Source: a virus
IMG/VR virus record: IMGVR_UViG_3300030098_006630
Span: 1 to 64,000 of that record
Length of the DNA: 64,000 bases
Direction: 5' to 3' (one strand)
Below the pieces are notes generated by a model. It did no database searches. It was given only the letters and a program-made list of their open reading frames with translations, and was not told the DNA's origin. Positions 1 to 64,000 of the stretch are shown here, in pieces; within the stretch, counting starts at the first letter, position 1; every line of letters begins with the position of its first letter. Both the position numbers and the translations under genes were made by a program.

Positions 1-2
1 AA

Positions 3-1724
3 AACTACTTTGACCAGTATTCCGCTGATGGTAAAGGGTTTGTCATGGTGAGATTAGAGCATCTTGCTGATGATAATAATGAAAAGAAAATCGCTCTTGT
101 TTATGATAGAGACGGACAGTTAGAAGAAATTTTTAACGCTCCTGATGATTCTATTGATGAAGATTTATGGGAGAACGCTGTTGCTGTAAATATTATTGAA
201 GGTATATTTGAAGGATCCAAATACGCGGGTAAAGGTCAGATGATTTACAATGAAATCTGGGAAACTCACACAAGAAGCGGCTGGGATGAAGAAAAAAAGG
301 TTCCTGGTATTTGGAAAGCAATTGCCAAAGGAATAATCGATAAATACAGTGATGGCGATTTAAGTGAGCCTGATTTTGATGATGGCGATGAATTAGCCGA
401 GTTTATTCACGATAGGCTTCAAGGAATCGGAAAAGAGATTGAATATCAAGGTCAGAACAATATTGAAGAAAACCCTCCTGGACCTGACCCTGCTGCTTTC
501 CAAAATATTCTAGATGAATTTGAACAAAACTCAAAGCACATATATATAAACCTAGAAGACTATGATGAATCAGTATATTTCTCAGGTGGGTTGACTTTTG
601 AATTTGATGAGATTGATGAAATGGACTGGGTTGGCGACCCTGACTTTGGCTGGAATGGCGATGAAGCCGAAAAGGTTACAGATATTGCCAGAGAAGTTAT
701 GGACGACAACTACATTTATCCTGATGAGATTGAAGTAGATTGGTCTGAAGGGTATAGAAGAAATCCAGACACAGGTGCATATGAAAGAACAGGAGATCAT
801 CATCTTTCAATTCGCGTCAGCCTTCACCCTGATTATAACGAACCTCAAACACCCGATGGGTTTAAAGAATTTGCCGATCGCTTGCTAGGATATGATGAAA
901 ACTACGAAGCTGCGAAAGATGCTATATTGCAAGCATTCTACACCAACAATCTTCTTAAGTCCGAAGCACTTGCCAACGCTCAACAAATCCAAGTTGAACT
1001 TGAGAACGATCTTAAGCACTTTGATGAGATTAAGATTGGTGATGGAGAGATTACTGCCTATGGCGACCTTCATGTTCAACTACCCCGCATCCCTGCTGAT
1101 TTCTTTGAACTTTCCCGCAAGATGGGAACAGGCGAGAACCCAGGGGAGTGGTACGATAGGAAAGATGGACTCACTGGTATGGCGCGGGGAATGAAAGAAA
1201 GCTATATTGACTTCCTAAAAAATAAACTTCTTAGATTGATGGATGATGCTGTAACTCGTCAAAGATTTAAATCTTCTATTGGAAAGATTTTTAAGAAAGC
1301 CGAAGAAGATGCTGATAAACAACTGGAACTTCCGCTACAGGAAGCGGACAATCCTTATGAGTTAGGCAACTTTACTTACTCAACAGTTCCAAGTCAAAGA
1401 GTATATCACCCAGAAAGCGGAAAGTTTACAGTTCCTTTCTATGTTGAGATTCCTTTAAGAGACGATTCACTTAAATGGAACATGCAGTTTTTACGAGACG
1501 TTGATAGGTTCTGGAGCTTGATTGAAGATGCTTATGAAGCGGCTTGGACTGGAATGATTGAAGATTTTGTGGCTCACAACACAACCTACGTTAAAAGATA
1601 TCTTTCCATGTGGGATGAGAAAGAAGCCGAAGAAAAACAACAAGCAGCTATTGATGCCGAAAGAAAATCTTGGGACGATGCGATGAATGAACATTTCCAA
1701 GGGTGGAGGAACTTCTTAAAATGA
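3..1724 (+). CDS. Large acidic phage protein, 5'-partial; probable head-associated protein
   Basis: Frame is open from the window start (NYFDQYSADGKGFVM...), so 45 is not the true start. Very D/E-rich; ends MNEHFQGWRNFLK. Confidence 0.75.
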   Translation, partial: NYFDQYSADGKGFVMVRLEHLADDNNEKKIALVYDRDGQLEEIFNAPDDSIDEDLWENAVAVNIIEGIFEGSKYAGKGQMIYNEIWETHTRSGWDEEKKVPGIWKAIAKGIIDKYSDGDLSEPDFDDGDELAEFIHDRLQGIGKEIEYQGQNNIEENPPGPDPAAFQNILDEFEQNSKHIYINLEDYDESVYFSGGLTFEFDEIDEMDWVGDPDFGWNGDEAEKVTDIAREVMDDNYIYPDEIEVDWSEGYRRNPDTGAYERTGDHHLSIRVSLHPDYNEPQTPDGFKEFADRLLGYDENYEAAKDAILQAFYTNNLLKSEALANAQQIQVELENDLKHFDEIKIGDGEITAYGDLHVQLPRIPADFFELSRKMGTGENPGEWYDRKDGLTGMARGMKESYIDFLKNKLLRLMDDAVTRQRFKSSIGKIFKKAEEDADKQLELPLQEADNPYELGNFTYSTVPSQRVYHPESGKFTVPFYVEIPLRDDSLKWNMQFLRDVDRFWSLIEDAYEAAWTGMIEDFVAHNTTYVKRYLSMWDEKEAEEKQQAAIDAERKSWDDAMNEHFQGWRNFLK

Positions 1725-2143
1725 AAAAATTCTTACCAAAAAACTGGAAGCCGCTATTCATAGAGAACTCTAAAGTTCCTGTGTGGCTTTCTAAAATCGC
1801 ACCCCTTAATATAGGGGCAATCTGTCTTTTCGTCGTTGTCTTCTCAAGAGGCAAAGCCGATGAGGTTACCCGAAGACATGAGACAGTTCACTTCCAACAA
1901 TGCATTGATACTTTAGTTATAGGAACTTTACTTCTTTATCTTTGGGATTGGATTTGGGGTCTTATTAAGTACAGAAAAGATTGGAAGGGTCAAAAAACCA
2001 CTCGTGGTTATGATTACACATCTGCTGCTAATAAAGCTTATCACCGTGTTAGAGCGGAACAAGAAGCTTATACTAATGAACTGGATGTAGATTATCTACA
2101 AAACAGAAAACGTTGGCGATGGATGTGGAAGTATAAAGTGTGA
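1721..2143 (+). CDS. Putative zinc metallopeptidase-like protein (HExxH)
   Basis: ATGA overlap with the upstream stop; RRHETVHFQQ followed by a hydrophobic stretch and EQEAY. Confidence 0.65.
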   Translation: MKKFLPKNWKPLFIENSKVPVWLSKIAPLNIGAICLFVVVFSRGKADEVTRRHETVHFQQCIDTLVIGTLLLYLWDWIWGLIKYRKDWKGQKTTRGYDYTSAANKAYHRVRAEQEAYTNELDVDYLQNRKRWRWMWKYKV

Positions 2144-2370
2144 AAAAGTTTTTTAAAAAAATAGATTATAAGTTATTGATTTTATTGATTATTATCTTTG
2201 TAGGGATAATCCTATCGGTATGTCTTCCACGTATAGAATACTCGGATAAAATAGTAATTGAGATAGACAAAAAAACTTGTTCTGTATCTCTCCTAGATAA
2301 AGACAAACTGATAGCGAAACTTAAATCTAATAAAAAAGACTGTAAAGTTTACATCTTAAAACACGATTAA
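2140..2370 (+). CDS. Small membrane protein
   Basis: GTGA overlap with the upstream stop; single N-terminal hydrophobic helix. Confidence 0.55.
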   Translation: MKKFFKKIDYKLLILLIIIFVGIILSVCLPRIEYSDKIVIEIDKKTCSVSLLDKDKLIAKLKSNKKDCKVYILKHD

Positions 2371-2621
2371 TACTTGCTTACTAGTTCTAGACTCTTCGGA
2401 TTACACCAGTTTGCTCCGCCTTTAGCGAAGTATACTTCGATGACTTGTTTAATCTCATCATCGCCTTCCCAATTCTCAACACTTAAAACAATGCCAATAT
2501 CAGTTAAATCATTCTTGTTTGGCTCATCTACAATGTAAGGTATCTCAGGCGAAGAGTACCACCATTTTACGAGATCGCCAGTCTTGAAACCTGAAGTTGG
2601 GTTTTTTGAAACCATCTCCAT
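2367..2621 (-). CDS. Small SH3/KOW-like hypothetical protein
   Basis: FKTGDLVKW...GIVL...IEVYF...LELVS beta-barrel pattern. Confidence 0.6.
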   Translation of the reverse strand: MEMVSKNPTSGFKTGDLVKWWYSSPEIPYIVDEPNKNDLTDIGIVLSVENWEGDDEIKQVIEVYFAKGGANWCNPKSLELVSKY

Positions 2622-2992
2622 AAATATATTTGGTTCTGGAATTTCTTTCTTCTTCTTTCTTGATAGAATTTAATCTTTTTCATCTTACGCTTAAGTTTTC
2701 TCGAACGACGATCCTTAAAAAATTGTAATTTTTTCAAAGCTCTTCTTTCCTTTAGGGAGAGACTGTTTGTTTTCACAAACTGAATATTCAAGGGGTTGTA
2801 TAACTTTTTTCCGTTGGATGGTGTATTACTGATTTTATAAAGATTTAGAGTATTTCCCACTTCAGTATCAACATAGTTTATTTTATCTGAGCGATGTAGC
2901 TGCTTGGTAGTTTGAATAAATTTATTTGCCGATGCGGAGGAGGCAGGAATCATAAGAAACAGCCAAAGCATTAGAATTATTAGTTTTTTCAT
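2567..2992 (-). CDS. Secreted hypothetical protein with basic C-terminus
   Basis: Signal peptide MKKLIILMLWLFLMIPASSASA; GGAG upstream on the minus strand. Confidence 0.6.
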   Translation of the reverse strand: MKKLIILMLWLFLMIPASSASANKFIQTTKQLHRSDKINYVDTEVGNTLNLYKISNTPSNGKKLYNPLNIQFVKTNSLSLKERRALKKLQFFKDRRSRKLKRKMKKIKFYQERRRKKFQNQIYLWRWFQKTQLQVSRLAIS

Positions 2993-3132
2993 TTTAAAAA
3001 CACTCCAGTTTGATGTCTTGTCTATACATAGACAGGTCTTTTATTAAGCGACCTTAATATTTTACTTTTTTTTTGACTATTTAAGGAATAATTTTCTACC
3101 TCTTTGTAGAAAATAGAAGAGGGAACTGAGAA

Positions 3133-3285
3133 ATGGAAAAATTTGTAATCACTGAGGGTTATAACGAACTGCATTTAATGATTTTAGAAATTTTTAAAGA
3201 TAATAAAAAAGTTGAAGTAGTTATGGATAGAAGGAATAAGCAAGACAAACTTAAGTATAAGCACGATAAATGTCTCTTTCAATAG
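3133..3285 (+). CDS. 50-aa hypothetical protein absent from the ORF track (MEKFVITEGY...VEVVMDRR...CLFQ)
   Basis: Hand-translated; AAGAGGG Shine-Dalgarno about 10 nt upstream; fills the gap before 3270. Confidence 0.5.
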   Translation: MEKFVITEGYNELHLMILEIFKDNKKVEVVMDRRNKQDKLKYKHDKCLFQ

Positions 3286-3497
3286 AAATTTTTAAAACTG
3301 GCAAGTTAGTAAAATTTAAAGATAATTGGCTTAAAGAAAACAAGCAAGATCCCGATGTTAAAGAGTGTCATTTTGGTATTATTTTAGGGGCAGCTACTTC
3401 TGAAAGTCAGATTCTTTATAAAATCTATTGGTTTCCCATAAATAAAATTTTTTATGATGATGATTGGAGAATAGAAGCTTTTGAAGAACAGATTTAA
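3270..3497 (+). CDS. Small SH3/KOW-like hypothetical protein
   Basis: FKTGKLVKF...GIIL...YKIYWF pattern, resembling 2367-2621. Confidence 0.55.
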   Translation: MSLSIEIFKTGKLVKFKDNWLKENKQDPDVKECHFGIILGAATSESQILYKIYWFPINKIFYDDDWRIEAFEEQI

Positions 3498-3672
3498 AAT
3501 TCTTTATAATATGATAAAGAACACCAAGCATGGTAAACTTTATTTAGGATATTATTTATTAGCTTCTTCTTTAGATAAAATTATCTTCTTTATTACTTTA
3601 GGTTTTCTTAAGGTTAACTTAAAAAGAAGAGTTTATAAGTCTTATATCAAATACAGACTAAAGAATAAATAA
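3481..3672 (+). CDS. Small hypothetical protein (start may be 3511)
   Basis: Short ORF in operon-like spacing; no motif recognised. Confidence 0.4.
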   Translation: MKNRFKILYNMIKNTKHGKLYLGYYLLASSLDKIIFFITLGFLKVNLKRRVYKSYIKYRLKNK

Positions 3673-3721
3673 TACTATTATTATTATATATTATATATAT
3701 TATATAGACTGACGGTTTTTA

Positions 3722-5638
3722 ATGAGTTTTTTCAAGCAAGCGATTTTATTAATATTTTTTGTTGTTAGTGGTTGCAGTGAATCTTTTTTAGATAAACCTG
3801 AAATTATTCCTACTCCTCAAGAAGCAATAAACGAACCTCCAACTCCTGTCATATCTTCAGAAGAATATGAAAAGAAATGCCACAGAAGAGAATATTATTT
3901 CTGCCCAGGAGTAGGTGGACCTTTACATCGGATTGAAATAGTAAAAGATATTTGTAAAGACCCCCCGGAAGTTATTTCTATTAGTGAATGTCAGGAGTTT
4001 CTTGAGTGTGACCCCAGTCAATTTAAAATGGGTGAAGAAGACTGCACAACGGACGAAGGACTACCAGGAACTAAAACCATCTATTGTGATAAAGGGTTTA
4101 TTAAAGATGGTCAATGTAAAACTGACTGTGTTGAAGAGATCTGCAACGGCATCGACGATGATTGTGATGGAGAGGTGGATGAAGGTCAATTAAATGCATG
4201 TGGCGAATGCGGCGTAGAAGACCCAGAAATCTGCGACGGTATAGACAATAATTGTAATGGAACGACAGACGAAGATTTAATTCAACCTTGTTCAACTATC
4301 TGTGACCAAGGTTATGAAATCTGCGAAGACGGTAGCTGGAATTCGTGCACCGCAAAACAACCCCAGCCAGAAATCTGCGACGGCATCGATAACGACTGCG
4401 ATGGCGAAGTAGACGAAGATTTAGATTGTTTGTGCACTATAAAAGATATCGGGACTTTATTTCCCTGCGAGGAGGAACCTTTATTGTGTGGAACTGGTTA
4501 TAAAACGTGCGAATGTAAAAACGCCGATTGTACAACTTTAGGGTTTACTCCTTGTTTTGCTATGTGTGCATGGATAATACCAGTGGACTCTGATTGTGAT
4601 CCCTATGCAGGAAAGCCTCTTCCTTATGAATTATGTAACAATCATGATGACAATTGCAATCAATTAATAGATGAAGATTTATATGAAGTGTGTTACACAG
4701 GACCTCCTGAGACTATGGACGTAGGCATATGCCAGTCAGGAATTGCAACTTGTTTCGAAGGCTCTTGGGGTAATTATACCGACGCCGGGGATTTTATATC
4801 TGGATACTGTAAGGATGAAATCTTACCTATGCCTGAAGATAAGTGTAATGGCGAAGATGAAGACTGCGATGGCAAAGTCGATAAAGACAAAGAAATGCAA
4901 GATACCGACATATTGTTTATCGTCGATTGGTCAGGGTCGATGATGGATGAGATAGAAGCAGTCTTAATTGCTTTAAATCAATTTGCAAAAAATTATAAAG
5001 ACGAAGAAGTTATACAATGGGGTTTGATTGTAGGACCAAGAGTACCAGGAACTTACGGAAACAATAATTATCTTGAAATAGTAAGCGATCTTAATTCCTT
5101 TGAAGATTTTATGTCAAGCTTTTCTTCTCTAGACAAAGACACTATGGACGGTCAGTTTGAAATGTTATACGATGCACTGTATTTGGCTATTTTAGATCTT
5201 TCAAGTACGGAACCTTGGCAGCTTGATGAGTTGACATGGACCACTATGGTAGGTTCATCAATCGCTGATTCTATCCCTAGTCTTCAAAATTTTAAGATTA
5301 ACTGGAGACCAAATGCCAAAAGAGTTATTATTGTGTTTTCCGATGAGCATGGACAAAGCTATATGATTCCTAAAAGTATCTTAGGGAGTAACTGGAACTC
5401 TAATTATGATGGCGTAACACAAGGTATTTTATTACAAATGCTAGCTTCAACATCAGAGACAACAGTTTATACTTTTACTAATAAAAACAGCAAAGATGCG
5501 AGTATGCCATTTGGAAACACAGGCTGGGAGCCATTAGCTACTCAATCAGGTGGAAAATGGTTTGAGCTTAAACATAGTCCCGCAGAGATGTATAATAACT
5601 TAATGGAAATAATTGATGCGGAAGTTTGCGGAAATTAA
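3722..5638 (+). CDS. Cys-rich lipoprotein with MopE-type metal-binding repeats and a C-terminal vWA domain
   Basis: Lipobox VSGC; five E-x-C-x-G-x-D-x-x-C-x-G-x-x-D-E-type repeats; MIDAS motif DILFIVDWSGSM; later vWA strands RVIIVFSDE and SGGKWF. Confidence 0.85.
   Translation: MSFFKQAILLIFFVVSGCSESFLDKPEIIPTPQEAINEPPTPVISSEEYEKKCHRREYYFCPGVGGPLHRIEIVKDICKDPPEVISISECQEFLECDPSQFKMGEEDCTTDEGLPGTKTIYCDKGFIKDGQCKTDCVEEICNGIDDDCDGEVDEGQLNACGECGVEDPEICDGIDNNCNGTTDEDLIQPCSTICDQGYEICEDGSWNSCTAKQPQPEICDGIDNDCDGEVDEDLDCLCTIKDIGTLFPCEEEPLLCGTGYKTCECKNADCTTLGFTPCFAMCAWIIPVDSDCDPYAGKPLPYELCNNHDDNCNQLIDEDLYEVCYTGPPETMDVGICQSGIATCFEGSWGNYTDAGDFISGYCKDEILPMPEDKCNGEDEDCDGKVDKDKEMQDTDILFIVDWSGSMMDEIEAVLIALNQFAKNYKDEEVIQWGLIVGPRVPGTYGNNNYLEIVSDLNSFEDFMSSFSSLDKDTMDGQFEMLYDALYLAILDLSSTEPWQLDELTWTTMVGSSIADSIPSLQNFKINWRPNAKRVIIVFSDEHGQSYMIPKSILGSNWNSNYDGVTQGILLQMLASTSETTVYTFTNKNSKDASMPFGNTGWEPLATQSGGKWFELKHSPAEMYNNLMEIIDAEVCGN
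4136..4890 (+). repeat. Five imperfect Cys/Asp protein repeats (EICNGIDDDCDGEVDE type)
   Basis: EICNGIDDDCDGEVDEG, EICDGIDNNCNGTTDED, EICDGIDNDCDGEVDED, ELCNNHDDNCNQLIDED, DKCNGEDEDCDGKVDKD. Confidence 0.85.
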
Positions 5639-5640
5639 TA

Positions 5641-5647
5641 CTACTTA
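5641..5647 (+). promoter_or_regulatory. Candidate late promoter motif CTACTTA
   Basis: Matches the (C/A)TANTTA motif recurring upstream of many genes; followed by an AAGGAG SD and ATG at 5669. Confidence 0.5.
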
Positions 5648-5668
5648 TAGTCACAAGGAGATTGTAAT

Positions 5669-5968
5669 ATGAAGATTACAAAAGAAAAATTAAAAAACCT
5701 CATTAAAGAAGAATTACAGAGAACCCTAGAAGACGTAGGTTCGGTTAAGGACCAAGCCGATGTACTTACTATCTTTAGAAAAATTCCTGATGAGATGATG
5801 GCTAAAGTAGATAGACCATTAGAAATTTTAGACTTATTAGACGAAATATTCAACAGGTTAGGAGCGCAAGATTTTAAACGTGCAGCGCCAATTATTAAGC
5901 CTTATCTAAGAAATGTTTTACTTCAGCTCGATAGATGGGATGAACCCTCTGAAGAGTCAGAAGTTTAA
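5669..5968 (+). CDS. Putative head-associated protein
   Basis: N-terminal MKITKEKLKNLIKEEL amphipathic leader; strong SD. Confidence 0.7.
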   Translation: MKITKEKLKNLIKEELQRTLEDVGSVKDQADVLTIFRKIPDEMMAKVDRPLEILDLLDEIFNRLGAQDFKRAAPIIKPYLRNVLLQLDRWDEPSEESEV

Positions 5969-6002
5969 AATGAGATAAAAATTTTGAAAATATAGGCAAA
6001 CT

Positions 6003-6206
6003 ATGGATAAACTTAATTTTAATTTAGATGTTGAAGAGCTAGATAGTGCAACATGCGAAAACTGCGGAGGCGGATACTTTACTCCTTGTTTTATCATCAA
6101 AAAAGTATCTGCCCTACAGTCCCCTACAGGTCAAAAAATGATGATTCCTATACAAGTGTTTAAATGTGATAGTTGTGGAGAAGTGATTAACACTCTTGAC
6201 AACTAA
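6003..6206 (+). CDS. Zinc-ribbon protein
   Basis: CENC ... CDSC pairs with SALQSPTGQ between them. Confidence 0.75.
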   Translation: MDKLNFNLDVEELDSATCENCGGGYFTPCFIIKKVSALQSPTGQKMMIPIQVFKCDSCGEVINTLDN

Positions 6207-6209
6207 TTA
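6203..6209 (+). promoter_or_regulatory. Candidate late promoter motif CTAATTA
   Basis: 5 nt upstream of the ATG at 6215, which has no SD. Confidence 0.45.
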
Positions 6210-6214
6210 TCTGT

Positions 6215-6997
6215 ATGAAAAACTCATGGAAAACATTTAAAAGTGCTATTTTAGAAGGTCGAGTTCTTTCACTTCCTTCTTTGCGAGTGAAAGATGATCT
6301 TGATCGTGAGATTTGGAATGAAAGAGACCAGCTTAAGCCAGAAATTAGAGAAAAACTACTTGAAATTGCTAAAGATTTCTGGGAAAACCAAGATTTAGAC
6401 CATGTAGAGATTAAAGATATCATCTTCACAGGCTCTTTAGCAAATTACAACTGGTCAAAATTCTCCGATATTGATCTTCATATTGTTATTGACTATACAG
6501 ATGTGAATAAAGACGCAGAATTAGTAAGAAAATACTTCAATTCTATTAAAAGCGTCTGGAATAAAGACCATGATATTCGCATTAAAGACTATGAAGTAGA
6601 AATGTATGTTCAAGATTACCTCGAACCGCACATCGCAACCGGTATTTACTCAGTGGAAAACGACGAATGGGTCAAAAAACCAAGCAAATTCAATCCAGAG
6701 ATTGATTATAAGTGCGTGACAATCAAAGCAAACTGCATCATGGACGAGATTGATGATATTCAAAGAGACTTTGATGAAGGTGAGTATGAAAAAGTTCATA
6801 AAAACGCCATTTCTTTAAAAGAAAAAATCAGGAATATGAGAAAATCCGGTCTTGAAACAGGAGGAGCATTCTCTGTTGAAAACTTGGCTTTTAAGGTCCT
6901 CCGAAGAAGCGTATATTTGAAAAAACTTAACGACCTAAAGCTCATGTCATATGATAAACTACAGTCAATGGATGAAAAAATTACAACAGAGGTTTAA
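6215..6997 (+). CDS. Pol-beta superfamily nucleotidyltransferase
   Basis: hG[S]x9DxD signature FTGSLANYNWSKFSDIDLHI; third acidic residue in YEVEMYVQ; C-terminal ENLAFKVLRR. Confidence 0.8.
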   Translation: MKNSWKTFKSAILEGRVLSLPSLRVKDDLDREIWNERDQLKPEIREKLLEIAKDFWENQDLDHVEIKDIIFTGSLANYNWSKFSDIDLHIVIDYTDVNKDAELVRKYFNSIKSVWNKDHDIRIKDYEVEMYVQDYLEPHIATGIYSVENDEWVKKPSKFNPEIDYKCVTIKANCIMDEIDDIQRDFDEGEYEKVHKNAISLKEKIRNMRKSGLETGGAFSVENLAFKVLRRSVYLKKLNDLKLMSYDKLQSMDEKITTEV

Positions 6998-6998
6998 A

Positions 6999-7277
6999 AT
7001 GTCTAAAAAGATTACTCCTATGGAATTAGCAGAGCGATGGGGCATAGCCTATATTGTTGATGCTAGCAATCATGAAGTTTGGAAAGAGACTTTTATGGCT
7101 TTAGGCACCGCTACGGTGTATTTAGACCATAAAGAAAAAGAAATTGAAAAATTATTTAATGAATTAACAGTCTTGAGAGAAGATATCGATGTATATACAG
7201 TAGCATTAGAACTGGCATCAAAAAAATATGAATTTAATATTGAAGAATTGCTTTTAGAGGCAGAAAAAACTATTTAA
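6999..7277 (+). CDS. Hypothetical protein with a coiled-coil segment
   Basis: AGAGG SD before ATG 6999; the track start at 6951 overlaps the upstream gene. Confidence 0.6.
   Translation: MSKKITPMELAERWGIAYIVDASNHEVWKETFMALGTATVYLDHKEKEIEKLFNELTVLREDIDVYTVALELASKKYEFNIEELLLEAEKTI
7270..7276 (+). promoter_or_regulatory. Candidate late promoter motif CTATTTA
   Basis: 4 nt upstream of the SD-less ATG at 7281. Confidence 0.5.
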
Positions 7278-7280
7278 ATT

Positions 7281-7523
7281 ATGAAATTAGCCCAACTTTT
7301 GGAAATATGGAAGAATTTCCTCGCAAAAGAGGAAGAAAAAACACAGAACGAAGACGAAATTCTTGATGAAGTAGAAGATTTCCAAAAAGCAGTCAAGCGC
7401 GGCTATGTAAAAAACAGAAACAAATACTTAAAAAGCGGACCACAAGATCCTGGTCCTGCATATCCTAAAAAACCTAAAGAAACACGAGCATTATCAGGTC
7501 CAGGACCCTTCGCAGGAGCTTAA
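7281..7523 (+). CDS. Small putative head-associated protein
   Basis: N-terminal LLEIWKNFLAKEE motif; Pro/Gly-rich tail. Confidence 0.65.
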   Translation: MKLAQLLEIWKNFLAKEEEKTQNEDEILDEVEDFQKAVKRGYVKNRNKYLKSGPQDPGPAYPKKPKETRALSGPGPFAGA

Positions 7524-7525
7524 AA

Positions 7526-9529
7526 ATGACCAATACAACTTTAAAATTAACGAAAAGTACAGAAAATGAGATAGTAACTGCAACAATGGTCCACCTTCTT
7601 AAAGAATCAGGAAAACTAAATGAAGCTTCTTTAGATTGGCTGACTAAAATTCCTGTTATTGGCAAAATATTTGACAAAGAACAACAAGCTGACGACAGTC
7701 AAGGTCAAGGAGAGGTAAGACCTTCGGATATTGACTCCGTTAACCTCCCCGTACCATACCCTGAAGATAAAAAGAAAGATATTTTGAAAAACCCTGAAGT
7801 CAAAAAACTTCTTGCTAAGTTCAATTATAGCATGGGAATAGACAAATATGCTCATGATTTTGCTAAAGTTCTGATAAAATATCCCGAACAAGTAGATGAA
7901 ATACTTAATCAGTATATGGTGATAGCTGCCGTAGAAAATACATATTCTCCCGAAGAAGACGGAAATATCTCCTCTTCTGTTGAAATAGAAACTCCAATAA
8001 ATTTATTTACGGGAAAAGACAATCTAGGTCAACGGCTTTTTCAGTCTATACAAGCAAGAAAAAACAATTTTAGAAATGATGATGAAATTAAACAAGCAGT
8101 CAAAGACATATTGAAAGACTTGTCATCTCAATTAAGATTTAATGGCTTTAAAATTGAAGAGTCTTTAAAATATGAACCTGGAGGGTTTTCCACTGCTATA
8201 AAAAATCGTAAAGGCGGAAGAGTAAAACCTGTTAAGGGAGAAATTAATGCTGGAAGCGCAGTCGGGGGCAAGATCAGTGCAGATACTCACCCATCAGGAC
8301 GAGGAATAACAAATCAGCAGGACATCACTAGGATTATTTTAAATTTAGTAAAACCTTGGATAGAAAAAGAAATTAACAAAAGAGGCAAATCTCAAGAGAT
8401 TAAATTAAAAGAAAACTTGTCTATACGCAACTTATCAGAAACAGATATGAGCGATTTAATTAATGAAATCAACAAGTTTTATCCTTATGCTAAAAATTAC
8501 ATGGGCTTTGATCAACCCGTCGAGCTGAATTTAATTTCAGACCCAGATAACGCTAAGGATACATTTGGAAAAACAGCTTATTATAGTCCTTCTGAAAAAC
8601 AAATAACTATTTTTGTTGATGCTCGTCATCCCAAAGATATTATTAGATCTTTTTCTCATGAGCTTGTACATCACGCTCAAAACTGTCGTGGAGAATTTGA
8701 TAGAGAATTTAACGTCGGAGAGAACTATATAGAGACAGATGATCATTTAAACTTGATGGAACGTGAAGCCTTTAGAGAAGGTAACATGTGCCTTCGATAT
8801 TACGAAAGTTACTTAAAAAAGGAGAACAAAACAATGAATGAGGAAACTTTAAGGAAATCAATTCGCGAAGCCATTAAGCGGGTTGTTGAAAACAAATCAG
8901 TGGAAGAGAGTCGCTGTGCTTCTCATAAGCGCGACTACATGGAAGAAGATAGTGTTACTATGAAAGAAGATAGCGGTGAAGAAGAAGCATGGCACCAGTG
9001 GAAGAACGAACACGCTGACGATGACCATATTAAAGAGATTGAGCATCATCTACGCGCCCTAAGAGACGACCGTGACCACGAACGTGATAAAGCAGAATAC
9101 GACGACGACAAGTATGAAGACGAAGGCATGGAAGAAGATCAAAACCGAGCCGGTCACACTGAAGATCCAAAGGGTAAATTCCAAACTTCTTATGGACATG
9201 AAGTTAAAGAGGAACTCGAAGAAACAGGTGCTAAAAGAACTGGTGCATCCAAGGGTGACAAAGGAAAGGACAAAGAAGATCCCAAAGACCGTGATTACAG
9301 CGGACACGGCGAGCGCAAAGGCGACAAGTCTGATACACACCCCGGTGAGAAGGACGATACTACCAAGAAAGATGACGAACTTAAACATAGCGGAAAAGGT
9401 CGTGGAGAAAAGAAAGGCGATAAAGCTTACGTCAACGAAGAAGAAACAACAACTCCTCTTAACGAATCAATGGCTGCTAGAAAAGGACAAATCGTCTTTG
9501 ACAAATTGGTGAAAAAATGGTGTAAGTAA
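7526..9529 (+). CDS. Multi-module acidic protein with an internal HExxH zincin domain
   Basis: DARHPKDIIRSFSHELVHHAQ...EREAF; many L/I/M/V-x-E sites; low-complexity KGDK-rich C-terminal region. Confidence 0.75.
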   Translation: MTNTTLKLTKSTENEIVTATMVHLLKESGKLNEASLDWLTKIPVIGKIFDKEQQADDSQGQGEVRPSDIDSVNLPVPYPEDKKKDILKNPEVKKLLAKFNYSMGIDKYAHDFAKVLIKYPEQVDEILNQYMVIAAVENTYSPEEDGNISSSVEIETPINLFTGKDNLGQRLFQSIQARKNNFRNDDEIKQAVKDILKDLSSQLRFNGFKIEESLKYEPGGFSTAIKNRKGGRVKPVKGEINAGSAVGGKISADTHPSGRGITNQQDITRIILNLVKPWIEKEINKRGKSQEIKLKENLSIRNLSETDMSDLINEINKFYPYAKNYMGFDQPVELNLISDPDNAKDTFGKTAYYSPSEKQITIFVDARHPKDIIRSFSHELVHHAQNCRGEFDREFNVGENYIETDDHLNLMEREAFREGNMCLRYYESYLKKENKTMNEETLRKSIREAIKRVVENKSVEESRCASHKRDYMEEDSVTMKEDSGEEEAWHQWKNEHADDDHIKEIEHHLRALRDDRDHERDKAEYDDDKYEDEGMEEDQNRAGHTEDPKGKFQTSYGHEVKEELEETGAKRTGASKGDKGKDKEDPKDRDYSGHGERKGDKSDTHPGEKDDTTKKDDELKHSGKGRGEKKGDKAYVNEEETTTPLNESMAARKGQIVFDKLVKKWCK

Positions 9530-10392
9530 TGCCTGTTGCTGTACTAAATGGCTATCCTGGTGAAGAGCCAGTTACCTTAGTTGGCAACAATAACTGTGGT
9601 TACGTCTGGTCTTCTAATTCGACCAACTGGACAACAGTTAGAAATGGCAGTGCTACTCTTACAGAAATTTCTACTACTTTAGAAGTGGGCGCAGATTATA
9701 ATGCCCTTGGTGGAAATAAATATAGAGCAAAAAGAGCTTTCTTGCAGTTTGAATTACCTAGTAATTTTACACATTGTGATGAAGCCCCACAGCTTAAAAT
9801 AAGAGCTAGAAGCATCACAGGTAACGGTAGAGTAGCGATTACTAGTGTTAATTATACTAACTTTGAAACGCCTTGGACAGATTGGAGTCCTGTATATTCT
9901 TGGGATTCTCCTTACTTCGATCAAATTCCAAACTATTCTAAGCTTTATTATGCCACTTCAACATTGCGTTATTATACCTTTAGTGATACTACCGACTACA
10001 GCACTATAACTTTAATCAATGAGCGATATTTATCGACAGCAGCACCGTACAATTTAGCTAAAAATGATTGTAATACTAAGAAGTATATTATTATTGGTTT
10101 AATGCAATATACAAATGATTTTCTTGACTCTGCTCCCTCTTCTACATCAAGATTTATTTTTGATGACACCACAGATAGTTTTCCTCCTCAACTTATTCTC
10201 CGTAAACCTTGGTTTATTAATGATAGAGGTAATGAGCCAAAATATCTTGAGTTTCCTACTAATGTTATAAAACCGTATGACGTAGGCATCAATCAGCATA
10301 ATAGAAGTGTCCCGCAGCTACCATTCAGTACAGCTATAAAAGGACCAATATCTTTAAGAGGAAAAAATGTTCCTTATAAGGTAACAACTTAA
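9529..10392 (+). CDS. Probable virion structural protein (beta-rich)
   Basis: S/T/N/Y-rich; KRAFLQFELP and PQLIL strands; TAATG coupling to the upstream gene. Confidence 0.6.
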   Translation: MPVAVLNGYPGEEPVTLVGNNNCGYVWSSNSTNWTTVRNGSATLTEISTTLEVGADYNALGGNKYRAKRAFLQFELPSNFTHCDEAPQLKIRARSITGNGRVAITSVNYTNFETPWTDWSPVYSWDSPYFDQIPNYSKLYYATSTLRYYTFSDTTDYSTITLINERYLSTAAPYNLAKNDCNTKKYIIIGLMQYTNDFLDSAPSSTSRFIFDDTTDSFPPQLILRKPWFINDRGNEPKYLEFPTNVIKPYDVGINQHNRSVPQLPFSTAIKGPISLRGKNVPYKVTT

Positions 10393-10429
10393 TACTTATA
10401 ATATATAATATTATCAAGAGGATAATTCA

Positions 10430-11098
10430 ATGCAAATAAATAGAGAAGAATTTTTACAAGAAATGAAGTTAAGAAAACTTATCAGAGAGCATATCTCTGT
10501 TGTAATGAAAGAAGAAGAAGAAATTCTTAAAGAAGAAAAACAGCTTCGTTCTATTGTTCGCAAACTTATTATAGAACAGGAAGAGTACAAGCCCACAACC
10601 ACTGCTGAAGCGGCAGCAGATAGAGCATTAGAAGCAACCACTACTCAAGTTTATGATGAGGTGGAACTTTTAATGGAACCGGACGAAAAAGAATCTTTTG
10701 AAGAACATTTTTTAAAATATTTAAGTGATTTTTTCAAAGAGAAGGACACACAAGAACCAAACAAGCTTCAAGAACAAGAAGAAATTAACGTTTCACTGCA
10801 AGACAAAGAGGAGACTCCAGACGACCCTATTATTATCCCTCCTAAAGATGAAAGACCATCTCAAGAAGAACTGGAAGATGAAAAGAAAAAAATTCCTGGT
10901 AAAGAATATGAAGGTGCTGATTACACAGGAAAAGAATATGCCGAACGCGCCTGGAAGAGTGTGGAGAAACAAATAGGTAATTATTATTCTCCACTTACAG
11001 GTAAGACAAGACAAAAGTTTAAAGATTTAATGATTGCAAACTACCAACAGTATTTACAAAACTGGATGTCTGATGAAAGTGAAGTTGCCCCAGTTTAA
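10430..11098 (+). CDS. Acidic putative prohead core/scaffold-like protein
   Basis: LRKLIRE and LRSIVRKLIIE amphipathic repeats; very Glu-rich; ATACTTA motif at 10392. Confidence 0.65.
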   Translation: MQINREEFLQEMKLRKLIREHISVVMKEEEEILKEEKQLRSIVRKLIIEQEEYKPTTTAEAAADRALEATTTQVYDEVELLMEPDEKESFEEHFLKYLSDFFKEKDTQEPNKLQEQEEINVSLQDKEETPDDPIIIPPKDERPSQEELEDEKKKIPGKEYEGADYTGKEYAERAWKSVEKQIGNYYSPLTGKTRQKFKDLMIANYQQYLQNWMSDESEVAPV

Positions 11099-11105
11099 TT
11101 AAATC

Positions 11106-11134
11106 TTTAATTTTTAGAACAATGGTTTTATAAT
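11106..11134 (+). promoter_or_regulatory. Candidate sigma70-type promoter (TTTAAT-17-TATAAT), probably leaderless
   Basis: Perfect -10 at 11129-11134, 6 nt before ATG 11141; no SD. Confidence 0.45.
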
Positions 11135-11140
11135 CCTTAT

Positions 11141-11482
11141 ATGGAAGAGAAACAATTTAGTTCTATTGCGGTTCAATTGAGGAATGAACATCGTTCTAGT
11201 GATGAGTTTGAAATTATGCTTCAAAACTTATCTCTTGAAGAAGTGATTTCATTAAAGCTAGAACTATCTGCGAAGACTACCAATAAGAAATTATTTGGCT
11301 TTAACTTGTGGAAATCAATACCAGACATTACTCGCTGTGCTGTTCTTACTTACGCCCATAAGGCTGCTAAGACTAAAAGCGAAGCTGCTTCTTTTCTTGG
11401 AATCTCTATGTATGAATATTATCTCTATATCGAACGATATCTAGATATTAAACAAACCAACATCTTTAAGCCAAAAAAATGA
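11141..11482 (+). CDS. Protein with a C-terminal Fis-like helix-turn-helix
   Basis: AKTKSEAASFLGISMYEYY matches the Fis/NtrC HTH pattern. Confidence 0.6.
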   Translation: MEEKQFSSIAVQLRNEHRSSDEFEIMLQNLSLEEVISLKLELSAKTTNKKLFGFNLWKSIPDITRCAVLTYAHKAAKTKSEAASFLGISMYEYYLYIERYLDIKQTNIFKPKK

Positions 11483-11697
11483 AAACTTTAGATTTACACA
11501 ACGTGAGACATAAAGACGTAGAGAGGAAAGTTGAAGATTTTCTTTCCTGGGAAGATTTACCAGTAAAAATTATAACTGGTAATTCTGAAAGAATGAGAGA
11601 ACTAGTTATTAGTGTAGTCAAAAGATGTAATCTTTTTTGTCATTATGAAAATTTAAGAAATTCGGGTTGCCTAATTGTAACTCGTAAAGATTTATAA
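11479..11697 (+). CDS. Stand-alone Smr/MutS2-domain protein (putative endoribonuclease)
   Basis: TLDLH...VKIITGNS...NSGCLIV Smr signature. Confidence 0.75.
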   Translation: MKTLDLHNVRHKDVERKVEDFLSWEDLPVKIITGNSERMRELVISVVKRCNLFCHYENLRNSGCLIVTRKDL

Positions 11698-11705
11698 GGA
11701 AAACA

Positions 11706-12176
11706 ATGGAGCGTTGGTTTAGCGGAGCAGGGCAGCTTGTTGATTATGATGCTATTATGGCTGACATAAAATTACATTCTGAGCTTCAAGGTTCCGTTTA
11801 TATTGGCACGGATAGCCACCTGATAAAATCCGAGTGCGTTTTTTCAACTGCCATATGTTTACACGGAGCGCATGATCAAACCGGTGGAAGATATTATTTT
11901 AAAAAAACGCGCTTTCAAAAATCAAAGTTCCCAACACTTCTAGAGAGAATAACATCAGAAGTTCAAAGTTCTATTCATATTGCTATGAATGTATTGGAAG
12001 TGTGCCCTACTGTAGATATTGAACTTCATTTAGATGTTTCTCCGGCTTCAGGAAAAGAAGCTACAAGCAGATTTTCAGACATGCTTGTGGGATATGCCCG
12101 AGGTGTAGGGTTTCCTTGTAAGGTTAAACCAGACGCCTTCGCAGCAACAACCGTAGCAGACAAACATACAAAATAA
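11706..12176 (+). CDS. YkuK-family RNase H-like protein
   Basis: VYIGTDS...ERITSEV...ELHLDV...KPDAFAATTVADKH. Confidence 0.85.
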   Translation: MERWFSGAGQLVDYDAIMADIKLHSELQGSVYIGTDSHLIKSECVFSTAICLHGAHDQTGGRYYFKKTRFQKSKFPTLLERITSEVQSSIHIAMNVLEVCPTVDIELHLDVSPASGKEATSRFSDMLVGYARGVGFPCKVKPDAFAATTVADKHTK

Positions 12177-12184
12177 AAAAAGAC

Positions 12185-12213
12185 TTGAAAACTTGACTGT
12201 TTGATACTATACT
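12185..12213 (+). promoter_or_regulatory. Sigma70-type promoter for tmRNA/tRNA (TTGAAA-17-TATACT)
   Basis: Near-consensus -35 and -10 with exact 17-nt spacing, just upstream of the tmRNA. Confidence 0.7.
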
Positions 12214-12236
12214 TACGGTAAGATCTTTAACAATTT

Positions 12237-12577
12237 GGGGGTGAACAGGTTTTGACTGGTTAAGGAAGATTCTCTGTGCAAGACAGAGGGCTGCGTGGCT
12301 CTGTATAAACGCAGAACTTTTTAAACGCCAACGATAACGTTGTCAACGATTACGCCTTAGCGGCTTAATCAGGTGGTTGTTTCACACCATCTAAACCAAG
12401 TGAAACAAAATAAGAGAAAACTTATAAAAATCAAAACCATCTACTGCAACAGGACGGTAAGCGGTAGATTATAACCGTCTAACTTTGTTGGTTTGTGATA
12501 GAAAATCAACTAATCTTGTGAATGACAGATTATTGGATTTAGACAGGACCTCGGTTCGACTCCGAGCACCTCCACCA
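12237..12577 (+). ncRNA. ssrA: tmRNA (one-piece)
   Basis: 5' GGGGGTG pairs with 3' CACCTCC-A-CCA including the G3:U70 alanine determinant; T-arm GGTTCGACTCC; internal tag ORF. Confidence 0.97.
12327..12368 (+). other. tmRNA proteolysis tag reading frame (A)ANDNVVNDYALAA*
   Basis: gcc aac gat aac gtt gtc aac gat tac gcc tta gcg gct taa. Confidence 0.92.
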
Positions 12578-12583
12578 AACATT

Positions 12584-12659
12584 GCCATCTTAGCTCAGTT
12601 GGTAGAGCAGCTGATTTGTAATCAGCAGGTCGTCAGTTCGAGTCTGACAGATGGCTCCA
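12584..12659 (+). tRNA. tRNA-Thr(UGU)
   Basis: Acceptor GCCATCT/AGATGGC, anticodon stem GCTGA/TCAGC with loop TT-TGT-AA, TTCGA T-loop, encoded CCA. Confidence 0.97.
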
Positions 12660-12670
12660 ACGGAGAAATT

Positions 12671-12820
12671 ATGACAACAGAAGAATTATTATGGATGTTA
12701 ATTGGATTTAACGTTGCATCTTTTATATATTTTAATTGGCGACTTATTTTACACAGCCGAGTAGTAAGAAATATGGTGAAAGAACAACCTAACTTGAAAA
12801 ATAAACCAAAAAGGAAATAA
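12671..12820 (+). CDS. Small membrane protein
   Basis: GGAGA SD; MTTEELLWMLIGFNVASFIYF transmembrane helix. Confidence 0.6.
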   Translation: MTTEELLWMLIGFNVASFIYFNWRLILHSRVVRNMVKEQPNLKNKPKRK

Positions 12821-12821
12821 A

Positions 12822-13025
12822 ATGTTTAGTTCAGGAGATTTTTTAATTATCTGGTGCTCGGTTGCCATTCCCTGGTGGGCTGGCGCTTTGTATCTTGGCA
12901 AGAAACTGGACGACATGTCCAAGGTTTTAGATAGAATGTGCGACTCTCTCGGAAACATGAAACAACTTACAGCATGTGGAAAGCCAGTTAAAGTAAAGAA
13001 GGTGATTCGTGGCAACGACAAGTGA
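12822..13025 (+). CDS. Small membrane protein
   Basis: AAGGA SD; one N-terminal hydrophobic helix. Confidence 0.55.
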   Translation: MFSSGDFLIIWCSVAIPWWAGALYLGKKLDDMSKVLDRMCDSLGNMKQLTACGKPVKVKKVIRGNDK

Positions 13026-13266
13026 AATTTTAAGAGAGCTTAATCAAAGTTTTCCAAACGTTCTTAGTAAACTCCCTAAAAACCCCAAGAAATCGCTCAT
13101 TAAAGCCGTTTGCTTGGAAACGGGGGTCCTTCATAGTATTGATGAAAGAGTTGCCTTAAAGAGGGCATTAACTAGGCGCAAAATCGATTTTAAACATGAT
13201 ACTCACACATCCGAACTAGTTAATCTTGCGTTGAGCAATAAACTCAACTTTGACAACATAGGATGA
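13009..13266 (+). CDS. Hypothetical protein
   Basis: GTG start after AAGGTG; operon-like overlap. Confidence 0.55.
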   Translation: MATTSEILRELNQSFPNVLSKLPKNPKKSLIKAVCLETGVLHSIDERVALKRALTRRKIDFKHDTHTSELVNLALSNKLNFDNIG

Positions 13267-13272
13267 AACACA

Positions 13273-13551
13273 ATGAAAAATCTTTCCAAAAAGACAATTC
13301 TCTTGGCAATTGTTATTATGACAGCAGGAATCATGATGGTTATGGGAGCTATCATTTCTAAAGCCGAAGCCAAAACCCCAAAAGCAAAATTTTACGATTT
13401 CTCTGAGCAACTTATCGACGGAGATATTAAAAAACCAACTGCTCTTTACACAGACGCAAGACAACAAGTTAAGTTTGAAAGACTGCTGAAGTTAAAGAAA
13501 AGTTTTATACCTTCCTTGCTAAACACAAGCAAGGACCCAGTTTTCAAATAA
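13273..13551 (+). CDS. Secreted protein resembling myxobacterial gliding protein CglF/GltF
   Basis: Signal peptide ending AEA; YDFSEQLIDGDIKKP-x3-Y-x3-R-x4-F-xx-LLKLKKSFIPSL matches the CglF-family pattern as I recall it. Confidence 0.65.
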   Translation: MKNLSKKTILLAIVIMTAGIMMVMGAIISKAEAKTPKAKFYDFSEQLIDGDIKKPTALYTDARQQVKFERLLKLKKSFIPSLLNTSKDPVFK

Positions 13552-13560
13552 GGAAATAAA

Positions 13561-13851
13561 ATGACTGAAGAAGTTAAAGAAGTACAAAAGTCCGGTCCTA
13601 AATGGTCTCTTGGCAAAACATTCCCTACTTATGAGGAAGCTACTAATCAAGTAGAAGTTCTTAAAAAAAGCTTTACAGAGAACAACCAAGAAAATATGCA
13701 AACTAAAATTCGTCGCAAAGCGAATGGCATGTTTCTTGTAAAATACCGTAAAGACCCAGCGTTTGCAAAGGAGGCTAAAAATGGGAGTGGTAACAAAAAA
13801 AATAAAGGAAATACAAAAAAAGGAAAAACTGACACTGGAACAAGTGTTTAA
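13561..13851 (+). CDS. Hypothetical basic protein
   Basis: AAGGA SD; FPTYEEA...TKIRR...FLVKYR. Confidence 0.65.
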   Translation: MTEEVKEVQKSGPKWSLGKTFPTYEEATNQVEVLKKSFTENNQENMQTKIRRKANGMFLVKYRKDPAFAKEAKNGSGNKKNKGNTKKGKTDTGTSV

Positions 13852-13960
13852 GAAGTATCCACACTTAGCTGCTCTTCAACATGAAGAGATCTTGGCTGAA
13901 CAAGAAGCTAAGAAAAAACTCGAAGAAAACAAAGAAAAGAAAAAGCTACTCTTGAGTTGA
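13781..13960 (+). CDS. Small charged hypothetical protein
   Basis: GGAGG SD before ATG 13781; overlaps the tail of the previous gene. Confidence 0.5.
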   Translation: MGVVTKKIKEIQKKEKLTLEQVFKKYPHLAALQHEEILAEQEAKKKLEENKEKKKLLLS

Positions 13961-14548
13961 TTTAAGATATTCTTGAAAAGCTTCTTCGTTAATTCCCATT
14001 ATTTTTCTTATGTGGATTCTTATTAAATCTTTATCTTCTTGAGGGGCATTAGCCCAAACCCATGCGGTTGTGTTTTGTAAGTTTTTTATTTTTTTATTTG
14101 TTTCAATAATATTGTTTTTAATCTTATGCCTGAGTTCTTTTGTGAGCTTGGGCGTTTTTATTTTTAAGCTTGTTGCGATATTTACTAACGATATCCAATC
14201 GTTCCGGTTCATTGCATCAGTTGCTTGATTGAAAACATCAACAAAATTTTCATTTCCTGTTCTGTCTGGATGAGTCTTCATTACTATTTTTTTGTATATT
14301 TTATAAAGCTCTGGATCTCTATCAGGCTTTTCTTGTAATTCTTTTATTTCTGTTTCTTTGTCTTCTGGTTTGGGAGTTTGTTTCGCCTCTTCTTCTACAA
14401 GACCTTTAGATTTAAAGCTAATTTCCTTTTTAAAATCTTGCTTGAATAAATCCTCATAAATATAAAATAGCTCTTGTGACTCTGATAAAAACATTTGTGC
14501 TGCTTTCATTTCCATTTTTATTTTTTTATTTAAGATTTCTTCGCTCAT
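13946..14548 (-). CDS. J-domain (DnaJ-type) co-chaperone protein
   Basis: LYKIYKKIVMKTHPDRTG...VFNQATDAM with HPD motif; start taken at MSEEIL, preceded by ATACTTA. Confidence 0.75.
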   Translation of the reverse strand: MSEEILNKKIKMEMKAAQMFLSESQELFYIYEDLFKQDFKKEISFKSKGLVEEEAKQTPKPEDKETEIKELQEKPDRDPELYKIYKKIVMKTHPDRTGNENFVDVFNQATDAMNRNDWISLVNIATSLKIKTPKLTKELRHKIKNNIIETNKKIKNLQNTTAWVWANAPQEDKDLIRIHIRKIMGINEEAFQEYLKSTQE

Positions 14549-14621
14549 ATTTATTAAGTATTCTGCGGAAAGTATATATTTACAGTTAGACACGTAGCAT
14601 TTTGTGCAAAGGTAAAAAAAA

Positions 14622-15242
14622 ATGAAAGATTTAATGTGGCTCTCTAAAGAACAAGAAAACAATATTTTTGATGATGGATTTGAGAACAGCTCTTCCTCCT
14701 CAAAAAACAAACTTGAAGTATTGAATAACAAAATTTATTTCTACTGCAATGTAAATCATGTTAACAACCTTCATCTTAATAAAGAGCTTAAAACTCTTGA
14801 ATCAAAACTTATTACTTCTCAAGAACTCCTAGAAACTGAAGAACCAGCACCGATTCATCTTCACATTAGTTCTTATGGTGGTTCCGTTTTCGCTGGATTT
14901 TCTACTATAGATTACATTCTTAAATCTAAAGTACCAGTCACCACTATTATCGACGGCTGTGCTGCTTCTGCTGCTACTATGATGAGTATTTGCGGAGCCA
15001 AGCGATTAATGCACGAGCACGCATTTATGCTCATACATCAGCTTTCCTCTATGTCTTGGGGAAAATACGAAGAATTAAAAGATTCTATGCAAAACAATGA
15101 CTTGCTCATGGAAACAATCAAAAACCTTTACATTGAAAGAACAAAAATTCCTAAAAAAGAGCTTGAAGAAATGTTAAAACGGGATCTTTGGTGGGACGCC
15201 AAGACGTGTCTTAAATACGGATTAATTGACGAGATTATATGA
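14622..15242 (+). CDS. clpP: ClpP-family serine protease
   Basis: ISSYGGSV, CAASAAT (Ser), MLIHQ (His), RDLWW (Asp), GLIDEI. Confidence 0.9.
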   Translation: MKDLMWLSKEQENNIFDDGFENSSSSSKNKLEVLNNKIYFYCNVNHVNNLHLNKELKTLESKLITSQELLETEEPAPIHLHISSYGGSVFAGFSTIDYILKSKVPVTTIIDGCAASAATMMSICGAKRLMHEHAFMLIHQLSSMSWGKYEELKDSMQNNDLLMETIKNLYIERTKIPKKELEEMLKRDLWWDAKTCLKYGLIDEII

Positions 15243-15973
15243 AAACTGTCTACATGTTTGACGTCGATGGGACTTTAACTCCTGCTCGACAACGAATGAA
15301 ATCCAGTTTCAGAAAGTTTTTTCTGGAATGGAGTAAGGATAAGATTTATTATCTTATCACAGGCAGTGATATAAAAAAAACCCGAGGACAAGTGCCTGAA
15401 AGGATTCTTGATAATGCTCGCGGTATTTTTACTTGCATGGGTAATGTTCTACATGTAAAGGAAGAAAAAATATATGAGAACAAATTTGAACCGCCACCCC
15501 GATTGTTAAATCATCTTAATCGTTTTCTTCAAAAAACAGGCTATGTTTTACGCACAGGAAATCACATTGAATCCCGACCAGGAATGATAAACTTCTCTAT
15601 TGTAGGCAGAAACGCCTCACACATGCAAAGGGAAGGATATTATACTTACGATTGTCGCGTCAAAGAACGAGAAAAGATTGCCCACTTTATTAATGAAAAC
15701 TTTAAAGATCAAATAGAAGCTTCAATTGGTGGCAAAATAAGCGTTGATATTTACCCCGTAGGAAGTCATAAGGGACAGGCTTTCCAATGGATTCATCACA
15801 AGGTAGGTACACCACGCACTCACTATGTGTTTTTTGGAGACCAAGCAAAGCCTGGTGGTAATGACTGGGATTTAATTAAAGAAATGGAGCGCTCCAAAGT
15901 AAGTTATTCTTATCACTGCGTAAACAGTGATAATGAAGCTTTATCAATATTAAAAGAAATTAAAAAAAAATAA
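15239..15973 (+). CDS. HAD-IIB (eukaryote-type) phosphomannomutase
   Basis: FDVDGTLT, INFSIVGRNA, GGKISVDIYP, FFGD...GGND. Confidence 0.85.
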   Translation: MKTVYMFDVDGTLTPARQRMKSSFRKFFLEWSKDKIYYLITGSDIKKTRGQVPERILDNARGIFTCMGNVLHVKEEKIYENKFEPPPRLLNHLNRFLQKTGYVLRTGNHIESRPGMINFSIVGRNASHMQREGYYTYDCRVKEREKIAHFINENFKDQIEASIGGKISVDIYPVGSHKGQAFQWIHHKVGTPRTHYVFFGDQAKPGGNDWDLIKEMERSKVSYSYHCVNSDNEALSILKEIKKK

Positions 15974-15978
15974 CCTCT

Positions 15979-16791
15979 TTATTTTAACTTGATATCTAAG
16001 AGATGATTTTTAGTATCAAATACACTATCTTCCTTGGTTCCATCTACTTCTAAAGATACTCCATCTGGTACATGAAACGGCGTATGTTTATAAATGTAAT
16101 TTATAAGTTGTGAATGTGTAGGTCCAAAAGATAAATGGTGGAATCTAGTGTGCACCGAATGAATCATTCCAACTAATTTTCCTCTAGTATTAAAAAGAGG
16201 AGAACCGGAAGAACCTCCAATCGCAGGGACTGTGTATAAAGAAAATCCCCATTTATACCCAGAGTATCTCCCCTCCAATACAGGCGCAGTTTGGGTATTA
16301 AACATTCCAACTGGTGCAGCAATATTATAAATCATATCACCAATAACTGGTGCATCATTTCTTTCTATTCTAACAGGAGCTTTAGAAAATCCTTTTGCGT
16401 ATAATATACATGTATCCAGTTTGTTATTGATATTTATGGTTATAGTTTGGTGTTTTATACCATTCATATCAATAAGGAATGTTTTTTGTTTTATCTTCGC
16501 CCCGCCCCCTAAATCATGTAGAATCGCACGAGGATCACAGCTGTGCCCTGTAGTTAAAATATAAGAACCATGCTCATAAGCTCTTACTACTGCTCCACTT
16601 GATGTAGCTCCGAGTTTAAAGTTCATGCACGTTTTTCCAACGCACTTAACCACATCATAACTGGCAACAACTTTTACAAACGAATCAAAAGGAAGTTTGT
16701 TTTTTAATGAAAAATGTCCATTAAGTGTACCTCCGCAAGATGCCAAAAATATCAATGAAATCATTAATATAAGAAATTTCAAACTTTTCAT
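15979..16791 (-). CDS. Trypsin-like serine protease lipoprotein
   Basis: Lipobox LASC; ILTTGHSC (His), LDTCIL (Asp), GGSSGSPL (Ser). Confidence 0.85.
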   Translation of the reverse strand: MKSLKFLILMISLIFLASCGGTLNGHFSLKNKLPFDSFVKVVASYDVVKCVGKTCMNFKLGATSSGAVVRAYEHGSYILTTGHSCDPRAILHDLGGGAKIKQKTFLIDMNGIKHQTITININNKLDTCILYAKGFSKAPVRIERNDAPVIGDMIYNIAAPVGMFNTQTAPVLEGRYSGYKWGFSLYTVPAIGGSSGSPLFNTRGKLVGMIHSVHTRFHHLSFGPTHSQLINYIYKHTPFHVPDGVSLEVDGTKEDSVFDTKNHLLDIKLK

Positions 16792-16814
16792 GGGATTTTT
16801 TCTCCTTGTAAAAA

Positions 16815-16843
16815 TAACTAGAACCTATTTGGTTTTCTATTTA
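16815..16843. promoter_or_regulatory. Back-to-back candidate late promoter motifs (CTAGTTA on minus, CTATTTA on plus)
   Basis: One copy faces each of the divergent protease and PhoH genes. Confidence 0.45.
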
Positions 16844-16861
16844 TTAATGTAAGGAATATCC

Positions 16862-18187
16862 ATGAAAAAAACATACGTCTTCGACACAAGTGCTATTTTG
16901 TCAGACTATAAATGCATCTATGAATACAAAAAAAACGATATTGTTATTCCTTTTAAGGTGTTAGAAGAAATTGACGCGCAGAAAAAACGACAAGATGGTG
17001 TCGGGTTTAATGCACGTATGATTATTAGAGAGCTTGATCTTTTAAGAGCTAAAGGAAATATTTATCGAGGTGTCCGTATAGAAAAAGGGAAAGGTTTATT
17101 ATCTATTCGAGGGTATGATAAAAATCTTTTACCTGATGAATATAAATTATCGAGTGCAGACAATGAGATTATTGGAACAGCCATAACAGAAAGAAAAAGA
17201 AATTTCTCTCGTCAAGTTATCATGGTCACTAAAGATATCCACATGCGTGTTAAATGCGATACATTAGAATTGCCATGTGAAGATTATGATAAAGATAAAA
17301 TAAACAATACTAGCCACGAATCATACACCGGAGTAGTTGAGCATGTTTTAGATGATAAACTTATAGATTATTTTTATGAAGGTCAAGAAGTTTATCTAGA
17401 CAAAAAAGAAATCCAATTGCACCCTAATCAGTGCATTCTTTTTAAATCAAATCAAGATTTTAAAAAAACCGCACTCGCAAAATTTGTTGATTATGACACG
17501 CCAATTAAAAAAATTCCCACTATCAAAAGAGGTATTTGGGGAGTAAAACCAAAAAACAAAGAACAGGTTTTTGCTTCTAATCTTCTCATGAGTGAAGACA
17601 TTCCTATTGTGTCTTTAGTAGGACCAGCAGGTTCAGGAAAAACGTTACTAGCTATAGCAGCGGGCTTAGAACAAACACTTGGCATGGGTCTTTACAATAA
17701 ACTTGTAATCTCTAGACCTGTCCAGCCAGTTGGTAAAGACATTGGATTTTTACCAGGAACCGTCGAAGAAAAAATGAACCCTTGGCTTGCTCCGATTAGA
17801 GACAACCTTGAGTTTTTAATGTCCTACTCTTATTCTAAAAGAGATAACTACGAAACTCTTGATACCTATATTGAATCAGGCGTCATTGAAGTAGAAGCCT
17901 TGACTTACATCCGAGGTCGCTCTATTGCAAATGCTTATATTATTATTGATGAATCTCAGAACTTAACAGCACATGAATTAAAGACTATAATAACTCGTGT
18001 AGGAGAAAATACAAAAATTATCTTAACAGGAGACGTTGAACAGATAGATAATCTCTATGTTAATCAACAATCAAATGGTCTATCATATGCGATAGAAAAG
18101 TTTAAAGAACACGATTTAGCAGCCCACTTAACTTTAAAAAAAGGCGAAAGAAGTGCAGTTGCGACATTAGCATCAAAAATATTATAG
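16862..18187 (+). CDS. phoH: PIN-PhoH (PhoH2-type) RNase/ATPase
   Basis: PIN motifs VFDTS, VLEEID, ADNEI, TKD; Walker A GPAGSGKT; YIRGRS; IIDESQN; TGDVEQID. Confidence 0.92.
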   Translation: MKKTYVFDTSAILSDYKCIYEYKKNDIVIPFKVLEEIDAQKKRQDGVGFNARMIIRELDLLRAKGNIYRGVRIEKGKGLLSIRGYDKNLLPDEYKLSSADNEIIGTAITERKRNFSRQVIMVTKDIHMRVKCDTLELPCEDYDKDKINNTSHESYTGVVEHVLDDKLIDYFYEGQEVYLDKKEIQLHPNQCILFKSNQDFKKTALAKFVDYDTPIKKIPTIKRGIWGVKPKNKEQVFASNLLMSEDIPIVSLVGPAGSGKTLLAIAAGLEQTLGMGLYNKLVISRPVQPVGKDIGFLPGTVEEKMNPWLAPIRDNLEFLMSYSYSKRDNYETLDTYIESGVIEVEALTYIRGRSIANAYIIIDESQNLTAHELKTIITRVGENTKIILTGDVEQIDNLYVNQQSNGLSYAIEKFKEHDLAAHLTLKKGERSAVATLASKIL

Positions 18188-18196
18188 GAGAAAAAA

Positions 18197-18475
18197 ATGC
18201 AAACAGAAAACCCTCTCGAAGAAGTTGTAGAACCTGACACTGATTTAAAAAATATACTAGTAGAATATGTAGGAGAAAAAAATGATCCAGAAGATGAACT
18301 AGTTACTGTAGAGATGATAGTTGGAACTTTAGCTGATGAGTTTCCTGAATTGGTGCTAGCCGTAGCGGAAGAAAATTGGCATCGCGGATATCACCAAGCT
18401 CTTACTGACATAGAGGTAGGAGAAAAGCTGTACGCTGAAGAACTCGAAAAACAAAAAAATGAAGAAGAAAATTAA
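18197..18475 (+). CDS. Acidic hypothetical protein
   Basis: AGGAG SD; AVAEENWHRGYHQAL. Confidence 0.7.
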   Translation: MQTENPLEEVVEPDTDLKNILVEYVGEKNDPEDELVTVEMIVGTLADEFPELVLAVAEENWHRGYHQALTDIEVGEKLYAEELEKQKNEEEN

Positions 18476-19142
18476 AGACATTGTTACACACTCTTACAAC
18501 AAGGCTCTTGCTGAAAGGAAAGAATTTAATTTAAATGGAGCTTTGATTCAAATCGTAGATCCGCTCACTCGTAATATCAATATTCCTGCGATTGTTTCAT
18601 TCTTAACTAAAAAAATTCCTGTTGAAATATTAAACCTTGTAGATGTGTATTACATAGGAAATTTTGATGTCTTTAAAAAAAGAAACACTAATGCCGCATA
18701 TATGGATGGAGCCATATATTTAAGTTCTGATCAAGATACAGAAAAAGACTTGCTTGATGATATTATTCATGAGCTAGGGCATGCTTTAATTGAGAAAGAT
18801 AATATTAATATTTTCGGTGATGGCTTAATTAAGCGAGAATTTATGGCAAAAAAAACTGCCCTTAAAAGGATACTGAGGTCGAAAGGATATGATATACCAA
18901 AATTTTTTAATACAACTTCTTTTTCACCAGAAATGGATGACTTTCTATACAAAGAAATTGGATACGAAACACTGAAGCCAATGATCAATGGCTTATTTAT
19001 GAACCCTTATGCTATAACTTCATTAGAAGAATATTTTACATCTGGGATGGAGGATTATTTTCTTGGCAAAAGCACGTTGTTAAAAAGTATATCCCCAGCA
19101 CTATTTACTAAACTGGAGTCTTATGATGAATTGGAATATTGA
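18459..19142 (+). CDS. Putative zincin metallopeptidase
   Basis: NAAY...IIHELGH and downstream SLEEYF third-ligand motif. Confidence 0.7.
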   Translation: MKKKIKDIVTHSYNKALAERKEFNLNGALIQIVDPLTRNINIPAIVSFLTKKIPVEILNLVDVYYIGNFDVFKKRNTNAAYMDGAIYLSSDQDTEKDLLDDIIHELGHALIEKDNINIFGDGLIKREFMAKKTALKRILRSKGYDIPKFFNTTSFSPEMDDFLYKEIGYETLKPMINGLFMNPYAITSLEEYFTSGMEDYFLGKSTLLKSISPALFTKLESYDELEY

Positions 19143-19431
19143 AATAACAAAAGAACAAGTTGTTGTATCACTTACTGTAGAACATATTCGCAACACTAGA
19201 GACGAAAAAGCTACTTATACTGTCGATGATGCTCGCGATTATCTAGCGCAACAAAACATTAAAACTAACAAAGTAGTGAGTGATTGTGTTGTTCACAATT
19301 ACCAAACCCAGCAAAGATGCTCTGGGGTTTGGATTTTTTCTCTTCCTAATAAACCAAAAAAACCGCCTAAGACTGTTGAAAAAAAAGAAAATGTGACTAA
19401 AATAACTAATAAGAAAACCATCAAGAAGTAG
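19123..19431 (+). CDS. Hypothetical protein
   Basis: GGAG SD; overlapping operon arrangement. Confidence 0.6.
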   Translation: MMNWNIEITKEQVVVSLTVEHIRNTRDEKATYTVDDARDYLAQQNIKTNKVVSDCVVHNYQTQQRCSGVWIFSLPNKPKKPPKTVEKKENVTKITNKKTIKK

Positions 19432-19435
19432 TTTA

Positions 19436-20215
19436 ATGCCACATATATCTTTTTCTGAGTTAGTTACTTGGAACGAATGTCCTTATAAGCACAAGCTTAT
19501 TTATCAAGATAAGATTCGTCAATTCCAAGGTAATGAGTTTACGGCGTTTGGAACGTCCATTCATAATGTCTGTGAAAAGGTCCTCTTGGATGAATCCATC
19601 GACATGAAAAAAACCTTCCTAGAATCAATGGATAAGGAGCAAAAATCTTTAGAGCGCAAGGGGATAGAAGTAAACAATAAATTCTATTCCGATCTGAAAG
19701 AACAAGGCGTTCAGTTAACCAAGCACATCTTACCTGGAGTAAAACAATACTTTGGCTCTTATGAGGTTATCTCTACAGAAGAAAGATTATTAGAACCATC
19801 TCTTGTAGATGATGATTATAACTTTAAAGGTTTTATTGATTTAGTTGTCAAGACCGAAGACGGCAAATATCATATTATTGATTGGAAATCTTGCTCATGG
19901 GGTTGGGATTTAAAAAAGAAAACTGACCCTATGGTAACTTACCAATTGACACTTTACAAATATTATTTTGCCCTAAAACACAACATTGACCCAAAGATGA
20001 TTGAAACCCACTTTGCCCTACTTAAACGCACGGCAAAAGATAATAACATTGAGATTTTTCGTGTGACTTCTGGTCCAAGAAAAACAAGAAATGTCTTAAC
20101 ATTGCTTGAAAAAGCAATATACAATATAAAAGCAAAAACACACGTTAAGAATCGCTTATCTTGCTTTCTTAACAGAAAGTGTGAGTTTTGTCATACTGAA
20201 CATTGCAAAAAATAG
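19436..20215 (+). CDS. PD-(D/E)XK exonuclease, Cas4/RecB-like
   Basis: ISFS...ECP, GTSIH, E...GFIDLV...IIDWKS, QLTLY, C-terminal C-x5-CEFC-x4-C. Confidence 0.85.
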   Translation: MPHISFSELVTWNECPYKHKLIYQDKIRQFQGNEFTAFGTSIHNVCEKVLLDESIDMKKTFLESMDKEQKSLERKGIEVNNKFYSDLKEQGVQLTKHILPGVKQYFGSYEVISTEERLLEPSLVDDDYNFKGFIDLVVKTEDGKYHIIDWKSCSWGWDLKKKTDPMVTYQLTLYKYYFALKHNIDPKMIETHFALLKRTAKDNNIEIFRVTSGPRKTRNVLTLLEKAIYNIKAKTHVKNRLSCFLNRKCEFCHTEHCKK

Positions 20216-20224
20216 AGGTACACA

Positions 20225-21484
20225 GTGACAGAAAAAATGAAGATCTTAACGATTTCTGACAGCCCCCTCGCTCCTAGTGGCGTTGGAACACAGACTAATT
20301 ATATGATTCAAAGCCTTCTTAGGACAGGGAAATATAAATTTGTTTCTATAGGCGGCGCGATTAAACATCAAGATTACAAACCTATCAAGACGGAAGAATG
20401 GGGAGATGATTGGGTTATTATTCCTGTCGATGGATATGGAAGTCAAGAACAAATTCGTTCAATGATTAGAACTGAAAGACCCGACATGCTTTGGTTCATG
20501 ACAGATCCTCGTTTCTTCGGTTGGTTATGGGAAATTGAAGATGAAGTAAGACCGTTATGTCCCATGGTGTATTACCATGTATGGGATAATTTTCCTTATC
20601 CTCACTATAATGAACCTTTATATTCATCTAATGACGTTATTGTCACTATTTCTAAGGTTACAGATGAGTGTGTAAGAAATGTGTCTCCTGATACTGAATG
20701 TATCCATTTGCCCCATGCCGTCCCTAGTGATACTTTTAAACCTTTTCCTAAAGATGTGGTAGAAAATCTAAAGAAAGACAACTTTGGAGATGAAAAAGAA
20801 AAATTTATTTGTTTTTGGAATAACCGAAACGCTCGAAGAAAGCATTCGGGTACTCTAATTTTTTGGTGGAAAAAGTTTTTAGATAAAGTGGGGCACGATA
20901 AAGCAAAGCTTGTCATGCATACCGATGTAAGAGATCCTTACGGACAAAATCTTCAATCTATTATTGAAGCGACAGGACTAACAAATGGAGAAGTTGTGTT
21001 CTCTCAAAATAAAGTCAATCTTAAAGACTTAGCTGCACTTTACAACATGGCAGACTGTACCATTAATATTTCCGACGCCGAGGGGTTTGGTTTGGCAACA
21101 CTAGAGTCCCTATCTTGCGAGACTCCGATTATTGTTACAATGACCGGGGGTCTTCAAGAACAGGTGACAGACGGAGAAGATTGGTTCGGCGTAGGAATTG
21201 AGCCCAGCTCTAAAACAGTAATTGGCTCTCAAGAAATTCCTTATATTTATGAAGATCGTATTAATGAAGATGATTTTATAAATGCACTTTTAAAAATTTA
21301 TAACATGTCCAAAGAAGAACGAGAAAACCTTGGAAAGAAAGGAAGAGAACATGTTCTTAATAATTACAGCTTCGATCTTTATACAAAAAGATGGGACGAA
21401 GTTTTCGAAAAAGTAAAAAATGAACGTGGTTCATGGAGTACGAGGAAGAATTATCAAACTTGGAATTTAAGCGAGGTTAAGTAA
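20225..21484 (+). CDS. Glycosyltransferase, GT4-like
   Basis: NRNARRK; EGFGLATLESLSCETP. Confidence 0.9.
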   Translation: MTEKMKILTISDSPLAPSGVGTQTNYMIQSLLRTGKYKFVSIGGAIKHQDYKPIKTEEWGDDWVIIPVDGYGSQEQIRSMIRTERPDMLWFMTDPRFFGWLWEIEDEVRPLCPMVYYHVWDNFPYPHYNEPLYSSNDVIVTISKVTDECVRNVSPDTECIHLPHAVPSDTFKPFPKDVVENLKKDNFGDEKEKFICFWNNRNARRKHSGTLIFWWKKFLDKVGHDKAKLVMHTDVRDPYGQNLQSIIEATGLTNGEVVFSQNKVNLKDLAALYNMADCTINISDAEGFGLATLESLSCETPIIVTMTGGLQEQVTDGEDWFGVGIEPSSKTVIGSQEIPYIYEDRINEDDFINALLKIYNMSKEERENLGKKGREHVLNNYSFDLYTKRWDEVFEKVKNERGSWSTRKNYQTWNLSEVK

Positions 21485-22731
21485 TGAGAAAAAAGATTTT
21501 AGTTAATGGACCGGCTCTATCTCAGTCCGGGTATGGAGAGCATACAAGATTTTTATTGCGCTCTTTAAAAACAAGAGAAGACGTTTTTGATATTTATCTA
21601 AACAATCTTAATTGGGGAAAAACAAATTGGTTGTTTGAAGATAATGACGAACGTCGCTGGATTGATTTCTTGTTGCAAAAAACGATGTTTCATGCTCAAC
21701 AGCGTGGCTCATTCGATTTATCCGTCCAGGTCACCATCCCTAATGAATGGCAACAAATAGCCCCGGTGAATATTGGCGTAACAGCAGGTATCGAAACGAC
21801 TAAAGTCGCGCCCCAATGGATAGAGAAGTCTTGGGGAGTAGATAAAATAATCACCATTTCAGAACATTCTAAAAATACGTTTGAAAATACTTCTTACCAG
21901 GCTACGAACAATCAGACAGGAGAAAAATTTACTGCTAAGTGCACCACTCCCATAGAGATTGTTCATTATCCTGCCAAAGTACAAGAAAAGAAAACATTGG
22001 ACATGGATTTTGATTATGACTTTAACTTTCTAACTGTTGCTCAGTGGGGTCCTAGAAAAAACCTGGAAAACACAGTAAAATGGTTCATGGATGAGTTTAA
22101 AGATAAGGAAGTAGGGCTAATTGTTAAAACAAATTTTGCTAAGAACTGTCTTTTAGATAGAAGATTAACATACAATAACCTACGCGGACTATTAGAGCAG
22201 GATAAAGATAGAAAATGTAAAGTTTATTTACTTCATGGCTACTTGACTGACGCAGAAATGAATTCGGTATATCAACATCCTAAAGTTAAGTGTCTCTTGT
22301 CTGCAACTCATGGTGAAGGCTTTGGTCTTCCTATATTTGAAGCTGCATATAACGGATTGCCTATTATTGCACCAGCATGGTCAGGTCATGTAGATTTTCT
22401 TTACATGCCCAAGAAAGATAAAAATGGCAAGATTAAAAATAAATCCATGTTTTCTAAGGTGGATTATAATCTCATACCAGTCGCAGAGCAAGCTGTCTGG
22501 GAGGGTGTTGTTCAAAAAGACTCTATGTGGTGCGATGTCAAAGAATCGTCTTTTAAAATTAAAATGAAAGACATGATAGACAACTGGGAACGTCATAAAA
22601 AACGAGCGCTAGACTTACAAGAATATGTTTTAGATAATTTTAATCAAGAAAAACAATATAAAACATTTGTAGACAGTATTTTATCGGTTGTGGAGTCTCC
22701 TAAAGAAGAAGAGCTTGTTGAATTTGATTAA
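21484..22731 (+). CDS. Glycosyltransferase, GT4-like
   Basis: SGYG; RKN; HGEGFGLPIFEAA. Confidence 0.9.
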   Translation: MRKKILVNGPALSQSGYGEHTRFLLRSLKTREDVFDIYLNNLNWGKTNWLFEDNDERRWIDFLLQKTMFHAQQRGSFDLSVQVTIPNEWQQIAPVNIGVTAGIETTKVAPQWIEKSWGVDKIITISEHSKNTFENTSYQATNNQTGEKFTAKCTTPIEIVHYPAKVQEKKTLDMDFDYDFNFLTVAQWGPRKNLENTVKWFMDEFKDKEVGLIVKTNFAKNCLLDRRLTYNNLRGLLEQDKDRKCKVYLLHGYLTDAEMNSVYQHPKVKCLLSATHGEGFGLPIFEAAYNGLPIIAPAWSGHVDFLYMPKKDKNGKIKNKSMFSKVDYNLIPVAEQAVWEGVVQKDSMWCDVKESSFKIKMKDMIDNWERHKKRALDLQEYVLDNFNQEKQYKTFVDSILSVVESPKEEELVEFD

Positions 22732-22740
22732 AGGAAGAAA

Positions 22741-24351
22741 ATGAATATAATTTATATCTCAGATTTCTTTGTAGAGCATATAGCCGGTGGAGGGGAACTT
22801 GTTGACGATTGTCTAATAAAGCATCTTTCTTCACGCGGCTTTTCTGTTTCCAGGGTTCAATCTAACAGCGTTACCCCTGTTTTTATTCAACAGAACAAGG
22901 ACAAGTTTTTTATTGTTTCTAATTTTGTTAATCTTGATAAACCTCAAAAGAAAGCTCTTGAGAATTGTCGATATATTATCTATGAACATGATCACAAATA
23001 CATTCTAGAGAGAGATCCTTCCCCATATAAAGACTTTATTGTCCCTGCGGATAGATTGTATAACTTATCTTTTTATAAAAGCGCTCAAGCAGTGATTTGT
23101 CAATCCAAATTACATGCCGAAGTTCTTCGCAAGAACATTAAATCAGATAATATCGTTTCTGCTGGTTGCACCCTATGGTCAAAAGAACATCTAGAGATTC
23201 TTAAAAAACACCTAGACACAGAAAAAACTAATAAAGTCGCAGTGTTAGATTCTGACAATCGCGTAAAAGGTCGTATTCAGGCTTTAGATTACTGTCAAAA
23301 GAAAAACTTGGACTATGAACTCATTAAATCACCCAACTATGAGGAGTTCATTGGACAACTTGCCTCAAAAAGTTCGTTAGTCTTCTTCTCGCAGGTATTA
23401 GAGAGTTTCTGTAGGCTCGTCGTAGAAGCCCGTATTCTCGGTTGTAAGCTCATTACGAACAAAATGAATGGTTGTGCATCTGAAGATTGGTTTAAAGCCT
23501 CTAAGGGGGCAAAACTCCTTGAATATGTGGAAAATAAACAAGAAGAAGTGGTGGATTTGTTTGTTTCTCTTATAAATGAAGAGAAAAAAGCTTCAAAAAA
23601 CCAAAAAACAGGCGATATTACAGTAATTTTAAACTCCTACAGGCGTCCATACAACCTAAAGATGCAGATTGAGGCTTTAAAAGCCCAATCTGTAGTCCCA
23701 AAAGAGATTTGGTTGTGGGTAAATGCCCATGAAGACAACAAAGATTTCGATTATTCGGGTTTAGGGCTCGATAAAATCTTCAATAACGACTTTAATTGGA
23801 AGTTTTACGGCAGATTTGCCGGTGCTTTACTTGTAGATACCGAATATGTCGCTATTTTCGACGACGACACGATTCCAGGCTCAAAATGGTTCGAAAATTG
23901 TCTAAATACGATGAAAACACACGAAGGTATTCTTGGATCTGCCGGAATCGTGCTAAATGACAAGTTTTATGTCCAACATGACCGTTGTGGTTGGCCAACT
24001 AGCAATAAAGAGACCACAGAGGTCGATTTAGTGGGTCATGCATGGTTTTTTAAGCGAGATTGGCTCCAATACCTCTGGAAAGAGAAGCCACCGACCTGGG
24101 ATAACGCAGAAGACATACAATTTTCTTATTCTGCTCAAAAATACGGCAATATCAAGACATATTGCCCTCCACACCCTCCAGAAGACCGAGAAATGCACGG
24201 ATCTATCCTTGGAAACGAACTTGGCATAGATAATAAGGCAACTTCGACCAATTCTGCCGTTTCTCACCAACAATTCTTCTCTGAAAGGGACTTTTGTGTG
24301 CAATATGCCCTTAAAAATGGGTGGAAAACAGTACGAGGAGTCACATTATGA
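22741..24351 (+). CDS. Bifunctional glycosyltransferase (GT-B-like N-terminus + GT2-like C-terminus)
   Basis: GGGE...ESFCRLVVEARILG, then ITVILNSYRR...IFDDD...EDI. Confidence 0.8.
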   Translation: MNIIYISDFFVEHIAGGGELVDDCLIKHLSSRGFSVSRVQSNSVTPVFIQQNKDKFFIVSNFVNLDKPQKKALENCRYIIYEHDHKYILERDPSPYKDFIVPADRLYNLSFYKSAQAVICQSKLHAEVLRKNIKSDNIVSAGCTLWSKEHLEILKKHLDTEKTNKVAVLDSDNRVKGRIQALDYCQKKNLDYELIKSPNYEEFIGQLASKSSLVFFSQVLESFCRLVVEARILGCKLITNKMNGCASEDWFKASKGAKLLEYVENKQEEVVDLFVSLINEEKKASKNQKTGDITVILNSYRRPYNLKMQIEALKAQSVVPKEIWLWVNAHEDNKDFDYSGLGLDKIFNNDFNWKFYGRFAGALLVDTEYVAIFDDDTIPGSKWFENCLNTMKTHEGILGSAGIVLNDKFYVQHDRCGWPTSNKETTEVDLVGHAWFFKRDWLQYLWKEKPPTWDNAEDIQFSYSAQKYGNIKTYCPPHPPEDREMHGSILGNELGIDNKATSTNSAVSHQQFFSERDFCVQYALKNGWKTVRGVTL

Positions 24352-25355
24352 TGTTAATTTGCTTCGGCACACGCCCCGAATACATCAAAATTAAGCCTAT
24401 TTTGGACGTTTTTAAGGGTGAAATACCCTATAAAATCCTGTTTACAGGGCAACATACCGACCTTTTAGCCCATATTGAGGGTGATTTTGTGCGTTTAAAT
24501 GTCCAAAATGGCGATAATCGCCTAGATTCTATTGTTTCGTCTATAATGAATCAGGGTCATATTTTTGAAAACGTTACCTCTGTAATGGTTCAAGGAGACA
24601 CAACATCGGCATTTGCAGTGGCTTTGGCAGCATTTCACAGGCAAATTCCTGTTATTCACCTTGAAGCTGGGCTTAGAACCTATGATTTAGCCCACCCTTA
24701 CCCTGAAGAATTTAATAGACAAGCTATTTCGCGCCTAGCAGCGGTTAATTTATGCCCTACTGCGAGAAGTTACTCGAATATAGAGGGAGAAAAGACTCCA
24801 GGGCAACGTTTTATAGTGGGAAACACTGTTTTAGACAATTTAACTCATTTAACGCCTTCTTATAATGATAATGTAATTGTAACGATGCATCGCCGTGAAA
24901 ATCACCACTGGATGGACCAATGGTTTATTAAAATAGATGAATTGGCGGCAAATCACCCTGAATTAAACTTTATTCTACCATTACATCCTAATCCCAATGT
25001 CAAAAAGCACGTAGAGCTTCTTCAAAACGTTCTTGTGATAGATCCGGTGCCATATGACGATTTCATGAGCATGCTAGCATCTTGCAAATTTGCTATCACT
25101 GATAGTGGAGGACTACAAGAAGAATTATCTTTCTTTAACAAGCTTTGTATCGTATGTAGAACCCAAACCGAACGGAAAATGGGTATTGGAACTTTTTCTT
25201 TTTTATGTAAGCATCCTGATGACCTGTCTAGACTCTTTGATAACGTAAATAGTAACTACCAATCGGCAGAGGGTATATCGTCGCCCTATGGTGACGGAAA
25301 ATCTTCAGAAAAAATATTAAAACTTATAAAGGATGGCTATGTCCAAGGGATTTAA
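24348..25355 (+). CDS. wecB: UDP-N-acetylglucosamine 2-epimerase
   Basis: FGTRPEYIK, TGQH, QGDTTS, HLEAGLRT, PYPEE, HRREN, TDSGGLQEE, PYGDG. Confidence 0.95.
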   Translation: MMLICFGTRPEYIKIKPILDVFKGEIPYKILFTGQHTDLLAHIEGDFVRLNVQNGDNRLDSIVSSIMNQGHIFENVTSVMVQGDTTSAFAVALAAFHRQIPVIHLEAGLRTYDLAHPYPEEFNRQAISRLAAVNLCPTARSYSNIEGEKTPGQRFIVGNTVLDNLTHLTPSYNDNVIVTMHRRENHHWMDQWFIKIDELAANHPELNFILPLHPNPNVKKHVELLQNVLVIDPVPYDDFMSMLASCKFAITDSGGLQEELSFFNKLCIVCRTQTERKMGIGTFSFLCKHPDDLSRLFDNVNSNYQSAEGISSPYGDGKSSEKILKLIKDGYVQGI

Positions 25356-26121
25356 GGAAGATTTTTTTAATCTTCTCAATAAATTAAAAAATAATGAGCA
25401 TTTTGCCTTTACTCGCTTCTCAGACGGCGAAGTTTTCGTTATGGAGAACAAGCATTTGATCTTACAGGAGAAATTTTGTAAAGTCGGTGATTTAATACAT
25501 AATTTTGGATACTCTGAGGATGATCATAAGGAATTCGACCCTGACAAGCATCAATTTGTGCGTAAAAAGCTCATGGACGCTTTTAACTTCAAGAAAGAGA
25601 ATTATTTTGTAGGTGCAGGATGTAACAACTGTACTTGTGAGATTAGAAACCAAATTCCTTGGCTAAAAGAAATGAGACCAGGAGACGAAGAGCACTGGAC
25701 TTCTCCCAATCTGCTTGTTAACTCGAATTATCCTCTTTTCGTGACACAATTTGTGCCAGAGTTTGCAAATCACAAGGTGGTAATGATTTGCAGCGAGAAA
25801 GCCAAGTTTGATAAGGCTCCTTTTGATGTTGTAAAAGATTTCAGAGTTGGAAAGAATTGTATTGTCAACGACCATCATCTTGAAGAGGAAATCAAGACCT
25901 GGATGGATGAGAATAATGTCGAGGATCATTTATTTTTATTTTCTGCGTCAAGTTTAAGTGAGATACTTATTCACAAGCTCTTTGAGCATAACACTAAAAA
26001 CACTTATATGGATATTGGGACATGTCTACATCCATATCTCGGATTGACAGTGGAAAGAGATTATCTTAGAGCTTATTGGAACAATGGATTCCACCCTGAT
26101 TTGTTTAAGGAGTGCGGCTGA
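25333..26121 (+). CDS. GT-D fold (DUF1792-like) glycosyltransferase
   Basis: FTRFSDGE near the N-terminus and MDIG near the C-terminus. Confidence 0.65.
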   Translation: MAMSKGFKEDFFNLLNKLKNNEHFAFTRFSDGEVFVMENKHLILQEKFCKVGDLIHNFGYSEDDHKEFDPDKHQFVRKKLMDAFNFKKENYFVGAGCNNCTCEIRNQIPWLKEMRPGDEEHWTSPNLLVNSNYPLFVTQFVPEFANHKVVMICSEKAKFDKAPFDVVKDFRVGKNCIVNDHHLEEEIKTWMDENNVEDHLFLFSASSLSEILIHKLFEHNTKNTYMDIGTCLHPYLGLTVERDYLRAYWNNGFHPDLFKECG

Positions 26122-26501
26122 TGGATTTTGTAAAGAATAAAAAAGAATACTGGGAATTTATTCGTGAATTAAGAAACGATGAACGAGTCAAGAACGGATT
26201 CATCCAGCAAGACCATATTGAAAGGGAAAATCACTTAAAATACATGGAAAAATATGGTAATAATTTCTATATCTGTTTGATTGACGGAACTCCTGCTGGT
26301 TATGTTGGAGTTATCGATAGAGATATAAGAGTCGCTACCCATCCAGATTATCAAGGAAAAGGCGTAGGTAAATTTATGATAAACGCTATGATGAACTTGC
26401 ATCCTGATGCATTCGCAAAGGTGAAAATAGAAAACATTCCCAGCTTAAGATTATTTGAAGCGTGCGGATTTACTAAGAAGTATTACATTTTGGAGAAATA
26501 A
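26121..26501 (+). CDS. GNAT N-acetyltransferase (PseH-like)
   Basis: HPDYQGKGVG; ENIPSLRLFEACGF. Confidence 0.85.
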   Translation: MDFVKNKKEYWEFIRELRNDERVKNGFIQQDHIERENHLKYMEKYGNNFYICLIDGTPAGYVGVIDRDIRVATHPDYQGKGVGKFMINAMMNLHPDAFAKVKIENIPSLRLFEACGFTKKYYILEK

Positions 26502-27124
26502 TGTTACATAACCCATATAAAATAGTGAAAATGTTTGAAGAGGAAGTAGCATACTATACCGGAGCGCCTTTCGCTGTCTCTCTGAATAGTTGCACTAACG
26601 CTCTGTTTCTTGCTTGTAAATGGGCTGGAGTCAAAGACAAGGAAGTTATCATTCCTAAAAGAACATACCTATCTCCTCCTCAATCAATCCTTCAAGCAGG
26701 AGGAAAGCTCGTTTTTGACGACCGAAAGTGGGAAGGGATTTATCAATTAAAGCCGTTCCCTATATATGACGCAGCAAAGCGTCTTACCTCTGGCATGTAT
26801 ATACCGGGTACATTCATGTGTTTAAGTTTTCACATCAAGAAACACCTTAAAATCGGCAAGGGAGGTATGATATTATGTGACAGTGAAGAGGCTGTTAAGT
26901 GGTTCAAAGCCCGCCGCTATGAAGGACGAACTGATGGCATGAAGTATCATGAAGACACCATAGATGAAGAAGGGTGGAATATGTATATGACACCAGAACA
27001 GGCAGCTAGAGGATTAATGCTTATGCAAAATTATCCTCAACATATGTCGGATATACCAGAAAACCCTCCATATCGAGATTTAACGGAATTTGACTTATTC
27101 AAAGACATAGAGGTAAGGAAATAA
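26501..27124 (+). CDS. Compact DegT/DnrJ-family PLP sugar aminotransferase
   Basis: FEEE...NSCTNAL, YDAA, SFHIKKHLKIGKGG, GWNMYM. Confidence 0.85.
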   Translation: MLHNPYKIVKMFEEEVAYYTGAPFAVSLNSCTNALFLACKWAGVKDKEVIIPKRTYLSPPQSILQAGGKLVFDDRKWEGIYQLKPFPIYDAAKRLTSGMYIPGTFMCLSFHIKKHLKIGKGGMILCDSEEAVKWFKARRYEGRTDGMKYHEDTIDEEGWNMYMTPEQAARGLMLMQNYPQHMSDIPENPPYRDLTEFDLFKDIEVRK

Positions 27125-27125
27125 A

Positions 27126-27746
27126 ATGCTTAGAAGTGATATTGTCAATAGTTTTATAAAAAAATACGACTACAAGACTTACTTGGAAATTGGCTACGGG
27201 AATGGGGATACTTTTCATAAGATAGAGCTTCCTGTAGAAGATAAAATTGGCGTTGACGGCGGAAATGGAACCCCTCAAAACGACGCATATGTTACACGAA
27301 TGACATCTGATAAATTTTTTGAATTAAATAAAAAATTCACTAATAAAAAATTTGATATTATTTTTATTGACGGCTCTCATCTTTGGGAGGATGTAGAAAA
27401 TGACATGATTAATTCTTTAGACTGTCTAAACGAAGGCGGAACAATTGTGATGCACGATTGCAATCCTGAAAATGTTCACTGGCAAGAAAGAAGCCAATCT
27501 CCTCTTGTACCTGGGTGGAACGGCGATACTTGGAAGGCATTTGTTAAGTTTAGATCAACACGGGAAGATTTAGAGATGTTTGTAGTAGATACAGATTTTG
27601 GCTGCGGAGTTGTAAGACGCGGCTCTCAAGACCCTTTGAATCTAAATTTAGAAAAATCTTTATTATATGAAGCTTTTGAGCCAAACAAAAAAGAGTGGCT
27701 TAATTTAATTTCCATTGAAGAGTTTACAAGCAAGGTCGAGGTTTAA
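27126..27746 (+). CDS. Class I SAM-dependent methyltransferase
   Basis: YLEIG; FDIIFIDGSH; GGTIVMHD. Confidence 0.88.
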   Translation: MLRSDIVNSFIKKYDYKTYLEIGYGNGDTFHKIELPVEDKIGVDGGNGTPQNDAYVTRMTSDKFFELNKKFTNKKFDIIFIDGSHLWEDVENDMINSLDCLNEGGTIVMHDCNPENVHWQERSQSPLVPGWNGDTWKAFVKFRSTREDLEMFVVDTDFGCGVVRRGSQDPLNLNLEKSLLYEAFEPNKKEWLNLISIEEFTSKVEV

Positions 27747-27749
27747 AAA

Positions 27750-28574
27750 ATGATTTACTTTGTTACGATGCACCATAACACTGATAATTTTGTCAACCTA
27801 CAAGCCCAGAACATTAAAAACTATACTCCTGAAGTTTTTACAAAATATAAAGTTTATTGCGGCTTATCAGGGGTCCCGGATTACCGAGGCGAAGAAAATA
27901 ATTTCACTAATTATTCATTTTTTAATATTACTGAAGTCATGAATCAGCATTGGTTTAGAATGAATTGGTTAGTAGACAGAATTAAAGAAAATGAAACTAT
28001 TGAAGATGATGATATCTTAGTGTTCCTGGACGGTGACGCTTTCCCAGTAGATTTTTGGTATCCTAAAATTGTAGAACTTCTTAAAGAAAATGAAATGGTC
28101 GCCGCCGACCGACGCGAAGATATTGAACCTCTTTTAGCCGAAGAAATGAAGCCCTACCCTCATCCTTTGTTTTTGGCAACAAAAGCAAAATTCTGGATTG
28201 AGAATGAATTAAAATGGGGAATTGATGAAAGCAAAGGAATATCTACTCCTGGCTGTCTTTTAAAATTATGGCTTGAAGAAAATGATTATTCTTACGCACC
28301 TTTAGTACGAACAAATGTATTTGATATTCATCCTTTGTTTTTTGGTGTTTACGGAGACTTAATTTATCATCATGGAGCAGCTTCTGGTTTGGAAAAAGTA
28401 TATGGCTCTAGTGACATATGGACGCGACCAGACCTATCCAAAAAATATGGAGTAGCTTTAGATATCCATGTCCCAGCTATTCCGGCTTTTAATGGATATA
28501 TGTCAAATTTAGTATGGCAAGCTATAATCAACTTACCTAATTTCATTAATGTATATTTCCGTGGAAAGGAGTAA
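27750..28574 (+). CDS. Putative GT-A fold glycosyltransferase
   Basis: VFLDGDAF DxD motif; IYHHG; sugar-island context. Confidence 0.6.
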   Translation: MIYFVTMHHNTDNFVNLQAQNIKNYTPEVFTKYKVYCGLSGVPDYRGEENNFTNYSFFNITEVMNQHWFRMNWLVDRIKENETIEDDDILVFLDGDAFPVDFWYPKIVELLKENEMVAADRREDIEPLLAEEMKPYPHPLFLATKAKFWIENELKWGIDESKGISTPGCLLKLWLEENDYSYAPLVRTNVFDIHPLFFGVYGDLIYHHGAASGLEKVYGSSDIWTRPDLSKKYGVALDIHVPAIPAFNGYMSNLVWQAIINLPNFINVYFRGKE

Positions 28575-28575
28575 T

Positions 28576-29403
28576 ATGAAGAATTTAAAAAGATTAATTT
28601 TTGGATCAGGGAAGCTAGGGCAACACCTATCTAACGAAGAGACTTTATGCATTCCTAGAGAAAAGTGTGATATATCTGATAGCGCTAAAATTCAACAAAT
28701 TTTTGATTCGCTCCCTATGAAGCCAGAAGTAGTGATTAATTGTGCAGCAAAGACCAATTTGGAGTTTTGTGAAAGCAATAAAGATGTTGCCTTTCAGACG
28801 AATACTGTAGGTGTAGCCAATTTACTAGAGAACTGCGCTCAGAAAAATATTAAATTTGTTCATATTAGTAGCGGGTGTCTTTTCGACGGCAACGATTCCA
28901 TATCCACAGAAGAAAGTATCCCTACACCTGCTGCATGGTATACATATACAAAAAAATGGGCAGATGAATATATCGAGAATTATGGATATGAAAATTACCT
29001 AATCTTGCGCCCAAGACAAATGATTTCAGCCAGAGCAAACCCTACCAACATGTTAACCAAGTTCTGTAATTATAAGCGCATTTTTGTTCATAAAGAACCT
29101 AACTCTATTACTTGCGTTGAGGATTTTTGCGATATGTTAAATTTCTTGGTTGAAAATAATAAAAATGGCATTTATAATTGTTGTAATGATGGTGTAGTCA
29201 CTCCTTATGATATCGCCACAGGAATTAAAGAGTATATTTTACCTGAACTTGAAGTAACTGAAGCATCCTATGAACATACTCTTACTTTGCAGGCAAATAA
29301 GCGCGTGAATACAATTTTATCTAATGACAAACTTAAGGAAGCAGGATTCACTCCCCGCCATGCTAAGGATGCCTTAAGGTGGTGTTTAGAAAATTATGAG
29401 TAA
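28576..29403 (+). CDS. rmlD: dTDP-4-dehydrorhamnose reductase-like
   Basis: GSGKLG, VINCAA, VHISS, YTYTK. Confidence 0.8.
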   Translation: MKNLKRLIFGSGKLGQHLSNEETLCIPREKCDISDSAKIQQIFDSLPMKPEVVINCAAKTNLEFCESNKDVAFQTNTVGVANLLENCAQKNIKFVHISSGCLFDGNDSISTEESIPTPAAWYTYTKKWADEYIENYGYENYLILRPRQMISARANPTNMLTKFCNYKRIFVHKEPNSITCVEDFCDMLNFLVENNKNGIYNCCNDGVVTPYDIATGIKEYILPELEVTEASYEHTLTLQANKRVNTILSNDKLKEAGFTPRHAKDALRWCLENYE

Positions 29404-30151
29404 AATCGCACTTGTTATAAATACCATTAGCAAAAATAAAGATATCTGGAATATGTTCTTTAATCAGATTGAAAAGCACGTTCCTTCGTCTTTTTTTGCA
29501 AAAAAATACATCTTTGTTGATAAAACAGAAGACGCATTACCAGACGATTACGAAGTAATATATTATGATACGAGCAAAAAATATAGAGATCAATTTTTAA
29601 CTGGAATATCGCAAGTACAGGAAGAATATTGTATCTATATTTCGGAAGATTACATCCTTTACGAAAACATCGCAGGAGACTTAATAAAAGAATATGCGAC
29701 CGTATTAAACAATAACCCTCATTTGTCTTTTGTTAGATTTGTAAAAGGGGGAATAATAAACATCCCTTTTCCATGTTTTCAAGGAAGGAAAGACCTTTTT
29801 GAACTCCACCACTCTATACCTTATTTCTACACTAATCAAGCAGCGGTTTGGAAGACTAGAGATTTAGAAAAAATACACTACCATGGACCTAACTTACATA
29901 TTGCTAATATGGATTATGAAAATTCTTTTGAGTGGCGGGCAACAAAAACCTGCCAAGAACTTGATATAAAAGGTCTTTTTTGTTATCATGGCGAACCAAA
30001 GAGAGGTATGTATCACTATGACTCCACTGTTTTTCCACACGTAGCTACCGCACTAGTCAAAGGCAAATGGAACTTGAGTGAATATACAAAAGAATTGTCT
30101 CCTTTAATAGAAGAATACAAGATAGACACTAGTCAACGAGGAGCTGTTTAA
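29396..30151 (+). CDS. Putative GT-A fold glycosyltransferase
   Basis: YISEDY acidic motif, QAAVW, KGKW; sugar-island context. Confidence 0.55.
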   Translation: MSKIALVINTISKNKDIWNMFFNQIEKHVPSSFFAKKYIFVDKTEDALPDDYEVIYYDTSKKYRDQFLTGISQVQEEYCIYISEDYILYENIAGDLIKEYATVLNNNPHLSFVRFVKGGIINIPFPCFQGRKDLFELHHSIPYFYTNQAAVWKTRDLEKIHYHGPNLHIANMDYENSFEWRATKTCQELDIKGLFCYHGEPKRGMYHYDSTVFPHVATALVKGKWNLSEYTKELSPLIEEYKIDTSQRGAV

Positions 30152-31110
30152 TGAAGATAGTTGAGGATCTGTCCATAGAAGTTCCAGATACAAATGCACA
30201 TCACTGGAAGTTGAATGAACTTAGTAAAAATTCTCATGATGCTGTTTTGATGTACGGATTTAATGCTTCTGCAAATGCTCAACTACATGCTGAATATAAA
30301 GACTTTAAAAGAAAAATTTACTTTAATAACTGGGCACCTTGCGAATTCGCTCAGTATAGACCTCATAACAACCAAACAGGCTTTGAATATGAAGGTTATT
30401 TTGACGAAGTATATTCTATATGTCCATATAGTAGCGAGTGGCTCAATAACTTCGATCTGAAAAGAGAATACAAGCCAATATTTTATCCTTTCAATTCCAA
30501 GATTATACCTGAAAATTGTGAAAAACAATATGATGTCATTTATCATGGAGGTATTCACGGTCAAGAACACTACAACTGTCTTTTGACAATGAAAGAGTTT
30601 AATTATAGATATGTTACGATGACTAGTCATATAAATCAAATGACTCAACACTGCCTGCCTTTTGCTACTAATGTAAATTTAAATTTTCAAGAAAAGATAA
30701 ATTTAGTAGCTAAAAGTAAAATTTCAGTATGTTATAATTTAGTACACATAGCTCCTTCACATGTTCCAGCTATAAAGTCTTACGACAGGTGGAGAGAAAA
30801 TAAAGCTTTTAGCGAAGTAGACAAATGGAATGTGATGCCGCAATTCAAGACCAGGGCACATGAAGCAGCTATATCTAAAACTTTAAATTTAGTACAGAAA
30901 GATTCGTGGAATATAATGGAGAATTATTATGAACCTGATAAGGATTTTATTTATTTCAACAATGAAAGCGATTTAAGAAATAAAATTATTGACGTAATCA
31001 ATAATTGGCAAGATTATCAAGTTATCATTGAGAGCGCTTACAATAAAGCCATGAATTATACAACTGAAAAATTTATTCAACTAATAGCATCAGGAGAAGA
31101 ATGGAAATGA
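30151..31110 (+). CDS. Putative GT-B glycosyltransferase (CgeB-like C-terminus)
   Basis: SKISVCYN...KTRAHEAA...YYEPDKDFIYF. Confidence 0.65.
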   Translation: MKIVEDLSIEVPDTNAHHWKLNELSKNSHDAVLMYGFNASANAQLHAEYKDFKRKIYFNNWAPCEFAQYRPHNNQTGFEYEGYFDEVYSICPYSSEWLNNFDLKREYKPIFYPFNSKIIPENCEKQYDVIYHGGIHGQEHYNCLLTMKEFNYRYVTMTSHINQMTQHCLPFATNVNLNFQEKINLVAKSKISVCYNLVHIAPSHVPAIKSYDRWRENKAFSEVDKWNVMPQFKTRAHEAAISKTLNLVQKDSWNIMENYYEPDKDFIYFNNESDLRNKIIDVINNWQDYQVIIESAYNKAMNYTTEKFIQLIASGEEWK

Positions 31111-32315
31111 AATGTAGAGGATGTGGGTCAGAAAAAATAAATTTGGTATTAGACCTGGGAAATCAACCTTGGTGTAATGATTTCTTGACAGAAGAAAGGG
31201 TCGGAAAAGAAGAAAAATACCCTCTTCGCCTGTGTTATTGCGAAGATTGTGAGTTGTTGCAGCTTGATCATACTGTTCCGAAAGAGATTATGTTTGCAGA
31301 CCATCAATACCTTTCTGGGATGACTACCACCTTAGTAAATCATTTTTATGAAGTAGCCGAAGAAAACGTCAAGCAGTTTGACATGCAACCTGATGATTTA
31401 GTGGTTGATATCGGAGGAAACGATGGAAGTCAGCTTCTACAATATAAAAAAGCCGGCGTTAACAATGTTTTAAACATCGAATCAGCCAAGAGGGTATCGA
31501 GAATCTCTAGAGATGCTGGCGTAAAGACAGTCAATGAGTTCTTTAACGAAGATAGTGCCAAGAAGCATTTGGGAGAAAAATCTGTAAAGCTCTATAACGC
31601 TTCTGGGGTCTTTTTTCATTTAGAAGAATTACACAGCGTCATTAAAGGAATTAAATATTCCCTGCGTGATGATGGAGTACTAATTGTCCAGTTTATGTAT
31701 GCAGGTGCTATGATAGAGAACGGGAACTTTGATACGATATACCATGAGCATTTGTGTTATTATACCATTAGAAGTTTAAATAATCTTCTCAAACCATACG
31801 GAATGGAGATCTTTGATGCCTATGCCTCCGATATCCACAGTGGCTCTATTATAGCTAAAATTTGTCACGAACATAGTGAATTAAATGTAAAGACGAAAAG
31901 ATTTTTAGCTCTTTTGGAAAAAGACAATGAATACTCCATTGAAAGAACCTTAGAATTTGCTGATAATGTAAAACAGAATAGAAGTGCCTTAAGAGACTTG
32001 TTGACTGAAATTAAAGACAAGAATGAAAGTGTCTATGTCTATGGAGCACCTGCCAAAGGAAACACTTTGCTCAATTATTTTGGCATTGACAAAACTCTAG
32101 TAGACAAGGCAGTTGAAATCAACCCAATGAAGATTGGTCACTACCTACCTCAATCACACATACCTATTTGTCAAGAAACCAAGGATGATACACCAGACTA
32201 TTATCTTCTTTTATCACACAATTTTGCAAAAGAAATTATTAATAAAAATCAAGACATTATAGCTCAAGGTGTTAAGTTTATCATTCCTTTTCCTAAACTT
32301 GAGGTGATTGGTTGA
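31107..32315 (+). CDS. NDP-hexose C-methyltransferase
   Basis: CRGC...LDLG.QP...C.DC Zn site; DIGGNDG; FDTIYHEH; YGAPAKGNTLL; FIIPFP. Confidence 0.9.
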   Translation: MKCRGCGSEKINLVLDLGNQPWCNDFLTEERVGKEEKYPLRLCYCEDCELLQLDHTVPKEIMFADHQYLSGMTTTLVNHFYEVAEENVKQFDMQPDDLVVDIGGNDGSQLLQYKKAGVNNVLNIESAKRVSRISRDAGVKTVNEFFNEDSAKKHLGEKSVKLYNASGVFFHLEELHSVIKGIKYSLRDDGVLIVQFMYAGAMIENGNFDTIYHEHLCYYTIRSLNNLLKPYGMEIFDAYASDIHSGSIIAKICHEHSELNVKTKRFLALLEKDNEYSIERTLEFADNVKQNRSALRDLLTEIKDKNESVYVYGAPAKGNTLLNYFGIDKTLVDKAVEINPMKIGHYLPQSHIPICQETKDDTPDYYLLLSHNFAKEIINKNQDIIAQGVKFIIPFPKLEVIG

Positions 32316-33229
32316 AGGTTTTAGTAACAGGAGCGACAGGTTTTCTTGGAAGGCATTTGACACCAAAGTTAGACGCCCTCGGGTGGGACATATATTTTTC
32401 AAACACTAGGACAGCAAATCTTAATGATATTAATAACTTAAATCTTTTTAAAGACATTAAATTTGATTACATCTTTCATCTAGCGGCGGTAACTAAAGCA
32501 GGAGATTATTGTTTAAAACACCCCGGCGACCAATGGCTTAAGAATCAAATTATTAACACTAATATTTTAACCTACTGGTCACAAAGTCAACCTCAAGCAA
32601 AAATGATTTGCATGGGAACAAGCTGCTCTTATACACCAGATATTTTTATGACTGAAGACAATTATCTATTAGGAGAACCAGAGCCAAGCCTTTATACCTA
32701 TGCCATGACTAAAAGGATGCTTCTCATAGGTCTTCACTCGCTTCAAAAAGAATTTGGACTTAAGTGGCTTTATTTTGTTCCTTCGACCTTGTATGGACCC
32801 GACTTTGAGCTAGATGATAATCATTTTATTTTTGATTTTATTAGAAATTGTTATAACGCTAAATATAACAATAAAGATTTTGTGATATGGGGCGACGGGA
32901 ATCAACGACGAGAGCTTATCTACGTCGATGACGCAGTATCAGCTATGATTAATCTCATTGACAACGAAAACGAAGTTTTTAACTTAGGCTCAGGAATAGA
33001 TCATTCTATTAATGAATTTGCAGAAAAAATTTGCAAATGCTACAATTATGATTATAATTTAGTAAAGCGTGATTTGTCTAAATATGTCGGAGTTAAAGAA
33101 AAGAAAATTGACACCACCAAGGTATTGAAAGCTCTGGGTAACAAGGTTTTCTTGAATACATCTCTTGATGAAGGTTTGAAAAAAAGCGTGAAATATTTTA
33201 TAAATGCAATGGAGAAAGTAAATGATTGA
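32312..33229 (+). CDS. GDP-fucose-synthase-like epimerase/reductase
   Basis: TGATGFLG, GTSCSY, YAMTKR, WGDGNQRRELIYVDD. Confidence 0.85.
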   Translation: MKVLVTGATGFLGRHLTPKLDALGWDIYFSNTRTANLNDINNLNLFKDIKFDYIFHLAAVTKAGDYCLKHPGDQWLKNQIINTNILTYWSQSQPQAKMICMGTSCSYTPDIFMTEDNYLLGEPEPSLYTYAMTKRMLLIGLHSLQKEFGLKWLYFVPSTLYGPDFELDDNHFIFDFIRNCYNAKYNNKDFVIWGDGNQRRELIYVDDAVSAMINLIDNENEVFNLGSGIDHSINEFAEKICKCYNYDYNLVKRDLSKYVGVKEKKIDTTKVLKALGNKVFLNTSLDEGLKKSVKYFINAMEKVND

Positions 33230-34163
33230 TATAAACGTCTTTGCGACAAACTCTTATCTGTATTTAATACAAAAAATCCTACTCCCCAGTATTGTAGCCT
33301 ATCACCCAGGCGCAGAGGTTAATGTCCTTTTTACTGAAAAAGGTGCTCTTCCCAATATCGGTGGCTCGACTCATGACCCTCAGTTTAAAGACTTAATGAC
33401 TCATCGCATGGCTCATTATTTAAGAGTTTTAAAGAAGAATAAAGGTAAGAAAGTTTTATTTCTAGATGGCGATATAATCATTTTACAACCTTTTCTACAC
33501 GATTTAGAGGAGCGATTAGATAATTATGACATTCTGCACCAAGGCGGAGGGATTCTTGCTTTTAATTCAAACGAACACACTATTAAGCTGTTTGAAGATT
33601 TTGTAAACCAGTGTATAGCAACAAAACCAGAAGATCGACCCCCTGGTTTCCCGGAGTTCGAACTGCAAGCAGCTTTTAAAGAATATTACGACTCTTCTTT
33701 GGTGTCGCTCCTTCCTGAACAATATGGTTATTTGTGCGAAGATCCTTACATGTATCACGCCATGAATAGTGGAAATACAATGCCTGAAAAAATGGTCATT
33801 CTTACTTGGGCAGAACAAATAGCTATTAAACTTAGAAATGTCAAACCAACTGAGTCAGAGCGATTTAAAAGATTTAAGAAAAATAAAGAAAATATATTAT
33901 TTGGGTGCGGTTATGTAAAATATAACGACCCCGCCGACCCCTCTAAAGGATTAGATTATTTTGCCTTCGACTCTTCTAAAACCGAAGCCTTTGTGGATTT
34001 GGACATTATTAAAGCCCATGCTGATCATCTTTATTTTTGTTTTGAAGCCTCTTGGGATAACGAAGAGGGTATAGAAAAAGACGATAAAATAGTATATTTC
34101 GCTGATATGCGAGAGCCTGGTTTTCCAATTTTTGTTACTCAAAAAGCGGCTCCGTTCTTTTAA
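33222..34163 (+). CDS. Putative nucleotide-diphospho-sugar transferase
   Basis: VLFLDGDI DxD motif; YHA; sugar-island context. Confidence 0.6.
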   Translation: MIDINVFATNSYLYLIQKILLPSIVAYHPGAEVNVLFTEKGALPNIGGSTHDPQFKDLMTHRMAHYLRVLKKNKGKKVLFLDGDIIILQPFLHDLEERLDNYDILHQGGGILAFNSNEHTIKLFEDFVNQCIATKPEDRPPGFPEFELQAAFKEYYDSSLVSLLPEQYGYLCEDPYMYHAMNSGNTMPEKMVILTWAEQIAIKLRNVKPTESERFKRFKKNKENILFGCGYVKYNDPADPSKGLDYFAFDSSKTEAFVDLDIIKAHADHLYFCFEASWDNEEGIEKDDKIVYFADMREPGFPIFVTQKAAPFF

Positions 34164-34179
34164 CGTCAAAGGAAAAATT

Positions 34180-34581
34180 ATGACTAATAGAAAATATTTA
34201 CCCACACTATCCGAGCTTATAGATCGCCTCTCTATTGTTCAATTAAAAGAGGTGTTTATTCCTGAGCACAAAATGGAATATTCTCAGGAAATCAAAGATA
34301 TTGTTCACGATATCCAACTATCTCTAAATGAAGGTGGAAAAATTACTGCCGAAACAATTAGAGCAATCGTTGTTCTTTCACAGATGAACTTACACATTTG
34401 GCACAATGAATCCAACTATCGCAAAGGAATTAAAGATGGCAACAATCTTGAATTAACTCACGGTATCAATGGCATTAGAAACACTGCTAAAAATAAAATC
34501 CAAGAGATTGTTGGAGGCAGGAAAGACTACAAAATTGATTGTCTCGCCGCAGATTTCAAAGATTGGGAAGTAAGCTGGTAG
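34180..34581 (+). CDS. DUF4254-like helical protein
   Basis: TLSELIDRLSIVQLK...IWHNE...NGIRN. Confidence 0.6.
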   Translation: MTNRKYLPTLSELIDRLSIVQLKEVFIPEHKMEYSQEIKDIVHDIQLSLNEGGKITAETIRAIVVLSQMNLHIWHNESNYRKGIKDGNNLELTHGINGIRNTAKNKIQEIVGGRKDYKIDCLAADFKDWEVSW

Positions 34582-35324
34582 TGAAAGTTTTAGTCATAGG
34601 AGACGCTTGTGAGGATGTTTATATCTATGGAGACTGCTCCAGGCTAGCACCAGAAGCCCCTATTCCGGTATTTGTACCCCAAGATAAAACGACCAATGGA
34701 GGCATGGCTATGAATGTTTTTGCAAACTTAAAGTCACTGGGTACGGATTGCGATATTCTTCATAATGTTGAAGAAATTACCAAAACACGATATGTGGACA
34801 AAAAGACTAATCATATTTTCCTGCGAGTAGATACAGATGATAAAAAATTAAAGAGGATTGAAGAGAATAATCTTGATAAAGATTTCCTTAATCAATATGA
34901 TGCTATTGTAATATCCGATTACAATAAAGGCTTTCTAACCGAAGAGGATATTGAAAAGATTTGTTATAATCATCCTTTGACTTTCATGGATACAAAAAAA
35001 AATTTAGGTCGTTGGGCAAAAGATTGCACTTGGATTAAAATAAACGAAGAAGAATATAATAAAACTTTTAATAAAATCGCCAACTTAGGGCACATTTTTG
35101 ATGATAAACTCATCGTAACTTTAAGCGAAAAAGGTTGCCGCTATAAGGGAGACATATTCCCAGTAGAAAAAGTAGAGATTAAAGATTTAAGCGGAGCTGG
35201 AGATACTTTTCTCGCAAGTTTTGTTTCGGATTATCTTAAAAATAAAAATGCTACACAAGCAATAATTTTTGCTAATGAATGCGCTACGCAGGTTGTACAA
35301 AAGAGAGGGGTAAATGTCATTTAA
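34581..35324 (+). CDS. HldE/RfaE domain-I type heptose-7-phosphate kinase (PfkB family)
   Basis: VIGD..EDVY..G..RLAPEAPIPV, SDYNKG, DLSGAGDTF. Confidence 0.88.
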   Translation: MKVLVIGDACEDVYIYGDCSRLAPEAPIPVFVPQDKTTNGGMAMNVFANLKSLGTDCDILHNVEEITKTRYVDKKTNHIFLRVDTDDKKLKRIEENNLDKDFLNQYDAIVISDYNKGFLTEEDIEKICYNHPLTFMDTKKNLGRWAKDCTWIKINEEEYNKTFNKIANLGHIFDDKLIVTLSEKGCRYKGDIFPVEKVEIKDLSGAGDTFLASFVSDYLKNKNATQAIIFANECATQVVQKRGVNVI

Positions 35325-35604
35325 AGAATATTACGAGCACTATCTAACACTACATCAAAACAAATGGAATCGAAGATTACACGTTCTTGGGAACGCTGCG
35401 ACTATTACATTCGTAACTCTTTGTATTTTACATTCGCTCTGGTTTATGCTACTATTAACACCATTCATAGTTTATCCTTTTGCTTGGAGCGGGCATTTTT
35501 TCTTTGAGAAAAACAAGCCTGCTGCCTTTTCTAACCCTTTATGGGCAAAAGCGTGCGACTGGGTAATGTTAAAAGACATCCTAACAGGAAAAATAAGGTG
35601 GTAA
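35314..35604 (+). CDS. DUF962/Mpo1-like membrane protein
   Basis: YLTLHQ...NRRLHVLG...AWSGHFFFEKNKPAAF. Confidence 0.85.
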   Translation: MSFKEYYEHYLTLHQNKWNRRLHVLGNAATITFVTLCILHSLWFMLLLTPFIVYPFAWSGHFFFEKNKPAAFSNPLWAKACDWVMLKDILTGKIRW

Positions 35605-35607
35605 CAA

Positions 35608-36537
35608 ATGGCTAATGTATTAATTACAGGGGGAGCAGGCTACATTGGAAGTGAGTTGGTCGAGTTTCTTCTTCCAGAGCACAAGGTAACAGTGGTAGAT
35701 AACCTGATGTACGACAGAGATTCGCTTTTACGATATGTTCCAAATAAGAACTTTGATTTTATCAGAGGAGATGTAAGAGACACTGCTTTATTTGAAAAGC
35801 TCTTAAAAAATTCTGACATTATCATTCCGCTTGCAGCATTGGTGGGGTTTCCTTTGTGTGACCGCAAACCTGTGGAGGCTATCGATGTTAATTGTGGAGC
35901 GAATGAGTGGCTTGCACAAAAAAAATCCAATGATCAGATTGTTATTTATCCTTGCACAAACTCTGGCTATGGCAAAAGCATCGATGGCTCTGTGGTCACA
36001 GAAGAATCTCCTCTTAATCCTGTATCTTTGTATGGAAAAACCAAAGTTGAAGCCGAGGATGTTTTTAGACAAACTGACAACTGCGCTACTTTTCGCTTAG
36101 CTACCGTTTGCGGTCCATCTAGCAGAATGAGAACTGACCTTTTAGTTAACAACTTTGTCCTGCGAGCCCTACGCGATAGAGTTTTGGTTCTTTACGAATG
36201 CGAGTTTATGAGGAACTATGTTCATATTCATGATGTCTGTCGCTCGTTTAAGTTTTTGATTGATAATTGGGATGATTGTAAAAACGATACTTATAACCTT
36301 GGTCATGATGCAATGAACATGAACAAGCTTCAGTTAGCAGAGAAAATCGCTGGGCACACTCCGCTTGAGATTATCAAGGCAGAGTTCACCAAAGATCCAG
36401 ATGTAAGAGATTACATTGTCAGCAGTCAAAAGATTTACGACAAAGGCTTTGAGTGTCTATACGACCTCGACACCAGCATTGAGCAGCTTATAAAGGCTTA
36501 CAAGATTATTGACTCTCCTTGGTACGCGAACTACTAG
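35608..36537 (+). CDS. NAD-dependent sugar epimerase/dehydratase
   Basis: TGGAGYIG; YGKTK; RMRTDLLVN. Confidence 0.9.
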   Translation: MANVLITGGAGYIGSELVEFLLPEHKVTVVDNLMYDRDSLLRYVPNKNFDFIRGDVRDTALFEKLLKNSDIIIPLAALVGFPLCDRKPVEAIDVNCGANEWLAQKKSNDQIVIYPCTNSGYGKSIDGSVVTEESPLNPVSLYGKTKVEAEDVFRQTDNCATFRLATVCGPSSRMRTDLLVNNFVLRALRDRVLVLYECEFMRNYVHIHDVCRSFKFLIDNWDDCKNDTYNLGHDAMNMNKLQLAEKIAGHTPLEIIKAEFTKDPDVRDYIVSSQKIYDKGFECLYDLDTSIEQLIKAYKIIDSPWYANY

Positions 36538-36942
36538 ATGAAAGTTATCTGGACTAATGGCTGTTTCGATATTCTTCATCGAGGGCATGTAGAGCTTTTT
36601 AAGTTTTGTAAATCACAAGGGGACTACCTTGTTGTTGGCATAGATACCGACAGTCGCGTAAAAGAAAGTAAAGGACCCAGCCGCCCTTTCAACAGCCAAG
36701 AAGACCGAAAGTTTTTCCTTGAAGCAATCAAGTACATTGACAAGGTTGTGTTATTTTCAACCGATAACGAGCTACGACAAAGGCTTGCTGAAAGCAATGT
36801 AGATACAATGATTGTTGGCTCTGATTGGAAAGGTAAACGAGTCGTAGGACAGGAAAAAGTTAACAAAGTTTTATTTTTTGATAGAATAGGAACATACTCT
36901 ACCACAAGCATTTTGGAGGCAAATAATGACGTATGTAGTTGA
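36538..36942 (+). CDS. HldE/RfaE domain-II type nucleotidyltransferase
   Basis: TNGCFDILHRGH, KGPSRP, GSDW, YSTTSI. Confidence 0.88.
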   Translation: MKVIWTNGCFDILHRGHVELFKFCKSQGDYLVVGIDTDSRVKESKGPSRPFNSQEDRKFFLEAIKYIDKVVLFSTDNELRQRLAESNVDTMIVGSDWKGKRVVGQEKVNKVLFFDRIGTYSTTSILEANNDVCS

Positions 36943-37255
36943 TATTGATGGAACAATCTGTGAAAAGGTCTCTGGTAACGACTACACACAAGCAGAGCCG
37001 CTACACAATCGTATAAAGGTTATTAACCAGCTTTACGACGACGGTTGCGAGATTATTTATTTTACTGCGAGAGGAATGGGTCGTCACAACAATGATGCTG
37101 AAAAAGCCATCGCTCAGTTTTACGATCTAACCGAAAAACAACTTGCCTCTTGGGGAGCTAAGTATCATAAGCTTATGCTTGGCAAGCCGGCTGGAGATTT
37201 TTACATTGACGATAAAGGAATAAGTGCTCATGTCTACTTTGAATCAGGCTCCTGA
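36926..37255 (+). CDS. Small HAD phosphatase (capsule-biosynthesis type)
   Basis: DIDGTI, FTARG, GKP, YIDDK. Confidence 0.85.
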   Translation: MTYVVDIDGTICEKVSGNDYTQAEPLHNRIKVINQLYDDGCEIIYFTARGMGRHNNDAEKAIAQFYDLTEKQLASWGAKYHKLMLGKPAGDFYIDDKGISAHVYFESGS

Positions 37256-37598
37256 AATAATTCATGTCGAAAAAGGCTGGGGTTATGAAAAATGGATAGT
37301 AAATAAGAAAGAATACTGTGGGAAGCTTTTATTTTTTCATCAAGGCAAGAGATGTTCATGGCATTATCATAAGTTAAAAGATGAGGTCTTTTATCTTCAA
37401 TCTGGAGAAATGTTAGTAAAGTTTTCAGAAGAGGATGATATTTCTAAAGCCGAAGAGTTGGTACTAAAACCAGGAGACAATTTTCATGTCTATAGAGGAC
37501 TACGCCATCAAATGATAGCGCTAAAGCCATCAGAGTTGTTTGAGTTCTCTACAGAACATTTCGATTCAGATTCTTATAGGGTTATAAAAGGAGATTAA
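37230..37598 (+). CDS. Cupin-fold sugar isomerase
   Basis: KGWGYE, SWHYHKLKDEVF, RHQM, EFST. Confidence 0.8.
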   Translation: MSTLNQAPEIIHVEKGWGYEKWIVNKKEYCGKLLFFHQGKRCSWHYHKLKDEVFYLQSGEMLVKFSEEDDISKAEELVLKPGDNFHVYRGLRHQMIALKPSELFEFSTEHFDSDSYRVIKGD

Positions 37599-37599
37599 G

Positions 37600-38550
37600 A
37601 TGAAGTTAGTTGTTATTACAGGATGTCTAGGTTTAATTGGCTCATATGTCACCCGTAAATGCCTCTCTAAGGGCTGGAAGGTCTATGGGGTAGACAACCT
37701 TACCTATGCGGCAAACAAATCGTTTCTAGAGGCATTTAAGAGGGATTCTAACTTTACCTTCTTAGAAGAAGATATCGCCCAGCTTAAATCTTTGCCAGAT
37801 TGTGATTATGTTATTAATATTGCTGCGGAATCTCACGTAGGTAATAGTATCATTGATAGTAGTGATTTTATTGAAACAAACGTGAATGGAGTAAAGAATC
37901 TGCTAGATCTTATCCGCCGCAAGCCCGACAATACAATGAAGCGCCCTGTTTTCTTTCATTTTAGCACTGATGAAGTCTATGGAGATATTGCCGATGGTGA
38001 GCATGTAGAGACAGACCCGCTTATCCCAAGTAACCCTTATTCAGCTTCCAAGGCATCGTCAGACATGCTTATTTTGGCTTGGGCAAGAACTTACGGTGTA
38101 AAATATGTTATTGTTCGCCCAACAAACAATTATGGCGAAGGACAATACCCAGAAAAGCTCATACCTTTGTGCGTAAAGCTTCTCCAGAGAGGGAAAAAAA
38201 TTAGACTTCACGATGAAGGAGAGCCAATTCGAAACTGGCTTCACGCAGAAGATACAGCAGAGGCAGTTACAACTATTGTAGAATCAGGCAAAGTAGATGA
38301 AATCTTTAACATTCCAGGAGATTTTGAACAAAAAAACTGGTTAACTGTTAAAAAAATCATTGAAGCGTACTATAATAGTGAGGTAAACTGGAAAGATTAC
38401 GTGGACTTAAGCCACAAAAGACCTGGACAAGATGTTAGATATGCTCTTAATGGAGATAAATTAGAAGCACTTGGCTGGAAACCTACAAAGGTTTTCGACG
38501 AAGAGATTGTAAAGCTTGTTCAGTTTTACAAAGAAAATTTCAAATGGTAA
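37600..38550 (+). CDS. rmlB: dTDP-glucose 4,6-dehydratase
   Basis: DNLTYA, AAESHV, STDEVYG, PYSASKA, NNYG..QYPEKLIP, RPGQDVRY. Confidence 0.92.
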   Translation: MKLVVITGCLGLIGSYVTRKCLSKGWKVYGVDNLTYAANKSFLEAFKRDSNFTFLEEDIAQLKSLPDCDYVINIAAESHVGNSIIDSSDFIETNVNGVKNLLDLIRRKPDNTMKRPVFFHFSTDEVYGDIADGEHVETDPLIPSNPYSASKASSDMLILAWARTYGVKYVIVRPTNNYGEGQYPEKLIPLCVKLLQRGKKIRLHDEGEPIRNWLHAEDTAEAVTTIVESGKVDEIFNIPGDFEQKNWLTVKKIIEAYYNSEVNWKDYVDLSHKRPGQDVRYALNGDKLEALGWKPTKVFDEEIVKLVQFYKENFKW

Positions 38551-38560
38551 GGAGAAAAAA

Positions 38561-38752
38561 ATGAAACTTTCAAATCAAGGAATGGGCACTCTAATGATGT
38601 GCTTACAAAAATCATTATTAGAACAGAGCGATATTGTACCACTGTTACAGGAGCTTAACTTTGAAGTCGATGGAGATGAAATTGTATGTACAAACCCTCC
38701 TAAAATTGAACTCAATACAACAGAATTTTTTCAAGAAACTGAGGATGCCTAA
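38561..38752 (+). CDS. Small hypothetical protein
   Basis: AAGGAG SD; MKLSNQGMGTLMMCLQKSLLEQSDIVP. Confidence 0.7.
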   Translation: MKLSNQGMGTLMMCLQKSLLEQSDIVPLLQELNFEVDGDEIVCTNPPKIELNTTEFFQETEDA

Positions 38753-39026
38753 ATATCTTTATAAATGTACAAACACTGAGTGTGCTAAGGTGTTTGAAAT
38801 TGTTCATTCTATGAAAGAAAAGCTAAAATCGTGCTCTGAATGTCTTGATGATTGTGACAAAGAATTCCCTCTAGAGAGATTACCAGCTCTATCTATCTCT
38901 ATTTCTAAGCCATTATCACCTACACAAGATAAAAAAGCAGGTACATTAGTGAAAAAGAATATAGAAGAATTTAGAAAAGCCCTAAAAGAAGAACAACAGA
39001 AGCTGCGAGAGGTGGAATATAAATGA
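38745..39026 (+). CDS. FmdB-like zinc-ribbon protein
   Basis: MPKYLYKC-x4-C...FE..HSM...CSEC. Confidence 0.75.
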   Translation: MPKYLYKCTNTECAKVFEIVHSMKEKLKSCSECLDDCDKEFPLERLPALSISISKPLSPTQDKKAGTLVKKNIEEFRKALKEEQQKLREVEYK

Positions 39027-39445
39027 TTAAAATAATTTTATCTTTATCTATAGTGGTTAATTTAGTTCTTATGGCATTGGTTGTTGGATTGATGCCATTT
39101 TTATTATCTCTATCCATAGTGGTGATAGGCGTTTTAATTTGGTATATTTCCAAACTTACAAGTCAGCTAAATGAAATAACAGATAATTTTGACGATTTTT
39201 ATTCTAAAGTTCAAAACTATGAACAACATGTCGAGAATATACATGGCTTAGAGATGTTTTATGGAGATCAGACACTTCAGAGCTTAATGAATCATTCGCG
39301 CACTATTTTAAATGATATTTATGATTTCCAAGAGAAATTTATTATGACCGAGGAAGAAGAACTTGAGCGAGAACCCGAAACCCCGCCGCAGGCGGAAAAA
39401 GAAAAATCTATACTTTACAGAGACTCACCAGAAGGCGATAGTTGA
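39023..39445 (+). CDS. Membrane protein with coiled coil
   Basis: Two N-terminal hydrophobic helices; GAGG SD. Confidence 0.7.
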   Translation: MIKIILSLSIVVNLVLMALVVGLMPFLLSLSIVVIGVLIWYISKLTSQLNEITDNFDDFYSKVQNYEQHVENIHGLEMFYGDQTLQSLMNHSRTILNDIYDFQEKFIMTEEEELEREPETPPQAEKEKSILYRDSPEGDS

Positions 39446-40064
39446 TTACGCCTTAACAGACTGTAGAAAGATTAGAACAGAACTTTATATTCAATATATT
39501 GGTCCTGTTTTCGATGAGATGGTAGATAAAATTACTTATACCTACAAGTTTACTACATTGCCAAACATCGAAGTTCTCAAGGACGAATGTAAGATCTGGC
39601 TTACAACCATCTTAGATAAGTTCGACCCAGAGAAAGGCTCCAAAGCCTTTTCTTATTTTAGTGTGATTACCAAGAACTGGTTTATTCACAAGGTCAAAAA
39701 GAACTCTAAAAATCTTAAGAAAGAAGTAAATTACGAAGACGCAGTAGGTGAAATAGAGCAGCAATATTTATCTGAAGAAAACATTTATTTAGAAAAAAGA
39801 GAGAAATATGAATTTTGGCAATCGCTGATGAAAGAATTTGATATCTGGGAGAAACAAAACCTTAAAGAAAACGAAAGAAAAGTTTTAAATGCGATTATTG
39901 ATCTTTTTGATAATGTTGATGAACTTGAAATTTTTAATAAAAAAGCTATTTATATGCATATAAGAGAATTAACTAATCTCAACACGAAGCAAGTAGTAAA
40001 TAACTTAAATCGACTTAGAGAAAAATATAGAAATTTCAAAAAAGAATATAATAAGGATATTTAG
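39363..40064 (+). CDS. Phage sigma-factor-like protein (T4 gp55-like late transcription factor)
   Basis: LYFTE...KFDPEKGSKAFSYFSVITKNWFI region-2-like motif; sits directly before the structural genes. Confidence 0.7.
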   Translation: MSENPKPRRRRKKKNLYFTETHQKAIVDYALTDCRKIRTELYIQYIGPVFDEMVDKITYTYKFTTLPNIEVLKDECKIWLTTILDKFDPEKGSKAFSYFSVITKNWFIHKVKKNSKNLKKEVNYEDAVGEIEQQYLSEENIYLEKREKYEFWQSLMKEFDIWEKQNLKENERKVLNAIIDLFDNVDELEIFNKKAIYMHIRELTNLNTKQVVNNLNRLREKYRNFKKEYNKDI

Positions 40065-40358
40065 ATGTCAGCGCCTGATTTAGAAAATTGCCTGGATGCA
40101 GCTTTAGAAAATGTTAAAAATGATAGAGCCTTGGCTTTAACATTATTGACTGATCTAATGAAATATATTCAAGCAGAAGAGGCTCGACATAAGGAAGTGG
40201 GACTTACAGCAGCAAAATATCTTGAAACCCTTCAGCGCTCTAATGAACAATTGGTGAAGTTGTCTGGCTTGTTATACAAAAAGAATAATCAAGAAGTAGG
40301 GTTATCAGCCGACGATAAGGAAGATTTATATTCTCTTATTCAAAGCAATGAGGGCTAA
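40065..40358 (+). CDS. Helical hypothetical protein
   Basis: Preceded by ATATTTA (40057-40063); KYLETLQRSNEQLVKL. Confidence 0.7.
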   Translation: MSAPDLENCLDAALENVKNDRALALTLLTDLMKYIQAEEARHKEVGLTAAKYLETLQRSNEQLVKLSGLLYKKNNQEVGLSADDKEDLYSLIQSNEG

Positions 40359-40360
40359 AA

Positions 40361-43300
40361 ATGGGGACTAAATCTTTTCGTAGAGCGCTAGACGAACAAA
40401 GAAGAGGCGAGGATGGCTTAAGATTTGTCAGTCGAGCTTTAGATTTGCTAGCGCAGAAAGATGAGATTTTAGACCATGGACCTTTTCTCGCTTTTGTATT
40501 GCGCGTAGAGATACAAGAAGGCGCAAATCCTAAAACAAGCGATAATGATTGGTTATCTATGCTCCAAGCTCAAGAAGCCACTTATCAATCATCAGCCGGC
40601 GGCACCAACAAGCAAGGGAAGCTACCTAATCCCGTCAGAGGAATAAAGAAGATGATTGTGACCGCACGGGTCGCGAAAGATATCTTTCCACGAACGAAAA
40701 TAAGTTCAGCTCCTGGTTCGTTTCCTCAACCAGACATCCACGCATGGATTCCTTTCCCTCAACAATTTGGGAATATAACTGAAGTAGACGCCGTTTCTAA
40801 CTATTATATTTCTCAGCATACTCAATTTATTTCTGAGTCTGAATCTGTGTTTGAGTATGGAATCCCCGCCCCTGGAAGCTTGGTTCTGGTTGATTGGATA
40901 AAAAAAGGTCAAGATGGACCTCGTATGCCCATTTATAAGAAACCTTTACGAACGGGTCAATCGGGAACCAAATCGCTAAATCCTGATTGCGATAAAGAAA
41001 AAAATAAATCACAAACCAACCCTCCACCTGGTGGTAATAAAAAACAAAAAACACATCCTGGAAATAATAAAAAAGGCAAAGTGGCACCTCCACCGCCCGC
41101 CGGGTTTCGCAATTACCCTATATACAGTCACTTAACACCCCGTCTTCGCGGAAAAGGAATTATTCAGGGCAACGCTGCGAGCAAGAATTATTTTAAAAGC
41201 TCTCAAAGTCTTTTGAATAATATAAATTATCTTTTAGCTTCCATGCAGGTAATGCAATATTACGTTCAAGACCTGGCTTTATCAGGATGGATTCAAAAGC
41301 AATTTAAAATTTGTTCCACTTGGCCTGGTGTACGAGCGAAGGTATACTACACGGGAAACGGAGGAGCGACCTATAAGGGACACGCTAAAGCCTCTCAACA
41401 CAAAACAGGTAAAGCGGTAGATTTTGGGATTAAAATCTTTCCCGTAATAGATAAAAATAACGCTCAACATCAACAAATAATGACGGATTATGTTACCGCT
41501 CATCATAAGAGAAGTTTCATGAAGTGGCGCAAAAAACGAAAATCGCGAAGACGCATGTCTGATGCCGACGCCTCGATCGCCTTCGCAAAAAAAGGGGTAA
41601 AATTGAGCTATGATTTTGCTTATGCCGTCATAGCTTCTTTAGTTGTAAAAGGAAAAATTAAAGATGGAGGCTGGGGAACTTACAAAAATGGAAGTTCACG
41701 AACCGGCACCAATCGACCCGGTAAGACATATTACGATAGTTATAAAAATTTGTCTACCGTTCCAGTAGATTCTACTCATTGGGATTACAAGAGTAATCGT
41801 CGCTGGATGTGGGTGGCAGTTGGAAGTTCGAAACGAGTACATTGGTTTAAAAAATATTGGAAAGCATGGCGTAAAAAGAATAATTTAACGAAATCCCAAG
41901 CCTCAAAGATGAAACTTTGGATGAAATTTCAGATGGATTCTAATTTTACCACACCCCAGGTTGATAGTTGGTACAATGCTTTAACTGTTGGTGCTGGTGC
42001 TGCTTTTGGACAACCCATTCCATCTCCAGAGACAGTGTTAAAATATTGGACCGACAATAATTTAATTTTAAGAGTAAAACAGAAGCCGTATGATAAAAGC
42101 TCTTTAAAGATAAAGATCCCACCAGTGCTTCCAACACCGACTAGTACATCTCAAGTTCCGCCACCCGCATCAGCAACTCCGCCCGTGTCTACTGCTACTG
42201 TGATGCCTCCTCCCAAACAAGGACCTGGAACTACAGGAGCACAACATAGAGCAATGTCTATGGGCAACGTAGGAACTCCAGTAGGCGGTGGAGGTGGTGC
42301 AGCATCACCAGCCGCAGCCGCAGCAGCATCCGCAGGGGCAGGAGTAGGAAACACAGCGCCTGGAACGGCAGCATCTAAAGCAGGCGCAGCCGCCGCGAAG
42401 ATTGCAACCAAGACAACTCCCAAAAAATCTACCCCATCACAACCAAATGCCGAGTGTGAAGAAAGCCAGACAAAATCCACCTCTAAGAGTCAAACTTCAA
42501 AGAAAAATACAAATGCGAACAAAAATCAAATAGCACCTGGAAAATCTCAACCTGTAGCAAATGCTCCCGCAGGTACAATACAATATCCTTCTCAAAAATT
42601 AGAGTGGCAAAAGAAGAAATATAATACGGCTTTGAAAGCCACCATGTTGGTAATCCATGAAACAGGCAAATCTAAACCAGCTTACCACGTAGCTAAAGAA
42701 AACTTTGAACGCTCTCAAAAACGCAAAAAAGACGGCGCAGGGTGGATGCATTTTTATGGTGGTCGCGCAGGAGAAATTATTCAACAGCTCCCGACCAATT
42801 CTCCTGCTCTGCATGCCAACTGGGCTAGCACTAACGCTATTGGTTATGAAGTCTGTAATCTTGGTGCAATCTCATCCACATCATCACTTCTTAGTAAAAC
42901 CAAGATAAATAAACTAGGGTATAAGATTTTAGGACCCGAGGGTAACGTTGGAGGTAAATTAGGAAACGGCAAGGTAAAATCTTTGGGATTGTATCCTGGA
43001 AAAAACTACGCCCTTCCTGGTGAAAAACAATGTCTAAGAGTATGGGAAACAATCAAGTGGCTCGTAGGAACATCCAAACCTCATCCAGAATTAGCATTAA
43101 GTATTGTTTTCCCAGCGGTTCTTAACGATACAGCCAAAACCATCGGAACAGGATTGCACAGTTCAAAACTCGGCGGCTCTTCAAAAGAAAAGGTTTTTGT
43201 ATGGGGCAGGTTTAACCCACTTAAACCTCCTTTCTATAAAAATGGAAATTACATGTCTTCGTGGAAAAAAGGACAACCTTCTACTTTTGAAAGTCGATTG

Positions 43301-43666
43301 GCATGGAAAGTGGAGAAACCTTTCCAGCGCGGAATCGTAGGACATCATCGCTGGCAGGATAATGATGGGTGCTTTATAGAATTCTATTGCCTGGGGCGAG
43401 CATTAGGAATGACGTCGCCGGATGCATACTTCGCTGCTATTGGAGCCCTTGCAATGACTTCAGATAAGAATGCCACAGGCGCTAAAAATGTAACATTCTT
43501 GCCGGATTATAAAAAAGCCAACTATGTAAAGACCGGGCGAGATATTTGGGGTAATAATGGCGATATTAACTGGAAACAATGGATGAGCAGCATACCTCTG
43601 GCTCTTCCCAAAGACAGGGACAAGAAATACGAAACCGGAGTAGGAATTTATGAAAAATTTATTTAA
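40361..43666 (+). CDS. Baseplate hub-type virion protein with M15-like peptidase and Amidase_2-like domains
   Basis: PAPGSLVLVDW (gp5 OB-like); SQHKTGKAVD + THWD (H-x6-D...H); LVIHET...HA...IGYE...GHH; Pro/Ala linker. Confidence 0.7.
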   Translation: MGTKSFRRALDEQRRGEDGLRFVSRALDLLAQKDEILDHGPFLAFVLRVEIQEGANPKTSDNDWLSMLQAQEATYQSSAGGTNKQGKLPNPVRGIKKMIVTARVAKDIFPRTKISSAPGSFPQPDIHAWIPFPQQFGNITEVDAVSNYYISQHTQFISESESVFEYGIPAPGSLVLVDWIKKGQDGPRMPIYKKPLRTGQSGTKSLNPDCDKEKNKSQTNPPPGGNKKQKTHPGNNKKGKVAPPPPAGFRNYPIYSHLTPRLRGKGIIQGNAASKNYFKSSQSLLNNINYLLASMQVMQYYVQDLALSGWIQKQFKICSTWPGVRAKVYYTGNGGATYKGHAKASQHKTGKAVDFGIKIFPVIDKNNAQHQQIMTDYVTAHHKRSFMKWRKKRKSRRRMSDADASIAFAKKGVKLSYDFAYAVIASLVVKGKIKDGGWGTYKNGSSRTGTNRPGKTYYDSYKNLSTVPVDSTHWDYKSNRRWMWVAVGSSKRVHWFKKYWKAWRKKNNLTKSQASKMKLWMKFQMDSNFTTPQVDSWYNALTVGAGAAFGQPIPSPETVLKYWTDNNLILRVKQKPYDKSSLKIKIPPVLPTPTSTSQVPPPASATPPVSTATVMPPPKQGPGTTGAQHRAMSMGNVGTPVGGGGGAASPAAAAAASAGAGVGNTAPGTAASKAGAAAAKIATKTTPKKSTPSQPNAECEESQTKSTSKSQTSKKNTNANKNQIAPGKSQPVANAPAGTIQYPSQKLEWQKKKYNTALKATMLVIHETGKSKPAYHVAKENFERSQKRKKDGAGWMHFYGGRAGEIIQQLPTNSPALHANWASTNAIGYEVCNLGAISSTSSLLSKTKINKLGYKILGPEGNVGGKLGNGKVKSLGLYPGKNYALPGEKQCLRVWETIKWLVGTSKPHPELALSIVFPAVLNDTAKTIGTGLHSSKLGGSSKEKVFVWGRFNPLKPPFYKNGNYMSSWKKGQPSTFESRLAWKVEKPFQRGIVGHHRWQDNDGCFIEFYCLGRALGMTSPDAYFAAIGALAMTSDKNATGAKNVTFLPDYKKANYVKTGRDIWGNNGDINWKQWMSSIPLALPKDRDKKYETGVGIYEKFI

Positions 43667-43683
43667 TATAAAGGAACTTCAAC

Positions 43684-44634
43684 ATGGTCGAATTTAAACA
43701 AAACAACCCTTACGAAGGAATGGCAGAGCCCGAAAAGACAAATTTTTCCAGTCTTAATTCAAGCACAATACCACACCAGACTGGGATTGCGGGAGCCGAA
43801 TTAAAAGAAGCAATCGCGAGATTTAATCAGCTTCCTTGCGAGAAAGTTATTAAAGGAAAAAATGATGCTTTTATTGTACTAGGGAGAGACCGTACAGGAA
43901 CTGCCCTACAAGGTAAAGGAATGGAGGGTGCACCAAAAAGCTCTGCTATCGACCTAGTGGTAGGTCGCTGGGGCGGCGCAGTGCCTGAAACGGATGCCGC
44001 CAATGAACACCTATATTTAGATCCTGAGTTTCATGAAGACGCAGCTCGAATATACATTTCTCAAAACACAGATATCGACAAAAGTTTCGGACTGGCTGAT
44101 GGAAAAGTTGGACATTACACTGACCGCTCCGCCATCGCGCTAAAGGCTGACGGCGTAAGAATAATTTCTAGAGAGGGAATAAAGTTAATCACTAAAAATG
44201 TGCCCGATATTGACGAAAAAAATTCAAAAAATATGTCCATTGAGGTCCCTCAGTTTGGAATCGATTTGATTGCCAACAATAATGATGAAGATTTGCAGCC
44301 GTTGGTTAAAGGAAAAAATCTTGTTTTAGGTCTGAGGTCTTTAACTCGACATATCCATGCTTTAAATAACATAGTAAAGAATTTTTTAATATTTCAAATG
44401 AAATTCAATAGAGCAGTACAAGATCATGTACATGTAAGCCCTTTTTGGGGGGATGAGTGCGCTCCATCGGATAATTTAAGCATGTTTGATGGACCTATAA
44501 ACATGAAAAGCTTGCAAGAAATTGTGGATGAGGACACAAAAAAGTTCAAACGCAATTTGATTGGCTTTGAACTAAAGTATCTTAAAGATAGCGGTAAGAA
44601 ATACATTAATAGTGAATATAACAATACAAATTAA
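43684..44634 (+). CDS. Baseplate spike/gp5 C-terminal-like protein
   Basis: AFIVLGRDR, AARIYISQ, ALKADGVRIISREGIKL beta repeats; QPLVKG; DHVH near the tip. Confidence 0.6.
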   Translation: MVEFKQNNPYEGMAEPEKTNFSSLNSSTIPHQTGIAGAELKEAIARFNQLPCEKVIKGKNDAFIVLGRDRTGTALQGKGMEGAPKSSAIDLVVGRWGGAVPETDAANEHLYLDPEFHEDAARIYISQNTDIDKSFGLADGKVGHYTDRSAIALKADGVRIISREGIKLITKNVPDIDEKNSKNMSIEVPQFGIDLIANNNDEDLQPLVKGKNLVLGLRSLTRHIHALNNIVKNFLIFQMKFNRAVQDHVHVSPFWGDECAPSDNLSMFDGPINMKSLQEIVDEDTKKFKRNLIGFELKYLKDSGKKYINSEYNNTN

Positions 44635-44677
44635 TTATTTTATGATATATAATGAAATTACTAAGTTAGGATAAACA

Positions 44678-47600
44678 ATGGCAGAAATATTAGATTTTCT
44701 TGATAAACGAGTCACCAAAATAGAGGGCGAGTATGGAAACATGCTAGAGGTTTCTGAATACACCCCCGAAGAGACTGCGGATAAATATTATATCTACGAC
44801 ATAGGATTCGAGGAAGATACTGGACCCGTAGTGAACGCTTCTGATAATTTAAATTATTGGTTCTCGCAAGATTCTACAGATGCTAAAGCCCCATATCATT
44901 TGAAAAATTATACTTTAGTGGCGTGGGATGGGGTTAGATATTTTCTTAACAATAGTGAAAATAGATGGGTCGGAAAAATTACCGTAGTTGATAAAAGTAA
45001 AGAATATGCTAGACAACCCGAGGAGCCAGATTATTTAAAAGATTTTAGCGGAGGCTGGTCAACTGTCGAAGATATACCTGATTTTGATAAACAAGACAGT
45101 TTCTGGAAAAATACCTGGTACGAGCCTACTGTCGTCCCAGATGCTAAAATTTTAAGAACGATAGGCAAGCCAACCAGGGGCGTTGAATATTGGATAGATC
45201 TTAGCAAGATGCTTACCGTAGGACCAAGTGACTTTCAAGAAAGCAATTCTTTGGTAGTAAAAGATGTCATATTAGACAATGCAGAGGATTTAGAGTCCTT
45301 AGATCGTTCTACTCCTTGGCGAGACTCGCCAGACAATACAATATATCAGGATACTTTAAATTATTATGTTCATGTAAATTCGTATAAAAAAACTATCCCG
45401 CTTGAATCTCAAGATGCAGACCGCAAGAAATTTTTTCGGCAATTTGTTATCAATGCAGTAGAGGTCTTAGCAGACAAGCAACACAGAAACATTTCTCAAG
45501 CAAATGCAGAATCAATAGCCAATTATCTTGTAAAGTTGCCCCGAAAGGACGTTTTTACTACCAGTATAAAACCGAGACCTAATTCATTTTGGAAAGCCTT
45601 GGTTAAAATACCGAGAGCATATATTGATCCTTATGAAATTGTTCCAAAGGTTCAATCTACGCATGTAGGAGTCTTTAGATCTTGGCACGACTTAGAAGAA
45701 AGTTATAAGAAAGTAATTAAATATTTCAATAAGTTAATCCCTCTTGTTGAACAAAACACCGTCAGATTAGACATGAAGCAGGAAATAAAATTTTTAGAAA
45801 AGGTGTGGACTAATCTTGCATCTATTAAACAAGCTCCTGTACTTCAAGAAGGCACTATTAGATACTATGGCGCTAAACAACCATCTAATATTCAAATAAC
45901 TGATGATACAATCGTAAAATTTGCGTTCAACAGGCGTAATAATTTTTCTCTTGAAAATATAGAAATTGTGAATCAAATGGAAGGCTCCGGCGTCGTAAGT
46001 ATTACTGAACGAATTTTACGAGCAATGATAGATCTCAATAAATCTGGCATTAAAAATAATGACGTTTTTAAACGAGCCCGAACAATGATTTATTTGATGA
46101 ATTTAGATCTCATGGCTCGCGACATAGATGATAAGGCTTTCGGTGGAGAAAACAAATGGATTGATTTTTTGTTCAAATACACCTACAAAATGCCTGATTT
46201 TCTTCCTTCTAACACTGACTTTGATAAAATAAATTTTCAAAATAATGAAGTGACATCGTTCTTAAACAAGATAGACCGAGCTTTAGACGGACCAAAGACT
46301 TTATTTTCCAACAACAAAATAATGAGAGAAATATCTCCCGATGTTAGGGGGCTTTTAGCAGACGTTAAAAAGTCGGTCTATTCCAAGATAGAAGATCCTA
46401 CTTTACAAAAAATATTTCAGACAATCGATGGGGTTAATTCGTTAGAATCTTTATATAGCGATGTACTAAACAAGGCACCTATTGATAAGCTAATAGAAAT
46501 GGGAAGACAAGTTGCAGACCCTATAGCTAAGCAGCAAATGTTTATGAAGAAGTCGTCACTCTTAAAGTCCCAAGCAAGGCTAAGCGAAGGGCGTTTGGAA
46601 AATTTAAGAGGGAAAAAATCTTTACGCAAAGTGCAGGTTACAACACCTCAAGAGAAAGCCATCACGGACCTTACCGGGCAACAGCCCGACATGATTATGA
46701 AGGCTATTGAGGAGCTTTTTGTAGAGGGCTTGTGTAATAATATAAAACACATTATCAAGACCATTAGGAGAATGGCATTTTCTCCTACCACCACTCAAGA
46801 TACGAAAGATTTTGGAAAGCTTAATATTCAAGATACTGTAAAAGAAAGTCAAGATGAAATAATAAAAAATATCTTGAATTCCATACCCGAGGGAAAAGAT
46901 TTAGATTTATTTGATGTCAAAAAGATACTTACAATAATTTCAGAAAATTGCATTCCTAGAGAGATTGTGGCTCTTGTCGAAGGTGAGGCTTCCTTACCTG
47001 TTTTAGAGATTTTAGGATACTTGATCGGTTATGAGTTTCCCATTCTAGGAGCGAGGCTCGATAGTGTTTATGATATAGAAGAGTTTTTAGCGTTGATATT
47101 GAAGCCATTAAGAGAGCAAATAATTCAAGCTACTGCCAAAATCGAGCTGGACCGAAAAGATGAAGAAGAAAAGGCTACCTATTGTGCGCCTGATTATGAA
47201 GAAGTGACTAATCATCTCGTAGACCGCTTCCCTGAAGATATTGCTAGAGCAGCTATGGACGGCGAAAAAAGCAGCAAGATTGATTTTTTAAATCTCTTGA
47301 ATGACATCGACAGTGCACTTAATAAAGATATAAATGAATTTATTTTTGGAAATAAGCTGGATTCAATTTTAAATCAAATTATGACAGAAGATCAAGGTTC
47401 TTCTTTTCTCACTAGCATGGTTATAGAGAGCTTTTTCTCTCCTTTCATAAGAAATTTTTCTATCGAGGGTTTAAATATTTCAACTTTCTTCTTAGAACCG
47501 CAGCTGGTAGATAAAAACCCTTCAGATACCACCTCTAGAACAGTTTCCCCTCCTGAAATTACATCTAGAATTGGGGAATTGACAGCGGAAAGAGATTCTT

Positions 47601-50600
47601 TAGTTTTAAAGAGAGACTCTTTAGATAAAGACGATAACAAAGCACAACGAAAGAAACTAAAAGAACAAATCGACAATATAAATTCTTTTTTAGAAGCAAC
47701 TACGAATTCCAAAAAAGTTGTCTTGGGATTAAAAAATAGAGTACAATTTTTAAAAGACGTATTTGCAGAAGGGGTAGGTACATGGACAAGAACCTCGACA
47801 GACCCCATAACATATATTCTATCTATCCCTCTTACACAAGAAGACGAAGCCGGAACTTCCAGTTTTATAGAAATGAAGATATATCCGATGGAGGAGGTTT
47901 ATCAAATAGATCCTGATAAACCTTTAGCTTATGATGCTTCCTGGAAGAAGCCTGGTAATTTTCAAGAAAAAGATTCAGTTAGGATAGAAATAAGAGCAGT
48001 TATTACTGACACAGTAGTTGTAGAAAGTAGCAGCATCATAAACACTCGTGAATTATCTATATATGACTTCATATCCAACGACGATACCGGACATACCATT
48101 CAAGCTTCTGCTTTCTCTAACATTATTAAGGCGCAGATAAAAGATTATTTTCCTGACTATATCTGGACAGAGGGTTTAGGAGAAGAAGAAGAACTTGATG
48201 TAGGAAACGCATATAAACTTCAACAGTTGATAAATGATTTTAAAAGTTATTTATTTGATCTGCTAAACCAGCAATTATTAAAACTTGTATCTAAAGAAGC
48301 CTCCAAGTCTTCCTTTTTTAAAGAAAGCGTACTGTCACAACTTAGGATTGCTTCATTACCAGGAGATGCAGAAGCAGGACCTCCTCCTCTCTGCGGCGAA
48401 GAATATAGTGAAGAAGTGGTTCCGCCCGCAGACAGGTCGTTGTTCCCAGAGCTTTTTGATTTAGATGATATTGTAGAAAATGTTAAGACTCGAAAAACGT
48501 ATTTTGATGTTTTGGCTGCGACTGGTCACACAGGGGGCGTCCCCAATCGCTCGTCTTTAGATAATGCAATAATTTTTGAATCTTTAGAATTGCTAATGCA
48601 AGTAATTTGCTTAGAGTTTTTACTTAGTGGAATATCCATCTATGGCGAGGTTAGCTTAGAAACTTTTATAAAAGAAAAAAATAATTTTAAAATTTTGCAA
48701 GATGTTTTAGATTTTTCTCTTGAAAGCCTTGGTGGCGACTTTACTGGAGCTTTCTATAATGTTGTAGATGAATATGCTACTCTTCGACAAGAAGTGGCTT
48801 TTGAGGCATCTGTTATGCCGCCTATGCCTCTTTTTGCACCTGCAACACCGGACGGTAGCATTACTCCTTCAGTTAGAGATGAAATAGTGAAATTTTGTCT
48901 TACCGAGGCTTTGGAAGAAATCTTTCCCATCTTCCAAAGCATTGTTCAGGTTTTTTCTGCTAGTGATAAATTATCGGCTAATGAGTTGTTAGATATTGTT
49001 CCAAATATGGACACCGCCCCACAAACCATATCAAATACAGTAAGATTTGATTTTAATGACGAAAAAATAAAAGATGTGTATGATTTTGGAGGAATCGTAG
49101 TAGAGAAGTATATTAAAGCCATCTACACGCCCCCCGCAGGACTAGAAGATAAAAGCTGGTATCACCCTGCTCATTCTGCCTTGCACAAAATGCTAATAAT
49201 AGATCCTCAAACTCCTTCTTCTTATGTTCAAGATGAATCTGGTCAATGGATTGAGAAAGAAGGCTCTCCTGTGAGCGCAGCCAGAAATATAAAAATTGAG
49301 GAATGGTTAGCAAGTAGAAATCAAGAATTGAACCTTAATCAAAACCCTCCTTACATGGCAGGGGTATCGTGGGAAAGTAAAAAGAAAGCCGAACGATTAA
49401 AGTCTTGGTTAGATATATTCTCTGAACAAGGATTGGAAGGAATTGAAAAGCTTAATATTGCGGGTTATCAAGAATTTGTAATTGAGTTAAACGCTTTTGA
49501 TTATTCGTCGCTAAAAAACAACGAATTTTATCCTATCGGAGGCAAAACAGGTGTTGTAAATTTAAAATCTTTTGAGTTGCTTCAACAACAAATTAATGAT
49601 TATAATGCCCCTTTTATAGAAGAGTCACAAGACAAATTGGATCTTTTAACCAGCGCTTCGACATTTAAGAATAATTTTTTAGCTCTAAAACAAGAAAAAG
49701 AACTTCATCTTTTAACGCTAGAAACTTTAGGCGCTCAGCTGGATGAATACTTAATGGACTACTTAAACACATTTAGAGACGATGGCGCTAACAAAGGAAA
49801 AGAATATATTGTTCAACACGGAACGTTCACGTTCGACGCAGAACCTTCAATGGATGAAGACCCTAGAATTTTTTCGGATAAAGTTATATTTGAATGGATC
49901 TCGGGAGATTCGCCTTATTATCATTCTTTAACAAAAATATTAGAAGGAGGACCAGTACAAAAAAATACTGAAGAGTGGTGGGGGTTAGAATATCCTGGAT
50001 ATGAATTGGCTCAAAAATACTGGACAGCTGTTCTTGCTATGACTGGTCTACAACAAAATGCATGGCTTGTATCAGGTTATGATATGGACACGGTGACAAA
50101 TCTTTTCAAAGCTCAGATGGAAAGTTATCTTAAAGGTGATAAATACATGGCAGAGAATGACCCGTTTCTTTTTGGTCACGTAAAAAAATTACAACAATTC
50201 TTTTTTCTAAATCCTCTTTTTGGCAAGATGATTTCTACCCTTGTAGGTGGAGCTTACTATTCTGATTACACCGGTTTTGAAAACTCAACCGCCGCCGGAG
50301 ATCTTTTTGATCCAGCGGGAATTCTTGGAGGAATATCTAGTTTAATTCAAGCTGTTGATAATCAAGGAACTGAAGCCTATACTGACGACCTGGAGCAAGG
50401 AGGAATGGCAGAGACGACTTCTGTCTCAACTTCTTACTATGATGGATTGATAGAGTATTATGAGAATAGAATAGATCCTATCTGGCGCAAATGGAGCGAA
50501 ACTCTCCATTATCTCTTAAACCCTCCAGAGGCAGCTTTAGAGAAATTTAATTACTGGGACACTCAAAAGAAAATAACTGAAAAAAGAATAGAATGGTTCG

Positions 50601-52024
50601 AAAAAAACATGGAAGCCATGAAGACGATATATACACAATTTCTTTCTGCACAACAAGCAGTATTGACAACCAGTCAAGCGATGTCTTCGTTACTTGCGGA
50701 AGCTGAAGTTAATTTTGAGTCGGACATTGATGACTCTAGCCGAGCTTACGAGCTTTATACTGACCCTACACAATGGTTTGAAAATGCCGAGTTTATTAGA
50801 CAATACCTTCTAGATAAAGCGGAAAAAGAAAAAAATAACAATGTCATTATGGGTGATTATAAGAAATATTTTGGTTCTTTAAAATATGGAATTAGGATTT
50901 CTTATGTTTTTCCGAACTTTGAAGATATTAGTGTTCCCTTCGGTCTCCAGCATAAATTACAGGCAATACTTCCCAGCCTCTCAGAAGATAAAGCTAGGTT
51001 GGCGGAAATTAAAGAGAATCTTAATGAACTGTTTAACGAACCTACGCATAGCAGAAATATCTTTCATAAAGCTTTTAAATTGGAAGAAAAGCTCTTAAGT
51101 AATACTGGAGTTCAAACAACTAAGATTAATTTATTGCCTCTGGTTACTTACGAAGAGGACATAGATAATTTCCTTTTTTCCGATGAGGAACAAACGGGAC
51201 CTACTGTACTAGAAGGTCTCTCTGTTCCTATCGAAAATATGGACATTTCAAATGAAAAATCCTTTCCTTTTAAAGAATTAAAACAATCTTTGATGGAGAC
51301 ACCTGGATATAGAGGGATTTTTGGAGAGTGCATGTATTATGGAGAATTAATTAACTGTCTAGGACTCTTCAGCAGTTTGGTTATTTTAAAAGACTTCTAC
51401 AACACATCGCAATCAGGGATATTTTCAGGTACAAAAATTAACTTAAAAAACATCATGGAAGGGGTTATGGAACAAAGAGATTTTAGAGCCAAATCCGCAG
51501 ATTTAACTCCATTGGAAAAAATGAAAAACAACTTCCTTTCCCTGTCGAATGTGGCGGAGAATCCACGCGGAGAAGGGAAAGACCCTCCCAATAAATCAGG
51601 ATATGCTGCTGTTTTTGCTGCCAAGACCGCGTTAAAAATTCTAAAAGGAGTTGTAGAGACAACTGACCCAGCTATTATTCAAGGTAAAAAGCTTCAATCA
51701 GCTCTAGTGGGAGCGATAAATGCTTCTAAAGATATATCTCAGACTTTAGCACAGATCACTGGTAACGAGATCCCCTCCAGCGATTCAGATAGCTTTTCGC
51801 AAGCCGAAAAAACACTTGTTAATGATGCCATGCTTGGACCCGTCGTCTTTATTGGAGTAAGACCTTTCCCGCCCATTCCTTTCCCGGTAGGGAATCCTAT
51901 ATTCCCCCTTACAGCCGCTGGAGCCACATATTTAGCTTTAACGACTGCCATGTCTTTAGGCGACTTGACAGGAGAAAAGAAATCTAAAGCTGAAAAAGAT
52001 GAACCTTATTGCGTAGAAGGATAG
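44678..52024 (+). CDS. Very large (2448 aa) probable virion/baseplate protein
   Basis: Uninterrupted 7.3 kb ORF between the spike-like gene and gp25. Confidence 0.75.
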   Translation: MAEILDFLDKRVTKIEGEYGNMLEVSEYTPEETADKYYIYDIGFEEDTGPVVNASDNLNYWFSQDSTDAKAPYHLKNYTLVAWDGVRYFLNNSENRWVGKITVVDKSKEYARQPEEPDYLKDFSGGWSTVEDIPDFDKQDSFWKNTWYEPTVVPDAKILRTIGKPTRGVEYWIDLSKMLTVGPSDFQESNSLVVKDVILDNAEDLESLDRSTPWRDSPDNTIYQDTLNYYVHVNSYKKTIPLESQDADRKKFFRQFVINAVEVLADKQHRNISQANAESIANYLVKLPRKDVFTTSIKPRPNSFWKALVKIPRAYIDPYEIVPKVQSTHVGVFRSWHDLEESYKKVIKYFNKLIPLVEQNTVRLDMKQEIKFLEKVWTNLASIKQAPVLQEGTIRYYGAKQPSNIQITDDTIVKFAFNRRNNFSLENIEIVNQMEGSGVVSITERILRAMIDLNKSGIKNNDVFKRARTMIYLMNLDLMARDIDDKAFGGENKWIDFLFKYTYKMPDFLPSNTDFDKINFQNNEVTSFLNKIDRALDGPKTLFSNNKIMREISPDVRGLLADVKKSVYSKIEDPTLQKIFQTIDGVNSLESLYSDVLNKAPIDKLIEMGRQVADPIAKQQMFMKKSSLLKSQARLSEGRLENLRGKKSLRKVQVTTPQEKAITDLTGQQPDMIMKAIEELFVEGLCNNIKHIIKTIRRMAFSPTTTQDTKDFGKLNIQDTVKESQDEIIKNILNSIPEGKDLDLFDVKKILTIISENCIPREIVALVEGEASLPVLEILGYLIGYEFPILGARLDSVYDIEEFLALILKPLREQIIQATAKIELDRKDEEEKATYCAPDYEEVTNHLVDRFPEDIARAAMDGEKSSKIDFLNLLNDIDSALNKDINEFIFGNKLDSILNQIMTEDQGSSFLTSMVIESFFSPFIRNFSIEGLNISTFFLEPQLVDKNPSDTTSRTVSPPEITSRIGELTAERDSLVLKRDSLDKDDNKAQRKKLKEQIDNINSFLEATTNSKKVVLGLKNRVQFLKDVFAEGVGTWTRTSTDPITYILSIPLTQEDEAGTSSFIEMKIYPMEEVYQIDPDKPLAYDASWKKPGNFQEKDSVRIEIRAVITDTVVVESSSIINTRELSIYDFISNDDTGHTIQASAFSNIIKAQIKDYFPDYIWTEGLGEEEELDVGNAYKLQQLINDFKSYLFDLLNQQLLKLVSKEASKSSFFKESVLSQLRIASLPGDAEAGPPPLCGEEYSEEVVPPADRSLFPELFDLDDIVENVKTRKTYFDVLAATGHTGGVPNRSSLDNAIIFESLELLMQVICLEFLLSGISIYGEVSLETFIKEKNNFKILQDVLDFSLESLGGDFTGAFYNVVDEYATLRQEVAFEASVMPPMPLFAPATPDGSITPSVRDEIVKFCLTEALEEIFPIFQSIVQVFSASDKLSANELLDIVPNMDTAPQTISNTVRFDFNDEKIKDVYDFGGIVVEKYIKAIYTPPAGLEDKSWYHPAHSALHKMLIIDPQTPSSYVQDESGQWIEKEGSPVSAARNIKIEEWLASRNQELNLNQNPPYMAGVSWESKKKAERLKSWLDIFSEQGLEGIEKLNIAGYQEFVIELNAFDYSSLKNNEFYPIGGKTGVVNLKSFELLQQQINDYNAPFIEESQDKLDLLTSASTFKNNFLALKQEKELHLLTLETLGAQLDEYLMDYLNTFRDDGANKGKEYIVQHGTFTFDAEPSMDEDPRIFSDKVIFEWISGDSPYYHSLTKILEGGPVQKNTEEWWGLEYPGYELAQKYWTAVLAMTGLQQNAWLVSGYDMDTVTNLFKAQMESYLKGDKYMAENDPFLFGHVKKLQQFFFLNPLFGKMISTLVGGAYYSDYTGFENSTAAGDLFDPAGILGGISSLIQAVDNQGTEAYTDDLEQGGMAETTSVSTSYYDGLIEYYENRIDPIWRKWSETLHYLLNPPEAALEKFNYWDTQKKITEKRIEWFEKNMEAMKTIYTQFLSAQQAVLTTSQAMSSLLAEAEVNFESDIDDSSRAYELYTDPTQWFENAEFIRQYLLDKAEKEKNNNVIMGDYKKYFGSLKYGIRISYVFPNFEDISVPFGLQHKLQAILPSLSEDKARLAEIKENLNELFNEPTHSRNIFHKAFKLEEKLLSNTGVQTTKINLLPLVTYEEDIDNFLFSDEEQTGPTVLEGLSVPIENMDISNEKSFPFKELKQSLMETPGYRGIFGECMYYGELINCLGLFSSLVILKDFYNTSQSGIFSGTKINLKNIMEGVMEQRDFRAKSADLTPLEKMKNNFLSLSNVAENPRGEGKDPPNKSGYAAVFAAKTALKILKGVVETTDPAIIQGKKLQSALVGAINASKDISQTLAQITGNEIPSSDSDSFSQAEKTLVNDAMLGPVVFIGVRPFPPIPFPVGNPIFPLTAAGATYLALTTAMSLGDLTGEKKSKAEKDEPYCVEG

Positions 52025-52060
52025 GTTTTGGAAGTAATAAGGGTAATATTTTTTATAAAT

Positions 52061-52067
52061 CTAATTA
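52061..52067 (+). promoter_or_regulatory. Candidate late promoter motif CTAATTA
   Basis: Intergenic, before the GAGG SD of the gp25-like gene. Confidence 0.5.
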
Positions 52068-52085
52068 GTTAATAGAGGAATCATC

Positions 52086-52466
52086 ATGGGCAACAAAGGC
52101 TATTCTCCATCATTACCATTAAGGGCTTTCCCGGTTCATTACAAGATGATCGATAATATTGGAGCGAATATCCGACAAAATTTAAAAAACCTTATTTTAA
52201 CTATACCTGGAGAAAGAGTAATGATGCCTGAATTTGGTGTAGGTTTAAAACAATTTATTTTTGAAAACAACAAACAAGACATTGCTGCCGAAATCGACGG
52301 AGCTATTAGAGATGCTGTAGAGGAATATATGCCTTTTGTAGAAATTATATATATTGATTTCCCAACAGCTAACAACGGCGAACTTATAGATGAAGAAAAT
52401 CTTTTTATTGTGATATCCTATGCCGTACCTCCTCTGAATTTACAAGATAATCTAATTATTACATAA
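52086..52466 (+). CDS. Baseplate wedge protein, T4 gp25-like
   Basis: IRQNLKNLILTIPGERVMMPEFGVGLKQFIFE. Confidence 0.92.
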   Translation: MGNKGYSPSLPLRAFPVHYKMIDNIGANIRQNLKNLILTIPGERVMMPEFGVGLKQFIFENNKQDIAAEIDGAIRDAVEEYMPFVEIIYIDFPTANNGELIDEENLFIVISYAVPPLNLQDNLIIT

Positions 52467-52479
52467 CGGAAAGACAAAG

Positions 52480-54282
52480 ATGGTAAAAAAATTCACTCCC
52501 CCTATTGACTATACAGCTAGAGATTTTGATTCTATTAAATCTTCATTAATAGAATACGCTAAGAGATACTACCCCAATACTGCTACAGATTTTAATGATG
52601 CTTCTTTTGGTGCGTTAATGATTGATATGGTGTCGTATGTAGGAGATGTCCTTTCTTTTTACTTAGATTACCAAGCATCCGAGTCTTTTTTGGATTCTGC
52701 AATTGAACTAAAAAATGTAATACGCTTAGCCAAACAGCTAGGATATAAATATGATGGAGAGGTCACTGCATATGGTATAGTATCTTTATATCTCCAAGTA
52801 CCAGCGAATGTTTCTGGTCTTGGTCCCGACACTCGCTATCTCCCAGTCCTCCGCGAAGGAACTCGCTTATCCTCTACATCCCGAGTGCCTTTTATTTTAA
52901 CTCAAGACGTTGATTTTAATTCCGGCGATGCACAGGTTCTTGTTGCACAAGTCGATGAAGAAACCGGAAATCCTTTATCTTACGGAGTAAAGATGTATGG
53001 CGAAGCAATATCTGGCGACATAGGAACCTACACCTTTCCTCTGGGAGAGGACGTTTCATTTCCCAAGGTATTTTTAGATACTCCTGCGGTAGCTGAAATA
53101 TTGTCTGTATTTGACGCCGAAGGACATGAATACTATGAAGTCGAGTATCTATCGCAAGATATAATTTATAAAAGCTTGCCTAATCGAGGAAACGACAAAG
53201 ACATTGTTTCATCTATTTTAAAAACAGTGTCGGTTCCGAGGCGTTTTGTTTTAGATAAAACACCTGAAGGCTCTTTCTTACAATTTGGCGGCGGCTCCAC
53301 ATCAGACGCCATTATTGAAAACGATGAAACCCTTAATCCTAGCAACGTTGCTTTAAAGATGCATGGAAAAAAATATATTAGTGCTACCTCTTTTGATCCT
53401 TCAAAGTTAACTAAAAACAATAGCCTTGGGGTCGCTCCATCAAATACAACTATAACCGTCACTTATCGCTCTAATTTATCTGGATTGGTTAATCTTGGAG
53501 TTGGAGAGCTTTCGAGCGTAGATGTGACTTTGATGTCCTTTGAAGAAGAGAACTCACTTACCCCTGGCATCATGACAACAGTCAGGAACAGCCTAGAAGT
53601 CACTAACGAAGAGCCTATTGTAGGAGATATACAGTTTCCTACTGTTGATGAAATAAGAATACGTGCTCAAAATGCCTACTCTACTCAAAACCGAGCAGTA
53701 ACTGTCGATGATTACAAAAGTCTTGTATATAATATGCCGGCTAAATTCGGAAAAATAAGAAAGTGTAAAATAATGCAAGATAAAGATTCTTTTAAACCAA
53801 ACATGAATTTATATACGATTGGAGCAGGTCTCGATAATACTTTACAGCCTCTTAACAATAAAATTAAAGTAAACTTAAAAAATTGGCTTTCTAACTATAA
53901 AATGATAAATGATACTTTGGATATTTTGGATGCAAATATTGTAAATCTAGGCATAAAGTACAAGGTAATAGGAGAAACTAACATTAATAAGTTTGATTTA
54001 ATGCAAGATATTTCTGTCGCGCTAGAAAATCACTTTAGCAAAATTCCTGAAATTGGAGAGCCTTTTTACATTACAGACGTGTATAATGTTATAAATGTTT
54101 TAGATAATGTAGTAGACACGGTTGATGTAGATATTTTTATTCAAAACGGTGCGCTTTATTCCGATTACAGCATTAATCTCACTGAAGCTCTGTCTCCTGA
54201 CGGACGCTTTATTAAAATACCCCAAGATGCTATATATGAAATAAAATTTATAGAAGATGATATTCAAGGTAAGATTGTATAA
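52480..54282 (+). CDS. Baseplate wedge protein, T4 gp6-like
   Basis: DYTARDFDSIK, ESFLDSA, QNRAVTVDDY. Confidence 0.9.
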   Translation: MVKKFTPPIDYTARDFDSIKSSLIEYAKRYYPNTATDFNDASFGALMIDMVSYVGDVLSFYLDYQASESFLDSAIELKNVIRLAKQLGYKYDGEVTAYGIVSLYLQVPANVSGLGPDTRYLPVLREGTRLSSTSRVPFILTQDVDFNSGDAQVLVAQVDEETGNPLSYGVKMYGEAISGDIGTYTFPLGEDVSFPKVFLDTPAVAEILSVFDAEGHEYYEVEYLSQDIIYKSLPNRGNDKDIVSSILKTVSVPRRFVLDKTPEGSFLQFGGGSTSDAIIENDETLNPSNVALKMHGKKYISATSFDPSKLTKNNSLGVAPSNTTITVTYRSNLSGLVNLGVGELSSVDVTLMSFEEENSLTPGIMTTVRNSLEVTNEEPIVGDIQFPTVDEIRIRAQNAYSTQNRAVTVDDYKSLVYNMPAKFGKIRKCKIMQDKDSFKPNMNLYTIGAGLDNTLQPLNNKIKVNLKNWLSNYKMINDTLDILDANIVNLGIKYKVIGETNINKFDLMQDISVALENHFSKIPEIGEPFYITDVYNVINVLDNVVDTVDVDIFIQNGALYSDYSINLTEALSPDGRFIKIPQDAIYEIKFIEDDIQGKIV

Positions 54283-55814
54283 TGGCTATTAAAAGATATT
54301 CCGCAATTAAAGATACGACAATTTCTAACGCTTATAAATCAAACTTAAGCGGAACGGCTACGGGCTCTAATATGGGCTCCGCCGACGCATTGGAAGTTTT
54401 TTCCATATATGGACAGATATCCAATAGCTCTGGTTTTTCAAAAGAGTTGTCTCGTATTTTGGTACAATTTCCAATCACGGGGACCACTAGTATTAAATCT
54501 GATCGAACCTCTGGAGACATTCCAGCCTCCGGTAACGTATCTTTTTATTTAAATCTTTATAATGCAGTAACGCCCAATACTGTGCCGAAAAAGTTTAAAT
54601 TAAATTTATATGCAGTCGATGCCGGCTGGGATGAAGGTTTCGGACTAGACATGGAAGAATATAAAAATATCGGAGTTGCCAATTGGGACCAAAGAGCTAC
54701 GAATGCGGACTGGTCTTATACGGGAGGTTCTTATATTAACACTGCTTCTATGACCGATGGCGGAGCGTATGCGTTTTTCGAAGACGGCACTGAAGACTTA
54801 TCAGTAGATGTCACCCCTTATGTAGAATCCTGGATTAAAGGCGGCGCAGCCGGCGGGTTTGATAACTTTGGATTTTTGGTTGCCTTTACTCCTACTGAAG
54901 AAAGTGCTTCTAGGTCCTATTATGATAAAAAATTCTTTGCTAGAAGTAGTGAGTATTTCTTTAAACGACCCAACATTGAAGCAAGATGGAATAGTTCTAA
55001 TACCGATGATAGAGGAAAATTTTACCTTTCTAGCGCCTTAGCTCCAGCCTCAGACAACATCAACACTCTATATCTTTATAACTATGTTAGGGGGCAACTC
55101 CAAGACATCCCAGGGCTAGGTAGCGATAAATACATTTATGTCAGCTTGTTTTCCGGCTCTCTATTAAATACCGTCCCTACAGGAGCAGCTCTTGAATTGT
55201 CTGCTGACGACGCAGGGCGCGTCCGAGCAGACTATAACACTGTAGTAACTGGTGGGATAGCTTCAACAGGCATATATACCGCCTCTTTTGCATTCACTGG
55301 CTCTTCCGGTTTAACTGATGTGTTTGATGTATGGTTTACGGGTAGTATGACAACTACTAACGCGGAGGATGCTATCATACAATTCCATACAGGAAATGTA
55401 TCAGTTAAGCATCTTGACGCTTCTAATATCAACCCTACTACTCGTTATGTAACTAAAATTACCAATCTAAAACCATCATATACCCAAGACGAAGAGCCTA
55501 AACTAAGGGTATATACGAGAAAAAAAGACTGGTCTCCTAACATATACACTGTTGCCAATTCTCATATTCAAACTGATAATATTGAAAAATCTTATTATCG
55601 AGTGGTGAGAACTGTAGACAATTTGGAAGTTATTGCCTATGGAACAGGAAGCGATCAACAAACAAAATTATCATACGATGTGAGTGGTAATTATTTTAAT
55701 CTAGACATGAGTCTTTTGGAAAGTGGATACATGTATGATTTAAAGTTTGCTTATTATTTAAATGGAACCTACAAGGAACAACCAGAGAGCTTTAAGTTTA
55801 GAGTGGAGGATTAA
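54282..55814 (+). CDS. Virion structural protein (beta-rich)
   Basis: KDTTI, SRILVQF, WDEG.G, TKLSYDVSGNYF; translationally coupled to gp6. Confidence 0.75.
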   Translation: MAIKRYSAIKDTTISNAYKSNLSGTATGSNMGSADALEVFSIYGQISNSSGFSKELSRILVQFPITGTTSIKSDRTSGDIPASGNVSFYLNLYNAVTPNTVPKKFKLNLYAVDAGWDEGFGLDMEEYKNIGVANWDQRATNADWSYTGGSYINTASMTDGGAYAFFEDGTEDLSVDVTPYVESWIKGGAAGGFDNFGFLVAFTPTEESASRSYYDKKFFARSSEYFFKRPNIEARWNSSNTDDRGKFYLSSALAPASDNINTLYLYNYVRGQLQDIPGLGSDKYIYVSLFSGSLLNTVPTGAALELSADDAGRVRADYNTVVTGGIASTGIYTASFAFTGSSGLTDVFDVWFTGSMTTTNAEDAIIQFHTGNVSVKHLDASNINPTTRYVTKITNLKPSYTQDEEPKLRVYTRKKDWSPNIYTVANSHIQTDNIEKSYYRVVRTVDNLEVIAYGTGSDQQTKLSYDVSGNYFNLDMSLLESGYMYDLKFAYYLNGTYKEQPESFKFRVED

Positions 55815-55816
55815 AA

Positions 55817-58800
55817 GTGTCTCTAAAAGACTTATTTAAAGACATTGAAAGAATCGGGACAACCACCACAGCATCAGCTCCAGATGTTCCTGTTATTAAA
55901 GAACAGGTAGAGTCTGTCAGCTTTAGTCGCGAAGTTCAAGAAAGACAAAAATCATTTGTTCCTCATGTGGATTTCACACAGGCTAAGAACTTTGCTAAAT
56001 ATGGGTCGGCGGAAGAATATTATGCTAAAGGTATTGAATATATTTATTCCTATTATCCTTACGACGGCTCTCTCAAAGAAAAAGAAGAGTGGTATAATAA
56101 TGTTACTTATTTAGAACAATATGTGTTTGATCATGAATATCCCCGCACTAATGGATACGTGATTTTGTCAGCCGATGGATGGGGGACCACCACTGTAACT
56201 GACGGGTATGGTTTGCCATCATCACTAGAATACATACAAGTGAAGAGTGGACCTCATGAAAAAAACATATGGGATGAAAGTAAACACAGAGAAGAAAATT
56301 TAAAATTTGCTCTGACGGGTGGTCTTACGGTAGAATTTTGGCTAAACAAGACTGAATTTGTTACCAGTAAAACTCAAAAAGAAGTTATTTTTGACCTGTG
56401 GAATGGTAAACATTTTAATGATACTGAATATGGTCGATTTAGAATCGAACTCTCAGGAACGTCACCAGGAGCAGCATTCCGGCTCACTGCTCTGTCAGGC
56501 ACCAGTGGATTTCATGATGCACCGGTTGGTGAGACTGTAACCCCTTCTATTGTTTCTAATAGTGACTGGTCTCACTATGCTTTTTCATTGTATAACACTG
56601 GTTCCTCGGTACTGGTTGAAATGTATAGAGACGGCGTGTTCATAGAATCCATGACCACGGGAAGCGCGATTGGGCATGTTACGGGAACTATGATTGCGAA
56701 CATAGGGGCGCTTCGTACTCCTCCTCGAAATACCTCTGCCGCAACCGGTTCAGGAAAGCTTTCCGGCTCTTTAGATGAGTTTAGGTTCTGGAAATCACGT
56801 CGTACCGCTAGAGATATTGGGAGATATTATATCTCTCAAGTGGGAGGAGGGACAAATACTGATGACGCTAATACTGAACTAGGGCTTTATTATAAATTCA
56901 ATGAAGGGATTACCGGCGATAGCACGTATGATAGGGTCGTTTTAGATTATTCAGGTCGCCTTAGTAATGGAACTTGGACTGGATATAACTCTAATTCTCG
57001 TAATACCGGCTCTGCAATGGTTTTATCAGGAGAGACTACCTTCGAGTTTAAAGACCCTATTATTTACCCAACTCACCCAGCGGTAGTTGCTCTTTTAAAT
57101 TCTAAAAAAGAACTTGGAGAAGAGTACGATATTAATAATCCTGCTAACATGTATAATAGCTTTCCTTCTTGGATTATAGATGAAGATAGCGATGCGGGGA
57201 GTGAGCTAAAAAGCCTTACTCAGATAATGTCTAGCTACTTAGATGAGTTATATCTTCAGATAGAAAACGTCCCTGCGCTCAAGGACAAAGAATATCCTTC
57301 TGGTAGTTTATTAACTGGAAGTCACAAGCCTTATCCATTCTCTAAACAACTCCTCACGAGCCATGGCTTTAACACGCCAGAATTGTTTGTAGATACCAGT
57401 GTTATAGAACAATTCTTATCACGCAATGAAAAAATTAAATACGAAGAGAAAATTTATAACACAAAAAACCTTATTTATCATAACATTTATAACAATCTAA
57501 TAAATATTTTCAAATCCAAAGGAACAGAAAAATCTATTCGCAATTTAATTCGCTCCTATGGCGCTGATGAAGATATCATAGCAATCAATGTTTATGGACA
57601 TAACGAACCATTTGAATTAAGAAAAAATGTCGAACAACGCACTTTTAAAAATAAAGTTATTGATTTTAATCAAAGCGATAGAAATGTAGCTACCATCTTC
57701 CAATATCAAACTGGCTCTGGTACAACTTCTTACATCTCCGGTTCTCGATTAAACGATCTTACGGTCCCTAATACTGTTGAATGCGAAGTGTTCTTTCCTC
57801 ATAAAGCACAAGAGGGTAATCGTAGTTACTATTATTATCCTGATATCTCCTCTTCATTGTTTGGGCAACATACGGTTAACCTTGGAGCAGCGGACATTAA
57901 TGTCTTGCAATGGGCAGACAATGATGATGCATCTTTCCAGGTATACGCAGTCCGTGACGTTATTGATTCAACTAGGGCTAAGTTTGTTATCACAGGAGCT
58001 GCTTTTTCTCCGCTCACCACAAGTTACTACTCTAATGTTTATGAAAATTCCAAATGGAACTTCGCTGTTAGATTAAAGCCGTCTCGTGAATTTGGCGATT
58101 TAGTATATTACGGCTCTAATACTGATTATGATTTAGAATTTTATGGAGTTCATGAAACAATGGGTTCTATTGAACATGAATTTATTCTTACGAGCAGCCT
58201 TTCCGCTACCCGAGGAGAGGCTTGGTCAAACGCCCCAAAACGTATTTACGCAGGCGCTCACCGGACAAACTTTACCGGTAGCTTGTTAGAATATACTGAT
58301 GTAAAGATAGCTAATGTGAGATTCTGGCTTTCGTATTTGACCAATGAAGTTATTCAAGACCATGCGAAAAGTTATGCAACTTATGGACCATCCCAGCCTT
58401 TAAATGATGAAGGATTCACGCATGTAAACTTAGATAATACTGAGATTCCTTCTTTAGAAACTTTAGCATTAAATTGGAATTTCGGCAATGTTTCTTCATC
58501 GGCTGACTCTTCTGGGCGTCTTCTTGTGGATGACTTTTCATCAGGATCATCCGAATTGACTAGTCGATATTCCTGGGTTGGCGACATCACTAAACAGCTA
58601 TATTCAGGAAGGGCAGATTTCTTTTTACCGAACGAGCCGAAAGCTGCCGATATCGAATATGTGTTTTCTACGAGAAATCGACTACCCGAAACCTTTATTA
58701 GCTCTGACATGATTTCTATTGGAGAAGACGCAGATAAAATTTTCACTTTAGATAGCCGACCTGTCCATTATTATTTTTCTATTGAAAATAGCTTGTATAG

Positions 58801-61207
58801 AGTTATTTCGGAAGAAATAATTAATATTTTTTCTTCTATTATAGACTTTAATAATCTTATTGGAGAACCTGTAAATAAATATAGAGAAACTTATAAGGAT
58901 TTATCTAAACTCAAACAACTGTTCTTTGAAAGAGTAGAGAACAAGCCAGATATTGAAAGATATTTCACCTACTTTAAACATATTGACAGCTTCCTACAAC
59001 AGTGCCTGGAAAAGCTTTTGCCGGCTTCAGCCAATGTTTCTGATTCTGTTCTTAATATTGTTGAAAGTCACGTCCTAGAAAGAAATAAGTATAGACATAA
59101 ATTCCCTACACTAGAAAGCAAACAAGGTGACCCCGAAGCTGCGATTCTCGGTATTAATGAGATGCTCTTTGACTGGAAGCATGGTCACGCCCCTATTCCT
59201 GAAAATCAAAATACTAACTGTTTATATTGGCATGACTTAGCCGAACGAGGCGGTTCTGTCTTGACTTCAGGAAATCCAACCGTAGATGAACAGAGAGAAA
59301 CAATAAAAGATATTGTAAATTCTAGTGTATCCGGTAGCAATTACGCCACAAGAAAATTTGCCCAAGTTTATAATTTAACTACCAAAGAACCTCTTGATCT
59401 CGGCGGCGGCGCAAACTTAAAATCTAACAATATATTTGGATTTTACCGCCAAGTTATTAAATTTAACGACAGAAACAATTATATTAAAATACCTTTCGCT
59501 GAAAGCAAACTTAATAAAGATTGCAAGGAAGCCACAGAACCACAAGAATTAACCAAGAGAGTAATGGATGTTCCCGCTATCGCTTACAACGACGGAGAAC
59601 CCCCGCGAGCTAATGATTATAAAGATGGAAATGCAAACTTATTGCTTCCCTTTACTATCTTTTCATCGTCTTTGGATACAGGATATTTAGGTATTGTTGC
59701 CGACGCACACAGCGCTTCTTTTGAAAATATGCATCTAGATGTTGTTGGGACTCATGGAACACTCCCCTTACAGGGTCCATTTACCGAAAAGTATGTTGGA
59801 GGACTCCAGTACCGCCATGCCGGTTTAAATTACAAATCCCCTACCAAAGCTCTAGACAATTCCTTCACCAGACCAGAAGGATGGTTCTTAAAAATTCCCA
59901 CCGCCCCAGGACGCGCTGCAAGCCTCCTGAGCGAATCTTTCTCCGCAACTGACCCTGTGGGTTGGCGGAACGTTGGAAGTACCGCTACAGGACCTTCTGG
60001 GTGGATTCTAACGCATTCTGGACCGACTCCTTCTATGAATACTGGACCAAACTCAGCATTCGATGGAGATTACTACGCTTATGCTGAAACTTCCAACCCT
60101 AATCACCCCGGCAGTGCTTTCGGGCTAGTGACTCCAATAATCGACGCAGCCGATATGGGTGGAGATAACTTTAGTGCGTCTTTTTATTATCATATGTATG
60201 GCGTAAATGTTGGTAGCCTTAAGGTTCAACACTGTGAGAGCCCTTTATTCGGAGCAAGTGTAACTGATTTATCAGTGGTCTGGGATTTTGTATCTGCCCC
60301 TGGCGTTGAAGCGGAGCATATCGCTGGACAGCAACAAGCTAATGCAACAGATCCCTACAAACAAGCTCAAATTGATCTTTCTGCTTATGCAGGAACAGAA
60401 TTTTATTTACGATTCTTCTATGAAGGAGGTATAACTTATCTCTCTGACGTTGCTATTGATGCTATCGAGGTTTCTGGTACATCAGGAGGCTCAACTTATA
60501 AGCTTTTAGATCCTTCATGGGATAATCCAAATAAACCAAGAGCTGTTTATTATAGAGATGAAGTAGCGAAAAGACCTCTTAATATTAGAAATATTAAAAT
60601 GACGAGTTCTTCTCCTACCATTATTGGTAATTATTCTCACAATTATGAAGTTGTTAATATTCCTGGAAGAAACGTGAACAACCTATGGTTTGTTCAAAAT
60701 TCGGGAGCAGTGGGGCAAACAAAGGTTTTATCCGATTTTATAACCTCTAGCTATGATTACTCGCTGAAAAACCGCGACAACCTACAAGACGGTAGTAAAA
60801 ACCGTACTGTGATAGTGGAAAGGTTTTCCGCACCCGGAGGACCTGAAGTTATGAGCCGGGGATTTTTAGATGTAGCCTCAGAAACGTATTCCGTCTATAA
60901 CTGTTTAAACTACAGAAATTCCACTGTCCGAAACAACTTAAATATTTGGGAAAAACATCATAGTATATGGGGAGGGTACGATGGAGTTTATGGTTTCCCC
61001 ACAGCATCATACCATCAGGTTCAAAGGAATACAGGACTGAGACTTCAATTGAGTGGAAATTTAGTATTAGCAGGGTCGAGCATCAATAACGGAATGCCCG
61101 TTGTAACTGCCTCTTATTACGATAATGGCTTTGTAACACACCAGATTCCCCAAACCGACGCAGGATATGCTTGGATTTCTGGTTCTATTACTGGCTCTCT
61201 AATTTAA
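55817..61207 (+). CDS. Large virion protein with LamG-like and MAM domains
   Basis: LTVEFWL...WSHYAFS...SGSLDEFRFW (LamG); KSKGTEKSIRNL (baseplate-type motif); TPSMNTGP...YAETS...FYYHMYG...DVAID (MAM). Confidence 0.8.
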   Translation: MSLKDLFKDIERIGTTTTASAPDVPVIKEQVESVSFSREVQERQKSFVPHVDFTQAKNFAKYGSAEEYYAKGIEYIYSYYPYDGSLKEKEEWYNNVTYLEQYVFDHEYPRTNGYVILSADGWGTTTVTDGYGLPSSLEYIQVKSGPHEKNIWDESKHREENLKFALTGGLTVEFWLNKTEFVTSKTQKEVIFDLWNGKHFNDTEYGRFRIELSGTSPGAAFRLTALSGTSGFHDAPVGETVTPSIVSNSDWSHYAFSLYNTGSSVLVEMYRDGVFIESMTTGSAIGHVTGTMIANIGALRTPPRNTSAATGSGKLSGSLDEFRFWKSRRTARDIGRYYISQVGGGTNTDDANTELGLYYKFNEGITGDSTYDRVVLDYSGRLSNGTWTGYNSNSRNTGSAMVLSGETTFEFKDPIIYPTHPAVVALLNSKKELGEEYDINNPANMYNSFPSWIIDEDSDAGSELKSLTQIMSSYLDELYLQIENVPALKDKEYPSGSLLTGSHKPYPFSKQLLTSHGFNTPELFVDTSVIEQFLSRNEKIKYEEKIYNTKNLIYHNIYNNLINIFKSKGTEKSIRNLIRSYGADEDIIAINVYGHNEPFELRKNVEQRTFKNKVIDFNQSDRNVATIFQYQTGSGTTSYISGSRLNDLTVPNTVECEVFFPHKAQEGNRSYYYYPDISSSLFGQHTVNLGAADINVLQWADNDDASFQVYAVRDVIDSTRAKFVITGAAFSPLTTSYYSNVYENSKWNFAVRLKPSREFGDLVYYGSNTDYDLEFYGVHETMGSIEHEFILTSSLSATRGEAWSNAPKRIYAGAHRTNFTGSLLEYTDVKIANVRFWLSYLTNEVIQDHAKSYATYGPSQPLNDEGFTHVNLDNTEIPSLETLALNWNFGNVSSSADSSGRLLVDDFSSGSSELTSRYSWVGDITKQLYSGRADFFLPNEPKAADIEYVFSTRNRLPETFISSDMISIGEDADKIFTLDSRPVHYYFSIENSLYRVISEEIINIFSSIIDFNNLIGEPVNKYRETYKDLSKLKQLFFERVENKPDIERYFTYFKHIDSFLQQCLEKLLPASANVSDSVLNIVESHVLERNKYRHKFPTLESKQGDPEAAILGINEMLFDWKHGHAPIPENQNTNCLYWHDLAERGGSVLTSGNPTVDEQRETIKDIVNSSVSGSNYATRKFAQVYNLTTKEPLDLGGGANLKSNNIFGFYRQVIKFNDRNNYIKIPFAESKLNKDCKEATEPQELTKRVMDVPAIAYNDGEPPRANDYKDGNANLLLPFTIFSSSLDTGYLGIVADAHSASFENMHLDVVGTHGTLPLQGPFTEKYVGGLQYRHAGLNYKSPTKALDNSFTRPEGWFLKIPTAPGRAASLLSESFSATDPVGWRNVGSTATGPSGWILTHSGPTPSMNTGPNSAFDGDYYAYAETSNPNHPGSAFGLVTPIIDAADMGGDNFSASFYYHMYGVNVGSLKVQHCESPLFGASVTDLSVVWDFVSAPGVEAEHIAGQQQANATDPYKQAQIDLSAYAGTEFYLRFFYEGGITYLSDVAIDAIEVSGTSGGSTYKLLDPSWDNPNKPRAVYYRDEVAKRPLNIRNIKMTSSSPTIIGNYSHNYEVVNIPGRNVNNLWFVQNSGAVGQTKVLSDFITSSYDYSLKNRDNLQDGSKNRTVIVERFSAPGGPEVMSRGFLDVASETYSVYNCLNYRNSTVRNNLNIWEKHHSIWGGYDGVYGFPTASYHQVQRNTGLRLQLSGNLVLAGSSINNGMPVVTASYYDNGFVTHQIPQTDAGYAWISGSITGSLI

Positions 61208-61216
61208 TGAAAACAA

Positions 61217-61223
61217 CTATTTA
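61217..61223 (+). promoter_or_regulatory. Candidate late promoter motif CTATTTA
   Basis: Within the 24-nt gap before ATG 61232. Confidence 0.5.
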
Positions 61224-61231
61224 AGAATAAC

Positions 61232-64000
61232 ATGAACGACGAAAACCTCACATTTATTAGCGCCAGTAGCGTTGGAACTTTCATGGGCACCAACACCAGC
61301 TTCAAGGGAAGGCTTTTTGGTGCAAATCATAAAAACATCGGAGAGTTTTATACAGGTATCTCTAATATTAATAATTTTATTCCTAATGATTTCGTCGGGT
61401 TAAACACTATTATTTTTGAACCATTTGATGCCAACAGTCATACTTTGGGATATCCGGCTTTAACTTTCACGAATAACGACAACGCCCCAGGAACGTTAAA
61501 TCCTGGTCAGACTGAGTATTGTAATTATATTAATTCTTCTATTGTTGTTGGAATGGACCCTTCTACGGGAAAGATAGATAACACGATAAACATGAAAGAC
61601 CCTAGCGGAAACGGCTGGGGAGAGCTAGCTGGAAACTCTACTATACTAAATGCTATCATTCACCACCGCCAAGGTCCTTATGGTTGGCCAACGTGGAAAC
61701 AAGTTCGCACTGGCAACCATCCTCTGGCGAGATATTGGAAAGAAAACAGCACCTGGACAATTACTTTAAAACCCACCATTAATCAACTTACGAGCTTGAT
61801 GTTTTATGACAATAATGCCACTAATTTAGCTGAAGCAGCTCAAGGGGCACCTATAAATCTACAGTTCGTCCAATCTCCAGTTAGCAATAGAGATAAACCT
61901 TTGGTTCATACTTTTCGTGTCCAACAAGATGGCAACACCAACTATCTAACTCTTAGAAGTTCATATGCCAATTTAAAAGATCAGTTTGCCAATAATAACC
62001 AAAACTTATGGTCTCTTAAGACTAACAAATATGCATCTAATATAGAAATAATTTATGATGACTTAAAAAATATTTATATCGATGAAGACTATGGAGACAA
62101 CACTCCTTTTAAAGAATTTATGGTCTTTAGATACGGACAAGGAATTTACCCCAAACAAACCAATAAATTCCTACAGCGAACTCGTCAAAGAACCGTATAT
62201 GGAGAAGTCGCCGGAACTGGACTTAACGGCATCGATCAGATAAATCCACGAACTTTCTGGAAAGTGGTCTCTTCCTCTGCCACTCCCGTTAAGACCGTCG
62301 CTGAGTGGGATTTAAGCCCTAGACGAATAAGAACATCCGAAGCATTAAATTCGCAAGGAAACATTATAGGAGCCAGAACCATAAGTGGCTCCGCTTTAGG
62401 CGGACAGCCATATGCCGCTCTGCACTCCCCTGGAATTCGCAGTGTGTGGTCACTAGATACGGGAATTAATACTGGTAGTGCTTATTCTAACGGCACGATA
62501 GTCGCAGGCGAATTAGGGTGGAGACAGACTCAAGGGAGTGTAGGTGGATTTAGAACGCAGGCTTATAATACTTGCTCCGCAGGTGCTTATAGGCAAGACC
62601 TACGAGCAGATTATAGTGGCACCTACACCCAAATACCTGTGTATGCATCCGACCTAATTTCAGGAAAGCAAGCTTTTTTTAATTCTTACGAAGATTTCGC
62701 GGAAGATATAAGAGGTTTGGGAAAAGGAATGTCTATCTTACCAGAATTCAAAATCTCAGAGCACATGGAATATTATGTAGTAGAAGAGGACGGCGATTTC
62801 TTGGCTCAAAACGATGCTTATCTTTCTTTAGAGGGTGCAGCTATTACCTCAAGCGCTGCAAGCGAGCTACAGTATACAGGCGAGCGTGATAGTGCATTTA
62901 TAATAAACAGCCGCACATCAGGAATGAATGAAACATTTTTCTCTGATTATTCTCACAGCGACTTTCTTAAATATTTTGATATGTTTAAGTCGGATCACAA
63001 AGGTAAAGCTAACTTATCTTCGTATACTCTCAAAACCACAGGGATTAAAAAGCTATTACCTTATAGAGGTTTTTATCCTCACCAACGTGCACTTCAGCTT
63101 GCTACATTATTTTCTCAGTCTTTTGCTGAAAGCTATAATTTTAACGGGACGCATACTAACACTTATTCTCCCAATGAAAAAGCTGGCTGGAATGCAATCT
63201 TACGCCCCTTCTTTAATCCAGGCGTTTGTTTCAACTCTTTAAGATCTGCTGTGGCAGTTAACTTTCCAATGATGACAGGCTCTTCTGTCGTCGATTTGGG
63301 AATAGAAAACGTAGGAGACATTCTTGGATACACTAGTATAGAAGGCGGAACTTCTAATTACAAACTTCCATTTGAAGCTATTATTTCACCTGATCAGTAT
63401 CTTCCGTTGAGCACGGGAGCCACTACTAAATATATATTAAATGACGAAGTAACTCTAGGTGATTGGGCTGCTGGTACATATAATTTTAATACCGCCTATG
63501 CACTTTACGGAGGGACTCATACTGAACTTTATTCACTAGCTGCAAATAACTTTTTCGGAGAAATTCCGCGATTTTTCTTAGAGAATAAAGCCTTTACGAG
63601 CATTACATCTGCTCCGCAAGGAGAGTGGCAAGAAGTTGTGCCGACAAAAACCTACTATATGGACGTGTCTCTATATAAGACAAAGAACATGCTATTATCA
63701 GAAGGCAACGCTGAAGAAAATCTTCGCGGCTCGATATATGGGAATCCAAACGCCAGTAATTATGCGAACACTACCCATTCTAATAAATTTAAAGATCCTG
63801 CTTATGCTGCATACACACCTCCGTATTTTTATGAGAAATCGACTGCTAGAATAGCCTACACGCCCAGCACCCCTGGTCGCCCAACAGTAAAAGAACTTTT
63901 ATCTCGAATTGAACAAGCTATTTCTTTAGATGATAACTTCAAAGCTAATGATTTCGGAGCCACCGCTGTTTCTGGAACTTTTTACACAGGTTCAGCCTAT
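61232..64000 (+). CDS. Large virion structural protein, 3'-partial (absent from the ORF track)
   Basis: Hand translation MNDENLTFISASS...FIPNDFVGLNT...HRQGPYGWPTWKQ...; still in frame at the window end (...SGTFYTGSAY). Its absence from the track fits a frame with no stop; the middle was not checked codon by codon. Confidence 0.85.
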   Translation, partial: MNDENLTFISASSVGTFMGTNTSFKGRLFGANHKNIGEFYTGISNINNFIPNDFVGLNTIIFEPFDANSHTLGYPALTFTNNDNAPGTLNPGQTEYCNYINSSIVVGMDPSTGKIDNTINMKDPSGNGWGELAGNSTILNAIIHHRQGPYGWPTWKQVRTGNHPLARYWKENSTWTITLKPTINQLTSLMFYDNNATNLAEAAQGAPINLQFVQSPVSNRDKPLVHTFRVQQDGNTNYLTLRSSYANLKDQFANNNQNLWSLKTNKYASNIEIIYDDLKNIYIDEDYGDNTPFKEFMVFRYGQGIYPKQTNKFLQRTRQRTVYGEVAGTGLNGIDQINPRTFWKVVSSSATPVKTVAEWDLSPRRIRTSEALNSQGNIIGARTISGSALGGQPYAALHSPGIRSVWSLDTGINTGSAYSNGTIVAGELGWRQTQGSVGGFRTQAYNTCSAGAYRQDLRADYSGTYTQIPVYASDLISGKQAFFNSYEDFAEDIRGLGKGMSILPEFKISEHMEYYVVEEDGDFLAQNDAYLSLEGAAITSSAASELQYTGERDSAFIINSRTSGMNETFFSDYSHSDFLKYFDMFKSDHKGKANLSSYTLKTTGIKKLLPYRGFYPHQRALQLATLFSQSFAESYNFNGTHTNTYSPNEKAGWNAILRPFFNPGVCFNSLRSAVAVNFPMMTGSSVVDLGIENVGDILGYTSIEGGTSNYKLPFEAIISPDQYLPLSTGATTKYILNDEVTLGDWAAGTYNFNTAYALYGGTHTELYSLAANNFFGEIPRFFLENKAFTSITSAPQGEWQEVVPTKTYYMDVSLYKTKNMLLSEGNAEENLRGSIYGNPNASNYANTTHSNKFKDPAYAAYTPPYFYEKSTARIAYTPSTPGRPTVKELLSRIEQAISLDDNFKANDFGATAVSGTFYTGSAY

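Follow-up and report, generated by a model that had tools for sequence, protein, structure and literature searches.

To our knowledge, glycosylation of phage virions has so far been established for a few mycobacteriophages only, and its sequon is undefined. The virions of these mycobacteriophages are glycosylated by phage-encoded glycosyltransferases (Freeman 2023, Cell Host Microbe; as cited in PMC12619734). The sugars are reported to sit at the C-terminal ends of the capsid and tail-tube subunits, with no defined tripeptide sequon. The window analyzed here, a stretch of 64,000 nucleotides from an uncultured aquatic phage (IMG/VR record IMGVR_UViG_3300030098_006630), likewise encodes soluble glycosyltransferases; those of the mycobacteriophages act in the cytoplasm on the phage's own structural proteins and so give the virion surface a glycan coat, while the present ones are candidates for such a role. 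Unlike the mycobacteriophage C-termini, the candidate sites, as read from the sequence alone, are scattered through baseplate, fibre and sheath proteins and an internal insertion of the capsid protein. The enzymes also differ, being a phage-specific GT4 pair, and the hosts are Gram-negative or cyanobacterial. We found no published description of this motif pattern.

Among bacterial systems, the bacterial autotransporter heptosyltransferases (BAHT family; AAH/TibC) carry out cytoplasmic hyper-O-glycosylation of AIDA-I and TibA, modifying many serines of a beta-rich surface protein, and TibC heptosylates Ser in the turn contexts N-S-G-G and T-S-A-A (PMC4358343). The present locus is similar in that a small residue follows the candidate acceptor Ser at a strand-turn junction. 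Its sugar island also includes a heptose-7-phosphate kinase, a possible part of an activated heptose donor pathway. It is unlike BAHT in that the candidate enzymes are GT4, the substrates have diverse folds with no beta-helix repeat, and a hydroxyl is needed on both sides of Gly. A BAHT heptosyltransferase was ruled out on the 97-kb contig (only 54% complete), as no match to the GT9/BAHT-type family (PF01075) was obtained at E <= 0.1. GtfA/GtfB is a cytoplasmic, tandem GT4-fold O-GlcNAc transferase that modifies Ser in the S-x-S of serine-rich-repeat adhesins, with GtfB being non-catalytic. The tandem GT4 pair is shared with our locus, yet an enzyme and pseudo-enzyme pair of this type is ruled out by the intact EX7E motif of both paralogs, and the substrates are not low-complexity Ser-rich repeats ([ST][ST][ST] is not enriched in a shuffle test and internal repeats are lacking). 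Chlorovirus PBCV-1 glycosylates its capsid with enzymes of its own, independently of the host; its major capsid protein carries an atypical sequon, and the sugars are unusual methylated ones. Virus-encoded machinery and an atypical sequon are points of likeness, as candidates only in the present case, whereas PBCV-1 is a eukaryotic virus with N-linked glycans and another sequon. The structure of the PBCV-1 GT4 protein B736L (3oy2) gave a weak sequence match.

Several known acceptor sequons were searched for and rejected. The N-linked NxS/T sequon (NGT/HMW1C or OST) is unenriched, with 55 occurrences against 63.7 expected (z -1.3), as are S/T-P and S-G-x-G. The Bacteroidota O-glycosylation sequon D-[ST]-[AILVMT] is depleted (9 against 21 expected, z -2.9); this sequon acts on exported proteins, and virion proteins are cytoplasmic.

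The features of the window are collected in Table 1. The phage belongs to a clade that is very large and consists of abundant aquatic myoviruses with hosts in at least three bacterial phyla; its members in culture include Flavobacterium phage immuto, Microcystis phage Mel-JY01 and Rhodothermus phage RM378. The 510-aa and 1796-aa virion proteins have zero matches in PHROGs and in the annotated phage collection. For the 510-aa protein the AF2 model (pLDDT 73) gave CBM and Ig-like domains as fold matches.

Table 1. Features of the window relevant to the motif and to the candidate enzymes
Feature	Position	Strand	Basis and remarks
GT4 glycosyltransferase no. 1, 419 aa	20225..21484	+	Pfam PF00534, E 2.8e-17; EX7E intact
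GT4 glycosyltransferase no. 2, 415 aa	21484..22731	+	Weak PF00534 match; EX7E intact
Remaining sugar island	22741..38550	+	Pfam and NCBIfam scans
2448-aa protein	44678..52024	+	Internal negative control, unenriched
gp6-like baseplate wedge protein	52480..54282	+	PHROG 219, E 1.8e-26; internal negative control
510-aa distal baseplate protein	54282..55814	+	Multi-domain beta-sandwich: CBM-like jelly roll and Ig-like domains; enriched
1796-aa virion protein	55817..61207	+	Pfam: LamG residues 164-334, MAM-like 1395-1552; enriched
N-terminal 923 aa of 1320-aa virion protein	61232..64000	+	Full length 61232-65194, ending at contig base 65194; moderately enriched

Ser/Thr-Gly-Ser/Thr occurs at about 4-8 times the chance level in outward-facing particle proteins of this phage and its clade, and this enrichment is confirmed as real and robust. 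The counts of [ST][GA][ST] made by eye in the initial annotation were reproduced exactly on recounting: the 1796-aa protein, the most strongly enriched of the window, contains 27 against 6.8 expected (z 7.8) and the 510-aa protein 11 against 2.9 (z 4.9, by shuffling). No enrichment is seen in the 2448-aa protein (3 against 4.5; [ST]G[ST] 1 against 2.1) or in the gp6-like protein (2 against 1.4, with zero [ST]G[ST]). The same annotation had placed more motifs in the last ORF, which is weakly the case within the window (8 against 4.5, p 0.07); over its full length this protein has 11 [ST][GA][ST] against 5.3 expected and a distinct excess of [ST]G[ST], 8 against 2.9 (p 0.003-0.01 under all shuffles). 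Enrichment persists when whole proteins or local windows of 40, 20 and 10 residues are shuffled, which rules out a composition artefact. The motifs had also been described as scattered rather than tandem, and this holds because the three window proteins lack internal repeats by BLAST. Some of the motifs in the fibre are part of a repeated structural unit.

The order of the residues matters: [ST]G[ST] is enriched, whereas of the permuted patterns [ST][ST]G shows no enrichment and G[ST][ST] a mild one at most. In an unbiased scan of the enriched protein set TGS, SGS and SGT take ranks 1, 2 and 4 of 8000 tripeptides, whereas in the remaining 25,025 aa they occur at expectation; SGN, SGD, NGS, DGS, AGS and SGA show no enrichment in the tripeptide scan of this genome. 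Cooperativity is evident between the outer positions, the probability of S/T after G being 0.53 given S/T before G versus 0.20, and the ratio of observed motifs to the first-order Markov expectation is 1.79 (p 6.5e-6); independent dipeptide preferences are thereby ruled out. Of all Gly residues 15% lie inside the motif, versus 1.6% elsewhere. In 66% of cases the residue just before the motif is hydrophobic, versus a background of 32%, and Phi-[ST]G[ST] was found 46 times against 4.8 expected when pooled. Because 60 distinct 9-mers encode the motif, a DNA-level cause is not indicated, and together with conservation down to 34% protein identity this rules out a DNA-level motif or codon bias. The folds that carry the motif are mutually unrelated (LamG, CBM/Ig-like, fibre repeats, capsid insertion and outer sheath domains), and one shared mobile domain is ruled out at BLAST sensitivity.

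Motif excess was present in every homolog tested, 79 of the 510-aa family and 28 of the 1796-aa family. All 79 members of the former carry 5-12 [ST]G[ST] against about 1.8 expected, distributed over 52 alignment columns, and in the latter the motif count is 14-32 (mean 21.4, expectation 6.6), spread over 186 alignment columns, with 17% of instances in highly conserved columns. Density is thus conserved while positions turn over, with a few fixed sites. In G002, a complete relative, enrichment is seen in the ORFs for distal baseplate proteins, fibres, the Gp23-like capsid protein and the sheath, but not in those for the portal, terminase, tape measure, gp6 and the giant internal protein, nor in non-structural genes. 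Across 14 capsid proteins the surface insertion contains 50 motifs against 13.6 expected and the core 18 against 8.2. The enrichment of the capsid insertion is absent in the distant relatives immuto, Mel-JY01, RM378 and LR756508. The excess is confined to the outward-facing parts of the virion, namely the distal baseplate, fibres, capsid insertion domain and outer sheath domains. Non-structural beta-rich proteins of the same genomes have no motif excess. A cytoplasmic enzyme would encounter non-structural proteins as well, and in these the motif is not depleted.

Mapping onto the confident parts of two AF2 models placed the motifs, as the initial annotation had expected, at turns: they lie at beta-strand ends and hairpin turns, in the LamG model among others, and the motif turns are two- to four-residue hairpins. 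Where sites are conserved, Gly and the first S/T hardly vary, whereas the third position may hold N or A in place of S. Such an exchange at the third position is usual in ordinary type II' hairpin turns.

Comparison with phages lacking GT4 genes is in line with an association between motif density and glycosyltransferases. T4 fibres and baseplate have zero motif excess, and the structural proteins of T4, HSE3, Atu_ph07, Xoo-sp13 and P-RSM6, which have the same kinds of folds, show neither excess nor cooperativity. The cooperativity odds ratio is 1.98-4.57 in structural regions of GT4-positive phages (1.55 over the whole RM378 genome), 0.68-1.43 in eight GT4-negative phages, and 0.60 and 1.11 in non-structural parts of genomes of this clade. 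A general property of myovirus fibres and baseplates is ruled out by T4 and seven other GT4-negative phages. S-PM2 and HTVC008M are GT4-negative, yet have a mild 1.7-1.8-fold motif excess. Of four unrelated lineages with distant GT4 homologs (S-CBS4, S-EIV1, Mae-JY09 and Tomas), two show modest cooperativity. Judged by similarity of gp6 and capsid, the GT4-positive phages with the signal all belong to one broad clade. Mere co-inheritance may therefore explain the correlation, and the clade yielded no member free of GT genes.

The two GT4 genes are divergent paralogs in tandem with 22% identity, and both keep EX7E in the marine clade. The tandem pair was found in 19 of 19 clade members tested, including the cultured Flavobacterium, Microcystis and Rhodothermus phages. 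GT4 no. 1 is present in 15 of 15 related contigs as well as in immuto, Mel-JY01, LR756508 and RM378, while homologs of no. 2 in cultured phages are limited to immuto and Mel-JY01, plus weak Streptomyces phage matches. The family of no. 2 is phage-specific, its nearest Atlas clusters being almost all 100% viral. A search of solved structures gave nothing informative for GT4 no. 2 or for the GT2-like 536-aa protein of the island. In RM378 the pair is located between a DNA-polymerase-like gene and ribonucleotide reductase.

Besides the 536-aa protein, the island encodes WecB, a DegT aminotransferase, methyltransferases, an RmlD-like protein, a C-methyltransferase, epimerases/dehydratases, the heptose-7-phosphate kinase (HldE domain-I) and a GDP-mannose-4,6-dehydratase-like protein. 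Its sugar-nucleotide genes are variable, with 0 to 7 epimerases between relatives, and the two clade-conserved GT4s are therefore better-supported candidate enzymes than the island as a whole. No flippase or polymerase (Wzx/Wzy) and no undecaprenyl-phosphate priming transferase were found in the island by Pfam and NCBIfam scans. Neither this contig nor any of four 100%-complete relatives encodes a ThyA-family (PF00303) hydroxymethylase, which speaks against DNA glycosylation of the T-even type. Given both absences, a cytoplasmic protein acceptor is the simplest target.

The best explanation, in our view, is that Phi-[S/T]-G-[S/T] at a beta-strand end or hairpin turn would be a selected surface tag of outward-facing virion proteins. 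Most likely the two GT4s, which are clade-conserved and phage-specific, would use this tag as the acceptor for O-glycosylation in the cytoplasm, with the variable sugar-nucleotide island possibly supplying donors or extending the glycan. The basis for a sequon is a specific unit of three residues, ordered and cooperative, in which Gly must be flanked by a hydroxyl residue on either side. The motif is found in unrelated folds and is without excess in the fibres and baseplate of T4, where the same physics applies, and an extrinsic reader is therefore indicated. Three points are inferred, namely that the motif undergoes any modification, that a sugar is what is added, and that the enzyme is the GT4 pair; with the pair as candidate enzymes we put the sequon reading, unproven as it is, only a little short of an even chance. 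Counting against it are the possible co-inheritance of motif and GT4 pair, the turn-like exchange at the third position, the mild excess in S-PM2 and HTVC008M, the mixed outcome in the four unrelated lineages, the distant relatives without capsid-insertion enrichment, and the undepleted non-structural proteins. The initial annotation had proposed a selected sequon serving as acceptor for the adjacent GT island; this is supported in part, in that the excess outlasts composition correction, falls at turns and is not seen in phages that lack the GT4 genes, whereas the link to the island is only correlative. Somewhat more tentatively, a genuine sequon read by the GT4 pair may form a self-contained system that coats every outward-facing virion domain with glycans made by the phage; it would be conserved throughout this very large clade, with site turnover resembling that of a glycan shield.

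A purely structural origin is kept in consideration because the motifs lie at beta-hairpin turns, and we regard it as a serious, though minority, possibility. Phi-[S/T]-G-[S/T] would then be a solution to the beta-strand C-cap or hairpin turn, in which Gly takes a positive phi and the flanking hydroxyl side chains cap the backbone; it would have been inherited in the lineage and spread through beta-sandwich and fibre domains without ever being modified, and the GT genes would serve otherwise. The short hairpins and strand ends of the AF2 models agree with this, as do the near-invariant Gly and first S/T with S and N interchanging at the third position as in type II' turns, the repeated fibre unit, and the mild excess in S-PM2 and HTVC008M. 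However, T4, HSE3, Atu_ph07, Xoo-sp13 and P-RSM6 share the kinds of fold and lack the signal, and N, D and A, the residues that commonly form turns, are unenriched in this genome. Furthermore, unrelated folds carry the motif, most instances lack positional conservation although density is conserved, and beta-rich non-structural proteins of the same genomes are without it.

It is unlikely that the GT4 pair and island instead add sugars to hypermodified phage DNA or alter the surface of the host, the motif being unrelated to them. Phage glycosyltransferases do hypermodify DNA (Pyle 2024, as cited in PMC12619734), and the RM378 pair adjoins genes that are DNA-polymerase-like and for ribonucleotide reductase, but the four 100%-complete clade genomes lack a ThyA-family hydroxymethylase, and the island lacks the flippase, polymerase and priming transferase. 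Quite improbable, too, is a selected site for something besides GT4 glycosylation. It could receive a different enzymatic modification, be it phosphorylation, acylation or the addition of a phospho-sugar or glycerol-phosphate, or act as a ligand-binding 'nest' that accommodates anionic polysaccharides of the host. The motif statistics and the limitation to surface parts would fit this equally, and the 510-aa protein has a likeness to CBMs whose ligands are anionic polysaccharides; yet ligand binding fails to account for the motif on capsid, sheath, baseplate and fibres alike, an alternative enzyme was not identified, and the GT4 pair is the only co-occurring enzyme that was tested for and found clade-wide.

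If the motif were structural, it would still represent an unusual lineage-specific turn grammar. If it is instead a glycosylation sequon, a tripeptide signal with dedicated enzymes in hundreds of environmental phages would mean that glycan coats are common on phage particles, with bearing on adsorption, stability, grazing and defence evasion. Glycosites would then be predictable from the protein sequence, and the locus would offer a compact cytoplasmic protein-glycosylation system for glyco-engineering.

A further point against the sequon reading is that a number of the motifs coincide with glycines of structural importance in other families, the G-x-[IL]-D-E site of LamG being one example.

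The record is an IMG/VR phage contig of 97,175 bp with an estimated completeness of 54%, of which the window represents the first 64 kb. Features referred to below are collected in the table. Counts of [ST][GA][ST] tripeptides made by eye in the initial annotation for four of these proteins proved exact on recounting.

Features of the window and abundance of the broad motif, [ST][GA][ST]
Feature	Position	Strand	Observed vs expected	Remarks
tmRNA with tRNA-Thr(TGT)	12237-12659			ARAGORN
PIN-PhoH fusion protein	16862-18187			~2 kb upstream of sugar island
Sugar island	20.2-38.6 kb			Pfam/NCBIfam profile content; upstream of virion module
GT4 no. 1, 419 aa	20225-21484	+		in sugar island
GT4 no. 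2, 415 aa	21484-22731	+		in sugar island
1101-aa protein	40361-43666			amidase domain
2448-aa protein	44678-52024	+	3 vs 4.5	just upstream of gp25/gp6-like genes
Myovirus virion module	52.5-64 kb
gp6-like baseplate wedge protein	52480-54282	+	2 vs 1.4	PHROG 219
510-aa protein	54282-55814	+	11 vs 2.9 (z 4.9)	directly after gp6-like ORF
1796-aa protein	55817-61207	+	27 vs 6.8 (z 7.8)	follows 510-aa ORF
1320-aa protein	61232-65194	+		last ORF; ends beyond window

Shuffling residues solely inside 10-residue windows does not remove the excess, which is therefore not a matter of composition. The further motifs claimed for the last ORF amount to a weak excess inside the window (8 vs 4.5 expected) and a modest one at full length ([ST]G[ST], 8 vs 2.9). 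Residue order matters, as [ST]G[ST] is enriched while [ST][ST]G shows no enrichment and G[ST][ST] a mild one at most. When all 8000 tripeptides were ranked in the enriched proteins without prior choice, TGS came first (25 vs 3.8), SGS second (24 vs 4.8) and SGT fourth (14 vs 3.8), with no enrichment of SGN, SGD, NGS, DGS, AGS or SGA; across the other 25,025 aa, TGS, SGS and SGT occur exactly at expectation. The two hydroxyl positions are cooperative: in the enriched proteins Ser/Thr follows Gly in 53% of cases if Ser/Thr also precedes it and in 20% otherwise, against 11% and 13% in other proteins. Glycines lie inside the motif in 15% of cases in enriched proteins versus 1.6% elsewhere. In 66% of cases the residue directly before the motif is hydrophobic (Phi), and pooled Phi-[ST]G[ST] numbers 46 against 4.8 expected. 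The motifs are scattered as first described, BLAST detecting no internal repeats in the three window proteins. A cause at the DNA level was ruled out, 60 distinct 9-mers encoding the motif. The motif-enriched proteins (window 54282-64000; contig 73818-76236 and 90679-93399) contain fewer copies of the general O-glycosylation sequon of Bacteroidota, D-[ST]-[AILVMT], than expected (9 vs 21, z -2.9).

Elsewhere on the contig the signal is found in a pair of paralogs (407 and 394 aa) and in a tail fibre of 906 aa, and is lacking in portal, terminase and equally S/T-rich neighbours. In G002, a 100% complete relative of 185.5 kb, orthologs of the enriched proteins are also enriched, as are a 155-aa protein beside the fibre, a fibre-repeat protein at 180 kb, the Gp23-like major capsid protein (7 vs 1.7 expected) and, more weakly, the 998-aa sheath (6 vs 2.4), where motifs cluster in extra N-terminal domains. 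No G002 ORF outside the virion genes is enriched. Among 14 capsid proteins 50 motifs fall in the surface insertion, where 13.6 are expected, and 18 in the conserved core, where 8.2 are expected. In the marine clade no other part of the Gp23-like protein is as dense in motifs as this variable insertion, which is 147-225 aa long and placed between conserved core segments (L094:10620-12479 in G002, and 13 relatives). Among the enriched proteins BLAST detects homology solely within the paralog pair and between the fibre C-termini.

Motif density is maintained while positions turn over, because counts stay high and instances spread over many columns. The 510-aa protein has ~600 relatives in IMG/VR, and in each of the 79 homologs extracted, at 46-92% identity, [ST]G[ST] occurs 5-12 times, with a mean of 8.2 against 1.8 expected and 2.0-2.3 for permuted patterns. 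Five sites are kept in 58-76 of 80 sequences, with the first Ser/Thr and Gly nearly invariant and the third position Ser, less often Asn, Ala or Thr; the other half of the instances are dispersed over ~47 more columns. In 28 full-length homologs of the 1796-aa protein (34-91% identity, 1800-3277 aa) there are 14-32 motifs (mean 21.4 vs 6.6), occupying 186 columns, with 17% of instances in highly conserved ones.

AF2 modelled the 510-aa protein at pLDDT 73, with a CBM-like jelly roll and Ig-like domains, and residues 150-520 of the 1796-aa protein, where the LamG part reaches pLDDT 80-94. The initial annotation had expected exposed turns, and turns were indeed found, the mapping covering turn placement: for most of the confidently modelled motifs the first Ser/Thr closes a beta-strand or follows it immediately, and Gly falls in a two- to four-residue hairpin turn (e.g. 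S213, S227, T261 and T281 of the 1796-aa protein; S291 and T353 of the 510-aa protein). In these predicted folds the motif positions are the edges of beta-sandwiches.

The stretch upstream of the virion module is a genuine sugar island, encoding two GT4 glycosyltransferases, a GT2-like protein of 536 aa, WecB, a DegT aminotransferase, methyltransferases, RmlD-like and other epimerases/dehydratases, a sugar C-methyltransferase, a heptose-7-phosphate kinase and a GDP-mannose-4,6-dehydratase-like enzyme; searches of the island for a flippase, polymerase or priming transferase detected none. The GT4s are paralogs (22% identity) with the EX7E signature intact in both, and GT4 no. 2 falls in clusters nearly all 100% viral. 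No GT9/BAHT enzyme is present on the contig (54% complete). Four complete genomes contain no ThyA-family hydroxymethylase, which leaves DNA glycosylation without its usual acceptor. With lipid-carrier and export genes also lacking, a cytoplasmic protein would be the simplest target, judging from gene content.

A tandem GT4 pair occurs in 15/15 related long contigs, in which epimerase genes range from 0 to 7. Among distant relatives in culture, Flavobacterium phage immuto and Microcystis phage Mel-JY01 carry the pair, while in Rhodothermus phage RM378 a degenerate tandem partner comes after GT4 no. 1; these three cultured phages put the sequon idea within direct experimental reach. In RM378 the two genes (9165-11893, L101) are flanked by a DNA-polymerase-I-like gene and ribonucleotide reductase, and EX7E in the partner has lost its second Glu. 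LR756508, a 484-kb uncultured phage, contains a homolog of GT4 no. 1. A PF00534 gene is absent from T4, S-PM2, P-RSM6, HTVC008M, HSE3, LuckySocke, Atu_ph07 and Xoo-sp13.

With ORFs of at least 250 aa considered, structural-region observed/expected ratios of [ST]G[ST] are 1.9-4.1 in GT4-positive and 0.8-1.8 in GT4-negative phages, and cooperativity odds ratios 1.98-4.57 (RM378 whole genome, 1.55) and 0.68-1.43; non-structural halves give 0.60 in the present phage and 1.11 in G002. The proposed correlation with glycosyltransferases is thus seen, but the GT4-positive phages form a single clade by gp6 and capsid similarity, so that descent confounds it. Motif results were mixed in four unrelated lineages whose GT4 homologs are distant. 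T4 fibres, baseplate, sheath and capsid have no motif signal. In the GT4-negative T4-like marine phages S-PM2 (43949-53965) and HTVC008M (30-90 kb), giant structural proteins show a mild, ~1.7-2x excess of [ST]G[ST] with little cooperativity, which may be a weaker unrelated tendency or due to a different enzyme.

That the motif is purely structural, a lineage-specific grammar of turns, is somewhat unlikely. The conserved sites do act like ordinary hairpin turns, with Ser/Asn exchange at the third position. However, other phages have these fold types without the motif, and this, with an ordered and cooperative pattern spread over unrelated folds, confined to outward-facing virion parts and to one lineage, argues for an extrinsic reader rather than folding physics. 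The tripeptide itself requires a hydroxyl on either side of the turn glycine. The GT4 pair conserved across the clade is the natural candidate for the reader, and would O-glycosylate the motif in the cytoplasm; from sequence data we regard this as quite possible but tentative. The suggestion of a sequon fed by the phage's own glycosyltransferases thus retains an ordered, surface-limited motif alongside GT4s, and is weakened by shared descent and by the turn-like conserved sites. Service to another modification or to ligand binding seems improbable.

Virion glycosylation is known in mycobacteriophages (Freeman 2023, as cited in PMC12619734), which provides a precedent. TibC heptosylates Ser at Ser-Gly and Ser-Ala turn sites (PMC4358343), similar to the Ser/Thr-Gly turns here. 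Our literature search found no publication describing the motif, which appears to be unpublished.

The 2448-aa ORF has no match in Pfam or PHROG, and its G002 ortholog is 2137 aa. The 1101-aa protein, probably a tail-associated lysin, has an N-acetylmuramoyl-L-alanine amidase domain at residues 759-836 and a Pro/Thr/Ser-rich linker, with high local GC (0.44) and no enrichment of the motif. The phage-borne tmRNA encodes the tag ANDNVVNDYALAA and has tRNA-Thr(TGT) directly after it.
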